Shown piece by piece: positions 1 to 64,000 of a DNA stretch of 64,000 bases; positions within the stretch are counted from its first letter, which is position 1, and every line of letters begins with the position of its first letter. Source of the DNA: Candidatus Poriferihabitaceae bacterium (lineage in GTDB: Bacteria > Pseudomonadota > Gammaproteobacteria > Arenicellales > Poriferihabitantaceae); contig CBDEFQ010000009.1 in assembly GCA_965237485.1 (NCBI GenBank), forward strand, positions 1,241,778 through 1,305,777, given 5' to 3'. The position numbers and the translations under genes are program-made. The notes under the pieces were generated by a model. That model worked only from the letters and a program-made list of their open reading frames with translations, ran no database searches and was not told the origin of the DNA.

Positions 1-375
1 CATATGGCCAGGCAAAGCCTCCTGAGTCTTAGCAGAGCGGAATATATCTGCAGAACCAGTTAAGAAAAACTTACCTTTGAATTTTGACTTTAATTTATCT
101 GAAGCCTCTTTAATGGCAGGAACAAGCTCTGGTGCGTATTGGAACTCATCAATAATAATTTTCTTATCTTCAAAAGTCTGGATAAATCCATGCGGATCAT
201 TCTTCGCGGATGCAAGAACTGCGCTGTCATCCAGACTTATATAATCCATATTAGAGTTTTGCGCAATTTCCTTTGCTAATGTAGTTTTTCCAGCTTGCCT
301 TGGTCCGGTTAAATAAACAATCCTGAACTCATTCAGTAGCTCATTTAATATTGGTAGTAATTTTCTCTGAAACAT
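1..375 (-). CDS. AAA-type ATPase, N-terminal part (gene runs off the window start)
   Basis: My translation of the minus strand from the ATG at 375-373 gives MFQRKLLPILNELLNEFRIVYLTGPRQAGKTTLAKEI..., with Walker A GPRQAGKT. It resembles the AAA_14/DUF4143-type ATPases. It is absent from the ORF track because it has no stop in the window. Confidence 0.6.
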   Translation of the reverse strand, partial: MFQRKLLPILNELLNEFRIVYLTGPRQAGKTTLAKEIAQNSNMDYISLDDSAVLASAKNDPHGFIQTFEDKKIIIDEFQYAPELVPAIKEASDKLKSKFKGKFFLTGSADIFRSAKTQEALPGHM

Positions 376-414
376 GATTTTGAGATAGCACAGGTTTTTA
401 TATCTAAAGATTAC

Positions 415-515
415 TTTTTTATTCCGGAAAATACAACTTACTATTCCGGGATATGCGCAACTTTATTCCGAATTATACATAAGCTTATTCCGTGAAAATC
501 GGGTTTAATCCGTTA
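415..515. promoter_or_regulatory. Phased direct repeats, core (T)TATTCCG, 4-5 units spaced 22 bp
   Basis: ATTCCG occurs at 421, 443, 465 and 487, and AATCCG at 507. The first unit contains the palindrome TTCCGGAA. The array lies 40-140 bp upstream of the ATPase start (375, minus strand) and about 240 bp from the 3' end of tRNA-Arg. Confidence 0.5.
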
Positions 516-748
516 GCGAGGGTTCAATACTTCGTGGCTTGCTACAGAAGAAATTTTTGCATGCAAAAATAGTCCTCTATGCTTGCGACTAGGATTTTAA
601 TTTAGTGGTTGAGTAAACCAGAACAAATTGAGCAAGTAATAAGGTAATCCCTTTTGCCTTATCTTCGCTTGCCTCTGTCTCGTTCGAACCTTGAGCTTTT
701 CGCGTTTAACCATAGCCATTTGGTCTAGTGGTTATTTTGTATAGAATA

Positions 749-825
749 TGGCGTCCCCGAGACGATTCGAACGTCCGACCTGCCGCTTAGGAGGCGGCTG
801 CTCTATCCAGCTGAGCTACAGGGAC
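749..825 (-). tRNA. tRNA-Arg (anticodon CCT)
   Basis: The reverse complement GTCCCTGTAGCTCAGCTGGATAGAGCAGCCGCCTCCTAAGCGGCAGGTCGGACGTTCGAATCGTCTCGGGGACGCCA folds as a cloverleaf. It has a 7-bp acceptor stem, GCTC/GAGC D stem, GCCGC/GCGGC anticodon stem with loop CTCCTAA, GGACG/CGTCT T stem with TTCGAAT loop, and an encoded CCA. Confidence 0.93.
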
Positions 826-855
826 TTGGAAAAACTGGCGCGAGTATAGCGCAAT

Positions 856-2415
856 CTAGGTCTCGAAATAGTTAGCTAAGTAAGTATCAAAATCAATCGT
901 GTCTTCGCTTTCCAATTGTGCTTGATCTGCCAGTGATTGAGTCGCTAAGTGAGTAAAGTTCGTTTTGGCCGACTCGTTTAAAAGAAGGTGCTTAAAAAAC
1001 TCCTCATGTTCTTCTGATTTAACTATGCCAAATTCATAAAAACTTGAGTAGCTTGTTTGCATGTCTTTAAGAATACGACCGGACAGAGTTTTATCTGGGT
1101 CCATAACGCATTCAAGTTGCGCGTCGAGTACTTGACCATAGCACTTGGTAAAGTGGATGGAATCAAGTATTTCAGCAATTGGACGCATGGCATCAATGAT
1201 GCTTGTTGCCCAAGCTTTAAGTGGGATTTGTTCACCATCCTTACTTAAGCTAAGCTTAGGCTTTCTGCCTATCATCACGGTGTCTAGCTTGTTGCGAAGG
1301 TTCTCTTCTAAATCGTCGCTGCTCAGATCAGGGCTTTCACTAAACAAGCAATAGAGCAGATACATATCCAAAAAGATGATGGTCTCTTGGTCTATGCCGA
1401 TAGGTACGTAGGGGTTTAAATCAACCGCGCGTACTTCGATATATTCTACGCCTCTCGAAGATAAGGCATCGCTGGGTTTTTCCCCACGCTCGGCTACCCG
1501 CTTTGGACGTATGCTGGCGTAAAATTCGTTTTCAATCTGTAATAGATTGGCATTGAGTTGGCGATATTCTCCGTCTACTTTCACGCCTATTTTCTCGTAC
1601 TCAGCGTGGGGTTGGTGCATTGTCGCAACTAGGGACTCGGTGAACGTATGCAATTGGTTATAACAAGCTTTAATGCTGCTTTGCGCATCGTTGCTGTAAC
1701 CGAGATTACTCATTCTTAGAGACGTGCCGTAGGGCGCGTAAAAGCTATTCCCCGCATATTCTTCAAGATTATGCTCTCGGCCCTTCAAAAATGTTTTGCA
1801 CACCGCCGGAGACGCGCCAAACAAATACAGTAATATCCAACTGCTGCGGTGAAAATTACGGATAAGCTTTAGATACTCAGCAGAAATTGATTCTTTTAGG
1901 CAAGACCCATCCTGTATATTTAAATAATAGGGCCAAAACTCGGTAGGTAATGAAAAATTATAGTGTATACCACTGATAGTTTGCATCAATTGCCCGTAGC
2001 GATGCCCTAAACCTAGGCGATAAGTTTCCTTCATTTTAGCGGAATTTGAGCTACCAAAACGTGCGATCGGAATAGGCATGCCTTCCTTGATAATACAGGG
2101 CATAGAGTTAACCCATAGTTTTTCATCACCTATGTTTTGGTAAGTGAAATGATGGGCTTGTGTTAAAAAGTTGGTTAGACTATCTATGTCTTGACTAACA
2201 GGTGAAACAAACTCCAATTGAGCTTCTGAAAAGTCAGTGGTGATGCTTGGGTGGGTTAGCGCGGAGCCAAGGGTTTTTGGGTGAGGTGTTTGTGCTAAGG
2301 CCCCATCTGTATCTACTCGCAAGCTTTCTTTCTCAAGCCCGCGGTTAATTTGGCTGAATAGGCTATCAAGGCCAAGATCAATTATTTTATCTAGATTTTT
2401 GTTAAGAACCGACAT
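856..2415 (-). CDS. gshA: glutamate--cysteine ligase
   Basis: 519-aa ORF. The N-terminal region RGLEKESLRVDTDGALAQTPHPKTLGSALTHPSITTDFSEAQLEFVSPV closely parallels enterobacterial GshA. Confidence 0.9.
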   Translation of the reverse strand: MSVLNKNLDKIIDLGLDSLFSQINRGLEKESLRVDTDGALAQTPHPKTLGSALTHPSITTDFSEAQLEFVSPVSQDIDSLTNFLTQAHHFTYQNIGDEKLWVNSMPCIIKEGMPIPIARFGSSNSAKMKETYRLGLGHRYGQLMQTISGIHYNFSLPTEFWPYYLNIQDGSCLKESISAEYLKLIRNFHRSSWILLYLFGASPAVCKTFLKGREHNLEEYAGNSFYAPYGTSLRMSNLGYSNDAQSSIKACYNQLHTFTESLVATMHQPHAEYEKIGVKVDGEYRQLNANLLQIENEFYASIRPKRVAERGEKPSDALSSRGVEYIEVRAVDLNPYVPIGIDQETIIFLDMYLLYCLFSESPDLSSDDLEENLRNKLDTVMIGRKPKLSLSKDGEQIPLKAWATSIIDAMRPIAEILDSIHFTKCYGQVLDAQLECVMDPDKTLSGRILKDMQTSYSSFYEFGIVKSEEHEEFFKHLLLNESAKTNFTHLATQSLADQAQLESEDTIDFDTYLANYFET

Positions 2416-2465
2416 CTTACTAACTAGTCCAAGTACACATTTTAATATAACGGAAATTATAAGCG

Positions 2466-3422
2466 ATGTCCCTGCTTTCCATAGCGCCGATGTTGGATAT
2501 TACCGATCGACATTGTCGCGCATTTTATCGGCTATTTTCGCCAAAACTTAAGCTGTACACGGAAATGATCCATGTAGGAGCTATTTTGCACGGTGATCGT
2601 GATCGCTTTTTAAAATATAACCTGCAAGAGCACCCCGTAGCGATTCAGCTAGGTGGAAGCAAGCCGAGTGATTTAAGCGAAGCAGCTAAGATTGCGGAAG
2701 ATTGGGGTTATGACGAAATTAACCTCAACGTAGGTTGCCCGAGCGACAAAGTACAAGCGGGGCGTTTCGGCGTGTGTTTGATGCGCGAGCCGGAATTGGT
2801 GGCAGAGTGCGTGGCCGCAATGCAATCTGTCGTTAGCGTGCCGGTAACAGTAAAAAATCGTATCGGCGTTGATGACCAAGATGAAGATGTAGCATTAAAT
2901 CACTTTATCGAAGTGGTAAGTAGTTCGGGTTGTACACAATTTTCCGTACATGCACGAAAGGCATGGTTGAAGGGCTTAAGTCCTAAGGAAAATCGTAATA
3001 TTCCCCCGTTAAATTATGATCGGGTGTATCGTTTGGTAGAAAACCATCCCCACCTAGATATCAGCATAAATGGGGGCATCGTAACGCGGGATGAGGTGCA
3101 CACGCACTTAAAGCACACGGCTGGCGTTATGCTAGGCAGAATCGCCTTTGACGACCCATGGATGATGAATCAATTATGCGCAGAAGTGTTTGATGATTCA
3201 GCGGCGTTTCAGTCCCGTCATGAGATAGTTAAGCTGTATTGTGAATACATAGACGAACAGCTAAGCGATGGGGTTTGGCTCAAGCATACTGCTCGTCATT
3301 TGATGGGAATGTTCAAAGGCGAGCCAGGTGCCAAGCAATGGCGCAGAGCAATAGCTGAGAACACCCGAGGCGAGCATCGAGATGCAGGGGTAGTGCGTGA
3401 AGCCCTAGAATTGATGCCGTAA
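2466..3422 (+). CDS. dusA: tRNA-dihydrouridine(20/20a) synthase
   Basis: 318-aa ORF with APMLDITDRHCRAFYRL and NLNVGCPSDKV motifs typical of DusA. Confidence 0.88.
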   Translation: MSLLSIAPMLDITDRHCRAFYRLFSPKLKLYTEMIHVGAILHGDRDRFLKYNLQEHPVAIQLGGSKPSDLSEAAKIAEDWGYDEINLNVGCPSDKVQAGRFGVCLMREPELVAECVAAMQSVVSVPVTVKNRIGVDDQDEDVALNHFIEVVSSSGCTQFSVHARKAWLKGLSPKENRNIPPLNYDRVYRLVENHPHLDISINGGIVTRDEVHTHLKHTAGVMLGRIAFDDPWMMNQLCAEVFDDSAAFQSRHEIVKLYCEYIDEQLSDGVWLKHTARHLMGMFKGEPGAKQWRRAIAENTRGEHRDAGVVREALELMP

Positions 3423-3448
3423 CTTATATTATTAGTTGATAAAAACCG

Positions 3449-5782
3449 ATGAAGTTAATTAAATGGGTAATTTACCTGCTGATTTTTACTGTTTTATTGG
3501 TAATCGCAGCAGCCGCGTTTGTAGTAACCAAGGTTGATCCAAACGACTATAAAGAAAAGATCGCCAGCCAAGTTAAACAACAAACGGGCAGGGACTTAAC
3601 CATCACAGGTGATTTAAGTTGGAGTTTTTACCCCACGTTAGGCATAGAAGTGGGAAGTTTGGCGCTCGAAAACCAAGTAGGTGCTTCAGCAGTAAATATG
3701 ATTTCAGCCCAAGGAGCTAAAGTGCAGGTAGCGGTGATGCCATTGCTCGAAAAGCGCATTGAAGTCGGTAAAATTGAGTTGGATCAGCCCATACTCAATT
3801 TATTGATCAATGAACAGGGCACTCCGAACTGGAGTGATTTGCTGGGAGATAGTGCTGACCAATCAAGCAGCGAATCTGATGACGTGCAAGCACAAGCTGG
3901 GGCGTTGTTAAGCGGCTTGACCGTAAAAGGTGTGAATATCACCAACGGGCAAGTTAACTGGACTGATTTAAGCGCAGACCAACAAATAAAAGTGAGCAAT
4001 TTCAATTTAAGTACAGGCGAAATTAAGCCTGGTACGCCGGTAGATTTTGAAATGTCAGCGCAGTTAGAGGGTAGTTTGTTTGCAGACAGCACGGCAGTTA
4101 ATGCCAGTGGTTCGCTTAATGTTGACGAATCATTTGATTTTGCTCAGCTAACGGGCGTAAAGCTCAATTTGTTGCAAGATCAAATGGATGCCAACATCAA
4201 CTTGGGGTTATTAGACTTTAATGCGGCCAGTAATACGATCAATGCCCAAGCATTGTTGTATGACGGTCGTTACGACGTCATTCCAATAAGCGGAGAAATT
4301 CAAAAGTTTGGCTATGACTTAAATAATGCAGTTTTAACGGTTGCCGAACAGGTATTGAATATAGAGTTTTTAGGAACCCAAGTACAAACAACAATTCCTA
4401 ACCTAAGCCTGTCCGTTAATGAAGAGCGCTTGGATGTACCAAAGATGATGATAGTCCAAGATCAAGGGCAAATTGAACTAAGTGCTCAAGTTTCAAATTT
4501 ATTTTCCAGCCTTAAAGGCAACGGTAGCATCAAAACCAACGCCCTAATGCCCAGGGAGATGCTAAGCAACTTGGGCATTAATCTAGAAGACTTGCCACAA
4601 GCAGCACTGCAAAGCTTAGAGATTTCAGCTGACTATGTGGCCACCGCAGATTCGATTGCATTGCCGAGTTTTAATGCGCGTGTCGATGAGTCTAATGTTG
4701 GGGGGTCCTTTTCAATAGCGTCTTTTACTGCCCCTGCGTATCGATTTAAAATTGATGTCGATCAACTTAATGTTGATAATTACCTTAATGCTGAAAATCA
4801 GCAAGCGGCAGAACAGGCGGGGCCGGGAAGTGTTGTCGCTTTGCCATTTGCTGCGCTTAAAGGTTTAGATGTCAGAGGTACTTTGAAAATCGGTTCGTTT
4901 GCGTACCAAGGAATTAAATCAGAAAATCTAGTGGTGGATGCAGACACATCCGACAACAAAATCACTATTTCGCCACTCAAGGCTAATTTGTACGGCGGCG
5001 AAAGCACTAATGAAATCAGCTATGACATTGCGGGTGATACGCCAAAAATGCAGATGAAAACAAGCTTAACCAGTATTAACTTGGCTCCGTTTCTGCAAGC
5101 CATGCAAATTACTGACCGGTTTGAAGGCTTAGGTAATGTTAATGCGCAAATAAATAGCTTTGGTCTTACGTCCGAAGAAGTGATTTCAAATATGCAGGGC
5201 GAGGTACGCGTAAATTTAGATGATGGCGCAATTGCTGGGGCTAATATACAAAATTCATTAGTTGATGCCGCTCAGCTATACAAAAGCCTAAAAGGTAAAG
5301 ATCTGGTATCCAGTACCGAGGTGGGGGATAAAACCGAATTTTCAAATTTCTCGGCTTTGGTCAGTGTAAAAAATGGGGTGCTTATTTCTGAAAATATTGA
5401 CTTACAAGCACCGGGTATCAGAGTTAAAGGCCGAGGAAATGTAGATTTAAATTCTGAAATTGTCGATCTGAAAATGGTGGTTGCGGTTGTAGATTCCTTG
5501 GAAGGCCAGGGTGGAAAATCGTTTAATGAACTTAAAGGAGAAGAACTGCCATTAACAATTACTGGTACGCTATCATCGCCCTCAATAAGAATAGATACCG
5601 CAGCCCTGTTTAAGCAGCAGTTGAAAAAGGAACTAGCTAAAGAAGTAACCAAGAAATATGGTCTTAGCGTTGACGAAGAAACAGGCGAACAAGTGGCACC
5701 TAAGGATGTGCTCAAGCAGAAGCTTAAAGATGAAAAAGCCAAGCTAAAGAAAAAATTACTTGAGGGCTTGTTTGGCGGATGA
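3449..5782 (+). CDS. asmA: AsmA-family outer-membrane biogenesis protein
   Basis: 777-aa ORF with an N-terminal membrane anchor (KWVIYLLIFTVLLVIAAAAFVV), a long beta-rich repetitive body and a Lys-rich C-terminus. The architecture is typical of AsmA. Confidence 0.7.
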   Translation: MKLIKWVIYLLIFTVLLVIAAAAFVVTKVDPNDYKEKIASQVKQQTGRDLTITGDLSWSFYPTLGIEVGSLALENQVGASAVNMISAQGAKVQVAVMPLLEKRIEVGKIELDQPILNLLINEQGTPNWSDLLGDSADQSSSESDDVQAQAGALLSGLTVKGVNITNGQVNWTDLSADQQIKVSNFNLSTGEIKPGTPVDFEMSAQLEGSLFADSTAVNASGSLNVDESFDFAQLTGVKLNLLQDQMDANINLGLLDFNAASNTINAQALLYDGRYDVIPISGEIQKFGYDLNNAVLTVAEQVLNIEFLGTQVQTTIPNLSLSVNEERLDVPKMMIVQDQGQIELSAQVSNLFSSLKGNGSIKTNALMPREMLSNLGINLEDLPQAALQSLEISADYVATADSIALPSFNARVDESNVGGSFSIASFTAPAYRFKIDVDQLNVDNYLNAENQQAAEQAGPGSVVALPFAALKGLDVRGTLKIGSFAYQGIKSENLVVDADTSDNKITISPLKANLYGGESTNEISYDIAGDTPKMQMKTSLTSINLAPFLQAMQITDRFEGLGNVNAQINSFGLTSEEVISNMQGEVRVNLDDGAIAGANIQNSLVDAAQLYKSLKGKDLVSSTEVGDKTEFSNFSALVSVKNGVLISENIDLQAPGIRVKGRGNVDLNSEIVDLKMVVAVVDSLEGQGGKSFNELKGEELPLTITGTLSSPSIRIDTAALFKQQLKKELAKEVTKKYGLSVDEETGEQVAPKDVLKQKLKDEKAKLKKKLLEGLFGG

Positions 5783-5791
5783 GCTATAAAT

Positions 5792-6415
5792 TTAGAACTG
5801 ATAGCTAAATAAGGCAATATCTTTTTCCCAGTGTTTTGCTACCTTATCCCTAGTGGGGGTATTGTAAAAACTGCGATAATCGGCGTGCGGGAAAGCATTG
5901 AGTTTATTTAGGTGTGTATCTAAACCTATTTGGTCGCATATGCTGTTGTAATCATCGACCAAGCTCTCAAATCTACCTATTTTGTCCATTGCAAACGTGC
6001 CTTTTTCATCAACTAGCATCGCGTGTTGTTGAAGCTTGTTACGTCGTATTTCGTAATCTACGTACGCTGAAAAGCTACCCATAGCGGCAATTTTGCGGTG
6101 GCGTGCCCGGCGATTTTTCTTAATTGCAGCATTATATTCTGATACCAATCGACCCCACGGGTTGCGCACAAAAGCAAATTTGTAATACGAGTCAAATAGG
6201 GCGCTTGGCATCTGCTTTTGCGCTGTTAGCAGCGGGCAGTGCATTGGAAATTTATAGTTGCGATAATCTTTCGGTAAACCAAAATAGCGTAATGCCGATG
6301 CCCATTTTGAAGTCGGGAAGTTAAGGCTATATGGGCTAAGTGCGCTGGCGATGCTGGTGCCAGCAGTTTTTTCTATATGGACGAAAATAAATTTCTTTTC
6401 GTCGGATATCAGCAA
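5792..6415 (-). CDS. sulfotransferase family protein
   Basis: 207-aa ORF. The N-terminal FIFVHIEKTAGTSI matches the PAPS-binding 5'-PSB-type motif of sulfotransferase family 2. Confidence 0.6.
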   Translation of the reverse strand: MLISDEKKFIFVHIEKTAGTSIASALSPYSLNFPTSKWASALRYFGLPKDYRNYKFPMHCPLLTAQKQMPSALFDSYYKFAFVRNPWGRLVSEYNAAIKKNRRARHRKIAAMGSFSAYVDYEIRRNKLQQHAMLVDEKGTFAMDKIGRFESLVDDYNSICDQIGLDTHLNKLNAFPHADYRSFYNTPTRDKVAKHWEKDIALFSYQF

Positions 6416-6471
6416 TTTTTTAGAGCAACGCTCACTCGGTCTATACCTAATGAGTGTTTAACGTCCTATGA

Positions 6472-6891
6472 CTATTGGGAGCCAGATATCATGTGCTCCA
6501 CGATAGCCTTGATTTCATCATCACTGAGGCTGCCGTTGCCGCCTTTAGCTGGCATTGCACCTACACCATTTATAGCACTGCTGATTAAGGCTTCTTCACC
6601 CTTAGCAAGGCGTGGAGCCCAAGCGGCAGCATCACCCAATTTAGGCGCGCCAGCTGCCCCTGTTCCATGACACGCAAAGCAGCTGGCTTGATATAGTGCC
6701 GCGCCGTCAATGCTTCCGCTGTCGGCTACCGCAGTAGATTCTACCTCGGTAGTGGCACTTTGCATATTAATTGAGCCTACCTTTTGGATTCGTGCCTCAA
6801 TCTCAGCTTCGTTTTCGCTAGCATAAGTACTTAAGGTACCGAACAATGCGCTTGCAACAAATAGTGCTAATAGTGTCTTTTGAATTGCCAT
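6472..6891 (-). CDS. c-type cytochrome (cytochrome c5-like), secreted
   Basis: It has a CFACHG haem-binding motif and a distal GAMPAKGG Met ligand region. I moved the start to the internal Met (MAIQKTLLALFVASALFGTLSTYA, ATG at 6891-6889), which gives a signal peptide. The longer ORF-track start is unlikely. Confidence 0.75.
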   Translation of the reverse strand: MAIQKTLLALFVASALFGTLSTYASENEAEIEARIQKVGSINMQSATTEVESTAVADSGSIDGAALYQASCFACHGTGAAGAPKLGDAAAWAPRLAKGEEALISSAINGVGAMPAKGGNGSLSDDEIKAIVEHMISGSQ

Positions 6892-7033
6892 CTTAATAGT
6901 GGGAGCAAAGTAAATTAGAGGCGCGATTATACCCAAAAAAGATGAGATCAAAAAATTAAAGCGCTGATTAATTGAGCGAATCAGTGGAATCACTTTATAA
7001 TATAAATCACACAATCATATTAGAGGTATTAGG

Positions 7034-7823
7034 ATGCTTAAAAAGGCAAAAATGCTGGTTACAAAACTCATGTTATTGAGCTGCGCAACGGTGTTTTCTA
7101 GCTTTGTGCTAGCGGACGTTACGCTGACTTATGCGGGAGCAAAGGAAATAACTAAGTTCCATATTGCTAACGGCAAGCTCAGCATAGAAGTGGGAGGCGA
7201 AGCCGGCGACGGGGGTATGTTTTATGATCAAAAAACAGATCCGTTGTATGCCATCCAACACAGTGAGAAGCAGTACATCGAAATGGAGAAGATGGTTGAG
7301 CAAATGAGCGGCATGAAAAGCCAAATGCAGCAAATGTTTGATGAACAAATGGCGGGAATGAGCGAAGCAGAAAAAGCCCAAATGAAGGCGATGATGGGTA
7401 ACGCCTTGGGCGGGTTATTAGGAAATGATGACGAATCCGAAGAGCAAACTAAAACGCAATTCACGTTATACCGGCGAAAAAGAGAAAATGGGCGAATATG
7501 AGTGTGAAAAAGTAGATATGGTGCTTGGAAACGGCGAACAAAGACAAGTATGTGTTGCGCCAGCTCAAAGCTTAGGAATAAGTACAAATGATGAAGGGGT
7601 TTTGCACGCAATGATGAAAAAAATGGCTGGTTTATCTGACAAGATTAGTCAGTTTTCGGGTAAGTATTCCTTCGGCTTTGTCGGCGACTTTAAGGAAGTG
7701 CTAGTGCGCTCTTATGCTTTGGATAAAATGCAATTAAGCGCAGTAGATGAGCTCTCGATACCGGTAGAGTCTATGCGAGTACCAGAAAATTATTCAGCCG
7801 CAGAAATTGTGCCCTCAATGTAA
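7034..7823 (+). pseudogene. secreted hypothetical protein (DUF4412-like), apparently frameshifted
   Basis: Two overlapping ORFs in different frames (7034-7501 and 7425-7823) read as one protein with a signal peptide and a Met/Gln-rich linker. The frame changes near 7455-7475 (..QTKTQFT / YTGEKEKMGEYECEKVDMV..). Confidence 0.45.
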
Positions 7824-7836
7824 TATGAGGTAAAGC

Positions 7837-8373
7837 CTAGCGCGTATCGCTGTCGAGGCCAGTATCTGTGTGTGGGTAGGCAAATTGTACATATAATGCT
7901 CCTGAACCGCCGTCGACTACCCTAGCTGAGCAATACGCTACGGTATAGGGGTAGCCGATCAATATTGATTCAGATAAATCTTTAATAACAGGCCTATTAT
8001 CTGAGCGTAAGCCTTTGCCGTGGATGATCAGTGCGTATATTGCTTCATCTTGGCGGCATTCGGTTAAAAATGTGTTTAGCGCACGCTCGGCTTGGTTATG
8101 CCGGTACCCATGTAAATCAATTTGCGCATCAAACGCGTCGAATTGACCTTTCCTTAAACTGCTCAAAACCTTTTTTTGTTGGCCGACGCGCAGGAAGAAT
8201 AAGTCAGATGCGTTGCGTTCATTGCGTATTGCGATTTCCACCTTTGCATTGTGAATGGGTGAAGTAACAGCGGGCGGAGCAGTGATTCGGTGATAACTAG
8301 GCGCTATTTTGTCCTTTTTTATCGGCTTAACGTCTTGCATTGCCCGCTTAAAATCAATGTCGTTTTCCATCAC
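7837..8373 (-). CDS. smrA: Smr-domain endonuclease
   Basis: 178-aa ORF with the C-terminal Smr motifs IDLHGYRHNQA and LIIHGKGL. Confidence 0.7.
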   Translation of the reverse strand: MMENDIDFKRAMQDVKPIKKDKIAPSYHRITAPPAVTSPIHNAKVEIAIRNERNASDLFFLRVGQQKKVLSSLRKGQFDAFDAQIDLHGYRHNQAERALNTFLTECRQDEAIYALIIHGKGLRSDNRPVIKDLSESILIGYPYTVAYCSARVVDGGSGALYVQFAYPHTDTGLDSDTR

Positions 8374-8382
8374 GCCTTAAAA

Positions 8383-9468
<1,086 letters not shown>

Positions 9469-9597
9469 TTACATCAGGCAAAGGACTATGCTTGAGGTAA
9501 CTCGGTGTAAATCAAACCTTTGTACTATAGTGCTTTCTTTATCAAATCCTGACCTACGACATGATAAAATAACGCCAATTTATTTTTCTTAATTCCT

Positions 9598-11931
9598 GTG
9601 GCTAAGTCCAGTCCAAAAAAGAGATTCAAAGGTGATAAAGTTTCACCATTAAAGAGCAAACTCAGCATTAAAACAGAGCAAGTCTCCATCGTTTTTCGTG
9701 AAGGTGGGTTACTGCTGCTTGCGGCTGCCGCTTTTTATTTGTTTATCTCTTTGATTTCATATGCGGCTAAAGACCCCGGGCCGTTTCAAATTGGCGGCCA
9801 GACTCCGGTAGCAAATTGGGGCGGGGCTGTAGGTGCATGGGTAGCCGACTTTATGTTTAATATGTTCGGCAAGATGGCTTATTTAGTCATCGTCTTAACT
9901 GGGATAGCAGCATGGCGAATTATCGATGGAAAAACCGAGCATAGAGAGCTCAGTATTAGCCGTATATTGCTGCCTATCTTAGGTTTCGTTTTTGCGATGA
10001 CCGGCGCTACTGGTTTGGATAGCCTGTATTTCGAAAACCCACAATCATTACCGTATGTTTCTGGCGGTGTAGTCGGTGACTTAACCACGGCGAGCTTATT
10101 ACCAAAGTTCGGGATAGTTGGCGCAACTTTGTTGACTTTAGGCATGTTGCTTTCGGGTATTACGTTGGTCACAAGATTGTCATGGTTTAAATTAATGGAG
10201 CGGGCAGGGGCCAGAGGTTTTGGTGTAATAGCATACATTCAATCGAAGTTTGCGAATGCCAGTGACTCCATTAGAGGTATGCAGGAGCGCAAGCGCAGAA
10301 TCGAAACAGTAAGCAGTATTAGGCGAAATATCAGCGAGAAAAAAGCGCCAAAAATAGAGCCTAAAGTTGAAGCACCAATAATTAGCCAACGTGTAGAACG
10401 TGAAAGGCAGATGCCGTTGTTTAAGTCCGATACCGGAGAGACCTTACCGCCGCTGAGCTTGCTCGACCCTATTGTGAAAGAAGAGCACGGCTATTCCAAG
10501 CAAGAACTGGAGATGATGTCGTCCTTGCTGGTTAAAAAGCTTAAAGATTTTAATATCGATATCACAGTTGAAAGCATTCAACCTGGTCCGGTTATCACGC
10601 GGTTTGAGATTGAACTTGCACCGGGTATTAAGGCGGCAACTGTTGTCGGATTAGCTAAAGACTTAGCGCGCGCCTTGTCTGTGGTTAGCATACGCGTTGT
10701 ACAAAATATTCCCGGCAAGCCCTATCTGGGTATAGAGATACCGAATCAAACGCGAGAGATCGTGTATTTGCTAGATTCGCTATCCTCAGAAGCTTATGAA
10801 AAGGCGAATGGGCCGCTTCCGATTGTTCTAGGTAAGGACATCGCAGGTGAGTCCATCGTAACTGATATTTCAAAAGCGCCGCATTTGTTGGTGGCGGGAA
10901 CCACCGGTTCGGGTAAGTCGGTTTGTATTAATACGCTGATTATGAGCTTAGTCTATAAGCGTACACCCGAAGAGGTGCGCATGATTATGGTTGACCCTAA
11001 GTTGTTGGAGTTATCGGTGTACGAAGATATTCCGCATTTGTTAACTCCAGTGGTAACCGACATGAAGAAAGCGGCCAACGCCTTGCACTGGTGTATTGGC
11101 GAAATGGATAGACGATTTAGAATGTTGGCGGCAGTCGGGGTTAGAAATTTAGGCAGCTACAATTCAAAAGTGAGCGCGGCGATCAAAAAGGGCCAACCGA
11201 TAGAAGACCCATTGTTTGAAATTGACCCTTTAATGCCCGAGTTACCAGTTCCAACTTTGGAAAAATTGCCTTATATCGTGGTTATTGTTGATGAGTTGGC
11301 AGACTTGATGATGATCACCAAGAAGAAAATCGAAGAAGTTATCATTCGCATTGCTCAAAGAGCACGTGCTGCAGGTATTCACCTTGTATTGGCTACACAG
11401 AGGCCTTCTGTTGATGTAGTAACTGGGTTGATGAAAGCTAACGTGCCAAGCCGAATCGCCTTTCAGGTGTCTTCTCGCGCCGACTCGAGGGTAATATTAG
11501 ATGAGATGGGAGCGGAGCAGCTATTAGGGCAGGGTGATATGTTATTCATGCCACCTGGGACGGCACTACCCGTGCGCGTGCATGGCGCTTTTGTTTCTGA
11601 TGAGGAAGTCAAACGTATTACGAACCATTTAAGACAAATGGGTAAACCTGTTTATATTGATGAGATTACACAAGGCGCGGCAACTGATTTTGCGGGCGGC
11701 GAGGGTGGCAACGGAGAAGACGGTGAGGAACAAGATGACCTATATGACCGTGCTGTATTTTTTGTTACTAAAGAACGCAAAGCTTCGATCTCAGCGGTAC
11801 AACGCTATCTGCGGGTTGGTTATAACCGCGCTGCCAGGATGATTGAAACGATGGAAAACACAGGGATTGTTGGCCCACTTGAGCATGGTAAGCGTGAAAT
11901 ACTTGCGCCTCCACCGCCAGAGTTGGATTGA
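9598..11931 (+). CDS. ftsK: DNA translocase FtsK
   Basis: 777-aa ORF with N-terminal TM segments, a linker, a motor domain with Walker A GTTGSGKSV, and a C-terminal gamma winged-helix (SISAVQRYLRVGYNRAARMIE). GTG start. Confidence 0.92.
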   Translation: MAKSSPKKRFKGDKVSPLKSKLSIKTEQVSIVFREGGLLLLAAAAFYLFISLISYAAKDPGPFQIGGQTPVANWGGAVGAWVADFMFNMFGKMAYLVIVLTGIAAWRIIDGKTEHRELSISRILLPILGFVFAMTGATGLDSLYFENPQSLPYVSGGVVGDLTTASLLPKFGIVGATLLTLGMLLSGITLVTRLSWFKLMERAGARGFGVIAYIQSKFANASDSIRGMQERKRRIETVSSIRRNISEKKAPKIEPKVEAPIISQRVERERQMPLFKSDTGETLPPLSLLDPIVKEEHGYSKQELEMMSSLLVKKLKDFNIDITVESIQPGPVITRFEIELAPGIKAATVVGLAKDLARALSVVSIRVVQNIPGKPYLGIEIPNQTREIVYLLDSLSSEAYEKANGPLPIVLGKDIAGESIVTDISKAPHLLVAGTTGSGKSVCINTLIMSLVYKRTPEEVRMIMVDPKLLELSVYEDIPHLLTPVVTDMKKAANALHWCIGEMDRRFRMLAAVGVRNLGSYNSKVSAAIKKGQPIEDPLFEIDPLMPELPVPTLEKLPYIVVIVDELADLMMITKKKIEEVIIRIAQRARAAGIHLVLATQRPSVDVVTGLMKANVPSRIAFQVSSRADSRVILDEMGAEQLLGQGDMLFMPPGTALPVRVHGAFVSDEEVKRITNHLRQMGKPVYIDEITQGAATDFAGGEGGNGEDGEEQDDLYDRAVFFVTKERKASISAVQRYLRVGYNRAARMIETMENTGIVGPLEHGKREILAPPPPELD

Positions 11932-11946
11932 CCAAATAGTATTGGC

Positions 11947-12723
11947 TTAGTTTACTTTGTAATCGTAGTTAATTATCAGCGGAGAGTGGTCCGAAAAGCG
12001 TTCATCTCGATAAACATTGCTTGACTGTACCGTGCCTTGCAAACTATCTGAAATAACGTGGTAATCAATACGCCAACCGGTGTTATTGGCCCAAGCTTGC
12101 CCGCGATTGGACCACCAAGTATAGGTCTCGGGCTGTTGTTCAATTTCACGAAACGCATCTTTATAGCCGCCTTCGGAAAAAACGATATCAAGCCATGCGC
12201 GTTCTTCAGGTAAAAATCCAGAATTCTTTTGATTGCCGCGCCAATTTTTGATGTCCTCTTTGGTGTGTGCGATATTCCAATCACCACAAATAACGATGTC
12301 TCTGCCAGTGGCGGCTTTTTGTTTGAGATAGGGTAAGAAAAAATCCATCATTTCATACTTAAAAACCTGACGCTCTTCTTTGGATGAACCTGAAGGTAGA
12401 TATAAAGAAGCGACGCTAAGGTTTCCAACTTGCACTTCAAGATATCGACCCTCGTTGTCATAGCTTGGTTGGTCTAAGCCTACGATCACTTTATCTATCG
12501 GGTGCTTGGAGTAAACCGCTACCCCGCTATAACCCTTTTTTTGGGCATCAAAATAATGGCAGTGATACCCCGAGGGGTGAAATACTTCGTCGCCAAGTTG
12601 ATCAACCTGTGCTTTGGTTTCTTGAATACAGACAAAGTCAGCTTGTTCCTTTTTCAGCCATTCGAAAAAACCCTTGCGAGCGGCAGCGCGGATGCCGTTG
12701 GTATTAACAGAAATTATTTTCAT
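11947..12723 (-). CDS. xthA: exodeoxyribonuclease III
   Basis: 258-aa ORF. MKIISVNTNGIRAA, CIQETK and the C-terminal SDHSPL are hallmarks of the ExoIII/AP endonuclease family. Confidence 0.9.
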   Translation of the reverse strand: MKIISVNTNGIRAAARKGFFEWLKKEQADFVCIQETKAQVDQLGDEVFHPSGYHCHYFDAQKKGYSGVAVYSKHPIDKVIVGLDQPSYDNEGRYLEVQVGNLSVASLYLPSGSSKEERQVFKYEMMDFFLPYLKQKAATGRDIVICGDWNIAHTKEDIKNWRGNQKNSGFLPEERAWLDIVFSEGGYKDAFREIEQQPETYTWWSNRGQAWANNTGWRIDYHVISDSLQGTVQSSNVYRDERFSDHSPLIINYDYKVN

Positions 12724-12732
12724 GTAACTTGA

Positions 12733-15402
12733 TTAAAAATTCAGAGAGATATCTTTGTGGCTAGATAAGCATCTAGCGGTAAATTTTGCTTGGCTTTCGG
12801 TTAGTTTAGCCTGTGATCTAAGGCCGATGCTACTGGAGATAGCTTTTTTGTATGCGATGAGGCCTGGTTTAAGTTCTTCAGCAGCACGTTTACGCCACTG
12901 CATTTCGTTGTCAAGTTCTGCTTTCATCTCGTCCAATTTTTCAATTGCCGCTTTACGCGCGGTTGCGTCTTCACCCTTTTTCAGAATTCTTCGCGCTTTG
13001 CTGAGGTGAACTTTAATTGCGCTAGCTCCTTTAATTTCACCGAGTTGTTTCTCCACAAGTTTGATTTCCTGCATCACATGCTCAGCTGGTTCATTAAGGA
13101 TTAGCAAGTGTAGCTTCGGATAGGCCGGTTCGATAATATCTAATTTAGCGGCGTCATTCACGATAGCCAGTAATTGAGCTAAAGTCTCATAAGCGCTATC
13201 TGCGTTGTTATAGTATTGATTACGATTTTTAGTCAGTTCACTGCTAAGCACCACGTACTTCTCATGGGCTGGCTCCCACTCGGTGGGTATAGTACCTTGC
13301 CATTGGGTGATAGATTTATTGAGTTTTACTATGCTGCTCTCAAGCTTACTTACTTGACCTGAATTATCTTCACTACTGTAGGACAGGCTTTTAACTTCAG
13401 CATTAAATTTCTTAATTGCATTGTTAGCCTCAAAGATTTGCCTTTGGACGCCTCTGGTGCTTTGAAGAATAGGTCGATATTCGGCCTCGTATTCGCCCAC
13501 TGCTTCTCGAGCAGCAATAATATTCTGCATCATGTTTTGAGCCATTGCAGCTTGTTCTAAGCTTTGTTTAAAGCGGTCCTGTAAAGAGCTTGGCAAATAG
13601 CTAATATCTAACTGATTAGCCCCTTGCAGAGCATTGTTAATGGTTGTGTTGTTATTAGCGTATTGGCCTTCAGCGTACTCTTCCAGACATAGCTGAAGTT
13701 TCGGGTTTATGGGTGGCGGTGCCGTTTCTGATAATAAATGGGTACGGTTGGGCAAGTAATTTACTAGGCTAGGGAAGTAACCAGCTATTGCTAAGCCCAC
13801 TAGCTGCAATACAATAAATGCGGCAGCGCCTTTGTAGATATCTATAGTTTCGATCACCTTGTCAGCAACACCACGTAAATAAAATAAAGCGAAGCCAAAT
13901 GGCGGAGTTAGGAAAGAAGTTTGTATATTAAGACCCACCATGACACCTAGCCATACAGCAGTAATATTAGCTTCTGGATTGGCTAACAAAATAGGCGCAA
14001 CGATGGGCACAACCACAACCGCAATTTCTATAAAATCTAAGAAAAAGCCGAGTAAAAATATAACCAGCATTACTACTATAAACTGTGACCAGAAGCCGCC
14101 TGGCAAGCCAGTTAGATATTCTTTTACCAATTCTTCACCGCCAAATGCCCGGAACGCGGAAGTCAGCATCGCGGCGCCAATTAGGATGATGAAGACCATC
14201 GAAGTGGTTTTGGCGGTTTCTATCATTACGCCTCGTAGCGTGTCGTCAATTTTGTATGTGCGCCAAGCACTCCACAAAATGGATACTAATAATATCGAAA
14301 CCACCACCACCGCCGCGTTGACCCAAAACTGATCTTGGCTAGTCTGAATGTTTTTAATGTTGATGTCGTTGGTATTGACGATATACACAATCGCTATTGT
14401 TGCCACTAGAGCGATAATAGCTGGAAGGTATTTTTTAGATTGACCGTCGAACAGGCGATAGCCAGCCATAATCATCGCGCCTATTGCGCCTATAGAGCCT
14501 GCTTGATTTACCGTAGCAACGCCGGTAATAATTGAACCAAGCACAACGAAAATTAGGGTTAGTGGTGGCACTAAAGCTAAAAATACTTTGCCTGCGAATT
14601 TAGAGTCATACTCACCTTCGTAGGGCACGGGTGGGGCTAATTCAGGCTTAATTCGCGCAGCAATCAAAATGTAAAGCATGTATATGCCGACTAAAATAAT
14701 ACCCGGCACTAACGCCCCCATGAACATGTTCCCGGCACTAGCTGATACAACATCAAACTGCGATGGCATCGAAAATTCGCCAGTGGCCGTGCGGTATAGT
14801 TCTTTACGGGCAGTATTGGCTTGATCAGCTGCATTAGATAGTTGATCGGCAAGAATGATCAGCACAATGGAAGGCGGAATAATTTGTCCCAAGGTGCCAG
14901 AGGCGCAAATTGTGCCGCACGCCAATGATTTGGAATAATTGTTTCGTAACATGGCGGGCAATGAGATTAGCCCCATTGCAATAACCGTTGCGCCAACGAT
15001 GCCAGTAGTCGCGGCCAACAAAGCCCCCACAAACACTACGGATATACCTAAGCCGCCGGGAACTGGCCCAAATAGTTGGGCCATAGCCACCAGCAAATCC
15101 TCTGCAATTTTTGAGCGTTGCAACATAATGCCCATAAATATAAACAGCGGAATGGCAATGAGGGTATCACGCTCTACCAACCAATAGAGGCTTCTGAAAT
15201 TAGTTACCCCCGCACTGAGCCACTGAACGGGCCCGTCTTGAGCAAAATAAGCGCTTGGATCGCCCGCAAATAAGTAACCTGATCCTGCAGCCAATCCGAT
15301 AGTTATAATGGCGGAGCCCGGTAAAGCAAACGCTACGGGAAATCCAGCTGTCAATGCAAAAATCATTGACAACAATAATAAGCCCAAGAATAACAATTCC
15401 AT
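12733..15402 (-). CDS. TRAP transporter large permease (DctM-like) with a ~330-aa non-membrane C-terminal extension
   Basis: 889-aa ORF. The first ~560 aa are polytopic and DctM-like. The last ~330 aa (from ..PPPINPKLQLCLEEYAEG) are hydrophilic, Lys/Glu/Gln-rich and look helical or coiled-coil. Confidence 0.8.
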   Translation of the reverse strand: MELLFLGLLLLSMIFALTAGFPVAFALPGSAIITIGLAAGSGYLFAGDPSAYFAQDGPVQWLSAGVTNFRSLYWLVERDTLIAIPLFIFMGIMLQRSKIAEDLLVAMAQLFGPVPGGLGISVVFVGALLAATTGIVGATVIAMGLISLPAMLRNNYSKSLACGTICASGTLGQIIPPSIVLIILADQLSNAADQANTARKELYRTATGEFSMPSQFDVVSASAGNMFMGALVPGIILVGIYMLYILIAARIKPELAPPVPYEGEYDSKFAGKVFLALVPPLTLIFVVLGSIITGVATVNQAGSIGAIGAMIMAGYRLFDGQSKKYLPAIIALVATIAIVYIVNTNDINIKNIQTSQDQFWVNAAVVVVSILLVSILWSAWRTYKIDDTLRGVMIETAKTTSMVFIILIGAAMLTSAFRAFGGEELVKEYLTGLPGGFWSQFIVVMLVIFLLGFFLDFIEIAVVVVPIVAPILLANPEANITAVWLGVMVGLNIQTSFLTPPFGFALFYLRGVADKVIETIDIYKGAAAFIVLQLVGLAIAGYFPSLVNYLPNRTHLLSETAPPPINPKLQLCLEEYAEGQYANNNTTINNALQGANQLDISYLPSSLQDRFKQSLEQAAMAQNMMQNIIAAREAVGEYEAEYRPILQSTRGVQRQIFEANNAIKKFNAEVKSLSYSSEDNSGQVSKLESSIVKLNKSITQWQGTIPTEWEPAHEKYVVLSSELTKNRNQYYNNADSAYETLAQLLAIVNDAAKLDIIEPAYPKLHLLILNEPAEHVMQEIKLVEKQLGEIKGASAIKVHLSKARRILKKGEDATARKAAIEKLDEMKAELDNEMQWRKRAAEELKPGLIAYKKAISSSIGLRSQAKLTESQAKFTARCLSSHKDISLNF

Positions 15403-16409
15403 TAAGCTTGAACCTCATTTTCAGTAGCACTCTCTTCGCCTGAAGATGCCGTTAATACGTGCACACTGCTAAGGAAATAAGCAGTGAATTGCATGGCCAT
15501 ACTGACAGCGAACACTATCAAGAACCCGGCCATTAAATATTTCACATACATACCATAACCGCTTTGAGAAACTTCAAAATTGATGATGGGAGCGATCAAG
15601 CTACTTTGCTTGCTACTCATGCCCAAACTAAGAATGGTCCAGCAGACGGGAAGGCCTAGAAATAGTGAACCCAGTGCATTGGTCCAGGCTTTACCGCGGG
15701 CCGAAAATTTCTCATAGAGCACATCAACTCTTACGTGCCCACCTTCAACAAGTGTGTATGCGCTGGAGAACAGGAATAGCGCGGCATACCAGTACCTGAC
15801 TAAATCCCCCATAAAGGCTTGTTCGTACGAAAATACGAACCGTGAGATTACAATGCCAAATTCGGCTATAACAACCAGTGCTGCCAGCCACATAAATCCT
15901 AAAGAACGGCTATACGCCGCGATTACAAATGAAATAGCAATTAGCGGGTAATGAAGGTAAGTGCCTCTAGTACGCGCTTGATCTAGCAGCGAAGAAATAC
16001 GACTGCCTACTAGTGGCTCAAGGAAGTTTTCAACCCGCAAAAATGAAACTACAGCATCTGCTAAACCAGTTAAAAATATTGCCCAGAATGCAGCGCGAAT
16101 GAAATAGCTTGTCCAGCTAGAATAGAGCTTAGATTCGGCTGTGAGACTGATCAGTGGTGTTTTAAACGTATATACGATGAGGCCAATAATCGTTGCGATG
16201 TAGATGCCTAGCATGATTAAGCCTTGGTATGTCCGTGCTCCCGTTAAGGCATTGCTACCCAAGAAATAGTGGCCGGTGCTTTCGCTTAGAGAGGGCCAAC
16301 CCAACCAAAAGATTAAGTATCGTGAAATTAGAAAAAGCATCAGCAACGCCATTGAGAGTTGGCCGAGAACTCTAAGAAGCTGCTTCGTTTGGTGATTATT
16401 CAATATCAC
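15402..16409 (-). CDS. TRAP transporter small permease (DctQ-like, enlarged)
   Basis: 335-aa polytopic ORF whose stop overlaps the large permease start. It sits between the TRAP binding protein and the large permease. Confidence 0.7.
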   Translation of the reverse strand: MILNNHQTKQLLRVLGQLSMALLMLFLISRYLIFWLGWPSLSESTGHYFLGSNALTGARTYQGLIMLGIYIATIIGLIVYTFKTPLISLTAESKLYSSWTSYFIRAAFWAIFLTGLADAVVSFLRVENFLEPLVGSRISSLLDQARTRGTYLHYPLIAISFVIAAYSRSLGFMWLAALVVIAEFGIVISRFVFSYEQAFMGDLVRYWYAALFLFSSAYTLVEGGHVRVDVLYEKFSARGKAWTNALGSLFLGLPVCWTILSLGMSSKQSSLIAPIINFEVSQSGYGMYVKYLMAGFLIVFAVSMAMQFTAYFLSSVHVLTASSGEESATENEVQA

Positions 16410-16435
16410 TAGATTTAAACTATTTAATACACTAC

Positions 16436-16706
16436 ACTAGTACACTGTCCAGACCAAATTGATGGATTCAGTGAGATTGTCCGCGTTCATGGCAAGGCGC
16501 GTCTTGCAGCGAATGGTGTTCCCTTTGCAAAACGCGCAACGCAGCCCATGGACGCGGACAAGCTCACCCAAAGGGCACTACCATGGCGTCCCGCAGCTGC
16601 GTTGCAGTGCTTATTAAGGGAATAACCATTAATTGCGTACTGCGTCTTATTGCAAAACACCATGGTAGTGCTGAATCCATCAATTTGGTCTGGACAGTGT
16701 ACTAGT
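16436..16706 (+). repeat. Structured repeat copy A (candidate ncRNA or unusual non-autonomous element)
   Basis: Perfect 36-nt terminal arms (16436-16471 / 16671-16706) enclose a core homologous to 57174-57371. Internal helices are 16478-16492/16546-16560 and 16576-16586/16660-16670. Confidence 0.6.
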
Positions 16707-16707
16707 A

Positions 16708-16743
16708 ACAAAAAAGCGAAGCCGACCACCCCCGACTTCGCTT
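16708..16743 (-). terminator. Rho-independent terminator after the TRAP binding-protein gene
   Basis: On the minus strand, AGCGAAGTCG-ggggtggt-CGGCTTCGCT is followed by TTTTTTGTT, about 30 nt downstream of the stop at 16772. Confidence 0.75.
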
Positions 16744-16771
16744 GCTAGCTTACTCTATTTTATGAGATCTA

Positions 16772-17995
16772 CTATAGGCCTAGTACACGGTTACGCTGTG
16801 CAACGTAGGCTTGGTCAGAGATTTTCGCCCAAGCGCCGACATTAGCGCGGGCTGCCACGAAGCTTTCGTGGATTTCTTTAGCAAGTGGACTATGTGCAAC
16901 CACGTCCGCAAACACTTCTGCTGCTGCTTCGCCAAAGCTGTCGTAGATATCGTCGTTAAACGAACGAACTTTAACACCTTGCTCATTAACTAAGCGTGCT
17001 AAGGCTGCGCCGTTTTTGGCGTTGTACTCAGACATCATAACGTCATTTTCCATTGAAGAGGCAGCGTCAATCATTGCTTGGTCAGCAGTTGAAAGCCCGT
17101 CCCAGAACTCTTTGTTCATGCCACAAGCTAACATCGTTGCTGGCTCGTGCATACCAGGATAATAGTAATACTTGGCGGCTTCATAAAACTTCATGATTTC
17201 GTCGTTCCATGGTCCAACCCACTCAGTCGCGTCGATAGCACCAGAGATCAAGTTTTCATAGATCTGGCCACCAGGCAAAGAGACAGGTGAGCCACCCATC
17301 TTAGCCAGCACGTCGCCACCTAGGCCGGGCATGCGCATTTTCAGGCCTTTCAGATCATCGGCAGAGTTGATTTCCTTGCGGAACCAACCACCCATTTGCA
17401 CGCCAGTGTTGCCGCACATTAGGCCCTTCAAACCGAATTCGCCGCTTAGCTTATCCCATAACTCTTGGCCACCGCCGAAACGAATCCAAGCGTTTATCTC
17501 GGTGTAGGTTAAGCCAAAAGGAACGGCAGCAAAATAGGCAAACCCTGGGTGCTTACCTTTCCAGTAATACTCTGCAGCATGATACATTTGCGCATTGCCA
17601 GAAGCGACCTCGTCGAAAGAGTCAAACGCTTTTACGCGCTCACCAGCGGCAAAGTAATTTACCTGCATGCGGCCATCGCTCATGGTGGATAGGTGCTCGG
17701 CGAATCGTTGTGCACCAGTACCTAAACCCGGAAAATCCCGCGGCCAAGTAGCAACCATATTTATTTCAATACGATCTTTGTTAACCGCAGGTGCTTCAAC
17801 ACTAGCCGCATCCGACTCTAAGCCTACTATTTTTTCATTGGCAGAATCTAACTGGCCTTTAAGATTGGATATCGTATTGTTAGCCGCTTCAATGACTTTG
17901 CTGCCATCTTCTTGTGAACAGCCGGAAACCCCGATTACGACCGCGGTTCCGACCGCTCCTGCTGCTGCACCTTTCAATATGTCGCGTCTTTTCAT
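16772..17995 (-). CDS. TRAP transporter substrate-binding protein (Tat-signal lipoprotein type)
   Basis: The start is set at MKRRDILKGAAAGAVGTAVVIGVSGCS (ATG 17995-17993, GGAG RBS upstream), giving a twin-arginine signal plus lipobox. The body is DctP-family-like (mannitol/chloroaromatic-type TRAP SBP). Confidence 0.8.
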   Translation of the reverse strand: MKRRDILKGAAAGAVGTAVVIGVSGCSQEDGSKVIEAANNTISNLKGQLDSANEKIVGLESDAASVEAPAVNKDRIEINMVATWPRDFPGLGTGAQRFAEHLSTMSDGRMQVNYFAAGERVKAFDSFDEVASGNAQMYHAAEYYWKGKHPGFAYFAAVPFGLTYTEINAWIRFGGGQELWDKLSGEFGLKGLMCGNTGVQMGGWFRKEINSADDLKGLKMRMPGLGGDVLAKMGGSPVSLPGGQIYENLISGAIDATEWVGPWNDEIMKFYEAAKYYYYPGMHEPATMLACGMNKEFWDGLSTADQAMIDAASSMENDVMMSEYNAKNGAALARLVNEQGVKVRSFNDDIYDSFGEAAAEVFADVVAHSPLAKEIHESFVAARANVGAWAKISDQAYVAQRNRVLGL

Positions 17996-18233
17996 AATGT
18001 TCTCCTCTTGGTAATTGGTAGTGTACTTACAGTATATTTTGTTTGGATCAGTCATACGTATAAGACTTTAGTATTGCGTAATACAGACCGAAAGTAAACC
18101 GTAAGTCTTGTCCAACATGAAATGATACTGAGCGAAGGGACTGATTCTAATCGGAAATGATACCGAACTAATCTAATTTCTGTTCATGATGGTGAATGAA
18201 TACCGGCAATTTTCAGGGTAGTTGCACATTTTC

Positions 18234-19301
18234 CTACGCAGCCAATAATACTTCTTTTTGTGGGTTCAGCGCAACCGCACCACAAGGCCGCCAATTTCGG
18301 GTTTGGCCAGACCACCGATTAGGTTTTGCTGCTTTAGCTTCCTGATAAACAACTTCTCGTTTTGCTAATAGGGCACTATCTTCACCGCGATAACGCTGGC
18401 CAGGTGTAACGTAGCGTATAGCACTGTGACGATGTTCTTCGTTATACCATTGCATAAACTTACCCACCCATTGGCGGGCGGCCTCTAAGCTATCGAAGCC
18501 TTGAGAAGGCCACGCAGGGCAATACTTTACCGTTCTAAACATGGATTCAATATAAGCGTTGTCATTGCTTACTCTTGGCCTTGAGTAAGAGGGCTTTATT
18601 CCTAATGCTTCTAACTTCGCTCTCATTGTGAACGATTTCATTGGGCTGCCATTATCACTGTGTAAGACGGGCATGCCATCGCAGCTGGCCACTTTTAGAG
18701 CCGCCTGAGACATCAACTGCGCACCTAATTCACCGCTTTCAACAGGATGTACTTCCCAGTGAACGCCATAGCGACTGTAAAGGTCTTCTACCATGTACAG
18801 GTAATAATGCTTGCCAATAGTACGCGTCGCCAAATAGGTGATATCCCACATCCACACAGCATTAGGTTTTAGCGCTATATGAGTATCGGGTGTTCGGGAC
18901 TGCTTTTGTTTGGCGCGGCCGCGGTGCTTCAATTGCCCATGCGCCTTGAGAACTCGATAAAAGCTAGACTCGCTGGCCACATAAATACCTTTGTCAGCCA
19001 ACTGCGGTACTATTTGCGACGGCGGCAAATGATGGTATGCCGATTCATTACATATCGATAAAATGTGTTGCTGCTCTTGCTCGCTTAGTTTATTGCCAGG
19101 GACTGGCTTTTCTACCAAAGGACGTTGATCACTGCGGATACTATCTTCTCCTTTTGGCTTCCAACGTCTAAGCGTAGACTCGGCAAGGCCAACCAACTCA
19201 CAAGCACTTGAACGCTTTGAACCTGCGTCTACTGCTTCATTAACATCATTGATTACTTTAATGCGCGTCTGAGTCGTAATCATACTTCCTCGTCCTCCCA
19301 A
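18234..19301 (-). CDS. IS3-family transposase OrfB (DDE/rve)
   Basis: 355-aa ORF with WMWDITY, LHSDNGSPM and SRPRVSNDNAYIESMFRTVKY, the classical IS3 DD(35)E region. Confidence 0.88.
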   Translation of the reverse strand: MGGRGSMITTQTRIKVINDVNEAVDAGSKRSSACELVGLAESTLRRWKPKGEDSIRSDQRPLVEKPVPGNKLSEQEQQHILSICNESAYHHLPPSQIVPQLADKGIYVASESSFYRVLKAHGQLKHRGRAKQKQSRTPDTHIALKPNAVWMWDITYLATRTIGKHYYLYMVEDLYSRYGVHWEVHPVESGELGAQLMSQAALKVASCDGMPVLHSDNGSPMKSFTMRAKLEALGIKPSYSRPRVSNDNAYIESMFRTVKYCPAWPSQGFDSLEAARQWVGKFMQWYNEEHRHSAIRYVTPGQRYRGEDSALLAKREVVYQEAKAAKPNRWSGQTRNWRPCGAVALNPQKEVLLAA

Positions 19302-19771
19302 AGCGCCTGAAACTTTTTTTGTAATACTAATAATGCGGCCGTTTCAGCCAAGGCTTTATCTTTGCGGCGCAGCTGGGTTTCTAGCTTCTTCTTGTCTTTT
19401 TTTAACGCACGTATTTCATCACGCGCAACTTTAGGGCTAATGAGAGCCTCATCAACACCATTAATACAAGCTTCTCGCCATTGCGTTATTTGAGTAGGGT
19501 ATAGGCCTTTCTCTCGGCAATACGCAGATAATTCTTGTTCATTCATCGCAGCAGTTTCAAGAACTACGGTGAACTTAGTTTGGCAATCCCACTGATTAGA
19601 TGAATCACTATTAGGCATTAAAACTCCTGATCGTCTGGCTTTATTTCGCCAATCATACAAGGTTTGAACACTGATTCCTTCTTCTCTAGATATTTCTGCG
19701 AAGGACTGACTATTTGATGATAATAATTTAGATAAAACAGCTTCTCTTCGTTCTACGCTATATTTCGGCAT
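19280..19771 (-). CDS. IS3-family transposase OrfA (HTH)
   Basis: 163-aa ORF with an HTH region (FAEISREEGISVQTLYDWRNK) and a C-terminal leucine-zipper-like segment. It overlaps orfB at the slippery site. Confidence 0.85.
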   Translation of the reverse strand: MPKYSVERREAVLSKLLSSNSQSFAEISREEGISVQTLYDWRNKARRSGVLMPNSDSSNQWDCQTKFTVVLETAAMNEQELSAYCREKGLYPTQITQWREACINGVDEALISPKVARDEIRALKKDKKKLETQLRRKDKALAETAALLVLQKKFQALWEDEEV

Positions 19772-19841
19772 GAGTATTTCTCCGCCGCCCCTTGTGAATT
19801 AAAATGTGTGCAACTACCCTGACGTCTGGGGATACCATTAT

Positions 19842-20004
19842 CCTAGATAAATCAGTTAAACGCGGAAAAGTCATGTAAGCAATTGAAGTGCATAGTGAAA
19901 TCAAAAAAGTCGCGGTCACCTTATTGGTGATAAGGGTTTTTTTGATTTTGCCAGGTGCATCAAGAGCTTGCATGGACTTTCGTGTTTTAACTGATTTATC
20001 TAGG
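19842..20004 (+). mobile_element. 163-bp foldback MITE, subfamily 1
   Basis: The element runs CCTAGATAAATCAGTTAAACGCG...CGTGTTTTAACTGATTTATCTAGG with a 5-bp TSD ATTAT (19837-19841 / 20005-20009). Copies B and C of the IS lack it at this site (..GAATACCATTATGAATGACC..). Confidence 0.9.
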
Positions 20005-21237
20005 ATTATGAATGACCTACATATAAATACCCTTGATAAGGCACGCTTGTTGCTACAAGGCACTGATGAAATCGATCTGGCAATCGACGGTAAACGCAAT
20101 CGCTATGATTTCATCAAACGCACCTTAATGCGTTTCAAATACAGCAAACTGGGTCGAGCCGATAAGGGTCTTGTGCTGCGTTATATCACACGCATCAGCG
20201 GTTACTCTTATGTGCAAGTGAAACGCCTTGCTGCCAGCTATCTCAAGCACGGTAGAATCCAGTGGCGACATCGTGCCACAAGGGGCTTTGCTAGACGCTA
20301 TAGCAATCAAGACATTAAGCTTCTAGCAGATATGGATGAACTCCACGGTACGTTATCAGGCCATGCCACTAAGAAACTCTGTGAGCGCGCCTTAGTTGTC
20401 TATGAGCAAACTGAGTATGCCAACCTGGCACCTATCTCGGTTTCTCATCTATACAATCTACGCCGATCTAAACCCTACCAGAACAATCGCCGTCACTTTG
20501 AAAAGACACATTCCAAGCCTTCTTCTATCGGCCAAAGACGTAAGCCACAGCCAGAAGGTCAACCTGGCTATAGCCGTGTAGATACAGTGCATCAGGGCGA
20601 TAAGGACAAGGTTAAAGGGGTCTATCATATCAACGCCGTTGATGAGATCACCCCGTTTGAAGTCGTGTCTTCTACACAGAAAATATCAGAGCCATTCTTG
20701 ATGCCTATTCTCACTCAAATGCTAGAGCAATTCCCCTTTGTGATTAAAGGCTTTCATGCCGATAATGGCAGTGAATACATTAACCAATCGGTGGTGCGAT
20801 TGTTGAATAAGCTATTAATCGAGTTGACCAAATCCAGGGCTAGACACCGTAACGACCATGCCTTAGTTGAGTGCAACAATGGGGCCATCGTGCGCAAGCA
20901 TCTTGGCTTCATGCATATCCCGCAAAAATATGCGCCTGATATTAATCAATTTGCCACCGACTTTCTTAACCCTTATTTGAATTATCACCGACCTTGTTTC
21001 TTCCCACAGATCAGCACTAACAACAAAGGAAAACAAGTCAAAACCTATCCATATCGAAACATGATGACGCCTTATGAAAAACTCAAATCGTTGACCAATG
21101 CACAGTCATATCTTAAAACTCACATCTCGTTTACAATGCTTGACGATATCGTTTATCAGATGACTGATAATGAGGCAGCAAAACAACTCAATGAGGAAAA
21201 AACCAAACTCTTTAAAAACATCTTTGAACAGAAATGA
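19888..21237 (+). CDS. rve-type DDE transposase of the IS (only intact copy in the window)
   Basis: 449-aa ORF with catalytic-type residues in DTVHQGD, FHADNGSEY and NDHALVECNNG. The first 40 codons are MITE-encoded (GTG at 19888). The native in-frame ATG is retained at 20008. Confidence 0.8.
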   Translation: MHSEIKKVAVTLLVIRVFLILPGASRACMDFRVLTDLSRIMNDLHINTLDKARLLLQGTDEIDLAIDGKRNRYDFIKRTLMRFKYSKLGRADKGLVLRYITRISGYSYVQVKRLAASYLKHGRIQWRHRATRGFARRYSNQDIKLLADMDELHGTLSGHATKKLCERALVVYEQTEYANLAPISVSHLYNLRRSKPYQNNRRHFEKTHSKPSSIGQRRKPQPEGQPGYSRVDTVHQGDKDKVKGVYHINAVDEITPFEVVSSTQKISEPFLMPILTQMLEQFPFVIKGFHADNGSEYINQSVVRLLNKLLIELTKSRARHRNDHALVECNNGAIVRKHLGFMHIPQKYAPDINQFATDFLNPYLNYHRPCFFPQISTNNKGKQVKTYPYRNMMTPYEKLKSLTNAQSYLKTHISFTMLDDIVYQMTDNEAAKQLNEEKTKLFKNIFEQK

Positions 21238-21345
21238 CAATCAACTTCTCGGTATCATTCCTGTATTGGAATAGACTCCGTAAGCAAAGTGGCGTAGGTA
21301 TGCCCTAATAGAAACTAATCTAACAATGCGGCAATGAGCCTCAAT

Positions 21346-21534
21346 TTATACAAGCTTAATAAGCAATAGAACAAATGCAACTACTGCGACCAAAGGGATA
21401 AGCACACCCAGCCAATCTTTCGGTGCATCTTTACTTTGCTCAAGCGCGCGCTTTGCGCCAGGAAAGAAAAACACCGCAAATGCGAGCATGGCCAGGACAA
21501 TAAAAATGCTTTCCCAGGTAGATAAATTATTCAA
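21346..21534 (-). CDS. small two-TM membrane protein
   Basis: 62-aa ORF with two hydrophobic helices. Its start overlaps the xni stop by 4 bp, suggesting translational coupling. Confidence 0.45.
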   Translation of the reverse strand: MNNLSTWESIFIVLAMLAFAVFFFPGAKRALEQSKDAPKDWLGVLIPLVAVVAFVLLLIKLV

Positions 21535-22304
21535 TTTTTGATCCTCCAGTCTTTAAGGTTTGTATCTAGGGTAAGGGTAAATTCAAGTGAAAATAATCGC
21601 TTGTATAACGGCAGTAGATCCACTGCTTCTATAATGTTTTGCTTAAGCTTACCTTTTAAATCACTAACTTGATTGATTAGATTTTCTACGTTGCCGTATT
21701 CCTTCAGAAGTTTATTAGCGGTTTTGCCGCCGACCCCTGCAACTCCAGGGATATTAAGCGAACTAGAACCGCACAGCGTAAAATAATCAATGAGTTGTGC
21801 TGAGTTTACTCCATAGCGTTTTTTAACGAACGCCTCATCAATTGCGGTATTGCTAAAGTGGTCAAATTGTTTAACTTTTCTGCCCAGCAATTGCGCCAAT
21901 AAGTGGTCTGTAGATAAAATAAGGCATTGTCCCTGAGTGGTTTTCAATTTATGCGTTATCGAAGCAATTATATCATCGGCTTCGGCTTGTTTAATGGCAA
22001 TGTGATTTACTTGTTGTTCACTAAGCACTTGTTTTATGTTGCCCAAGTTGTCTAGTAATGGCTGAGGCTGGGGTTTGCGGCCTAGCTTATAGTCACTATA
22101 GATGGCATGGCGCCAAGTGGTGCCGCTGGATTCTAAAACACACACCGCATGTGTGGGCTGCTGTATTTTTAGCGCACGTTGTACGCTAGCGCCTATAGAA
22201 CGAACGACGCCTTGCGCGTGCTCAGTGGTATTTTCATCTCCCGGTACGGCGGAATGAATTCTACGGATAAGATTAAAGCCATCGATGATCAGTAATTTGA
22301 CCAT
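21531..22304 (-). CDS. xni: flap endonuclease Xni (ExoIX)
   Basis: 257-aa ORF. The N-terminal LLIIDGFNLIRRIH and the H3TH region GVAGVGGKTANKLL are typical of Xni/5'-3' exonuclease. Confidence 0.82.
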   Translation of the reverse strand: MVKLLIIDGFNLIRRIHSAVPGDENTTEHAQGVVRSIGASVQRALKIQQPTHAVCVLESSGTTWRHAIYSDYKLGRKPQPQPLLDNLGNIKQVLSEQQVNHIAIKQAEADDIIASITHKLKTTQGQCLILSTDHLLAQLLGRKVKQFDHFSNTAIDEAFVKKRYGVNSAQLIDYFTLCGSSSLNIPGVAGVGGKTANKLLKEYGNVENLINQVSDLKGKLKQNIIEAVDLLPLYKRLFSLEFTLTLDTNLKDWRIKN

Positions 22305-22319
22305 CGTGCTGAACCGCTG

Positions 22320-22898
22320 CTATTGCCCATCGCGCGCAATTAAACGTAAGAATTCAGAGCGGGTGCGCTCATCGGTTCGAAAAGTGCCCGTCATCATCGA
22401 AGTTTGCATCACCGAACTTTGTTTTTGTACGCCGCGCATCATCATACACATATGCTTGGCTTCTATCACCACGCCTACCCCGCGAGCATCAATAGCCTCT
22501 TCGATAGCACAGGCAATTTGTTGGGTTAAGTTCTCTTGGATTTGCAGGCGGCGGGCAAACATATCAGTTATGCGCGCTAATTTAGATAAGCCAATGACTT
22601 TACCGCGCGGCAGATACGCGATATGACATTTACCAATAAAGGGCAATATGTGGTGCTCGCACAAAGAATAAAACTCGATGTCTTTAAGAATCACCATTTG
22701 GTCATTGTCAGTTTCAAAGACCGCGTTGTTAATGACTTTGGTTAAAGTCATGTCGTAGCCGCTGGTCAAATACTGCATGGCCTTAGCGGCGCGTTCTGGT
22801 GTTTTAACGATGCCTTTGCGGTTTACGTCTTCACCGAGTTCGGTAAGGATACTGGAATACAGTTTTGCGACCTTAAGGGTACTTTCGTTGGTTTTCAT
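22320..22898 (-). CDS. folE: GTP cyclohydrolase I
   Basis: 192-aa ORF with the CEHHILPF zinc/active-site motif and the downstream [15 protein letters not shown] motif. Confidence 0.9.
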
Positions 22899-22906
22899 AA
22901 TATGAA

Positions 22907-23845
22907 TTATATGGCTAAGGCTTGATTAAAGCTTGATTTGTAGCGCTGCTTAAAATCATCCACGCTAAAATGATGGTTTTGGGTGCCGGGCTGTTCAATT
23001 TTAATGGCGCCGAATAACGCAGCCATTTGGCCAGTGGTTTGCCAGTCAAGATCGTGGCTTACGCCGTATAATAATCCCGCGCGAAAGGCATCGCCGCAGC
23101 CTGTTGGGTCCACATTGCCCGAGATTGGCGCTACAGGTATGCTAAGGTGTTGGCCGGCAGTATAAATATCAGCACCTTTGCCGCCTCGGGTAACGATCAA
23201 GGCTTCTACTTGCGAAGCAATTTCGTCAAGACTCAGCTTGCTGTTTTGGCTCAGCATTTCCGACTCATAGTCGTTTACAACAATATAGTCTGCGAGCGTG
23301 ATGAAGCGTTTTAATTCAAGCTTGCCAAACATTGGCAAGCCCTGGCCTGGGTCAAAAAAAAATGAGATGTCCCCTTTTGAAAACTGCTCAGCATGATCGA
23401 TCATTGCTTGTCGCCCATCTGGGGCCACAATGCCCAGCGAAATATCCTTTGCGTCGGTTATTTTATTATCGTGGGCATAATTCATTGCCCCAGGGTGAAA
23501 GGCAATGATTTGGTTGTCGTTTTCATCTGTTGTCAGGTAGGCTTGCGCCGTATAACTGCCTTCAACCTCGACAACATGTTTGTCGTTAATGCCGCACTTC
23601 TTTAGCCATGTGCGGTATGGGCCGAAGTCTTCACCGACAGTCGCCATTGGCAGAGGATTACCCCTAATTAAGTTTAGGTTATAGGCGATATTTCCTGAGC
23701 ATCCTCCAAATTCTTTGCGCAATTCGGGCACCAAGAAACACACATTCAGAATATCTAGCTTGTCTGCGATAATGTGGTTTTTAAAAGAATCAGGGAACAC
23801 CATGATGGTGTCAAAGGCATAGGAGCCAGTGATTAAAATGGACAC
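22907..23845 (-). CDS. PfkB-family carbohydrate/nucleoside kinase
   Basis: 312-aa ORF with the [10 protein letters not shown] region and the C-terminal PfkB signature [16 protein letters not shown]. Confidence 0.75.
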
Positions 23846-23863
23846 AGAATTTTATTTGGTTAA

Positions 23864-24289
23864 TTAAATTTTGGATTGTGCACTTTGGCACTCCTTACAT
23901 AAACCATAAAGGCAAAGAGAATGATCTAGAATGGCAAAGCCATGCTTTTCAGCGAGTTTGATTTGCTGTAATTCAATTCGCTCATCGTGAAACTCAATAA
24001 TTTTACCGCAGCTGTCGCAAACCATGTGATCATGGTGCTCTGTATCGGCGAGCTCAAATACAGAACGCTCACCAAAGTTATGACGCAATACTAGGCCCGC
24101 GGCTTCAAATTGAGTCAGTACGCGATAGATGGTGGCAAGGCCGATACCATCGTCACCCTTTAAGACTAACTTGTAGATTTCTTCAGCGGACAGATGGCGG
24201 TTCTTTTCGCTCTCGAGTAACTCAAGTATTTTTAAGCGCGGCAAGGTGGTTTTTAAGCCCGCTTGTTTGAGTTCATCAATTTGATTCAT
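23864..24289 (-). CDS. fur: ferric uptake regulator
   Basis: 141-aa ORF. It has the LKQAGLKTTLPRLKILELL winged helix, the HHDHMVC metal site and the CxxC pairs (CDSCGK.., CKEC). Confidence 0.9.
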   Translation of the reverse strand: MNQIDELKQAGLKTTLPRLKILELLESEKNRHLSAEEIYKLVLKGDDGIGLATIYRVLTQFEAAGLVLRHNFGERSVFELADTEHHDHMVCDSCGKIIEFHDERIELQQIKLAEKHGFAILDHSLCLYGLCKECQSAQSKI

Positions 24290-24402
24290 TTTTTACAACA
24301 GCTTAGGGTTGTCCGTTTGCATTAGGTTTAATCATTTCCATTTTATCACTAAGAATAGGAGGACAAGCGAATTTGTGCTTTTGGCTGAAAAGGGGCCTAT
24401 TG

Positions 24403-25674
24403 CTAATGTGGAATGCGTGATTCAAGCGATAAGGCTTCTATCGCCTTGGCTTTTTCCACCAAAGGTTTAATGGTTAAGCCCTGGACGATTATCGAGAACA
24501 CCACAATCACATAAGTAACCGCTAGAATAATGTTGCGTGGCTCGCCTTCAGGCAAGGACAGCGCGAGAGCAACGGAAATACCGCCGCGTAAGCCGCCCCA
24601 AACCAAAATACGAATTGCGTACACATTAAAGGTGCGTTTTAGCTGAAATAACAAAATAGGCAACCCCACTGCTACTGTGCGCGCTAGCAGTACAATAGCA
24701 ATCGCTATTACGCCCGCAATCAGCCAGCTTTGTGTAAACTGCAATACCAAGATTTCTAGCCCGATAAGCACAAACAACAAGGCGTTAAGGATCTCATCAA
24801 TCAACTCCCAAAATGTGTCAAGGTGATCGCGTGTTTTGTCACTCATTGCAAAATGCCGACCGTGATTACCAATAAACAAACCAGCCACCACCATCGCAAT
24901 AGGGCCAGAAACATGGATTTGCGTGGCCAAGGAATACCCGCCCATTACAATTGCCAGAGATATTAATATCTCAGTTTGATAGTTGTCTACGCTGCGCAAC
25001 AAGTAAAAGCCAATAGCACCAAGTAGGCCACCAAAAACAATGCCGCCCAGCGCTTCTTCGGCAAACAAGGTGGCGATGTGAGATACCGTGGCGCCTTGTG
25101 GGTTTACTGCAATGCCTAATAGCACTAGAAATATGACTACGCCAATTCCGTCATTAAATAGCGATTCACCGGCGATTTTGGTTTCCAGTGCAACTGGGGC
25201 ACCCACGCTTTTTAACGTAGACATCACTGCAATCGGGTCAGTCGGCGAAATTAGCGCACCGAACAGGAGGTAATAAATAAACGGCATCTTGATGCCGAGC
25301 ATTGAAAACACGGCGTAACTCAAACCGGCGACTAAAATAGTGGAAATCATTACCCCAAAGGTAGCGAGCGTTAGGATAACCCACTTTTGCTCCGCGAGGT
25401 CTTCCAGATTAACGTGCAAGGCACCCGCGAATAACAAAAAACTCAACATGCCATGCAAAAGGGTCACGTTAAAATCTACGTTCGACAAAATCGACTCGGC
25501 CATGTCTTTAGTCGGCAATATCCCGCTGGCATCGATCGATATAAGCCCTACAGAGAAGATAAGTGCAATAATCATGACGCCAATGGTAGTCGGCAGTTTT
25601 AGCCATTTGGTGTTGATAAAGCTAAATAGAGCGGTGATGCTGATTAACAGTGAGGCGAGTCCCAGTAGTTGCAT
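24403..25674 (-). CDS. Na+/H+ antiporter (CPA1/NhaP-type)
   Basis: 423-aa polytopic ORF with the LISPTDPIAV motif characteristic of CPA1 exchangers. Confidence 0.75.
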   Translation of the reverse strand: MQLLGLASLLISITALFSFINTKWLKLPTTIGVMIIALIFSVGLISIDASGILPTKDMAESILSNVDFNVTLLHGMLSFLLFAGALHVNLEDLAEQKWVILTLATFGVMISTILVAGLSYAVFSMLGIKMPFIYYLLFGALISPTDPIAVMSTLKSVGAPVALETKIAGESLFNDGIGVVIFLVLLGIAVNPQGATVSHIATLFAEEALGGIVFGGLLGAIGFYLLRSVDNYQTEILISLAIVMGGYSLATQIHVSGPIAMVVAGLFIGNHGRHFAMSDKTRDHLDTFWELIDEILNALLFVLIGLEILVLQFTQSWLIAGVIAIAIVLLARTVAVGLPILLFQLKRTFNVYAIRILVWGGLRGGISVALALSLPEGEPRNIILAVTYVIVVFSIIVQGLTIKPLVEKAKAIEALSLESRIPH

Positions 25675-25703
25675 TTACTTAGTTTCTTGGTCTTGTGTAA
25701 ACG

Positions 25704-26945
25704 TTAGACGTGCTGTGGCTGCACGATGCACGCCGTTGGCAAATCCGCAAATAGATGTTGACTGGTTCCCATAGCATAGTTGTTTAGTAGGGATTTTAAG
25801 CTATTGCTATTATCAACAGAATTCATTGCAATTTCACGTATAGCACTCAATGTCGGGTGATCTGATCCAAACACCGATTTGAAACCTTGCATTGCGCCAA
25901 GTACGGCTGTGTTTTGGCCACGTCGCCAGCGTTCATAAGGCCGTAGATTTCTCAGTAACCCTATATCACGGCCAGCACTGTGTTTTTCAAGTAGCACTTG
26001 CGCTAGTGCAGCGGTGTCTAAAACGCCAATATTTGCGCCCAAGCCTGCCAACGGGTGAGTTCGATGCGCCGCGTCGCCTACCAAAGCAGCGCGGTCAGTA
26101 ATGTATCGTTGCGCATGAACCTGTTTAAGTGCAAAGCCGACGGGCTTGCTTAGTAATGTAACCTCACCCAGCTTGTGCTCAAGCCCTTGGGCTATTCGAG
26201 ATTCCATTTCTTGTTGATCGAGATCGAGCAATTGTTTTGCATAGGCATCATCACAAGACCATACAATTGAACACGACCCATCGGCCAAGGGTAAATAGGC
26301 CAGCGGCCCAGAAGAATGAAAACATTGATAAGCTGTTTGCTGGTGGGGTAACTCAGTTTGAATGCGTGCGACGATGGCTTTTTGGTTGAAATGGCCAGTT
26401 TCTACTGGGATGTTCAACAGCTTACGCGTAGCAGAATCTTGACCGTCAGCGCCAACGAGTAGTTTCGTTTCAATGCGTTGACTGTTGATGATCACTATTT
26501 GGTTTTGATCGGTTTGTTCAATGCCCCCGATTGTGGTGTTGGCGAAAATGTGGACGTTTTCATAGCTTGCTAAGTTCTCTAACAAGCATTCCACCATGAG
26601 ATCATTCTCAATTATGTAGCCCAGTTGATCAAACTGGGTTTCATCGCTGATAAATTCTATTCTTGCGGTGCTGTTGGCGTCCCAAACCTGCATTTGCGAA
26701 TAAGCACTTACGCGGGTGTCGTGAATGCTTTTCCAGACTTCTAGGTGCTTGAAAAACTGCATAGTGGCTAGGTTAATTGCACTGACTCTAGGGCGGTAAT
26801 CACTATCTTTTGGCGTTGCGGGCTTTTCAGCACCGGCGTCAATCAGGCAAATATTTAACCCTGAAGGTGCAATCGCTAATGCTAGAGATGCGCCGACAAT
26901 GCCTGCGCCTACAATGGTGATTTCTGCACTAAGTTTCGTCATCAC
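25704..26945 (-). CDS. ubiI: UbiH/UbiF/VisC/COQ6-family FAD-dependent ubiquinone biosynthesis hydroxylase
   Basis: It has the GAGIVGASLA dinucleotide fold and the GDAAHRTHPLAGLGANIG motif. Its position directly downstream of ubiH matches the ygfB-pepP-ubiH-visC(ubiI) arrangement. Confidence 0.7.
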   Translation of the reverse strand: MMTKLSAEITIVGAGIVGASLALAIAPSGLNICLIDAGAEKPATPKDSDYRPRVSAINLATMQFFKHLEVWKSIHDTRVSAYSQMQVWDANSTARIEFISDETQFDQLGYIIENDLMVECLLENLASYENVHIFANTTIGGIEQTDQNQIVIINSQRIETKLLVGADGQDSATRKLLNIPVETGHFNQKAIVARIQTELPHQQTAYQCFHSSGPLAYLPLADGSCSIVWSCDDAYAKQLLDLDQQEMESRIAQGLEHKLGEVTLLSKPVGFALKQVHAQRYITDRAALVGDAAHRTHPLAGLGANIGVLDTAALAQVLLEKHSAGRDIGLLRNLRPYERWRRGQNTAVLGAMQGFKSVFGSDHPTLSAIREIAMNSVDNSNSLKSLLNNYAMGTSQHLFADLPTACIVQPQHV

Positions 26946-26946
26946 A

Positions 26947-28215
26947 TCACGGCGCTTTGCTAAACAGTCGCTTACCGCGCGCTAGCTTGGGTTGGTGTTT
27001 AGCCAAGCCCATGGTGCGGCGCAATAATAATCGTTTCGCCAGTGGACTATTCTCGATCATGCTAAGTGCTGCATTGCGTCCAAAACTGATGCTTGCAGAA
27101 GGGTGGCTAAAGCTCCGGAATAAGCCATTGGTAAATTTAACAACGCGCTGCGTATCAGCACTGCGAATCCGTTGATATTGGTCAAGCAAAGTAGTCGAAC
27201 CCATATCTTCTATTAGTTTATTGTTTTCTAAGCACAGTTCAGCAAAAGCAGCTATATCTCGCAATCCTAGATTAAAGCCTTGCCCGCCAACGGGGTGCAC
27301 GGTATGCGCCGCGTTGCCAAGCACAATAGTACGCGCTTGCGTAGGATGAGAAAGCTGGCTTTGTTTCAAAGGGTAAGCCTTTCTCGCAGAGGGCAAGCTA
27401 AAAAAACCGGCACGAAAACCAAAAGTGTCTTGCAGTTCTGTTAGATACTCATCATCACTGAGCTTGAGTAAGGAATCGGTCTTTTCATTGGTTTCAGTCC
27501 AAACAGCCGCATAACGCTGGTCATTTAAAGGCAGTAGAGCTAAAGGGCCGGCTGGTGTAAACCGTTCATAGGCAACGTGGTTATGTGGGCGGTCTACCGA
27601 CACTATGCTAAGCAATGCCTTAGCTGAGTAATCCTGCGCTGATCCTTTAAATCCAAGATCATCAAGTAAAGTGGAGCGACCACCGTCGGCGATTACCAAC
27701 AATTTAGTGGTAATGCTATGTGAATCACTGCCTTCCTTTATTGTAGTTTTAACAAATTGTTTGCCTTGTTTTGCAGCCGTTAAGGTGGCGGGGCATAGCA
27801 CGTCGATAGTGCTACTTTTTTCAATATGCTGGTATAACGCTTTGCCAAGTGTGCGCGTGGGGCAAACGTAGCCTAATGCCGGCGTGCCAATATCTTTGCA
27901 ATCCAAGTTGCAAATTCCGAAATGGCCACGGTTAGAAATATGAATTCGTTTAAGTGGGCAAGCTTGGTTTGCCACATCACCTTGCCAAATGCCCAAGGCT
28001 TCAAATATAAGCTTTGAACTGTAAGTCAATGCAATGGTGCGTTCGTCATAACTCACCTGTGCATCAGATTGCAGTGGCACTGCCTCTACTAGCGCAATTT
28101 TAAGCTTGGATTGTGTTTGCTGCTGTAACAAGTCCAGCGCGACCGCTAGGCTAGAACCTACCAGCCCGCCACCAGCAATAATGACATCACAATCAATGGG
28201 TGTGGGTTTTGACAC
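26947..28215 (-). CDS. ubiH: 2-octaprenyl-6-methoxyphenol hydroxylase
   Basis: It has the GGGLVGSSLA and GNAAHTVHPVGGQGFNLG motifs, and is syntenic with pepP and ubiI. Confidence 0.75.
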   Translation of the reverse strand: MSKPTPIDCDVIIAGGGLVGSSLAVALDLLQQQTQSKLKIALVEAVPLQSDAQVSYDERTIALTYSSKLIFEALGIWQGDVANQACPLKRIHISNRGHFGICNLDCKDIGTPALGYVCPTRTLGKALYQHIEKSSTIDVLCPATLTAAKQGKQFVKTTIKEGSDSHSITTKLLVIADGGRSTLLDDLGFKGSAQDYSAKALLSIVSVDRPHNHVAYERFTPAGPLALLPLNDQRYAAVWTETNEKTDSLLKLSDDEYLTELQDTFGFRAGFFSLPSARKAYPLKQSQLSHPTQARTIVLGNAAHTVHPVGGQGFNLGLRDIAAFAELCLENNKLIEDMGSTTLLDQYQRIRSADTQRVVKFTNGLFRSFSHPSASISFGRNAALSMIENSPLAKRLLLRRTMGLAKHQPKLARGKRLFSKAP

Positions 28216-28236
28216 AAGACGCCGCGGTATAATGAG

Positions 28237-29550
28237 CTACGCAGCTTTAGACTGCTGCATTAAGGCTTCAATTTCATCTGCATCGACAGGCACGCCACGG
28301 GTCATAATTTCATTGCCATCTTTAGTAACAACAACATCATCTTCAATACGGATGCCAATATTATGCCAGCGAGGGTCGATGTCTTTATCGGCAGGGATAT
28401 ATAAGCCAGGCTCAACGGTTAGCACCATGCCGGGCTCTAAAACCCGCCACTCACTTTCAACTTTGTAATCTCCTACATCATGCACGTCCATGCCCAGCCA
28501 GTGTCCGGTGCCATGCATATAAAAGCGTTTATAGCTTTTTGATTCTAAGGCTTGCTCTTTGGTTTCGGTGATCAGACCAAGTTCAATAAGCCCTTCAACC
28601 AATACCTCCACCGCAGCGTCGTGGTAGGCCGTCCATATATTTCCCGGCTTAATTTGCTCTAGTGCCGCTGCTTGGGCCTTAAGTACTAAATCATATAGGC
28701 TGCGTTGCGCTGCGTTGAATTTTCCATTTACCGGGAACGTGCGCGTTATATCAGAAGCATAACAATCAATTTCAGCCCCAGCGTCAATGAGCAGCAAGTC
28801 GCCATCTTTAGTTTGCGCGTTGTTCTCAATATAGTGCAATATGCAGGCGTTTTCGCCAGATGCCACAATGGAGGGGTAAGCAGGGTAGGGGCTGCCACCC
28901 GCTAGAAATGTGCCCTCTATCACCGCCTGATATTCATATTCATACATCCCAGGCCTACTTTGCTGCATGGCTTTCTTATGCGCTTTAGCGGTTAGTTTGG
29001 CGGCTTTGCGCATAGTGCGCAGTTCGTCAGACCGTTTTATCAGGCGCAGCTCGTGAAGCACGTAAGTCAAATCTGCAAACTCCATTGGGGCCTGCACACC
29101 ACTGCGATTATGCGATTTAATTTCGTTAACCCACTCAAAAATTTGCATATCAAATTCTGGATGCCGTCCCGTGCAGGTGAAAACCTTACTTTGGTTCTCT
29201 AGTAGTTTGGGCAATATCTCTTCCATTTGATCAATAGAATAAGCTTGATCGGCGCAGAAATCTTCAATGGCGCTTTCAACCCCTGCACGTTTACCGTCCC
29301 ACTGCTCGCGTAAGGGGTCGCGTTCGCGGCAAAAAAGAATAAATTCACCCTCTTCTCGATTGGGAATTAGCACCAAAATCGCTTCAGGCTCATTAAAATG
29401 TGTGAGGTAGTAAAAATCACTGTCTGGGCGAAAGCGAAAGTGTACGTCGCCATTACGGTGCTGTAAATAATTGGTCGGGATGATGGCAATACCTTCGCCC
29501 ATTAGCTGCATCAGGCCGCGGCGTCTTCGAATAAACAGGTCGTTGTTCAT
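28237..29550 (-). CDS. pepP: Xaa-Pro aminopeptidase
   Basis: 437-aa ORF with M24 metal ligands in DAGAEIDCYASDITR, HGTGHWLGMDVHD and EPGLY..IGIRIED. Confidence 0.9.
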   Translation of the reverse strand: MNNDLFIRRRRGLMQLMGEGIAIIPTNYLQHRNGDVHFRFRPDSDFYYLTHFNEPEAILVLIPNREEGEFILFCRERDPLREQWDGKRAGVESAIEDFCADQAYSIDQMEEILPKLLENQSKVFTCTGRHPEFDMQIFEWVNEIKSHNRSGVQAPMEFADLTYVLHELRLIKRSDELRTMRKAAKLTAKAHKKAMQQSRPGMYEYEYQAVIEGTFLAGGSPYPAYPSIVASGENACILHYIENNAQTKDGDLLLIDAGAEIDCYASDITRTFPVNGKFNAAQRSLYDLVLKAQAAALEQIKPGNIWTAYHDAAVEVLVEGLIELGLITETKEQALESKSYKRFYMHGTGHWLGMDVHDVGDYKVESEWRVLEPGMVLTVEPGLYIPADKDIDPRWHNIGIRIEDDVVVTKDGNEIMTRGVPVDADEIEALMQQSKAA

Positions 29551-30137
29551 TAATTGCTTACCTCAGCAGCTTGTGCTGGATTCAGTTCTTCAAATATCAA
29601 TTGCACACCCATACGCACGTATTCGCAAATTTCGAAAAAAGCCACCTCGTTTTCAGTGACATTTTGCTCTTCTTCGTTAGTACTGGTATGTTCAACTGTC
29701 GCAATCTCAATAATGTCTTCTATCGCCTCTGAAGCGGTGTCAGACAATGTTTCAAGGATCTGCTCACCATCATGCAAAAAGGCAATAACAAATCCGCTAC
29801 ACCATTGCGAAAGTGCGCGGGATTCAAATATCAAACTGGCGTCTTGAGGTAACCATAAATCAAAACTAAAGTGGGTTTGGCTCAAATTACGCAACGACAT
29901 TTCCATTAGACTTTGCACGCCCAATAGGGATGCATCGTCATTTAAGTTAAATTTATCAGTGACGTCGTCTATGCCAGCACTGCTAAACCCTCTACAGCAA
30001 AGCGCAGAAGCGATGCCGTGCGCTTCTGCGGTGCTGCCACCGAATTCTGAAGCAAGCAAATTTTGGTCAAGCCCTTCATAAAGGCGTGCCTGTTTTTCGC
30101 TGGCACTTTCGATTAACTGTTCGCGGTGTTCACGCAT
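29550..30137 (-). CDS. ygfB: UPF0149 family protein YgfB
   Basis: 195-aa acidic protein immediately upstream of pepP, matching the conserved synteny. Confidence 0.6.
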   Translation of the reverse strand: MREHREQLIESASEKQARLYEGLDQNLLASEFGGSTAEAHGIASALCCRGFSSAGIDDVTDKFNLNDDASLLGVQSLMEMSLRNLSQTHFSFDLWLPQDASLIFESRALSQWCSGFVIAFLHDGEQILETLSDTASEAIEDIIEIATVEHTSTNEEEQNVTENEVAFFEICEYVRMGVQLIFEELNPAQAAEVSN

Positions 30138-30227
30138 CAGTGAATTATAAATGATCGATCCGTGCTTACGCGTAGAATCTTGAATGTAAAATTTAAACAG
30201 AATCTTTCAAACTGGCATTCATATCAC

Positions 30228-31602
30228 AGTCTTGTCCAACATGAAATGATACTGAGCGAAGGGACTGATTCTAATCGGAAATGATACCGAACTAATCTAA
30301 TTTCTGTTCATGATGGTGAATGAATACCATTATGAATGACCACCATATAGATACCCTTGATAAGGCACGCTTGTTGCTACAAGGCACTGATGAAATCGAT
30401 CTGGCAATCGACGGTAAACGCAATCGCTATGATTTCATCAAACGCACCTTAATGCGTTTCAAATACAGCAAACCGGGTCGAGCCGATAAGGGTCTTGTGC
30501 TGCGTTATATCACACGCATCAGCGGTTACTCTTATGTGCAAGTGAAACGCCTGGCTGCCAGCTATCTCAAGCACGGTAGAATCCAGTGGCGACATCGTGC
30601 CACAAGGGGCTTTGCTAGACGCTATAGCAATCAAGACATTAAGCTTCTAGCAGATATGGATGAACTCCACGGTACGTTATCAGGCCATGCCACTAGGAAA
30701 CTCTGTGAGCGCGCCTTATTGTCTATGAGCAAACTGAGTATGCCAACCTGGCACGTATCTCGGTTTCTCATCTATACAATCTACGCCGATCTAAACCCTA
30801 CCAGAACAATCGCCGTCACTTTGAAAAGACACATTCCAAGCCTTCTTCTATCGGCCAAAGACGTAAGCCACAGCCAGAAGGTCAACCTGGCTATAGCCGT
30901 GTAGATACAGTGCAATCAGGGCGATAAGGACAAGGTTAAAGGGGTCTATCATATCAACGCCGTTGATGAGATCACCCCGTTATGAAGTCGTGTCTTCTAC
31001 ACAGAAAATATCAGAGCCATTCTTGATGCCTATTCTCACTCAAATGCTAGAGCAATTCCCCTTTGTGATTAAAGGCTTTCATGCCGATAATGGCAGTGAA
31101 TACATTAACCAATCGGTGGTGCGATTGTTGAATAAGCTATTAATCGAGTTGACCCAATCCAGGGCTAGACACCGTAACGACCATGCCTTAGTTGAGTGCA
31201 ACAATGGGGCCATCGTGCGCAAGCATCTTGGCTTCATGCATATCCCGCAAAAATATGCGCCTGAGATTAATCAATTTGCCACCGACTTTCTTAACCCTTA
31301 TTTGAATTATCACCGACCTTGTTTCTTCCCGCAGATCAGCACTAACAACAAAGGAAAACAAGTCAAAACCTATCCATATCGAAACATGATGACGCCTTAT
31401 GAAAAACTCAAATCGTTGACCAATGCACAGTCATATCTTAAAACTCACATCTCGTTTACAATGCTTGACGATATCGTTTATCAGATGACTGATAATGAGG
31501 CAGCAAAACAACTCAATGAGGAAAAAACTAAACTCTTTAAAAACATCTTTGAACAGAAATGACAATCAACTTCTCGGTATCATTCCTGTATTGGAATAGA
31601 CT
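30228..31602 (+). mobile_element. IS with rve-type DDE transposase, copy B (transposase frameshifted; no target duplication)
   Basis: It has the same IRs as copy A. The reading frame is broken (ORFs 30320-30904 and 30963-31562, with single-base indels relative to copy A). The flanks ATCAC / CGAAT do not match. Confidence 0.85.
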
Positions 31603-31642
31603 CGAATAGACGGTAAGTTGGCCTTTCTGCGAGTCAGTATGT

Positions 31643-32055
31643 TCAATTAGTCCCAGTTGCTGAGCTTTGAATGCTTTCTAAATCAAGTCGAAATATTGAT
31701 AACTCTTTCAAATTGCGCGCACCAAATTTTTGGTAAAATTTGACAGCGTTTACATTGGTCTTCAATGCCCACCACTCGAAGCGGACACAATCTTGATCAA
31801 GCGCTTGTCTTGCTAGATGACTCATCACCATTTTACCTATTCCTTTTCCTTGCGCTCTTGGTTCAATATACAAATCGTCTAGATGTAATCCACGCTTCCC
31901 CGTGGTTAGTACTGAACGTGTAGTAGTAAACCGCGAATCCACAAGGCGAACCATCGTAATAAGCGAGTAAAGATTCAGCTACTCGAGTTGCACCAAACAA
32001 GTTTTTTCTAAATCGTTTTTGGTGACTTGGATATCAAACGGGAACTCCTCTGTTG
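31643..32055 (-). pseudogene. GNAT acetyltransferase remnant (frameshifted, 5' end cut by IS66-family element)
   Basis: The ORF 31643-31954 carries the acetyl-CoA motif RAQGKGIGKMVM. Other frames upstream read ..LFGATRVAESLLAYYDGSPCGFAVYYY.. The sequence ends abruptly at the IS terminus at 32056. Confidence 0.5.
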
Positions 32056-32384
32056 GTAACTTCTCAATAACCCGTGGCAAAGCTGGCGCGTTCCATAATG
32101 ATATCTGGCAGAGGATCAATATGTTGCTCACCGATACCAAGTCGATGGGTCAGGTAGTGCCAGAACGATATATCCAGTTTTCGGCAGGTCTTTTTCAAAC
32201 TGGCAAACGTGTCCCGACACTGCTGGCCAGCATCGCTGCGGGTGGAGCCACTCACTTTTCGTTTTTTCACGTAATCGCGAATGTCTGTTTCACTGCCATT
32301 GGTGTGTAACGGAATATCTGGTCGATCTAGCACCAACAGTAATTCTGCTTGATTCGCATGGATTCGTTTGAGCGTCTGATTTAA

Positions 32385-32547
32385 CCTAGATAAATCAGTT
32401 AAAACACGAAAGTCCATGCAAGCTCTTGATGCACCTAGCAAAATCAAAAAAAACCTTATCACCAATAAGGTAACCGCGACTTTTTTGATTTCACTATGCA
32501 CTTCAATTGCTTACATGTCTTTTCCGCGTTTAACTGATTTATCTAGG
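32385..32547 (-). mobile_element. 163-bp foldback MITE, subfamily 1
   Basis: It sits at the same site in the IS66-family transposase as the other three copies. Here its inner end directly abuts the 183-bp deletion. Confidence 0.88.
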
Positions 32548-33160
32548 ATTAAGCGCTCGGTGTGTATCCAACACAAGGCATGAGCCAAAATGTTAAATTG
32601 CCCTGCATCATCACTGACGACAGCGATGTCATCACACAGACCATGATGCAAAATACTACCAAGTAATGCCCCTTCGGTGGTGATACGTCGGTGACGTGCC
32701 TTAATGATCAACAGGCTATCGAGCATTTCAAGCCAGTCATCCTCGTTGGCAATACGGCGTTCCCGGTGCTCAGTTACAGCGGCTAAGGCTTGCTTTGGCA
32801 ATCCATGTTGTTGCCTATAATTCAACGCACTTTGACTCAAACGATAATCCGTATTGCCAGCCCTTAATAGCGGTAGGAAGTTAATTCGACTTTTTGATTG
32901 AGTACTTTTAAACCACGCAAACAAGTCATTACCAATGTGCGTTACATAGCCATTTTTGCCCTGATGGCGAGCACCACTATCGTCCACGGTCACGTAAGAC
33001 GATGCGCTCAGAGCAACGCCTCTTTCTCAGCATGAAAGGGCTCTTTAGTGCTGATCAGTATTGGGTTAATTTGTCCCGAAGAAATATCAATTCCCCACTC
33101 TCGCAACTGTTCCAACAAGAGTGGTTGCGTGGTTTGACAATGATGATATTGATAGAGAAT

Positions 33161-34336
33161 GGGCTCGTCGGTTAATACAATTTCAAACAGGGTTTTCGCC
33201 GAAGTCGCTTTTAGTTTGCTCAGCAACGCGTTTTTTGTGCAATAAACCGTCTATTAGCAGCCATTTTGCCACCAATAGACGGATCTATCCCTAGGCCGGC
33301 ACCAATTCAACTCGTTCAACTCCCAATGCCATTAATCGCTTAAGGTTAAAACATAAGCCCCTGATTCCAACTTGGAACTGGACTTTAGCCAACCCTTTAT
33401 AACGAACTCGCTTATTGCGATGAGCAAACACTCGCTCATATGGTGAACGAATTTTGCTAATCCAACGGTCTTTGTCTCTATTCTTGCCATGCATATTGTT
33501 CTTCTTGATTGTTGCATCATGGCAACCGTTGCGCCTGAGCGTGGTTTTGGCCGGGCTCACGCAATAACCCTTGTCCGCATAAACAGCGCCCGACTTAGGG
33601 CAAACATGCTTCAAGCCGCTTGCATCCGTTACCTCAGCCGAGGTGGCCGCTATTTTATTGATCAAGCCACTTTGCATATCCACTGATGCATGCTCTTTGT
33701 AACCATACCAATATTTGCTATTTCCCTTGCACCCAAACCGTGCTTGCTTGTCCGCCGCAACTTTATCAACTGTCTTATTGTTGAACTCCTCTAATCCCAT
33801 CTTTATCGCCTTATCTCTATCATCCCAAGTGGTTAGCTTACTGACCAACTGGCTGGCATCGACAAATGTGAATACTTCTCGTACTAAGCCCATTGAAACT
33901 AACCCGCTCCGAACACGGTCAAATAAATTCATCATACCCCTGGTTCCAATGCGTGAGCGAAAATCACCAAAGTAACTATGATCAGGAGTGCTCTGTTCCA
34001 GTCCTGAATCACAAAACCACTTAGCGGCCAGATTCTCTGATAAGTATCGCTCCATTTCTCTATCACTTAAATCTTCCATGAACTGAAGCACCAAGGCACG
34101 TAAGCCGAACTCAACACCTCGGCCTTTAGGGCCACGGGTGGCATATATTTTAGAGAAGGGTTTACTCAATGCACCAAAACATAATAGCTCATCGAGTTTA
34201 CGGTAGGGATGTTCAGAGCTAACCAGAGAATCTAAGGTTAGGAACAGTTGGCTTTGATGACGTTTGCTCAAAATTGCAGGCTGACTAGAATCAGCCCATA
34301 TTATCTCACGTATTCTATTAATTATCCGACAAGCCC
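33161..34336 (-). mobile_element. IS5-family insertion sequence nested in the IS66-family element
   Basis: 1176-bp element with IRs GGGCTCGTCGGTTAAT / ATTATCCGACAAGCCC. The host sequence duplicated is AGAAT on the + strand (ATTCT in the IS66 reading direction). The uninterrupted IS66 copy reads ..TTATATTCTCTATCAAT.. Confidence 0.85.
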
Positions 34337-34364
34337 AGAATATAACTGACCAGACGAGGCCCAT
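33291..34364 (-). CDS. IS5-family DDE transposase
   Basis: 357-aa ORF with an InsH-like N-terminal region (HPYRKLDELL..LRALVLQFMEDLSDREME) and DDE regions FVDASQL, VYADKGY and YERVFAHRNK. The ORF-track ATG lies 28 bp outside the IS end, so the native start is probably internal (TTG about 93 nt downstream). Confidence 0.75.
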   Translation of the reverse strand: MGLVWSVIFWACRIINRIREIIWADSSQPAILSKRHQSQLFLTLDSLVSSEHPYRKLDELLCFGALSKPFSKIYATRGPKGRGVEFGLRALVLQFMEDLSDREMERYLSENLAAKWFCDSGLEQSTPDHSYFGDFRSRIGTRGMMNLFDRVRSGLVSMGLVREVFTFVDASQLVSKLTTWDDRDKAIKMGLEEFNNKTVDKVAADKQARFGCKGNSKYWYGYKEHASVDMQSGLINKIAATSAEVTDASGLKHVCPKSGAVYADKGYCVSPAKTTLRRNGCHDATIKKNNMHGKNRDKDRWISKIRSPYERVFAHRNKRVRYKGLAKVQFQVGIRGLCFNLKRLMALGVERVELVPA

Positions 34365-35117
34365 AATGTCGCCCTGCCACGGATGTCGGTCACTGGCCTT
34401 TGAGCTTTTTATTGTCTGGCGTTACCCAATGCGCTAAACGATAGCGGGTGGTATGAACCTTGATAAGCAAATCTTGCACTACAAAATCCCGATAGCCTTT
34501 AAAGCGAGAACCTTCGGGCACGGACTTCGCTGGTTCAATAACCCGATTTAGGTCAATTGACAGCCTTGGTGTTTTCTTTGCCTTGTTCGACCCAGCTCGC
34601 TGCTTAGGTTTGTCGCTAGAAGATGAACGTTTTGGCTCTGTTTTCTTATCCATATTACCGCCCTTAACAGTAGGCCGCCTCTTCTGCCCCTTAAGGATAT
34701 TGATTTCATCTTTAAGCAATGCTATTTCTTCGTCCTGTTGTTGAACTCGCACCAACAGCTGCTCCACTAGCACCCGCAACATTTTTACTGCGGGGGTTTG
34801 TTCTTGTTCAGGAATGTCGGGAATAGAGGGTAGCTTACTCAAGGTCTTAAACGTCCGTTAACTGGATAGACCTTAGTGTACCATCGGTTTTGAAAGTCCA
34901 ATTTTGCCTTCTCAACTGCGCCACAACGAACGTTAAGAAGACACCCCTGAACGTCCTTAAGCGATCTTTGTTATTAGCGTAAAGGTGCCTACAACCACCC
35001 TGGAACTCAACCTAAATCGAGTCACTCGACCACGTTGAATTACCTTCCTTTTAGCGTAAAACCCTGTCAAGAAATATTTTGTTTTATTTTACCTGCCACG
35101 GGTTATTGAGAAGTTAC

Positions 35118-36024
35118 GTTTTAAGTCGAGGTAGTCTTTAACCGCATTGGCAACCGTAATCGCACTTTGCTTGCCCGTGCGATAGACCTCAATAATAATA
35201 GTCGGCTCGCCATTAAAATGGGTGTTGAGGGGGTCTTGAGCAAAGCCGTCCGTGACCGTGGCAATATCCTTGAGTTTTAAATCATTGCCTTGGGCATCGC
35301 TGCGTAAACTAAGATTGCCGAATGAATCGGCAGATTCTCTTAAGTTGCTAGTGCGCAATAAAATCTCGCCGCCACTTGCCTTTAATGGAACCTGCAGGAA
35401 AGTCGATTGAAGCCTGTTTAAGCGAGTTCACAATCTCGGCTAAACTTATCTTCGCTTGCTGTAATTTCTGCGGCTCAATCTCAATGCTAATCTCGTGGTC
35501 GCGAATGCCGTTTAACTCGGCATAACTAATTTGCGATAGGGCGGCAATTTCATCGCGGACTTGTTCGCTAATTTGGCGTAAGTCCAATTCTGGAAGATCG
35601 CCAGAAACAGCGACACTGATCACTTCGCGGCGAAAAACTGATACCGAATAGTTGGCTTTTTCGACCTCTGCGGGAAAAGTGGAAATACTGTCAATCCTGC
35701 TTTTTATGTCGTTCACTAATTCACGAGGCTTAAAGCCGTTATCTACTTCAATGGCTAAGCGGGCCGCACCCTCGTAAGCACTAGAAGAAATCTTTTTAAC
35801 GCCATCGAGGTCAGCGATGGCTTCTTCGGCGCGTACAACAACTGCTTGTTCAACTTCGGTAGGACTGGTGCCTTGATAAATAATGGCGACGTTGATGATG
35901 TCGTGTTCAAAGCTGGGAATACTTCAAGGGGGATACGTTCCTTAAGCGACCACCCACCAATGGCAAGAATAACCAGCAATAACAAGTTAGCAGCAACGCC
36001 GTTACGGGCAAACCACGCTATCAT
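35118..36024 (-). pseudogene. RND efflux permease (AcrB-like), N-terminal ~300 codons only, frameshifted and truncated by IS
   Basis: Three ORF fragments (35755-36024, 35348-35716, 35089-35358) read MIAWFARNGVAANLLLLVILAIGG.. then the periplasmic porter subdomain. The last fragment runs into the IS terminal repeat (tail NFSITRGR). Confidence 0.8.
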
Positions 36025-36059
36025 CTTAGATTCTGTGGCTGATTTGACATTAGCAAGGT

Positions 36060-37400
36060 TTAAAGTGTTTCAAAGAACGCACGTTGTTTGTCGGCAGGCA
36101 AATTCAAAACTTCCATTTTCTTATGTTCTGGTAAAGCCTTAAAAGCTTGGCACTTTTCTAATGCTAGTTCTTTAGTCAGAGCTTTAAACTTCTGGCTTAG
36201 ATTATTTCCAGATTCGTTAGCTTCGCCTTTTGGTGATTCTCCTGCTATTGATACGTTTATTCCTTCTGCGGCTAAAGCAATTGGAGTTTTAATTAGCCGC
36301 TGACCAACTTCAATTCCATCTCGGATAACAACATTCTCCGCATCGGCCCATAGCAGGGTAATTTGTTTATGAATTAGTTTGTTGTCCTTTGAAACAAGTT
36401 GAATGTGAGTATTATTTTTAGTGGAGTTGCGCGGGATGACCCAAACATCATTTAACACGGTAGCATCAATTTGAGCACTTACAAATTGACCCAATGTGAG
36501 CGCTTGCCCACCATCAGCGCTTTTTACAAAGGGCTGTGCCACTTCAGCCACCACATACTGCTGTAAGCTTTGTGCATTTACTATGCCTTCGCTACGCACT
36601 AATGTCCCTCTGCGTACAGAAGTTGGTTTTTTTTCACTACCCTCAATGGCGACATTCGGCCCCGCTTCATTAGATAGTGCCTCAAGATTGAGGAAGGACA
36701 GCTGCTTAGCAGTAAGGGGTAGGCGCACCTCAATCTTATCCGTTGCGACTAATTCTAAAAGCGTTGTTCCGGCATTTACAAACTGATTTATACTTACCTG
36801 CTTGGTGATAATGCGACTGTCAAATGGGGCATTTATTTTAGTTCGTGTCAGTTGGGTTCTCGCTTGAGCAACGCGCGCTTTCGCCGCAGCCAAGGCGGCT
36901 TCATTGCTTTTTCGTTGCGGTTCCCGTAATGCCAGTTTGCTGGGTTCTCCACTTAATCCTAACAGTGCGCGGTCACGTAACACCTGGTCGCGCTCAGCAT
37001 CACCTTGTTCTAATGTCAGTTGGGCTTGGGCTTGGGCTAGCTCAGCTTTAACAATAATCAATTTTTGCTGAAGATCGGAATCGTCAATTTCAACTAACAC
37101 TTCATCCTTTTTGAATAGCCCGCCAACGTGAAGCTTGGGTGATAATTTGATGACGCGCCCCTTAACTTCGGCAGAAATCGTGCTTTGTTTGGTCGCTTGT
37201 ACTAGCCCATGGCTTTTTAATCGAACTTGATAGCTTTGCGGCGCTAAGTTCAGAACCTCTACCATGGGTGGATTGGCAGTTTTGGGGCGCCGCTGTTGAT
37301 CTGGTGCCGTATCCAGAAGTTGCTTACCAGCAAATAAGAATAGGCCAAGCACTAAGATGGGAAGACCAAATCTTAGTACGGAACGGATTAGGGCTAACAT
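36060..37400 (-). CDS. RND efflux periplasmic adaptor (membrane fusion protein)
   Basis: 446-aa ORF with an N-terminal TM anchor, a coiled-coil hairpin (AELAQAQAQLTLEQGDAERD..AAKARVAQARTQL), and barrel-sandwich and beta-barrel regions. Confidence 0.8.
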   Translation of the reverse strand: MLALIRSVLRFGLPILVLGLFLFAGKQLLDTAPDQQRRPKTANPPMVEVLNLAPQSYQVRLKSHGLVQATKQSTISAEVKGRVIKLSPKLHVGGLFKKDEVLVEIDDSDLQQKLIIVKAELAQAQAQLTLEQGDAERDQVLRDRALLGLSGEPSKLALREPQRKSNEAALAAAKARVAQARTQLTRTKINAPFDSRIITKQVSINQFVNAGTTLLELVATDKIEVRLPLTAKQLSFLNLEALSNEAGPNVAIEGSEKKPTSVRRGTLVRSEGIVNAQSLQQYVVAEVAQPFVKSADGGQALTLGQFVSAQIDATVLNDVWVIPRNSTKNNTHIQLVSKDNKLIHKQITLLWADAENVVIRDGIEVGQRLIKTPIALAAEGINVSIAGESPKGEANESGNNLSQKFKALTKELALEKCQAFKALPEHKKMEVLNLPADKQRAFFETL

Positions 37401-37535
37401 GGTTTTTAGGGTAGGTGCGTCTAAGGCCTTTAGTAGAGTGGGCTAAATTGTAACAAGAAATCACAACTCATCTATTACTTTGGCGAGGCCGAAGAAGCGG
37501 GGTACACAAGGGCTAGCCGTTTGCTAACCAACAAA

Positions 37536-37889
37536 TCAGTCAGTAGATGATTTCGGTTTTTCGTAGAAAATATAACTGGTTGAGTAGTCAGAGAACTCAA
37601 AATACACTTTTTGCTCATTTGCATCTTGTTTGGAGTTCAAGTTTTCGTCGAGTACCCCATAACCGAAGCGATAAGGCCGTGGCTGATTGCCGTTGGTGCT
37701 TACTGCGGTAGAAAGTTTATCAACACCCATAAACCGTTTGACCAGCTTGTCACCGGCGTAGACCTCAAGTACTCCATCGGTGCCCGTCCAGTTTTGAACA
37801 GCACGACCGAACTTGTTTTGGGTTTCTTGGGTACAAGCACTTAACAGCAAGCTAGCGAGCGCCACTAATAGGATAGGTTTTAATTGCAT
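37536..37889 (-). CDS. small lipoprotein, unknown function
   Basis: The start is set at MQLKPILLVALASLLLSAC (lipobox LLSAC). It is identical to its mirror copy at 50094-50447. Confidence 0.6.
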   Translation of the reverse strand: MQLKPILLVALASLLLSACTQETQNKFGRAVQNWTGTDGVLEVYAGDKLVKRFMGVDKLSTAVSTNGNQPRPYRFGYGVLDENLNSKQDANEQKVYFEFSDYSTSYIFYEKPKSSTD

Positions 37890-38408
37890 GGTTTTGATGT
37901 GCCTTCTCGGGCTTTGCAAGCAGCGGATATTATAGCGGGAATGACCAGCAATAAGAAATCATCCTTCGCGGGATCCGCATCGGGATTGGGGGTCTTACAC
38001 AGCTCCTCATATTCGATAAGGCTAGCGAACGCGGCACCACTGTCCAGCTACACTTTAGTATGAATTTGCTCGTCCGCTCGTAACTTCTCAATAACCCGTG
38101 GCAAAGCTGGCGCGTTCCATAATGATATCTGGCAGAGGATCAATATGTTGCTCACCGATACCAAGTCGATGGGTCAGGTAGTGCCAGAACGATATATCCA
38201 GTTTTCGGCAGGTCTTTTTCAAACTGGCAAACGTGTCCCGACACTGCTGGCCAGCATCGCTGCGGGTGGAGCCACTCACTTTTCGTTTTTTCACGTAATC
38301 GCGAATGTCTGTTTCACTGCCATTGGTGTGTAACGGAATATCTGGTCGATCTAGCACCAACAGTAATTCTGCTTGATTCGCATGGATTCGTTTGAGCGTC
38401 TGATTTAA

Positions 38409-38571
38409 CCTAGATAAATCAGTTAAAACACGAAAGTCCATGCAAGCTCTTGATGCACCTAGCAAAATCAAAAAAAACCTTATCACCAATAAGGTGACCG
38501 CGACTTTTTTGATTTCACTATGCACTTCAATTGCTTACATGTCTTTTCCGCGTTTAACTGATTTATCTAGG
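38409..38571 (-). mobile_element. 163-bp foldback MITE, subfamily 1
   Basis: Mirror of 49412-49574. Confidence 0.88.
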
Positions 38572-39539
38572 TTTAATGTTTGGTAGCATGTCTGTTGAGT
38601 GAAGATTTCATCGAAACGCTGCTCAAGTATTTTACGTTGGTTCTCGCAAGGCTGGGTTTTATACTCTTTTAACGCCCGATAAAAGCACCAGACTTGGTCG
38701 CGTATTTTAGCCATGCCCTGCCGGTGTCCCTCGTTCAGCGGTATCAACTTATGGATTAAGCGCTCGGTGTGTATCCAGCACAAGGCATGAGCCAAAATGT
38801 TAAATTGCCCTGCATCATCACTGACGACAACGATGTCATCACACAGACCATGATGCAAAATACTACCAAGTAATGCCCCTTCGGTGGTGATACGTCGGTG
38901 ACGTGCCTTAATGATCAACAGGCTATCGAGCATTTCAAGCCAGTCATCCTCGTTGGCAATACGGCGTTCCCGGTGCTCAGTTACAGCGGCTAAGGCTTGC
39001 TTTGGCAATCCATGTTGTTGCCTATAATTCAACGCACTTTGACTCAAACGATAATCCGTATTGCCAGCCCTTAATAGCGGTAGGAAGTTAATTCGACTTT
39101 TTGATTGAGTACTTTTAAACCACGCAAACAAGTCATTACCAATGTGCGTTACATAGCCATTTTTGCCCTGATGGCGAGCACCACTATCGTCCACGGTCAC
39201 GTAAGACGATGCGCTCAGAGCAACGCTTAGTAACGCCTCTTTCTCAGCATGAAAGGGCTCTTTAGCACTGATCAGTATTGGGTTAATTTGTCCCGAAGAA
39301 ATATCAATTCCCCACTCTCGCAACTGTTCCAACAAGAGTGGTTGCGTGGTTTGACAATGATGATATTGATAGAGAATATAACTGACCAGACGAGGCCCAT
39401 AATGTCGCCCTGCCACGGATGTCGGTAACTGGCCTTTGAGCTTTTTATTGTCTGGCGTTACCCAATGCGCTAAACGATAGCGGGTGGTATGAACCTTGAT
39501 AAGCAAATCTTGCACTACAAAATCCCGATAGCCTTTAAA

Positions 39540-39702
39540 CCTAGAAAACTCAGTTGAAACACAAATGTCTGCACAACTCTTTAATATGCCTAAGAAACCC
39601 AGAAAAGCACTCATCACCAATAAGGTGACCTCGTATTTTCTGACTTCCTTATTCATATCAATTAGTTACACATCTTTTTTGCGTTCAACTGGGTTTTCTA
39701 GG
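39540..39702 (-). mobile_element. 163-bp foldback MITE, subfamily 2
   Basis: Mirror of 48281-48443. Confidence 0.88.
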
Positions 39703-40292
39703 TTAAAGCGAGAACCTTCGGGCACGGACTTCGCTGGTTCAATAACCCGATTTAGGTCAATTGACAGCCTTGGTGTTTTCTTTGCCTTGTTCGACCCAGC
39801 TCGCTGCTTAGGTTTGTCGCTAGAAGATGAACGTTTTGGCTCTGTTTTCTTATCCATATTACCGCCCTTAACAGTAGGCCGCCTCTTCTGCCCCTTAAGG
39901 ATATTGATTTCATCTTTAAGCAATGCTATTTCTTCGTCCTGTTGTTGAACTCGCACCAACAGCTGCTCCACTAGCACCCGCAACATTTTTACTGCGGGGG
40001 TTTGTTCTTGTTCAGGAATGTCGGGAATAGAGGGTAGCTTACTCAAGGTCTTAAACGTCCGTTAACTGGATAGACCTTAGTGTACCATCGGTTTTGAAAG
40101 TCCAATTTTGCCTTCTCAACTGCGCCACAACGAACGTTAAGAAGACACCCCTGAACGTCCTTAAGCGATCTTTGTTATTAGCGTAAAGGGGCCTACAACC
40201 ACCCTGGAACTCAACCTAAATCGAGTCACTCGACCACGTTGAATTACCTTCCTTTTAGCGTAAAACCCGGTCAAGAAATATTTTGTTTTATT

Positions 40293-41201
40293 TTACCTGC
40301 CACGGGTTATTGAGAAGTTACATTTTATTTCCCTCATTACTTCGCTTTCTTCGTCTGAAGCCGGAGTATTCAATACCTTAAATTCATCCAATGCAGACAG
40401 CGCCATTTTGGGATGGCCGCAGTGTAAATAAATACCCTGCTTATATATTGCAAGCTGCGCGTTACGCGGCGCTCGATTCACTAAGGTTTCTGCAAGCCCT
40501 GCGTATTCACATAACTCTGGCACACGCCAATTACTTTCTTGAATCAATGCTCGCGCGGCTTCTGCGCCAAACGCTATAGATCGCTCAATCGACTGCTTGA
40601 TCCGAGTTAGCCCTGAATCTTTGTCACCTTTAATTTTAAAAAGCTTGCCTAGCCACTTAAACTCATCTGGAACATTTCCACTGTGATATTCGTATAAGCC
40701 TAATACCAGCATTAAATCTGGCTGATTGGGGTAGACCTCTAGTAAGGCAGCTGCTTGAGCTTTTGCTGATCTAGCCATTCTAAGCACCGAGATAGGCTGG
40801 TTTTGTGCAAACTTAATTCTCGCCGCGTGCGCCTGTGCTAGCACGTAGGCTAATTTGATCTCGTAGTTTGACTGATTACCCGCACGTTTCTTTAGCGCGG
40901 CAACACTCTCAAGCACCTTTTTAAGCCCTGCTCTTCGTCTTTCATTTTTATCTTCGAAATAAGCTTCAACCCAAGCATTTAAAGCCAGATAAAAATCGGC
41001 CAGATAAAACGCTGCATCCCGCCCTTTAAGATTTTCGATTAAGTCCTTCGCCGCGCTGCGCTCTCGGTTCAACATCAGCATATAGGCTTGTTGCATCTGT
41101 GCCTGAATACAGATTTGCGGCTCATCTTGATCTGCAAAACTGATATTTGCTGTGATCATGCTTAACGCTAATAGGGCAGATCGAAACATTGCGTCAGACA
41201 A
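40293..41201 (-). CDS. secreted helical-repeat (TPR-like) hypothetical protein, 3' end fused to or truncated by the IS terminus
   Basis: 302-aa ORF with a signal peptide (ALLALSMITANISFA). The last 8 codons (NFSITRGR) are encoded by the IS66-family terminal repeat, so the native C-terminus is lost or replaced. Confidence 0.5.
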   Translation of the reverse strand: MSDAMFRSALLALSMITANISFADQDEPQICIQAQMQQAYMLMLNRERSAAKDLIENLKGRDAAFYLADFYLALNAWVEAYFEDKNERRRAGLKKVLESVAALKKRAGNQSNYEIKLAYVLAQAHAARIKFAQNQPISVLRMARSAKAQAAALLEVYPNQPDLMLVLGLYEYHSGNVPDEFKWLGKLFKIKGDKDSGLTRIKQSIERSIAFGAEAARALIQESNWRVPELCEYAGLAETLVNRAPRNAQLAIYKQGIYLHCGHPKMALSALDEFKVLNTPASDEESEVMREIKCNFSITRGR

Positions 41202-41208
41202 ACAGCTT

Positions 41209-42171
41209 TTATATATTACTGGCTTGATATGACGCTATAAACCGCCCAACCAAAGCCGCATTATCTCCATAGATCGAATTTAACCAAATTTGTCCACGTT
41301 GGTTTCGCAACCACGTCAGTTGACGCTTCGCCAACTGACGCGTCGCTGCGCAGCTCTTATCAATCATCGTCTGCTCATCGTATTCTCCTTCCAAATACGA
41401 CCACACTTGTCGGTAACCCACACAGCGCATCGAAGGCAGTTCAAGATGTAAATCTCCTCTCGCTTTTAGTGCCTGTACTTCCTCGATCAGGCCTTGCTCC
41501 AGCATTTGCACAAACCTCAGCTCGATACTTTGATGCAAAGCGACACGATCTGGATGTGTAATATTAAATTTATATAGCGGATGCCTCAACTTCCCTGGTG
41601 CTGCTTGCTGCATTGCCTCACTCGGCTTGATGCCGGTTAAACGGTATATTTCTAGCGCACGTTGAATTCGCTGCTGATCTGCCGCATTAATACGTTTTGC
41701 GCTAAGTGGGTCAATCTGCGCAAGTTTTTGGTGTAAAGCTTCCCAACCGACTTTCCTGGCTTCAGCGTCAATTTCCGCGCGCGTTTGTGCATCGGCTGAA
41801 GGCAATTGAGACACACCGTGCTCTAATGCCGAAAAATAAAACATACTTCCCCCTACAAACAACGGGATGCGCCCTAAAGCGTGTGACCGAGCAATCGCAG
41901 CCAAGGCGTCTACTCTAAACTGTGAGACATCATATACCTGTGCAGGGTCACAAATATCTATTAACTGATGGGGATAATTCGCTTGTTCCTGCTTAGTTAG
42001 TTTTGCTGTACCAATATCCATGTGACGGTAGACTTGGGCCGCATCCACGCTGACCAGATCAATCGCAAAACTGTCTGCTAGGCGCATGGCAAGCTTGGTT
42101 TTCCCCGTTGAAGTGGAGCCGGCTAAAAAAACAACAGGTAAAGGGCACTCTAGTGCCCCCGTTGAAACCAC
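41209..42171 (-). CDS. miaA: tRNA dimethylallyltransferase
   Basis: 320-aa ORF with the P-loop GSTSTGKTKLA and the DVSQFRVDA / GGSMFYF regions. It lies downstream of mutL as in other gammaproteobacteria. Confidence 0.88.
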   Translation of the reverse strand: MVSTGALECPLPVVFLAGSTSTGKTKLAMRLADSFAIDLVSVDAAQVYRHMDIGTAKLTKQEQANYPHQLIDICDPAQVYDVSQFRVDALAAIARSHALGRIPLFVGGSMFYFSALEHGVSQLPSADAQTRAEIDAEARKVGWEALHQKLAQIDPLSAKRINAADQQRIQRALEIYRLTGIKPSEAMQQAAPGKLRHPLYKFNITHPDRVALHQSIELRFVQMLEQGLIEEVQALKARGDLHLELPSMRCVGYRQVWSYLEGEYDEQTMIDKSCAATRQLAKRQLTWLRNQRGQIWLNSIYGDNAALVGRFIASYQASNI

Positions 42172-44060
42172 TTATCTAATTCTTCAATTGTCACCGAAAC
42201 CCAAGTTGGGCGGCCATGGTTACACTGCCCTGATCGCTCGACTACCTCCATATCACGCAACAACGCATTCATTTCTGGGATCGTTAACTGGCGATTAGCC
42301 CTGACTGCGCCGTGGCAGGCTTTGCTAGACAAAATTTCACGAATATTGTGTTCTATTCGATCACTCTCTCCCAACTCCGACAGATCTGCTAACACGTCAT
42401 GAATTAAGGCGGGCATATCCGCCTTGCTTAAAATTTCAGGCACTTGCCGTAGCACTAGTTCGTGCTCACTTAGGAAATCAATCTCCATGCCCATTGCCTG
42501 AAAATGGGTTAAATGACGCTGTGCAGTTGTGGCTTCAACCGGGCTTAAAGTAATTTGCACGGGAACTAGAAGCGGCTGACATGCCACCTGCTCGGCGGCG
42601 AGTTCGGCTTTCATCGTTTCATATTTAATGCGTTCGTGCGCAGCATGCATATCCACCAAGATCAAACCTTGCTGGGATTCCGCCAGGATGTAAATGCCTT
42701 TAAGCTGCGCCAATGCAAAACCCAGAGGTGGAATATCTTGCTCATCTACGCTTGCCACATCGCCGAGATTTACAGCGTCTTCTTGTGCTTCTGCTGATGC
42801 CGAATCAAATTGGCTGACACCAGCACCCCTAATACCGCCACCTGGATGCAGCGCGTCGTAGCCGGCAATTTGTTCCTGCGCATTAAATTTAAACGCCCCT
42901 TGCTTAACAGCTGCATTTTTATGCGGATCGTAATTATGCAGAGGCGAAGTGGCTGCGCCACTCGAAATACCACCACCTTGATTAAATAGGCCACTAGACT
43001 GACCGGGATTACTTGAAAGCGAAGCTTGAGCTGGAGGCGCGTTTGCACCGGGGCGAATATCCGCAATCAACTTGTTTAGGCTGCGATAAATAAAATCGTG
43101 CACCCGTCGCGTATCTTTAAAGCGCACTTCTGTTTTCGAGGGGTGCACGTTCACATCTACTTCGCTGGGGTCAACCTGTAAATACAATACAAAGGCGGGG
43201 TGACGGCCAGAATACAGAACATCGGCATAGGCGCGTTTAACGGCATGGGCGATTAAAGGGTCTTTAATCGCTCTGCCATTGACGAAAAAATATTGTAAGT
43301 CACGTTGGCTACGCGAGAACGTGGGTAGGGCAACCCAACCTTCAAGTGCCATATCAGTTTGTAGATCAGAAAAGCGTACCGTGTGTTGTTGAAACTCTGC
43401 GCCGCAAATTAACTTTACGCGCCTGTCCTGCTCTGCTTCAGTTTGCGCGATTGAACAATCAATATTTTTCCTGCCGTTATGGCTTAAAGTGAACCCAACA
43501 TCAGACCTAGATAAGGCTAAACGGCGAATATTTTGATCAATATACTTGTACTCGGTTTGTTCAGTGCGCAAGAATTTACGCCTAGCGGGCGTGTTATAAA
43601 ATAAATCTTCAACCGTTACAGTCGTCCCTTGCATGCGAGCAACTGGTCTAGGCTCAGCTAAATTGTTCCCACCAAAGCAGGAAAACTCATAGCCGGACTG
43701 TGCATCAGCTGTTTTTGAACTAAGCGTTAGCTTCGAAACCGCCGCGATACTCGGCAGTGCTTCACCACGAAATCCCAAGCTCAAGATAGAGTATAAATCT
43801 TCGAAAGATTTTAGCTTACTGGTAGCGTGTCTGGACAAAGCCAATGATAATTCTTGTTTAGGAATACCCGAGCCATTGTCTTCTACTTTGACCAGCTTTA
43901 AACCACCTTTTTCAATCTCAACATTTATCTGACTTGAACCCGCATCTAAACTATTTTCGAGCAATTCTTTAAGTAAAGAGGCGGGTCGTTCAATCACCTC
44001 ACCAGCGGCAATTTGATTGATCAAGCGATCATCTAATAATTCGATTTTGTTGCGCGTCAT
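42150..44060 (-). CDS. mutL: DNA mismatch repair endonuclease MutL
   Basis: 636-aa ORF with N-terminal GHKL ATPase motifs (IAAGEVIERPASLLKELLENSLDAG, DNGSGI, GFRGEAL) and a C-terminal dimerisation domain. Confidence 0.93.
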   Translation of the reverse strand: MTRNKIELLDDRLINQIAAGEVIERPASLLKELLENSLDAGSSQINVEIEKGGLKLVKVEDNGSGIPKQELSLALSRHATSKLKSFEDLYSILSLGFRGEALPSIAAVSKLTLSSKTADAQSGYEFSCFGGNNLAEPRPVARMQGTTVTVEDLFYNTPARRKFLRTEQTEYKYIDQNIRRLALSRSDVGFTLSHNGRKNIDCSIAQTEAEQDRRVKLICGAEFQQHTVRFSDLQTDMALEGWVALPTFSRSQRDLQYFFVNGRAIKDPLIAHAVKRAYADVLYSGRHPAFVLYLQVDPSEVDVNVHPSKTEVRFKDTRRVHDFIYRSLNKLIADIRPGANAPPAQASLSSNPGQSSGLFNQGGGISSGAATSPLHNYDPHKNAAVKQGAFKFNAQEQIAGYDALHPGGGIRGAGVSQFDSASAEAQEDAVNLGDVASVDEQDIPPLGFALAQLKGIYILAESQQGLILVDMHAAHERIKYETMKAELAAEQVACQPLLVPVQITLSPVEATTAQRHLTHFQAMGMEIDFLSEHELVLRQVPEILSKADMPALIHDVLADLSELGESDRIEHNIREILSSKACHGAVRANRQLTIPEMNALLRDMEVVERSGQCNHGRPTWVSVTIEELDKWFQRGH

Positions 44061-45277
44061 TTCGACATCCTAGCAGAAAGAGTTGGAGATTTTTTAACGA
44101 AATTTCGCACCCCATTGAAGATTGCAAAAGCTAACTTGTCTTGATGCTTGGCACTTCTCAGTAGCTTCTCTTCACTTGGATTGGTGATAAAGGCAGTTTC
44201 GACCAAAATGGAAGGAATATCGGGCGACTTGAGAACTACAAAGCCTGCTTTTTCTACCTTTTTCTTATGTACTTTACCGATTCTCTTTAATTCACCTAGC
44301 ACGGCGTTAGCAAACAAAATACTTTCATGGCTGGTGTTATTCATCGACATGTCTAACAGCACCTCCACCAAGGTTTCATCGCGGTCAGCAATGCTCACTC
44401 CACCGGCGAGGTCGGCAGCATTTTCCTTATTCGCTAGCCATCTTGCTTCTTCACTTGAAGCACCTTTGGAAGAAAGGGTATAAACAGACGAGCCTCGCGC
44501 TGACGAGTCGCGAAAACCGTCAGCATGAATTGAAATAAATAAATCTGCTGGGTGTTCGCCCTTAGTCCGTGCCAAACCTATGCGTTTGCGCAGTGAAATA
44601 AAGTAATCGCCTTCACGCGTTAAAAATGCACGCATGTTAGGCTGCGCATCAATCTTATTTTTAAGCCGCTTAGCGATTGCCAACACCAGCGCTTTTTCGG
44701 TATTGCGTTTGCCTAATGCACCCGTATCTTCGCCTCCATGCCCTGCGTCGATAGCCACTATTAACGGGCCTCTGATTTTTGACTTGAGCACGGTTGCCTT
44801 AACCGGCTTTTGGTTCGTCTGATCAGACAGCCCCGATTGTTGTTGGTCACTTTTAGCTGTTACTGCATCAACATTTTTAGCGGTTAAATCGAACACCAGT
44901 CGGTAGTTATAACCTGCGGTGGGCTTGAGCAAAGATATCTGAATTTCTACAGATTGTTTTAAATCCATCACCAACCGAGCCGCCCCTTTTTTCGGCACCC
45001 CCAAGCGAAAACCATGCAAATACTGTCCAGCATTACTATCCGCTGGTGCTTTCGCTTGGCTTTTGGATTGATACGCATCAACTACAAAACGTGCGGGGTT
45101 TTGCAAGAAGAAAGTTTGATAGTTGGGGTTCTCACTAAAGTCGAGCACCACCCTTGAACGATCTGGAGAATGCCAAACACGAATATCTTTTAGCGCCGTT
45201 TCAGCAAACACCAAGCCCGAAGTCAGTACAGCTAAAAGCAACATTAAGCACGTAAACAGCGATTGCGTCCGAATCAT
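44057..45277 (-). CDS. amiB: N-acetylmuramoyl-L-alanine amidase (AMIN + Amidase_3)
   Basis: 406-aa ORF with a signal peptide, an AMIN-like N-terminal domain and catalytic-domain motifs DAGHGGEDTGA and SIHADG. It is syntenic with tsaE and mutL. Confidence 0.85.
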   Translation of the reverse strand: MIRTQSLFTCLMLLLAVLTSGLVFAETALKDIRVWHSPDRSRVVLDFSENPNYQTFFLQNPARFVVDAYQSKSQAKAPADSNAGQYLHGFRLGVPKKGAARLVMDLKQSVEIQISLLKPTAGYNYRLVFDLTAKNVDAVTAKSDQQQSGLSDQTNQKPVKATVLKSKIRGPLIVAIDAGHGGEDTGALGKRNTEKALVLAIAKRLKNKIDAQPNMRAFLTREGDYFISLRKRIGLARTKGEHPADLFISIHADGFRDSSARGSSVYTLSSKGASSEEARWLANKENAADLAGGVSIADRDETLVEVLLDMSMNNTSHESILFANAVLGELKRIGKVHKKKVEKAGFVVLKSPDIPSILVETAFITNPSEEKLLRSAKHQDKLAFAIFNGVRNFVKKSPTLSARMSK

Positions 45278-45327
45278 GGCGTTGGAGATTGTTTTATGCT
45301 TGGCTCTTTAATGCTACCTAAAACCAT

Positions 45328-45774
45328 TTAATGAGTTTGCTTGTTTACCAAAAGACTGAGCCGTCTGCCCACAATTTCATGTTCTATCGTAACTTGGATA
45401 TCTGCGTCCGGCACAAAACCATCTGCTCTATAAGGCCATTCTATCAAGCAGACGCTTTGTCCATCAAATAAGTCCCGCGCGCCAATGGCTTCCAATTCAT
45501 CTGCCGACTCCAAACGGTATAAATCAAAATGGTGTACGTTAAATGCGGCTAGTTCGTAACTCTCTATAAGCGTATAGGTCGGACTACTAACCGAAGCCGT
45601 ATACCCGTAGCACCTCATCATTGATCGTATAAGGGTGGTTTTTCCAGCCCCTAAATTACCTTCAAAGTAAACCACGTCGCCAGGCGTAATCAATGTTACG
45701 AGTGTTGCAGCATACCCCTTCATTGCCTCCTCATCAGCTAGATAAACCGGCTGCAATAATTCATCTAGAGACAT
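45328..45774 (-). CDS. tsaE: tRNA t6A37 biosynthesis ATPase TsaE
   Basis: 148-aa ORF with the P-loop GNLGAGKTTL and the SPTYTL and HFDLYRL motifs. Confidence 0.88.
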   Translation of the reverse strand: MSLDELLQPVYLADEEAMKGYAATLVTLITPGDVVYFEGNLGAGKTTLIRSMMRCYGYTASVSSPTYTLIESYELAAFNVHHFDLYRLESADELEAIGARDLFDGQSVCLIEWPYRADGFVPDADIQVTIEHEIVGRRLSLLVNKQTH

Positions 45775-45834
45775 AATATTTATTTAATCACTTTAAATTG
45801 GTGCCGCTCATATTCACGCGGTATTATAAGAGCA

Positions 45835-46911
45835 ATGCAGCCGAGAAACCTACCGCAACCAGATAATCTAATCCGCAGCTTTACCGCTAAAGCCGAGCAA
45901 CTAGGCTTTGATGCTTTGGGTATCTCTGATATTCAATTATCACAGGCTGAATCTAGATTACTCGAGTGGCTAAACAAAGGCTATCACGGCAGCATGGATT
46001 ATATGCAGCGCCACGGCGAGAAACGCTCTCAGCCCGACAAACTTATCCCTGGCAGCCTAAGCGTTATTAGCGTGCGCATGAACTACCTTAGCGAAGATCA
46101 GGGCACAGCAATTGACCTACTCAATTGCGCTGACAAAGCCTATATATCACGCTACGCCCTAGGCCGTGATTATCACAAGCTTATGCGTCACCGCCTAGCG
46201 AAACTGGTGAAACATATTGAAAAAGAAATCGGCCCTTTTGGCTATCGAGTTTTTACCGATAGCGCACCAGTACTAGAAAAGCCCATTGCTGCTAAGGCAG
46301 GGTTGGGCTGGGTGGGCAAACACTCCAACATCTTATGCAAGGAAGAAGGATCTTGGTTTTTCCTCGGAGAGATCTATGTGGACCTTGCTTTACCTCAAAA
46401 TAAACCCGAAAAAGACCATTGCGGCGATTGCACCAATTGCATAGATGTCTGCCCCACTGGGGCCATAGTAGAGCCGTATGTTGTTGATGCGCGGCGTTGT
46501 ATTTCCTACCTTACAATCGAGAATCGTGGCTCTATACCTGAGGCGCTGCGTCCCCTAATGGGTAACAGAATTTACGGATGCGATGATTGCCAATTATTTT
46601 GTCCGTGGAATCGCTTCGCAAAAAAAGCTATCGAAAGTGATTTCGAGGCGCGCCATGGGGTGGACGATATTAGCCTAATCGAATTATTTAGCTGGTCGGA
46701 AGCGCAATTTTTAACGCGATTCGAAGGTTCCCCAATTCGGCGTATTGGCTACTCCAGTTGGTTACGAAATATCGCCGTTGCATTGGGCAACGCTAAATTT
46801 AGTAGCGACATTGTCGAGGCACTTGAGTTAAAGAAATGCTACCCGTCTGAATTGGTGCGAGAACACGTAATTTGGGCCATCGCAGAGCAAGCACGCAAAA
46901 AGTTGGCTTAA
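45835..46911 (+). CDS. queG: epoxyqueuosine reductase
   Basis: 358-aa ORF with two 4Fe-4S cysteine clusters (CGDCTNCIDVCPTGA, CDDCQLFCPWN) and C-terminal HEAT-like repeats. Confidence 0.88.
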   Translation: MQPRNLPQPDNLIRSFTAKAEQLGFDALGISDIQLSQAESRLLEWLNKGYHGSMDYMQRHGEKRSQPDKLIPGSLSVISVRMNYLSEDQGTAIDLLNCADKAYISRYALGRDYHKLMRHRLAKLVKHIEKEIGPFGYRVFTDSAPVLEKPIAAKAGLGWVGKHSNILCKEEGSWFFLGEIYVDLALPQNKPEKDHCGDCTNCIDVCPTGAIVEPYVVDARRCISYLTIENRGSIPEALRPLMGNRIYGCDDCQLFCPWNRFAKKAIESDFEARHGVDDISLIELFSWSEAQFLTRFEGSPIRRIGYSSWLRNIAVALGNAKFSSDIVEALELKKCYPSELVREHVIWAIAEQARKKLA

Positions 46912-47010
46912 TAGTAACTTTAGTTTCCCAATAAATCAGTAATTTAGGCATAATGCAGATACTGTAACTTCAGGTATGGACTTTTATATTAGATAGAGCA
47001 GTATGGCCTT

Positions 47011-47032
47011 TTCCCCCTAGGGGGAATTTTTT
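47011..47032 (+). terminator. possible rho-independent terminator
   Basis: The hairpin TTCCCC-CTAG-GGGGAA is followed by TTTTTT, about 100 nt downstream of queG. It could instead belong to the end of the IS256-like remnant. Confidence 0.35.
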
Positions 47033-47132
47033 CGAATTTTTGATTTATTCAAATTTTCTATCTTGGTGTCTTGTAAGTTGAGCCATTGGTGCGTTCCCTG
47101 TTTTAAGCAATTAACATACTGGAGACACCCAA

Positions 47133-47661
47133 ATGACCCAATCAAACAATAACGTATTTGACGTAGTAGTGGAACACACATCTCAGAAGGCCCCGATGCC
47201 ATGCGCCCCGTGCTCACCGCACTGCTCAATGAGGCGATGAAGATTGAAAGAGAGCCGTTTCCAGGCGCATCACACTATGAGCATAGTCAAGACCGGCCAG
47301 GGTTTGCCCATGGCTACCAGGATAAGCGTATCGATACACAAGCCGGTACGCTCAATCTGCGTATCCCAAAGACCGCTCAACACGTTGATGAACCTTTTTA
47401 CCCTCAATCGCTAGAACGCGGCTTACGCAGCCAACGTGCGATGCTGCTGACCGTTGCTGAAATGTACGTGACGGGCGTTAGCACGCGCCGAGTCGAAAAA
47501 GTCATGCAGAGCATGGGTATTGAAAGCATCTCCTCTACACCGGTCTCACGGGCTAACCAGAGCATGGATGAGGCGTTAAAAGTCTGGCGTGATCGTCCGT
47601 TGGGTAAAGTCTCTTACCTAATCCTTGATGCGCGTTATGAAAAGGTGCGTGAGGGCCACCA
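47133..47661 (+). pseudogene. IS256-family (mutator-type) transposase remnant, frameshifted and truncated by IS66-family insertion
   Basis: The ORF 47201-47665 reads ..AEMYVTGVSTRRVEKVMQSMG..SYLILDARYEKVREG, and stops just after the first catalytic Asp region where the IS66-family IR begins (47662). The upstream ATG at 47133 is in another frame. Confidence 0.7.
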
Positions 47662-47936
47662 GTAACTTCTCAATAACCCGTGGCAGGTAAAATAAAACAA
47701 AATATTTCTTGACCGGGTTTTACGCTAAAAGGAAGGTAATTCAACGTGGTCGAGTGACTCGATTTAGGTTGAGTTCCAGGGTGGTTGTAGGCCCCTTTAC
47801 GCTAATAACAAAGATCGCTTAAGGACGTTCAGGGGTGTCTTCTTAACGTTCGTTGTGGCGCAGTTGAGAAGGCAAAATTGGACTTTCAAAACCGATGGTA
47901 CACTAAGGTCTATCCAGTTAACGGACGTTTAAGACC

Positions 47937-49895
47937 TTGAGTAAGCTACCCTCTATTCCCGACATTCCTGAACAAGAACAAACCCCCGCAGTAAAAATGT
48001 TGCGGGTGCTAGTGGAGCAGCTGTTGGTGCGAGTTCAACAACAGGACGAAGAAATAGCATTGCTTAAAGATGAAATCAATATCCTTAAGGGGCAGAAGAG
48101 GCGGCCTACTGTTAAGGGCGGTAATATGGATAAGAAAACAGAGCCAAAACGTTCATCTTCTAGCGACAAACCTAAGCAGCGAGCTGGGTCGAACAAGGCA
48201 AAGAAAACACCAAGGCTGTCAATTGACCTAAATCGGGTTATTGAACCAGCGAAGTCCGTGCCCGAAGGTTCTCGCTTTAACCTAGAAAACCCAGTTGAAC
48301 GCAAAAAAGATGTGTAACTAATTGATATGAATAAGGAAGTCAGAAAATACGAGGTCACCTTATTGGTGATGAGTGCTTTTCTGGGTTTCTTAGGCATATT
48401 AAAGAGTTGTGCAGACATTTGTGTTTCAACTGAGTTTTCTAGGTTTAAAGGCTATCGGGATTTTGTAGTGCAAGATTTGCTTATCAAGGTTCATACCACC
48501 CGCTATCGTTTAGCGCATTGGGTAACGCCAGACAATAAAAAGCTCAAAGGCCAGTTACCGACATCCGTGGCAGGGCGACATTATGGGCCTCGTCTGGTCA
48601 GTTATATTCTCTATCAATATCATCATTGTCAAACCACGCAACCACTCTTGTTGGAACAGTTGCGAGAGTGGGGAATTGATATTTCTTCGGGACAAATTAA
48701 CCCAATACTGATCAGTGCTAAAGAGCCCTTTCATGCTGAGAAAGAGGCGTTACTAAGCGTTGCTCTGAGCGCATCGTCTTACGTGACCGTGGACGATAGT
48801 GGTGCTCGCCATCAGGGCAAAAATGGCTATGTAACGCACATTGGTAATGACTTGTTTGCGTGGTTTAAAAGTACTCAATCAAAAAGTCGAATTAACTTCC
48901 TACCGCTATTAAGGGCTGGCAATACGGATTATCGTTTGAGTCAAAGTGCGTTGAATTATAGGCAACAACATGGATTGCCAAAGCAAGCCTTAGCCGCTGT
49001 AACTGAGCACCGGGAACGCCGTATTGCCAACGAGGATGACTGGCTTGAAATGCTCGATAGCCTGTTGATCATTAAGGCACGTCACCGACGTATCACCACC
49101 GAAGGGGCATTACTTGGTAGTATTTTGCATCATGGTCTGTGTGATGACATCGTTGTCGTCAGTGATGATGCAGGGCAATTTAACATTTTGGCTCATGCCT
49201 TGTGCTGGATACACACCGAGCGCTTAATCCATAAGTTGATACCGCTGAACGAGGGACACCGGCAGGGCATGGCTAAAATACGCGACCAAGTCTGGTGCTT
49301 TTATCGGGCGTTAAAAGAGTATAAAACCCAGCCTTGCGAGAACCAACGTAAAATACTTGAGCAGCGTTTCGATGAAATCTTCACTCAACAGACATGCTAC
49401 CAAACATTAAACCTAGATAAATCAGTTAAACGCGGAAAAGACATGTAAGCAATTGAAGTGCATAGTGAAATCAAAAAAGTCGCGGTCACCTTATTGGTGA
49501 TAAGGTTTTTTTTGATTTTGCTAGGTGCATCAAGAGCTTGCATGGACTTTCGTGTTTTAACTGATTTATCTAGGTTAAATCAGACGCTCAAACGAATCCA
49601 TGCGAATCAAGCAGAATTACTGTTGGTGCTAGATCGACCAGATATTCCGTTACACACCAATGGCAGTGAAACAGACATTCGCGATTACGTGAAAAAACGA
49701 AAAGTGAGTGGCTCCACCCGCAGCGATGCTGGCCAGCAGTGTCGGGACACGTTTGCCAGTTTGAAAAAGACCTGCCGAAAACTGGATATATCGTTCTGGC
49801 ACTACCTGACCCATCGACTTGGTATCGGTGAGCAACATATTGATCCTCTGCCAGATATCATTATGGAACGCGCCAGCTTTGCCACGGGTTATTGA
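47937..49895 (+). CDS. IS66-family transposase reading frame, split into three same-phase segments (126 + 373 + 145 codons) by two MITEs
   Basis: Joined without the MITEs, it is a 541-codon frame. It has an N-terminal coiled coil, DDE-type regions VDDSGARH and VSDDAGQF, the IS66-typical CWIHTERL motif and TNGSETDIR. Confidence 0.75.
48281..48443 (+). mobile_element. 163-bp foldback MITE, subfamily 2
   Basis: The element runs CCTAGAAAACCCAGTTGAACGC...GTTTCAACTGAGTTTTCTAGG with TSD TTTAA (48276-48280 / 48444-48448). The empty site is visible in copy R2 (..CTCGCTTTAAAGGCTAT.., 53474-53490). Confidence 0.9.
49412..49574 (+). mobile_element. 163-bp foldback MITE, subfamily 1
   Basis: TSD TTAAA (49407-49411 / 49575-49579). 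It is present at the identical site in all four IS66-family copies. Confidence 0.9.
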
Positions 49896-50093
49896 GAAGT
49901 TACGAGCGGACGAGCAAATTCATACTAAAGTGTAGCTGGACAGTGGTGCCGCGTTCGCTAGCCTTATCGAATATGAGGAGCTGTGTAAGACCCCCAATCC
50001 CGATGCGGATCCCGCGAAGGATGATTTCTTATTGCTGGTCATTCCCGCTATAATATCCGCTGCTTGCAAAGCCCGAGAAGGCACATCAAAACC

Positions 50094-50447
50094 ATGCAAT
50101 TAAAACCTATCCTATTAGTGGCGCTCGCTAGCTTGCTGTTAAGTGCTTGTACCCAAGAAACCCAAAACAAGTTCGGTCGTGCTGTTCAAAACTGGACGGG
50201 CACCGATGGAGTACTTGAGGTCTACGCCGGTGACAAGCTGGTCAAACGGTTTATGGGTGTTGATAAACTTTCTACCGCAGTAAGCACCAACGGCAATCAG
50301 CCACGGCCTTATCGCTTCGGTTATGGGGTACTCGACGAAAACTTGAACTCCAAACAAGATGCAAATGAGCAAAAAGTGTATTTTGAGTTCTCTGACTACT
50401 CAACCAGTTATATTTTCTACGAAAAACCGAAATCATCTACTGACTGA
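50094..50447 (+). CDS. small lipoprotein, unknown function
   Basis: Lipobox LLSAC. Duplicate of 37536-37889. Confidence 0.6.
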   Translation: MQLKPILLVALASLLLSACTQETQNKFGRAVQNWTGTDGVLEVYAGDKLVKRFMGVDKLSTAVSTNGNQPRPYRFGYGVLDENLNSKQDANEQKVYFEFSDYSTSYIFYEKPKSSTD

Positions 50448-50582
50448 TTTGTTGGTTAGCAAACGGCTAGCCCTTGTGTACCCCGCTTCTTCGGCCTCGC
50501 CAAAGTAATAGATGAGTTGTGATTTCTTGTTACAATTTAGCCCACTCTACTAAAGGCCTTAGACGCACCTACCCTAAAAACC

Positions 50583-51923
50583 ATGTTAGCCCTAATCCGT
50601 TCCGTACTAAGATTTGGTCTTCCCATCTTAGTGCTTGGCCTATTCTTATTTGCTGGTAAGCAACTTCTGGATACGGCACCAGATCAACAGCGGCGCCCCA
50701 AAACTGCCAATCCACCCATGGTAGAGGTTCTGAACTTAGCGCCGCAAAGCTATCAAGTTCGATTAAAAAGCCATGGGCTAGTACAAGCGACCAAACAAAG
50801 CACGATTTCTGCCGAAGTTAAGGGGCGCGTCATCAAATTATCACCCAAGCTTCACGTTGGCGGGCTATTCAAAAAGGATGAAGTGTTAGTTGAAATTGAC
50901 GATTCCGATCTTCAGCAAAAATTGATTATTGTTAAAGCTGAGCTAGCCCAAGCCCAAGCCCAACTGACATTAGAACAAGGTGATGCTGAGCGCGACCAGG
51001 TGTTACGTGACCGCGCACTGTTAGGATTAAGTGGAGAACCCAGCAAACTGGCATTACGGGAACCGCAACGAAAAAGCAATGAAGCCGCCTTGGCTGCGGC
51101 GAAAGCGCGCGTTGCTCAAGCGAGAACCCAACTGACACGAACTAAAATAAATGCCCCATTTGACAGTCGCATTATCACCAAGCAGGTAAGTATAAATCAG
51201 TTTGTAAATGCCGGAACAACGCTTTTAGAATTAGTCGCAACGGATAAGATTGAGGTGCGCCTACCCCTTACTGCTAAGCAGCTGTCCTTCCTCAATCTTG
51301 AGGCACTATCTAATGAAGCGGGGCCGAATGTCGCCATTGAGGGTAGTGAAAAAAAACCAACTTCTGTACGCAGAGGGACATTAGTGCGTAGCGAAGGCAT
51401 AGTAAATGCACAAAGCTTACAGCAGTATGTGGTGGCTGAAGTGGCACAGCCCTTTGTAAAAAGCGCTGATGGTGGGCAAGCGCTCACATTGGGTCAATTT
51501 GTAAGTGCTCAAATTGATGCTACCGTGTTAAATGATGTTTGGGTCATCCCGCGCAACTCCACTAAAAATAATACTCACATTCAACTTGTTTCAAAGGACA
51601 ACAAACTAATTCATAAACAAATTACCCTGCTATGGGCCGATGCGGAGAATGTTGTTATCCGAGATGGAATTGAAGTTGGTCAGCGGCTAATTAAAACTCC
51701 AATTGCTTTAGCCGCAGAAGGAATAAACGTATCAATAGCAGGAGAATCACCAAAAGGCGAAGCTAACGAATCTGGAAATAATCTAAGCCAGAAGTTTAAA
51801 GCTCTGACTAAAGAACTAGCATTAGAAAAGTGCCAAGCTTTTAAGGCTTTACCAGAACATAAGAAAATGGAAGTTTTGAATTTGCCTGCCGACAAACAAC
51901 GTGCGTTCTTTGAAACACTTTAA
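50583..51923 (+). CDS. RND efflux periplasmic adaptor (membrane fusion protein)
   Basis: Identical 446-aa duplicate of 36060-37400. Confidence 0.8.
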   Translation: MLALIRSVLRFGLPILVLGLFLFAGKQLLDTAPDQQRRPKTANPPMVEVLNLAPQSYQVRLKSHGLVQATKQSTISAEVKGRVIKLSPKLHVGGLFKKDEVLVEIDDSDLQQKLIIVKAELAQAQAQLTLEQGDAERDQVLRDRALLGLSGEPSKLALREPQRKSNEAALAAAKARVAQARTQLTRTKINAPFDSRIITKQVSINQFVNAGTTLLELVATDKIEVRLPLTAKQLSFLNLEALSNEAGPNVAIEGSEKKPTSVRRGTLVRSEGIVNAQSLQQYVVAEVAQPFVKSADGGQALTLGQFVSAQIDATVLNDVWVIPRNSTKNNTHIQLVSKDNKLIHKQITLLWADAENVVIRDGIEVGQRLIKTPIALAAEGINVSIAGESPKGEANESGNNLSQKFKALTKELALEKCQAFKALPEHKKMEVLNLPADKQRAFFETL

Positions 51924-51958
51924 ACCTTGCTAATGTCAAATCAGCCACAGAATCTAAG

Positions 51959-52865
51959 ATGATAGCGTGGTTTGCCCGTAACGGCGTTGCTGCTAACTTG
52001 TTATTGCTGGTTATTCTTGCCATTGGTGGGTGGTCGCTTAAGGAACGTATCCCCCTTGAAGTATTCCCAGCTTTGAACACGACATCATCAACGTCGCCAT
52101 TATTTATCAAGGCACCAGTCCTACCGAAGTTGAACAAGCAGTTGTTGTACGCGCCGAAGAAGCCATCGCTGACCTCGATGGCGTTAAAAAGATTTCTTCT
52201 AGTGCTTACGAGGGTGCGGCCCGCTTAGCCATTGAAGTAGATAACGGCTTTAAGCCTCGTGAATTAGTGAACGACATAAAAAGCAGGATTGACAGTATTT
52301 CCACTTTTCCCGCAGAGGTCGAAAAAGCCAACTATTCGGTATCAGTTTTTCGCCGCGAAGTGATCAGTGTCGCTGTTTCTGGCGATCTTCCAGAATTGGA
52401 CTTACGCCAAATTAGCGAACAAGTCCGCGATGAAATTGCCGCCCTATCGCAAATTAGTTATGCCGAGTTAAACGGCATTCGCGACCACGAGATTAGCATT
52501 GAGATTGAGCCGCAGAAATTACAGCAAGCGAAGATAAGTTTAGCCGAGATTGTGAACTCGCTTAAACAGGCTTCAATCGACTTTCCTGCAGGTTCCATTA
52601 AAGGCAAGTGGCGGCGAGATTTTATTGCGCACTAGCAACTTAAGAGAATCTGCCGATTCATTCGGCAATCTTAGTTTACGCAGCGATGCCCAAGGCAATG
52701 ATTTAAAACTCAAGGATATTGCCACGGTCACGGACGGCTTTGCTCAAGACCCCCTCAACACCCATTTTAATGGCGAGCCGACTATTATTATTGAGGTCTA
52801 TCGCACGGGCAAGCAAAGTGCGATTACGGTTGCCAATGCGGTTAAAGACTACCTCGACTTAAAAC
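51959..52865 (+). pseudogene. RND efflux permease remnant (frameshifted, truncated by IS)
   Basis: Mirror of 35118-36024. The IS66-family IR starts at 52866. Confidence 0.8.
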
Positions 52866-53618
52866 GTAACTTCTCAATAACCCGTGGCAGGTAAAATAAA
52901 ACAAAATATTTCTTGACAGGGTTTTACGCTAAAAGGAAGGTAATTCAACGTGGTCGAGTGACTCGATTTAGGTTGAGTTCCAGGGTGGTTGTAGGCACCT
53001 TTACGCTAATAACAAAGATCGCTTAAGGACGTTCAGGGGTGTCTTCTTAACGTTCGTTGTGGCGCAGTTGAGAAGGCAAAATTGGACTTTCAAAACCGAT
53101 GGTACACTAAGGTCTATCCAGTTAACGGACGTTTAAGACCTTGAGTAAGCTACCCTCTATTCCCGACATTCCTGAACAAGAACAAACCCCCGCAGTAAAA
53201 ATGTTGCGGGTGCTAGTGGAGCAGCTGTTGGTGCGAGTTCAACAACAGGACGAAGAAATAGCATTGCTTAAAGATGAAATCAATATCCTTAAGGGGCAGA
53301 AGAGGCGGCCTACTGTTAAGGGCGGTAATATGGATAAGAAAACAGAGCCAAAACGTTCATCTTCTAGCGACAAACCTAAGCAGCGAGCTGGGTCGAACAA
53401 GGCAAAGAAAACACCAAGGCTGTCAATTGACCTAAATCGGGTTATTGAACCAGCGAAGTCCGTGCCCGAAGGTTCTCGCTTTAAAGGCTATCGGGATTTT
53501 GTAGTGCAAGATTTGCTTATCAAGGTTCATACCACCCGCTATCGTTTAGCGCATTGGGTAACGCCAGACAATAAAAAGCTCAAAGGCCAGTGACCGACAT
53601 CCGTGGCAGGGCGACATT

Positions 53619-54692
53619 ATGGGCCTCGTCTGGTCAGTTATATTCTGGGCTTGTCGGATAATTAATAGAATACGTGAGATAATATGGGCTGATTCTAGTC
53701 AGCCTGCAATTTTGAGCAAACGTCATCAAAGCCAACTGTTCCTAACCTTAGATTCTCTGGTTAGCTCTGAACATCCCTACCGTAAACTCGATGAGCTATT
53801 ATGTTTTGGTGCATTGAGTAAACCCTTCTCTAAAATATATGCCACCCGTGGCCCTAAAGGCCGAGGTGTTGAGTTCGGCTTACGTGCCTTGGTGCTTCAG
53901 TTCATGGAAGATTTAAGTGATAGAGAAATGGAGCGATACTTATCAGAGAATCTGGCCGCTAAGTGGTTTTGTGATTCAGGACTGGAACAGAGCACTCCTG
54001 ATCATAGTTACTTTGGTGATTTTCGCTCACGCATTGGAACCAGGGGTATGATGAATTTATTTGACCGTGTTCGGAGCGGGTTAGTTTCAATGGGCTTAGT
54101 ACGAGAAGTATTCACATTTGTCGATGCCAGCCAGTTGGTCAGTAAGCTAACCACTTGGGATGATAGAGATAAGGCGATAAAGATGGGATTAGAGGAGTTC
54201 AACAATAAGACAGTTGATAAAGTTGCGGCGGACAAGCAAGCACGGTTTGGGTGCAAGGGAAATAGCAAATATTGGTATGGTTACAAAGAGCATGCATCAG
54301 TGGATATGCAAAGTGGCTTGATCAATAAAATAGCGGCCACCTCGGCTGAGGTAACGGATGCAAGCGGCTTGAAGCATGTTTGCCCTAAGTCGGGCGCTGT
54401 TTATGCGGACAAGGGTTATTGCGTGAGCCCGGCCAAAACCACGCTCAGGCGCAACGGTTGCCATGATGCAACAATCAAGAAGAACAATATGCATGGCAAG
54501 AATAGAGACAAAGACCGTTGGATTAGCAAAATTCGTTCACCATATGAGCGAGTGTTTGCTCATCGCAATAAGCGAGTTCGTTATAAAGGGTTGGCTAAAG
54601 TCCAGTTCCAAGTTGGAATCAGGGGCTTATGTTTTAACCTTAAGCGATTAATGGCATTGGGAGTTGAACGAGTTGAATTGGTGCCGGCCTAG
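53619..54692 (+). CDS. IS5-family DDE transposase
   Basis: Identical to 33291-34364. The ORF-track ATG is outside the IS boundary, and a likely internal TTG start lies at 53712. Confidence 0.75.
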   Translation: MGLVWSVIFWACRIINRIREIIWADSSQPAILSKRHQSQLFLTLDSLVSSEHPYRKLDELLCFGALSKPFSKIYATRGPKGRGVEFGLRALVLQFMEDLSDREMERYLSENLAAKWFCDSGLEQSTPDHSYFGDFRSRIGTRGMMNLFDRVRSGLVSMGLVREVFTFVDASQLVSKLTTWDDRDKAIKMGLEEFNNKTVDKVAADKQARFGCKGNSKYWYGYKEHASVDMQSGLINKIAATSAEVTDASGLKHVCPKSGAVYADKGYCVSPAKTTLRRNGCHDATIKKNNMHGKNRDKDRWISKIRSPYERVFAHRNKRVRYKGLAKVQFQVGIRGLCFNLKRLMALGVERVELVPA

Positions 54693-54822
54693 GGATAGAT
54701 CCGTCTATTGGTGGCAAAATGGCTGCTAATAGACGGTTTATTGCACAAAAAACGCGTTGCTGAGCAAACTAAAAGCGACTTCGGCGAAAACCCTGTTTGA
54801 AATTGTATTAACCGACGAGCCC
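53647..54822 (+). mobile_element. IS5-family insertion sequence nested in the IS66-family element
   Basis: IRs GGGCTTGTCGGATAATTAAT / ..ATTAACCGACGAGCCC, flanked by duplicated ATTCT. Confidence 0.85.
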
Positions 54823-55618
54823 ATTCTCTATCAATATCATCATTGTCAAACCACGCAACCACTCTTGTTGGAACAGTTGCGAGAGTGGGGAATTGATATT
54901 TCTTCGGGACAAATTAACCCAATACTGATCAGCACTAAAGAGCCCTTTCATGCTGAGAAAGAGGCGTTGCTCTGAGCGCATCGTCTTACGTGACCGTGGA
55001 CGATAGTGGTGCTCGCCATCAGGGCAAAAATGGCTATGTAACGCACATTGGTAATGACTTGTTTGCGTGGTTTAAAAGTACTCAATCAAAAAGTCGAATT
55101 AACTTCCTACCGCTATTAAGGGCTGGCAATACGGATTATCGTTTGAGTCAAAGTGCGTTGAATTATAGGCAACAACATGGATTGCCAAAGCAAGCCTTAG
55201 CCGCTGTAACTGAGCACCGGGAACGCCGTATTGCTAACGAGGATGACTGGCTTGAAATGCTCGATAGCCTGTTGATCATTAAGGCACGTCACCGACGTAT
55301 CACCACCGAAGGGGCATTACTTGGTAGTATTTTGCATCATGGTCTGTGTGATGACATCGTTGTCGTCAGTGATGATGCAGGGCAATTTAACATTTTGGCT
55401 CATGCCTTGTGTTGGATACACACCGAGCGCTTAATCCATAAGTTGATACCGCTGAACGAGGGACACCGGCAGGGCATGGCTAAAATACGCGACCAAGTCT
55501 GGTGCTTTTATCGGGCGTTAAAAGAGTATAAAACCCAGCCTTGCGAGAACCAACGTAAAATACTTGAGCAGCGTTTCGATGAAATCTTCACTCAACAGAC
55601 ATGCTACCAAACATTAAA

Positions 55619-55781
55619 CCTAGATAAATCAGTTAAACGCGGAAAAGACATGTAAGCAATTGAAGTGCATAGTGAAATCAAAAAAGTCGCGGTCACCTTA
55701 TTGGTGATAAGGTTTTTTTTGATTTTGCTAGGTGCATCAAGAGCTTGCATGGACTTTCGTGTTTTAACTGATTTATCTAGG
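55619..55781 (+). mobile_element. 163-bp foldback MITE, subfamily 1
   Basis: Same insertion site as 49412-49574, with intact flanks here, unlike the mirror copy at 32385-32547. Confidence 0.88.
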
Positions 55782-56176
55782 TTAAATCAGACGCTCAAAC
55801 GAATCCATGCGAATCAAGCAGAATGACTGTTGGTGCTAGATCGACCAGATATTCCGTTACACACCAATGGCAGTGAAACAGACATTCGCGATTACGTGAA
55901 AAAACGAAAAGTGAGTGGCTCCACCCGCAGCGATGCTGGCCAGCAGTGTCGGGACACGTTTGCCAGTTTGAAAAAGACCTGCCGAAAACTGGATATATCG
56001 TTCTGGCACTACCTGACCCATCGACTTGGTATCGGTGAGCAACATATTGATCCTCTGCCAGATATCATTATGGAACGCGCCAGCTTTGCCACGGGTTATT
56101 GAGAAGTTACCCTATTGATTGCTATCTATTTGATAAGATTGATGTCTCTACTATTAAAGCCCTGTCGCTGCGAATA

Positions 56177-57142
56177 ATGCTTCAGATATCCACAAAACGT
56201 ATCCACTATGGGTTTTTGGTCGTTCCTGACTTTTCGCTAATGACCTACGCATCAGCCATTGAAATGTTACGAATGGTGAATCAGGTGAATGAGAGAGTAC
56301 TCTACACATGGGACGTATTGACCCCTAATAATCAGCCTATTTTGGCCAGTTGTGGGCTTGAGATTGCACCGAGTAAGAACAAGGAAGAGATGGCCAATTA
56401 CAGTGCCTTGTTTGTGTCTGGCGGTATCAATATTCGTCGAGCTTGGAACCCTAAACTGGCAACTTGGTTAAGACAAATTGCCAAATCGCGCGTAGCATTG
56501 GCTGGGTTAAGCACAGGCCCGTATTTGCTTGCTAAGTCTGGGTTGTTGGATGGTTATCGGTCGACTGTCCATTGGGATAGTTTGTCCTCAATGCGTGAGG
56601 AATTTCCACATTTAAAACTAACTGACGATGTTTATGAAATCGACCGCGACCGATACACTTGCGCTGGCGGCGCATCGACAATGGATTTTATGTTGCACTT
56701 GATAGGTTTGGAATATGGAAAGGCAACGGCACGAAGCGTGTCAGATCTATTTTTGCTTGAACGCATTCGTACAGAGACCGATAGACAGCGCATCCCTCTA
56801 CGACATCAAATAGGTACTGGACAGCCGAAGTTGTATAGCGCGGTGGTATTGATGGAAGCCAATTTAGAAGAGCCCCTCACAACCGAAGAATTGGCAGGTT
56901 ACGTAAATATTACCCGAAGGCAGCTGGAGCGGTTATTTCGCAGACACCTTAAATGCACTCCGATGGAATACTACCGCAGTATCCGATTGGCAAACGCTCA
57001 ACGCTTATTACGTCATACAGAAATGCCAGTGCTAGAAGTCGCGATGGTATGTGGTTTTAATTCGGCGTCGCATTTTAGTCGTTGCTATAAAGAAGCACAC
57101 AATCGGACACCGGGTGCGGATAGACAGATATCGATGAACTAG
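56177..57142 (+). CDS. GlxA-family transcriptional regulator (DJ-1/PfpI-like domain + AraC HTH)
   Basis: The start is set at MLQISTKRIHYGFLVVPDF (ATG 56177), because the ORF-track start lies in the IS terminus. The C-terminal AraC HTH is LEVAMVCGFNSASHFSRCYKEAHNRTP. Confidence 0.8.
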   Translation: MLQISTKRIHYGFLVVPDFSLMTYASAIEMLRMVNQVNERVLYTWDVLTPNNQPILASCGLEIAPSKNKEEMANYSALFVSGGINIRRAWNPKLATWLRQIAKSRVALAGLSTGPYLLAKSGLLDGYRSTVHWDSLSSMREEFPHLKLTDDVYEIDRDRYTCAGGASTMDFMLHLIGLEYGKATARSVSDLFLLERIRTETDRQRIPLRHQIGTGQPKLYSAVVLMEANLEEPLTTEELAGYVNITRRQLERLFRRHLKCTPMEYYRSIRLANAQRLLRHTEMPVLEVAMVCGFNSASHFSRCYKEAHNRTPGADRQISMN

Positions 57143-57407
57143 TACTCTTTCAAGATAATATTGCCTAATTCAGTGAGTCTGTCCGCGTACCTGGCAAGGC
57201 GTCGCTTGCAGGAAATGGACTCCATTTTCAAAAGCGACAACGCAGTCCAGGTGCGTGGACAGGCTGACCCAAAGGGCACCAACGCGCCGTCCCACAGCCG
57301 CGTTGTATCGCTTTTGAAGGGAGTGACCATTCATTGCGCAATACGCCTTGCTGTGAAGCGGCGCGTTGACGCTGAATTAGGCAATATTATCTTGAAAGAC
57401 TACTGTC
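57138..57407 (+). repeat. Structured repeat copy B (candidate ncRNA or unusual non-autonomous element)
   Basis: The terminal arms pair over 57141-57173 / 57372-57404 (33 nt, 1 mismatch). The shared ACT prefix at 57138-57140 has no complementary partner in 57405-57407. Internal helices are 57180-57194/57247-57261 and 57280-57289/57359-57368. The core is homologous to copy A. Confidence 0.6.
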
Positions 57408-57415
57408 TTTAGCGG

Positions 57416-58174
57416 TTAATGCTGTAATATTTGGCTTAGAAAATCCTGTGTGCGCTCGTGTTGCGGATTCGTGAAAAAAGCCTCTGGTTCATTTTCTTCG
57501 ATAACTTTGCCCTCATCCATAAAGATAACTCGGTCTGCTACTTTTCTTGCAAACCCCATTTCATGGGTAACGCAAATCATGGTCATACCACTTTGCGCTA
57601 AGTCGACCATGGTATCCAAGACTTCAGATACCATTTCAGGATCTAGTGCAGACGTGGGTTCGTCAAACAGCATAATGCTAGGGTTCATACACAGTGCGCG
57701 TGCAATGGCGACGCGTTGCTGTTGGCCGCCAGAAAGCTGTCCGGGGTATTTATTGGCTTGTTGTGGAATCTTCACGCGCTCTAAAAACTCCATTGCCTTA
57801 GCTTCAGCCGTAGCTCTATCTTGCTTTAGTACGTATTGTGGCGCTGCGGTGCAATTTTCCAAAATTGTCATGTGCGGAAACAAATTGAAGTGCTGAAACA
57901 CCATGCCTACATCTGCACGCAGTTTTTCGACATTTTTCATTCGATCATGTACTTCGACACCTCCCACCCGGAGGATTCCTTTTTGGTGTGCTTCGAGACG
58001 ATTGATGCAGCGTATTAGTGTAGATTTTCCTGAACCAGAAGGTCCGCAGACGACGATGCGCTCGCCTTGGGTAACGGACAAATTTATGTCAGTTAGCGCG
58101 TGATACTCTCCATACCACTTATTTAAATTTACGATCTCTATGGTAGGACTAGTTGAGGCTGTGCTTGTGTTCAT
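57416..58174 (-). CDS. amino-acid ABC transporter ATP-binding protein
   Basis: It has Walker [10 protein letters not shown], signature [15 protein letters not shown] and Walker [12 protein letters not shown]. Confidence 0.9.
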
Positions 58175-58178
58175 GACC

Positions 58179-59150
58179 TTATCTCACCATTGATTGTTTA
58201 TAGTGGTGTTCTATTCTCGACTGAATAATTTCTAATATGATGGAAAGTCCCCAATAGATAAGTGCTGCGGTTATTAGCATTTCCATATGATTAAATGTTT
58301 TATTGCCCAATGTTCGGGCTAAGAACATCAGCTCGATTACACCGATGGTAGAAACCAGCGTGCTGTCTTTGAGCATAGCAATAAACTGGTTGCCAGTAGG
58401 CGGAATGATGACGGGAATGGATTGCGGCAGAATAATGCGGCGCATCATTTGGCTAAAACCGAACCCAAGCGCGCGAGCGCCTTCCCATTGCCCTTGATTA
58501 ATGCTTTGGATACCTGCCCTGAAAATTTCTGTCATATACGCGCCATAGCATAATGAAAGGGCCATGATGCCAGCAGGTACGGCATCGATAACAAACCCGA
58601 GTTGGGGCATGCCTAAATAAATGAGATAAAGCTGCATAAGCAGCGGCAGACCTCGAAAAAACGAGGTGTAGAAGCTAGCAATTCCGTACGCAAAACCGTT
58701 ACTGGACAACTTGGCGACCGCACCTAAAAGAGCCAGTATCGTAGCGAGTACGATGGATATTGCAGAAATATATAAGGTGGTTGCTAATCCCTTGGATATC
58801 ATAAACCAGATTTTTTTCTGGATGAATTCCATGCTCAGGTCGAAGCTATAAAAAAAGCCTAAGAACAGAATTAATAATTCTAACCATACAATTAAAATTT
58901 GTTTCTTAAGTGATAAGAAGCTGATGGCGAATAAATTGATTGTGACAACTAACGCAACGAAAAAAGAGGTTACAAACCGCCCATAGGTGCCGCTCTCTGC
59001 AGTGGGGCCGGTTACTGGGGTTAGTAATTCACCAATAAACGTCTTGGAAAAATCAAAGTAAAAAGCGAGTGCGAAAAGGCCTACAAATAACCCCACCAAA
59101 AAAATGGGGTTATGTAAGTGCTTATCTTCGACAACAGTATCTTGATACAT
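58179..59150 (-). CDS. amino-acid ABC transporter permease (with extended N-terminal membrane region)
   Basis: 323-aa polytopic ORF with the EAA-type loop [23 protein letters not shown]. Confidence 0.85.
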
Positions 59151-59185
59151 AGTCTAATTCCTAAGCGTTGGCATGATGACAGCGT

Positions 59186-60013
59186 TTAATTAACCGACGT
59201 GTAGTCTACGCCGTACCACTTTTCTGACATCGCTTTGAGGCTACCGTCAGCGCGCATTGCAGCTACCGCATCGGCAATTTTTGCACTCAACTCATCGTCG
59301 CCTATATCAATAGCAATAGAAAGTGGCTCGTAGAACGCAGGATCGCCCAGCACCTTTATGGGGTAATTGTTCTTAATGGCTTCTAGAATGCTAGGTAAGC
59401 TAGTGATCATGCCAGAAATACGCTTGCCGTCGCCTAATCTTAAGTCGTCGAACGCGACGGTTGAAGATTCATAATTTTTTTCCTCTGAAGGCGTTACTTG
59501 AAATTCAAACGCAGGTGCGCCTTCGGCATCGATGGCTAAATCGTGTTTTAGGTATAAACTATATGTACTTGCAATTGAAGCGCCAATTACTTTGCCGTTT
59601 AAGTCGGCCAGCGAGGTTGCAGATGAATCATTATGAACCGCAAAGCTCGCTGGTGTGTAATAGTATATTGCAGGGAAAGCAAGCACGGTAGCGCGTTCTT
59701 TAGTCGGGGTCATAGAACCCACAGACATATCCCAGCGTCCATCCCAGTTACCTGCTGTAATGATATCCCAGCTAGGGGTTACAAACTCCACTTCTACGCC
59801 CATACGTTTCGCCACCTCTTTGGCGACGTCTACATCAAAGCCGTCCATTTCATTATCATCATTGAAAAATGATTGTGGTGGCCAGTTAGGATCTGTGGAC
59901 ACTTTGATTTTTCCAGCGGACATAATGCGATCTAATGCTTCTCCAGCAATGCTGCTAGAAATTGGGGCAATGATCATGGCGCTCGCGAGCAGCACTTTAG
60001 TAAGATTTTTCAT
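59186..60013 (-). CDS. amino-acid ABC transporter substrate-binding protein (family 3)
   Basis: The start is set at MKNLTKVLLASAMIIAPISSSIAGEA (ATG 60013-60011), giving a signal peptide. It is the first gene of the ABC operon. Confidence 0.8.
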   Translation of the reverse strand: MKNLTKVLLASAMIIAPISSSIAGEALDRIMSAGKIKVSTDPNWPPQSFFNDDNEMDGFDVDVAKEVAKRMGVEVEFVTPSWDIITAGNWDGRWDMSVGSMTPTKERATVLAFPAIYYYTPASFAVHNDSSATSLADLNGKVIGASIASTYSLYLKHDLAIDAEGAPAFEFQVTPSEEKNYESSTVAFDDLRLGDGKRISGMITSLPSILEAIKNNYPIKVLGDPAFYEPLSIAIDIGDDELSAKIADAVAAMRADGSLKAMSEKWYGVDYTSVN

Positions 60014-60095
60014 GTTTGTTCTCTCCAGAGATTGAGTTATTAAAAAATACAAATTGTAAGTCACGGTATACTAACAATGTTTTTAGTTGATATCC

Positions 60096-61432
60096 AGTCT
60101 TGTCCAACATGAAATGATACCGAACTAATCTAATTTCTGTTCATGATGGTGAATGAATACCATTATGAATGACCACCATATAGATACCCTTGATAAGGCA
60201 CGCTTGTTGCTACAAGGCACTGATGAAATCGATCTGGCAATCGACGGTAAACGCAATCGCTATGATTTCATCAAACGCACCTTAATGCGTTTCAAATACA
60301 GCAAACTGGGTCGAGCCGATAAGGGTCTTGTGCTGCGTTATATCACACGCATCAGCGGTTACTCTTATGTGCAAGTGAAACGCCTGGCTGCCAGCTATCT
60401 CAAGCACGGTAGAATCCAGTGGCGACATCGTGCCACAAGGGGCTTTGCTAGACGCTATAGCAATCAAGACATTAAGCTTCTAGCAGATATGGATGAACTC
60501 CACGGTACGTTATCAGGCCATGCCACTAGGAAACTCTGTGAGCGCGCCCTATTGTCTATGAGCAAACTGAGTATGCCAACCTGGCACCTATCTCGGTTTC
60601 TCATCTATACAATCTACGCCGATCTAAACCCTACCAGAACAATCGCCGTCACTTTGAAAGACACATTCTAAGCCTTCTTCTATCGGCCAAAGACGTAAGC
60701 CACAGCCAGAAGGTCAACCTGGCTATAGCCGTGTAGATACAGTGCATCAGGGCGATAAGGACAAGGTTAAAGGGGTCTATCATATCAACGCCGTTGATGA
60801 GATCACCCCGTTTGAAGTCGTGTCTTCTACACAGAAAATATCAGAGCCATTCTTGATGCCTATTCTCACTCAAATGCTAGAGCAATTCCCCTTTGTGATT
60901 AAAGGCTTTCATGCCGATAATGGCAGTGAATACATTAACCAATCGGTGGTGCGATTGTTGAATAAGCTATTAATCGAGTTGACCCAATCCAGGGCTAGAC
61001 ACCGTAACGACCATGCCTTAGTTGAGTGCAACAATGGGGCCATCGTGCGCAAGCATCTTGGCTTCATGCATATCCCGCAAAAATATGCGCCTGAGATTAA
61101 TCAATTTGCCACCGACTTTCTTAACCCTTATTTGAATTATCACCGACCTTGTTTCTTCCCGCAGATCAGCACTAACAACAAAGGAAAACAAGTCAAAACC
61201 TATCCATATCGAAACATGATGACGCCTTATGAAAAACTCAAATCGTTGACCAATGCACAGTCATATCTTAAAACTCACATCTCGTTTATAATGCTTGACG
61301 ATATCGTTTATCAGATGACTGATAATGAGGCAGCAAAACAACTCAATGAGGAAAAAACTAAACTCTTTAAAAACATCTTTGAACAGAAATGACAATCAAC
61401 TTCTCGGTATCATTCCTGTATTGGAATAGACT
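60096..61432 (+). mobile_element. IS with rve-type DDE transposase, copy C (transposase frameshifted)
   Basis: 1337 bp with the same IRs and a 5-bp TSD TATCC (60091-60095 / 61433-61437). It lacks a 35-bp leader segment present in copies A and B. The ORFs 60153-60671 and 60742-61392 are in different frames. Confidence 0.88.
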
Positions 61433-61616
61433 TATCCAAGGTGGATGGAGCTAAATATCAACCATAAGTCGCATATGTTTAAGCAGAAGCCTAAAAATGC
61501 GTCAAAATTTCCGTTAGTTAAACGTAACAGGTTACATTTTCGAATAATTTTCCTGTTCCATCGCATTCCATTTTTAAAAGTGGATTGGTCACACTTAGTT
61601 TTAGCGAAACAAACTC

Positions 61617-62303
61617 ATGCAATCAGCACAAACAAAAGATAAAGATCAGCAACAAATGCGTCAGTGGTTGGCACAAAAACCCGACACCCAATCGGTGGCA
61701 CAGTTTGTGTCTGGCCCTGGAATCGAACGACTTGAGCTAAAGTTTGATATAGCGTTGCTTAAGGAGGCTTTAGAGCAAATTGCTCACACAGCAGATTTTC
61801 AAGGCGCACACCAAGACCAAGGCTTTGGAGCGATCCCGTTGACTCGACGTCCAGGAGTAGAGAGTTTCACAGAAACTGATTTGTCAGGCCGTTATTGGCT
61901 GCGTCCAGACGAGCGTTACGTTGAAGAGCCCCAAGAGGAGCTAGTGGATGAATTTGCATACAGTGAATTTGTCCCCGCTTATAAAGGCACTTACTTTGAA
62001 ACAGTGCATCAAGCCTTGGTAGAACGTTTCCCAATTGGGCGTATGCGCATTTTGCAAAAATCACTCTACAATTGTAATTCTTGGCATCGTGATCCTGAAC
62101 CACGCTTGCACATCCCAGTGATTTCAAACCCTGGGTCGTTGTTTATAGTCAATCATCATTGCACTCACTTGCCAGCTGATGGTTCGGTTTATTTTACTGA
62201 TACACGCGGTTATCACACTGCACTTAATGGTGGCCTATACCCAAGAGTTCACATTGTGGCTGCATTGCCTATGGAAAGCGACATGGCTAGTGATCATGGC
62301 TAG
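61617..62303 (+). CDS. aspartyl/asparaginyl beta-hydroxylase-like (cupin, Fe/2OG-type) protein
   Basis: The pattern WHRD..PRLHIPV..F.V..........YFTDTRGYHTALNGG..PRVHIV matches the HxD...RxHxP...H.A.N...R.H layout of the AspH family. Confidence 0.5.
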   Translation: MQSAQTKDKDQQQMRQWLAQKPDTQSVAQFVSGPGIERLELKFDIALLKEALEQIAHTADFQGAHQDQGFGAIPLTRRPGVESFTETDLSGRYWLRPDERYVEEPQEELVDEFAYSEFVPAYKGTYFETVHQALVERFPIGRMRILQKSLYNCNSWHRDPEPRLHIPVISNPGSLFIVNHHCTHLPADGSVYFTDTRGYHTALNGGLYPRVHIVAALPMESDMASDHG

Positions 62304-62318
62304 TGATCATGGCTAGTG
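62283..62318. repeat. 13-bp tandem repeat (ATGGCTAGTGATC x2 plus a partial third unit) spanning a gene junction
   Basis: Units lie at 62283-62295, 62296-62308 and 62309-62318 (partial). The array contains the upstream gene's TAG stop and the downstream gene's ATG. Confidence 0.85.
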
Positions 62319-63379
62319 CTTATCACTTGATGAAGCAGGCTAAGGCCGAAGCGACTACCGCGGGTAATGAAGAGTTGATTGACTTGCGTAGCGATACGGT
62401 GACACGTCCTAGCCCTGAAATGATGGAATGGATGATGCAAGCGCCTGTTGGTGATGATGTGTACGGTGAAGACATCAGCGTTAACTTGCTGGAAAATACT
62501 GCCGCGCAAATACTTGGTAAAGAAGCAGGTTTATTTGTGAGTAGTGGCACGCAAAGCAACCTTATTGCGTTGCTGAGCCATTGCGGGCGCGGTGATGAAT
62601 ATTTAGTCGGGGATAAATACCATATCTATATGGACGAAGCTGGCGGGCCTTCCGTGCTGGGGTCAATGGTTTGTTGCCCCTTGGTCACCGACAGCAATGG
62701 CGCCTTATCGGCTAATCAAATTACGCAATCTGTTAAAGACGACGACCCCCATTACGCCATTACCAAGTTGCTTTGCCTAGAAAATACGGTTTGGGGACGG
62801 GTTCAAAGTGTTGCGTCGATGACGCAACTGACTAATACGGCAAGGGCTGCAGGCTTGCTCTGTCATCTAGATGGTGCGCGAATAATGAACGCTGCGGTAG
62901 GTTCAAAGGCCGATCCCAAGGAAATCACTCAAGGATTTGACAGCGTATCAATGTGTTTGTCTAAAGGTCTGGGTGCGCCAGTGGGGTCGGTACTCTGCGG
63001 TTCTAAAGCATTTATTCGACGTGCGCGAAGAGTGAGAAAATTAGTGGGCGGTGGAATGCGCCAAGCAGGAGTACTTGCCGCATGTGGACTATACGCGCTA
63101 GAGCACAATATAGTTCGTTTGGCAGATGACCACGCTAAGGCCCAGAGATTGGTTTCGGGTTTGCAAGAGATTGAGCAACTGCGCGTCGAACAGCATACTA
63201 ATATGGTATTCGTCGAACCAGAAGAGCGCGACCGGTCTTCATTAATGGCGCACCTGCAGGATCATCAAATTCTGATCGGCGCACCCCTGCCCATCGCAAG
63301 ATTGGTTACCCATTTAGACACCAGCGAGGCTGATATAGACAAGGTTGTAGATGTGTTACGAGAGTTTTATCATCGTTAG
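62309..63379 (+). CDS. ltaE: low-specificity L-threonine aldolase
   Basis: It has the IDLRSDTVTRPS motif near the N-terminus, PLP-enzyme fold I features and a CLSKGLGAPVGS lysine region. The start is uncertain (62303 GTG, 62309 ATG or a later ATG). Confidence 0.8.
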   Translation: MASAYHLMKQAKAEATTAGNEELIDLRSDTVTRPSPEMMEWMMQAPVGDDVYGEDISVNLLENTAAQILGKEAGLFVSSGTQSNLIALLSHCGRGDEYLVGDKYHIYMDEAGGPSVLGSMVCCPLVTDSNGALSANQITQSVKDDDPHYAITKLLCLENTVWGRVQSVASMTQLTNTARAAGLLCHLDGARIMNAAVGSKADPKEITQGFDSVSMCLSKGLGAPVGSVLCGSKAFIRRARRVRKLVGGGMRQAGVLAACGLYALEHNIVRLADDHAKAQRLVSGLQEIEQLRVEQHTNMVFVEPEERDRSSLMAHLQDHQILIGAPLPIARLVTHLDTSEADIDKVVDVLREFYHR

Positions 63380-63391
63380 GTTGCATTAGAA

Positions 63392-64000
63392 CATGCCTTC
63401 CTCTCGTTTTTTTGAATTTACCCACTCTCTACAGTACGAGGATATTCCTACTGAAACCATCGCGTTCGCGCGTCGCTGTTTGTTGGACTTAGTCGGAGTT
63501 GCGGCAGCGGGCTCCAAAACACAGTTATCGCGCATCATTAACAATCATGCGGCACGACATTTTGCAGCTAGTGATAGCAGTGGCAGCGCAAAACTACTTT
63601 ATGATGCAAGAGAAGTTAGTCCGGTGGGCGCGGCATTAGCTAATGGAATGACCATCGATTCGGTTGACGCGCATGATGGTAACAAGCTGGTTAAAGGTCA
63701 TGTTGGGTGCGGAGTATTTCCTGCTGTGATGGCCTTGATGCAATCTCAGGCTAATAACGATGAACGAGAGTTTTTAACCAATCTTGTTATCGGCTATGAG
63801 TTGGGCACGCGGGCGGGCATTGCTTTGCATGCCAGTGCGAGTGACTATCACACATCCGGCGCATGGGTAGCGGTGGCTTGCGCAGGAATTGGAACCCGTT
63901 TATTGGGGCTAAATGAGCAGCAATCACGTGAGGCTATCGGCATTGCAGAATATCATGGCCCGCGCAGTCAAATGATGAGGGCAGTTGATTATCCAACCAT
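63392..64000 (+). CDS. MmgE/PrpD-family protein, N-terminal part (runs off the window end)
   Basis: My translation from the ATG at 63392 gives MPSSRFFEFTHSLQYEDIPTETIAFARRCLLDLVGVAAAGS..DSVDAHDG..GHVGCGVFPA.., typical of the PrpD/MmgE N-terminal domain. Confidence 0.7.

What the first reader, a model, noticed from the sequence alone, without database searches (positions are those of the whole stretch)
57138..57407. Second copy of the structured element; its first bases supply the stop codon of the GlxA/AraC regulator
Copy B has the same architecture as 16436-16706:
- terminal arms that pair over 33 nt (57141-57173 / 57372-57404) with one C/C mismatch
- the 15-bp P2 helix with two G.T pairs on the + strand
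- a 10-bp P3 helix of unrelated sequence

It fills the gap between two convergent genes. The regulator's TAG stop (57140-57142) lies inside the element's first five nucleotides (ACTAG). So either the insertion replaced the native C-terminus or the element targets CTAG/TAG.

Both copies, and also the unrelated 163-bp MITE family, terminate in CTAG-containing sequence. ORFs predicted inside the two copies (16487-16729, 57139-57330, 57161-57412) are not conserved at protein level, which argues for function at the RNA or DNA level.
Basis: partly seen in the sequence, partly recalled or inferred. Interest (0 to 1): 0.7.

Follow-up and report, generated by a model that had tools for sequence, protein, structure and literature searches.

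The report
Structured TA-targeting miniature transposon (MITE)
This 265-bp stretch is a copy of a small, non-coding mobile DNA element that inserted into the TA of the regulator's own TAG stop codon without changing the protein. It is unusual because its three-armed fold, not its end sequence, is what is conserved from this genome to Pseudomonas, Azotobacter and Halomonas.

Summary
Window 57142-57403 (copy B) and 16440-16702 (copy A) are about 70% identical. Each folds into a 33-36 bp terminal stem closing a three-way junction (z = -15 and -16).

The regulator's C-terminus is native. An 89%-identical orthologue without the element ends at the same residue. So the element targeted the TA of the stop codon and did not replace the protein's end.

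I recovered five more full copies and one truncated copy:
- two from metagenome contigs
- four from plasmids of Azotobacter chroococcum (two, one of them truncated), Pseudomonas aeruginosa and Halomonas

All full copies measure 268-271 bp from CTAG to CTAG and share the same fold. A TA duplication is perfect in 6 of 7. One copy splits a cupin gene, and removing it restores the reading frame. In Azotobacter the element shares its flanking CTAG with an IS630-family insertion sequence.

Among the four window-type copies, 36 of 107 base pairs carry compensatory changes. Both strands pair equally well (G·T 24, A·C 19). There is no Rfam match, promoter or codon signal.

Best reading: a previously undescribed MITE of IS630/Tc1-mariner type that acts at the DNA level. 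What is unusual is that the structured core is conserved while the terminal repeats differ between subgroups. Why the fold is kept remains unresolved.

The parts
57142..57403 (.). Body of copy B (262 bp), from terminal G to terminal C. Non-coding, and folds into a three-way junction.
   Evidence: Homologous over its full length to six other copies.
57140..57141 (.). Left copy of the duplicated TA target. Together with the element's first base, G57142, it forms the regulator's TAG stop codon.
   Evidence: Sequence read. TA flanks the element in 6 of 7 full copies.
57404..57405 (.). Decayed right copy of the target duplication (TG in place of TA).
   Evidence: compared with copies A, C, D and L026-L028.
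57141..57173 (.). Left terminal inverted repeat (5' strand of P1). The outer block G-T-R-C-N-C-T-N-T-C-N-A and the inner block ATTCAG are conserved, while the middle varies and co-varies with the right arm.
57372..57404 (.). Right terminal inverted repeat (3' strand of P1).
   Evidence: 33 nt, 97% complementary to the left arm.
57173..57268 (.). Left arm hairpin. The basal stem is 57173-57194 paired with 57247-57268. Its loops carry the conserved motifs GGCAAGGCG, AATGG..CTCC and CAACGCAG.
57267..57279 (.). Centre of the junction, ACCCAAAGGGCAC (a CC...GG mini-hairpin). The other copies have ACCCG(A/C)AGGG here.
57280..57368 (.). Right arm hairpin. It is the diverged inverted homologue of the left arm, and its basal stem is hypervariable but stays paired.
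16440..16702 (.). Body of copy A (263 bp). It is flanked by TA at 16438-16439 and 16703-16704 within perfect CTAGs. It lies between the dctP terminator and dctQ.
56177..57142 (+). GlxA/AraC-type regulator (321 aa from the ATG at 56177; the open frame begins at 56099). Its C-terminus is intact and its stop codon is shared with the element's edge.
57416..58174 (-). Convergent ABC transporter ATPase gene. Its stop codon lies 12 bp beyond the end of the element body.

Best explanation
Copy B is a non-autonomous DNA transposon (a MITE) of a previously undescribed, low-copy family. The family occurs in several gammaproteobacterial lineages.

Proposed mechanism:
1. A transposase supplied in trans, most likely of the IS630/Tc1-mariner family, recognises the terminal inverted repeats.
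2. It excises the element and inserts it into a TA dinucleotide, preferring CTAG, and duplicates the TA.
3. The element begins with G and ends with C, so each insertion rebuilds C-TA-G at both ends.
4. An insertion into the TA of a TAG stop codon therefore leaves the stop and the protein unchanged. That explains why such insertions survive at gene ends.

Architecture: the element is an inverted dimer of a ~135-nt half-unit. Each half is a terminal repeat plus a ~95-nt hairpin. Either DNA strand can fold into a long stem closing a three-way junction.

What is shown:
- mobility (an empty site and a split gene)
- the TA duplication
- the non-coding nature
- the conserved fold with compensatory changes
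- strand symmetry
- physical association with an IS630-family IS in Azotobacter

What is inferred:
- the identity of the mobilising transposase
- that the fold is maintained because mobility depends on it, for example through a snap-back or cruciform form that brings the two ends together, or because replication template-switching corrects the palindrome

Any effect on the neighbouring genes would be a by-product. Examples are a very stable 3'-UTR hairpin on the regulator mRNA, or an attenuator between dctP and dctQ.
For: Mobility:
- The orthologous locus L001 lacks the element, and the regulator there ends at the same residue.
- Copy C (L023:588-858) splits a cupin gene. Deleting the element plus one TA restores a single ORF, and its Cupin_2 match (residues 88-151) spans the junction.

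Target site:
- TA flanks 6 of 7 full copies perfectly. A 4-bp CTAG duplication is perfect in only 4 of 7.
- In copies B and D the TA belongs to a TAG stop codon.

Link to IS630:
- In A. chroococcum a complete, RefSeq-annotated IS630-family IS abuts the element and shares its CTAG, in two different arrangements. That IS has the same C-TA-G...C-TA-G ends.
- IS630 prefers the TA within CTAG, and ISY100 duplicates TA (PMC2170065 and its reference to Tenzen & Ohtsubo 1991).

Non-coding and not a known RNA:
- No codon periodicity.
- No Rfam match for any copy.
- No tRNA and no promoter above chance.

Structure:
- 96.3% of cells are paired, against 85.3% in shuffles and 35-40% with partners slid.
- 36 of 107 pairs carry compensatory changes, against 13.6 in shuffles and 2-7 when slid.
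- All seven copies give the same three-way junction.

DNA-level symmetry:
- G·T 24 against A·C 19 on the union of the pairs predicted for each strand. Neither strand is consistently more stable.
- The DNA-parameter fold is the same, with z = -13.4.
Against: - No IS with matching terminal repeats was found. The window holds no IS630-family gene, and the Azotobacter IS630 repeat (GTGTTATGACAC...) resembles the element's (GGGTCTGTTGACG...) only weakly.
- Conservation runs opposite to a typical MITE. The terminal repeats differ between the window group and the Pseudomonadales/Halomonas group, while the internal loop motifs and total length (268-271 bp) are conserved.
- The element is not A+T-rich (GC 0.51 against 0.45 for the window).
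- Copy number appears low: two copies in 64 kb, none in 30 kb of the sister genome, and four plasmid records out of 72,556.
- A cut-and-paste DDE transposase acting on duplex DNA has no known need for internal hairpins. The reason the fold is kept is therefore not explained by this model alone.
- Because CTAG is palindromic, a 4-bp CTAG duplication of the IS5 type (as in MITEPsy1, PMC3189936) cannot be strictly excluded.
Confidence: 0.68

Rival explanations
1. The same kind of MITE, but mobilised by an IS5-family transposase that duplicates the 4-bp target CTAG (YTAR). The element body would then be TAC...GTA.
For: - CTAG is intact on both sides of copies A, C, L026 and L028 and of every 163-bp MITE copy in the window.
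- MITEPsy1, derived from an IS5-family IS, duplicates CTAG or YTAA (PMC3189936).
- An IS5-family transposase gene is present in the window.
Against: - Three of seven copies have an imperfect 4-bp repeat (B CTAG/CTGT, D CTAG/CTAT, L027 TTAG/CTAG), while TA is perfect in six of seven.
- The window's IS5-like element makes an ATTCT duplication and has unrelated ends, GGGCTTGTCGG.
- The IS630-family IS next to the Azotobacter copies has the same C-TA-G...C-TA-G configuration.
Confidence: 0.15
2. The conserved three-way junction is a functional structured RNA, for example a regulatory or processing element or an sRNA. It would spread on a mobile cassette, and the terminal repeats would be only the vehicle.
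For: - The core fold, the loop motifs (GGCAAGGCG, AATGGTYRYTCCCTT, CAACGCAG, ACCCGAAGGG) and the length are conserved across orders, while stems and terminal repeats change with compensation.
- Published MITEs (Correia, ERIC) act at the RNA level on neighbouring transcripts (PMC2229807).
Against: - No strand asymmetry: G·T 24 against A·C 19, and the energies favour neither strand.
- Orientation relative to host transcription is mixed. Copy A is antisense to the dctPQ operon, and copy B follows the regulator in sense.
- No promoter or terminator signal above chance.
- No Rfam family.
- One copy lies inside a coding sequence.
- The two arms carry the motifs on opposite strands. That fits dyad-symmetric DNA recognition better than a single RNA.
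Confidence: 0.1
3. The element moves as a folded single strand of DNA. A structure-specific enzyme would recognise the fold rather than the sequence, as an HUH/Y1 transposase does for IS200/IS605 and REPINs, or a tyrosine recombinase does for integron attC sites.
For: - The fold is conserved while the stem sequences diverge, which is the pattern known for attC sites and REPINs.
- Length is constant.
- Loop and bulge motifs are conserved.
- The DNA-parameter fold is very stable.
Against: - The element has long terminal inverted repeats and a TA target duplication. IS200/IS605 elements and REPINs lack both.
- It is not in a cassette array.
- The motif-bearing hairpins lie on opposite strands rather than on one strand.
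- There is no strand bias.
- The co-located enzyme gene in Azotobacter is an IS630-family DDE transposase.
Confidence: 0.07

Closest known systems
IS630/Tc1-mariner-derived MITEs (pneumococcal RUP mobilised by IS630-Spn1; plant Stowaway elements)
   Same: - Small and non-coding, with terminal inverted repeats.
- Inserts at TA and duplicates it. The CTAG preference matches that of IS630.
- Able to fold into a very stable hairpin over its whole length.
- Found next to an IS630-family IS.
   Different: - 262-265 bp against 107 bp for RUP.
- Branched three-way junction instead of a simple stem-loop.
- Not A+T-rich.
- No parent IS with matching terminal repeats has been identified.
- The internal core is conserved across orders, while the terminal repeats differ.
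Correia/NEMIS elements of Neisseria and ERIC/IRU elements of enterobacteria
   Same: - TA at the termini, with a target duplication.
- Long 5'-3' end-pairing stem.
- Insertions at gene ends and inside operons.
- Published effects on neighbouring mRNAs through RNA hairpins (PMC2229807).
   Different: - Those are simple hairpins of 100-155 bp, present at tens to hundreds of near-identical copies per genome.
- This family has few, diverged copies (68-81% identity) and two internal arms.
Caulobacter/Brucella CIR repeats
   Same: Two long internal inverted repeats form two arms joined by a linker, and the structure is conserved phylogenetically (PMC2229807).
   Different: - CIRs lack the closing 5'-3' stem and only partly fit the MITE definition.
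- Here a 24-36 bp terminal stem closes the two arms, and a target duplication is present.
MITEPsy1 (IS5-family derived, Pseudomonas syringae)
   Same: Inserts at CTAG (or YTAA) and is flanked by that sequence (PMC3189936).
   Different: - 100 bp, with terminal repeats starting GGAAGG like its parent ISPsy2, and a 4-bp duplication.
- There is no sequence similarity to the present family.
REPINs and integron attC sites
   Same: The fold is conserved while stem sequences diverge, with compensatory changes.
   Different: - Those have no terminal inverted repeats plus TA duplication, and they are recognised on one specific strand.
- Here there is a target duplication, strand symmetry and an IS630 association.

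Membership tests
MITE (prokaryotic; definition as in PMC10969869 and PMC2229807) | Small (<500 bp) and without coding capacity | tested here: met
   - 262-265 bp body.
- No codon periodicity (0.38/0.47/0.44).
- Stops and frameshifts differ among copies.
- No Pfam hit for the internal ORFs.
MITE (prokaryotic; definition as in PMC10969869 and PMC2229807) | Terminal inverted repeats | tested here: met
   33 nt with 1 mismatch in copy B and 36 nt with none in copy A. About 24-26 bp in the Pseudomonadales/Halomonas copies.
MITE (prokaryotic; definition as in PMC10969869 and PMC2229807) | Flanking target-site duplication | tested here: met
   TA on both sides in 6 of 7 full copies. It has decayed to TA/TG in copy B.
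MITE (prokaryotic; definition as in PMC10969869 and PMC2229807) | Evidence of mobility (filled versus empty sites) | tested here: met
   - The orthologous site in L001 is empty.
- A cupin gene is split in L023 and is restored by deleting the element plus one TA.
MITE (prokaryotic; definition as in PMC10969869 and PMC2229807) | Terminal repeats matching an autonomous IS that supplies the transposase | tested here: inconclusive
   - No IS in the window shares the ends.
- The adjacent Azotobacter IS630 has only weak end similarity.
- The rest of the host genome could not be searched.
MITE (prokaryotic; definition as in PMC10969869 and PMC2229807) | A+T-rich composition and many near-identical copies (typical, not obligatory) | tested here: not met
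   - GC 0.51 against 0.45 for the window.
- Copies are 68-81% identical.
- Two copies in 64 kb, with a third inferred from P0121.
IS630/Tc1-mariner superfamily (non-autonomous derivative) | Insertion at TA with TA duplication; CTAG preference for IS630 itself | tested here: met
   Inferred targets are CTAG (A, C, L026, L028 and probably B), CTAT (D) and TTAG (L027).
IS630/Tc1-mariner superfamily (non-autonomous derivative) | Co-occurrence with an IS630-family transposase | tested here: inconclusive
   - Met on both A. chroococcum plasmids, where the IS directly abuts the element.
- No such gene among the transposase-like ORFs of the window that I scanned; the other ORFs were not checked.
IS630/Tc1-mariner superfamily (non-autonomous derivative) | Binding and cleavage of the ends by the transposase | not testable with these tools
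   Needs biochemistry or a transposition assay.
Described structured RNA family (Rfam 15) | Match to a covariance model | tested here: not met
   Nothing at gathering score. Nothing credible at E <= 1-10 for any of the eight loci.
Structured non-coding RNA gene (generic) | Strand-specific pairing (G·U tolerated, A·C avoided) and its own expression signals | tested here: not met
   - G·T 24 against A·C 19.
- Strand energies are mixed.
- No promoter or terminator above chance.
- Orientation relative to host genes varies.
IS200/IS605-type PATE or REPIN | No terminal inverted repeats, no target duplication, hairpins recognised on one strand | tested here: not met
   Long terminal repeats and a TA duplication are present. 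The motif-bearing arms lie on opposite strands.

The most novel reading that the evidence does not exclude
The unit under selection is the fold itself. On this reading it is a ~270-nt three-way-junction module with conserved loop motifs that has swapped its terminal repeats while spreading through Gammaproteobacteria. It would then be one of two things:
- a mobile element whose transposition requires a folded (snap-back, cruciform or single-stranded) intermediate read by a DDE transposase, which is not known for the IS630/Tc1-mariner family
- a mobile carrier of a functional nucleic-acid structure, such as a protein-binding DNA or RNA module
Probability: 0.15. Interest if true: 0.75.

Novelty: new variant of a known kind. 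Interest (0 to 1): 0.45.

Why it matters
- It explains how a gene can carry a mobile element on its stop codon without damage. The mechanism is general: an element with G...C ends inserting at the TA of TAG or CTAG rebuilds the stop. This matters for annotation, because gene callers produced spurious 76-114 aa 'proteins' inside these elements.
- It defines an undescribed repeat family shared by an uncultured, IS-rich gammaproteobacterium, Pseudomonas aeruginosa, Azotobacter and Halomonas.
- Its conservation pattern is the reverse of a normal MITE: the fold and loop motifs are kept while the ends change.
- If the fold is needed for mobility, it would show that an IS630/Tc1-mariner-type reaction can depend on DNA secondary structure.
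- If the fold is not needed for mobility, the family is a clean natural example of palindrome maintenance by template switching.
- In either case, such a stable hairpin (-140 to -180 kcal/mol as RNA) inside operons is likely to affect expression locally.

Tried and rejected
**Searches that failed**
- Exact-pattern scans of genome contigs (TCAGTGAG N70-100 ACCCAAAGGGCAC) and metagenome contigs (GGCAAGGCG N55-75 CCCAAAGGGCAC) returned only chance hits, such as IS3 orfA. I checked these with nhmmer.
- The centre motif later proved not to be invariant (CCCGAAGGGCG in other copies).
- A better pattern scanned against viral contigs gave 0 hits.
- A six-frame 'polyprotein' alignment used to fish for spurious ORFs from all frames returned nothing and spent the last homologue search.
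- Exact-protein look-ups for the window's own genes and for P0121 are not on record, so the rest of the host genome could not be read.
I used nhmmer profiles instead.

**What did work**
- Searching with the spurious 83-aa ORF of copy B recovered the metagenome copies.
- A weak 52-nt blastn hit led to the plasmid copies.

**Hypotheses rejected**
- Replacement of the regulator's C-terminus.
- A protein-coding gene.
- A tRNA-derived element.
- A simple rod-like palindrome: interior pairing is only 47% Watson-Crick, against 96% standard pairs (G·T counted) for the three-way junction.
- Mobilisation by the window's IS5-like element, which has an ATTCT duplication and unrelated ends.
- Shared ends with any IS in the window.
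- A retron-like ncRNA: no reverse transcriptase nearby, and the element has dyad symmetry.
Full report
**1. The observation**

The sequence at 57138-57407 is as described.
- Its ends pair over 33 nt (57141-57173 with 57372-57404) with one C/C mismatch.
- The twin at 16436-16706 pairs 36/36.
- The two elements are about 70% identical over their own length.
- As RNA, copy B folds to -155.5 kcal/mol (z = -15.2) and copy A to -158.6 kcal/mol (z = -16.4). In each a long terminal stem closes a three-way junction with two ~95-nt arms.
- The reverse strands fold about equally well, at -138.3 and -162.8 kcal/mol.
- DNA energy parameters give the same fold, z = -13.4.

The flanking genes converge on the element.
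- One is a DJ-1/PfpI + HTH_18 regulator.
- The other is an ABC ATPase.
- The regulator's TAG at 57140-57142 lies in the ACTAG at the element's edge.

**2. The regulator's C-terminus is native**

- The HTH_18 match runs to four residues before the stop, covering profile positions 1-79 of 80.
- The closest orthologue is P0002, 89% identical, from an ENA assembly. Its locus L001 has only 53 bp between the regulator and the ABC ATPase gene and no element.
- P0002 ends at the same residue...RRLSVN against ...RQISMN.
- So the element did not replace the C-terminus. The stop-codon position predates the insertion.
- L001 is not a clean empty site. Its stop is TAA and its spacer is longer. It does show absence of the element.

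**3. More copies**

Exact-pattern scans of the genome and metagenome collections failed, because the motif I chose is not invariant. Two other routes worked.
- Gene callers had translated a spurious ORF inside some copies. Searching with the 83-aa ORF of copy B found P0121, P0122 and P0123.
  - P0121 comes from a 575-kb contig listed under the same public sources (NCBI, ENA) as the window's own contig. Its DNA was not retrievable.
  - P0122 and P0123 gave DNA for copy C (L023:588-858) and copy D (L024:53-323).
- blastn of copy C against plasmids gave a weak 52-nt hit that proved to be a full homologue in Azotobacter chroococcum pAcX50f (L026:1337-1607). That copy in turn found three more:
  - P. 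aeruginosa PA83 plasmid (L027:2500-2770)
  - Halomonas sp. PA16-9 (L028:2501-2770)
  - a left-truncated copy in A. chroococcum HR1 (L029)

Shared features of the seven full copies:
- All are 268-271 bp from CTAG to CTAG.
- All fold into the same three-way junction.
- GC content tracks the host, from 0.51 to 0.66.
- No copy matches Rfam.
- None is annotated in the RefSeq or PLSDB records.

**4. It is mobile and targets TA, preferring CTAG**

- Copy C sits inside a gene. Removing the element plus one TA fuses the two flanking ORFs into one 167-aa frame, and its Pfam Cupin_2 match (residues 88-151) spans the junction.
- TA flanks six of the seven full copies perfectly. Copy B has TA/TG. A 4-bp CTAG repeat is perfect in only four of seven.
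- The element starts with G and ends with C, so C-TA-G is rebuilt on both sides.
- In copy B and copy D the TA is part of a TAG stop codon of the neighbouring ORF, and that stop is preserved.
- Copy A lies immediately after the intrinsic terminator of dctP and before dctQ.
- Copy L027 lies between two genes of an acyl-CoA operon.

It follows from target choice.

**5. Which transposase**

- The window's IS5-family element makes an ATTCT duplication and has unrelated ends. No IS in the window shares the element's ends.
- On both A. chroococcum plasmids a complete 1,189-bp IS abuts the element and shares the CTAG. RefSeq annotates it as IS630 family.
  - It lies to the element's left in L026 and to its right in L029.
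  - It has the same C-TA-G...C-TA-G ends.
- IS630 is known to prefer the TA in CTAG, and ISY100 duplicates TA (PMC2170065).
- The P1 stem has a conserved outer block, a variable middle and a conserved inner ATTCAG. I read this as compatible with the two-HTH end binding described for ISY100 transposase. This is inference.
- The element's ends and those of the neighbouring IS630 are only weakly similar, so the trans-acting enzyme is inferred, not shown.
- An IS5-type CTAG duplication, as in MITEPsy1 (PMC3189936), remains a minority alternative.

**6. The structure is maintained, and at the level of DNA**

Among the four window-type copies (68-81% identical):

| Measure | Observed | Column shuffles | Partners slid |
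|---|---|---|---|
| Cells forming standard pairs | 96.3% | 85.3% | 35-40% |
| Pairs with compensatory double changes (of 107) | 36 | 13.6 | 2-7 |

- The compensatory changes are spread over the terminal stem and both arms.
- A simple rod-like palindrome is not what is maintained. Interior pairing in that register is only 47% Watson-Crick.
- The two arms are diverged inverted homologues. Eight arms align with invariant AAG, AATGG, TCC.TT and ACGC.G motifs and co-varying stems.
- The canonical arm is recognisable in the Pseudomonadales/Halomonas copies, where the stem sequences are entirely different.
- On the union of pairs predicted for each strand, G·T (24) and A·C (19) are balanced. Which strand is more stable differs from copy to copy.
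- Orientation relative to host transcription is mixed, no promoter is detected, and there is no codon signal.

This argues against a strand-specific RNA and for dyad-symmetric DNA.

**7. What is unusual**

- In ordinary MITE families the terminal repeats, shared with the parent IS, are the conserved part and the interior is free.
- Here the terminal repeats differ between subgroups: GTAC.CT.TC.A...ATTCAG against GGG(T/C)CTGTTGACGTTT.
- The interior loop motifs, the junction centre ACCCG(A/C)AGGG, the fold and the total length are all conserved.
- Copy A is closer to the metagenomic copy C (80.6%) than to copy B in its own genome (70.1%). Diverged lineages therefore coexist in one genome.
- Each lineage keeps near-perfect pairing, so pairing must be renewed. 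Candidate causes are selection on mobility or function, or template-switch correction of quasi-palindromes. I could not discriminate between these.

**8. Verdict**

This is a real, previously undescribed structured MITE-like element. It is most likely an IS630/Tc1-mariner-type non-autonomous transposon that landed on the TA of the regulator's stop codon. It fits a known kind of element but has an atypical conservation pattern that merits a genome-wide survey and a transposition assay.

Noticed in passing
window 32546-40321 and 47662-55437: A 7,776-nt inverted repeat, 100% complementary, with 7.3 kb between the arms. It carries IS66-like (373 aa), HlyD-like (446 aa) and IS5-like (357 aa) genes. 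It looks like a recent inverted duplication of a composite IS structure, or possibly an assembly artefact.
   Followed up: partly
window 19842-20004, 48281-48443, 49412-49574 (further copies inside the large repeats at 32385, 38409, 39535, 55619): A 163-bp MITE family with different ends (ATAAATCAGTTAAA...). Each of the copies I read is flanked by CTAG on both sides. This is a second CTAG-targeting non-autonomous element in the same genome.
   Followed up: partly
window ~53646-54823: An IS5-family element (DUF772 + DDE_Tnp_1) inserted inside an IS66-like copy. It has a 5-bp ATTCT duplication and GGGCTTGTCGG ends, seen by comparison with the uninterrupted copy at 48560-48660.
   Followed up: yes
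window ~56110 against 56177: The end of the IS66-like repeat lies about 66 bp upstream of the regulator's ATG. In the sister genome that position holds a divergent MTTB gene with a 278-bp spacer. The regulator's native promoter region may therefore have been displaced.
   Followed up: no
window 16714-16743 (- strand): A canonical intrinsic terminator (12-bp stem plus T-tract) lies directly after dctP. Copy A is inserted at the CTAG immediately after its T-tract, between dctP and dctQ of a TRAP transporter operon.
   Followed up: partly
window ~19954-21237, 30278-31562, 60111-61392: Three copies of an IS with a weak rve (integrase core) match. The first has an intact 449-aa ORF. In the other two the ORF is split.
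   Followed up: no
L026:154-1340 and L029:2749-3937 (Azotobacter chroococcum plasmids): A complete 1,189-bp IS630-family IS with ends C-TA-GTGTTATGACAC...GTGTTGAGACAC-TA-G. It shares its CTAG with the structured element in two different arrangements. This suggests that the rebuilt CTAG ends act as hot spots for further insertions.
   Followed up: partly
L026-L028, second arm of the element: In the Pseudomonadales/Halomonas subgroup one arm has diverged. It carries a conserved purine-rich GAGGAGAGAA(G/A)TTTG...AATGAACGACGA stretch that is absent from the window subgroup. Its meaning is unknown.
   Followed up: no
P0121, P0122, P0123; window 57161-57412: Public gene callers have predicted 76-114 aa 'hypothetical proteins' inside copies of this element. 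One reading frame stays open in three of four copies, although there is no coding signal.
   Followed up: yes
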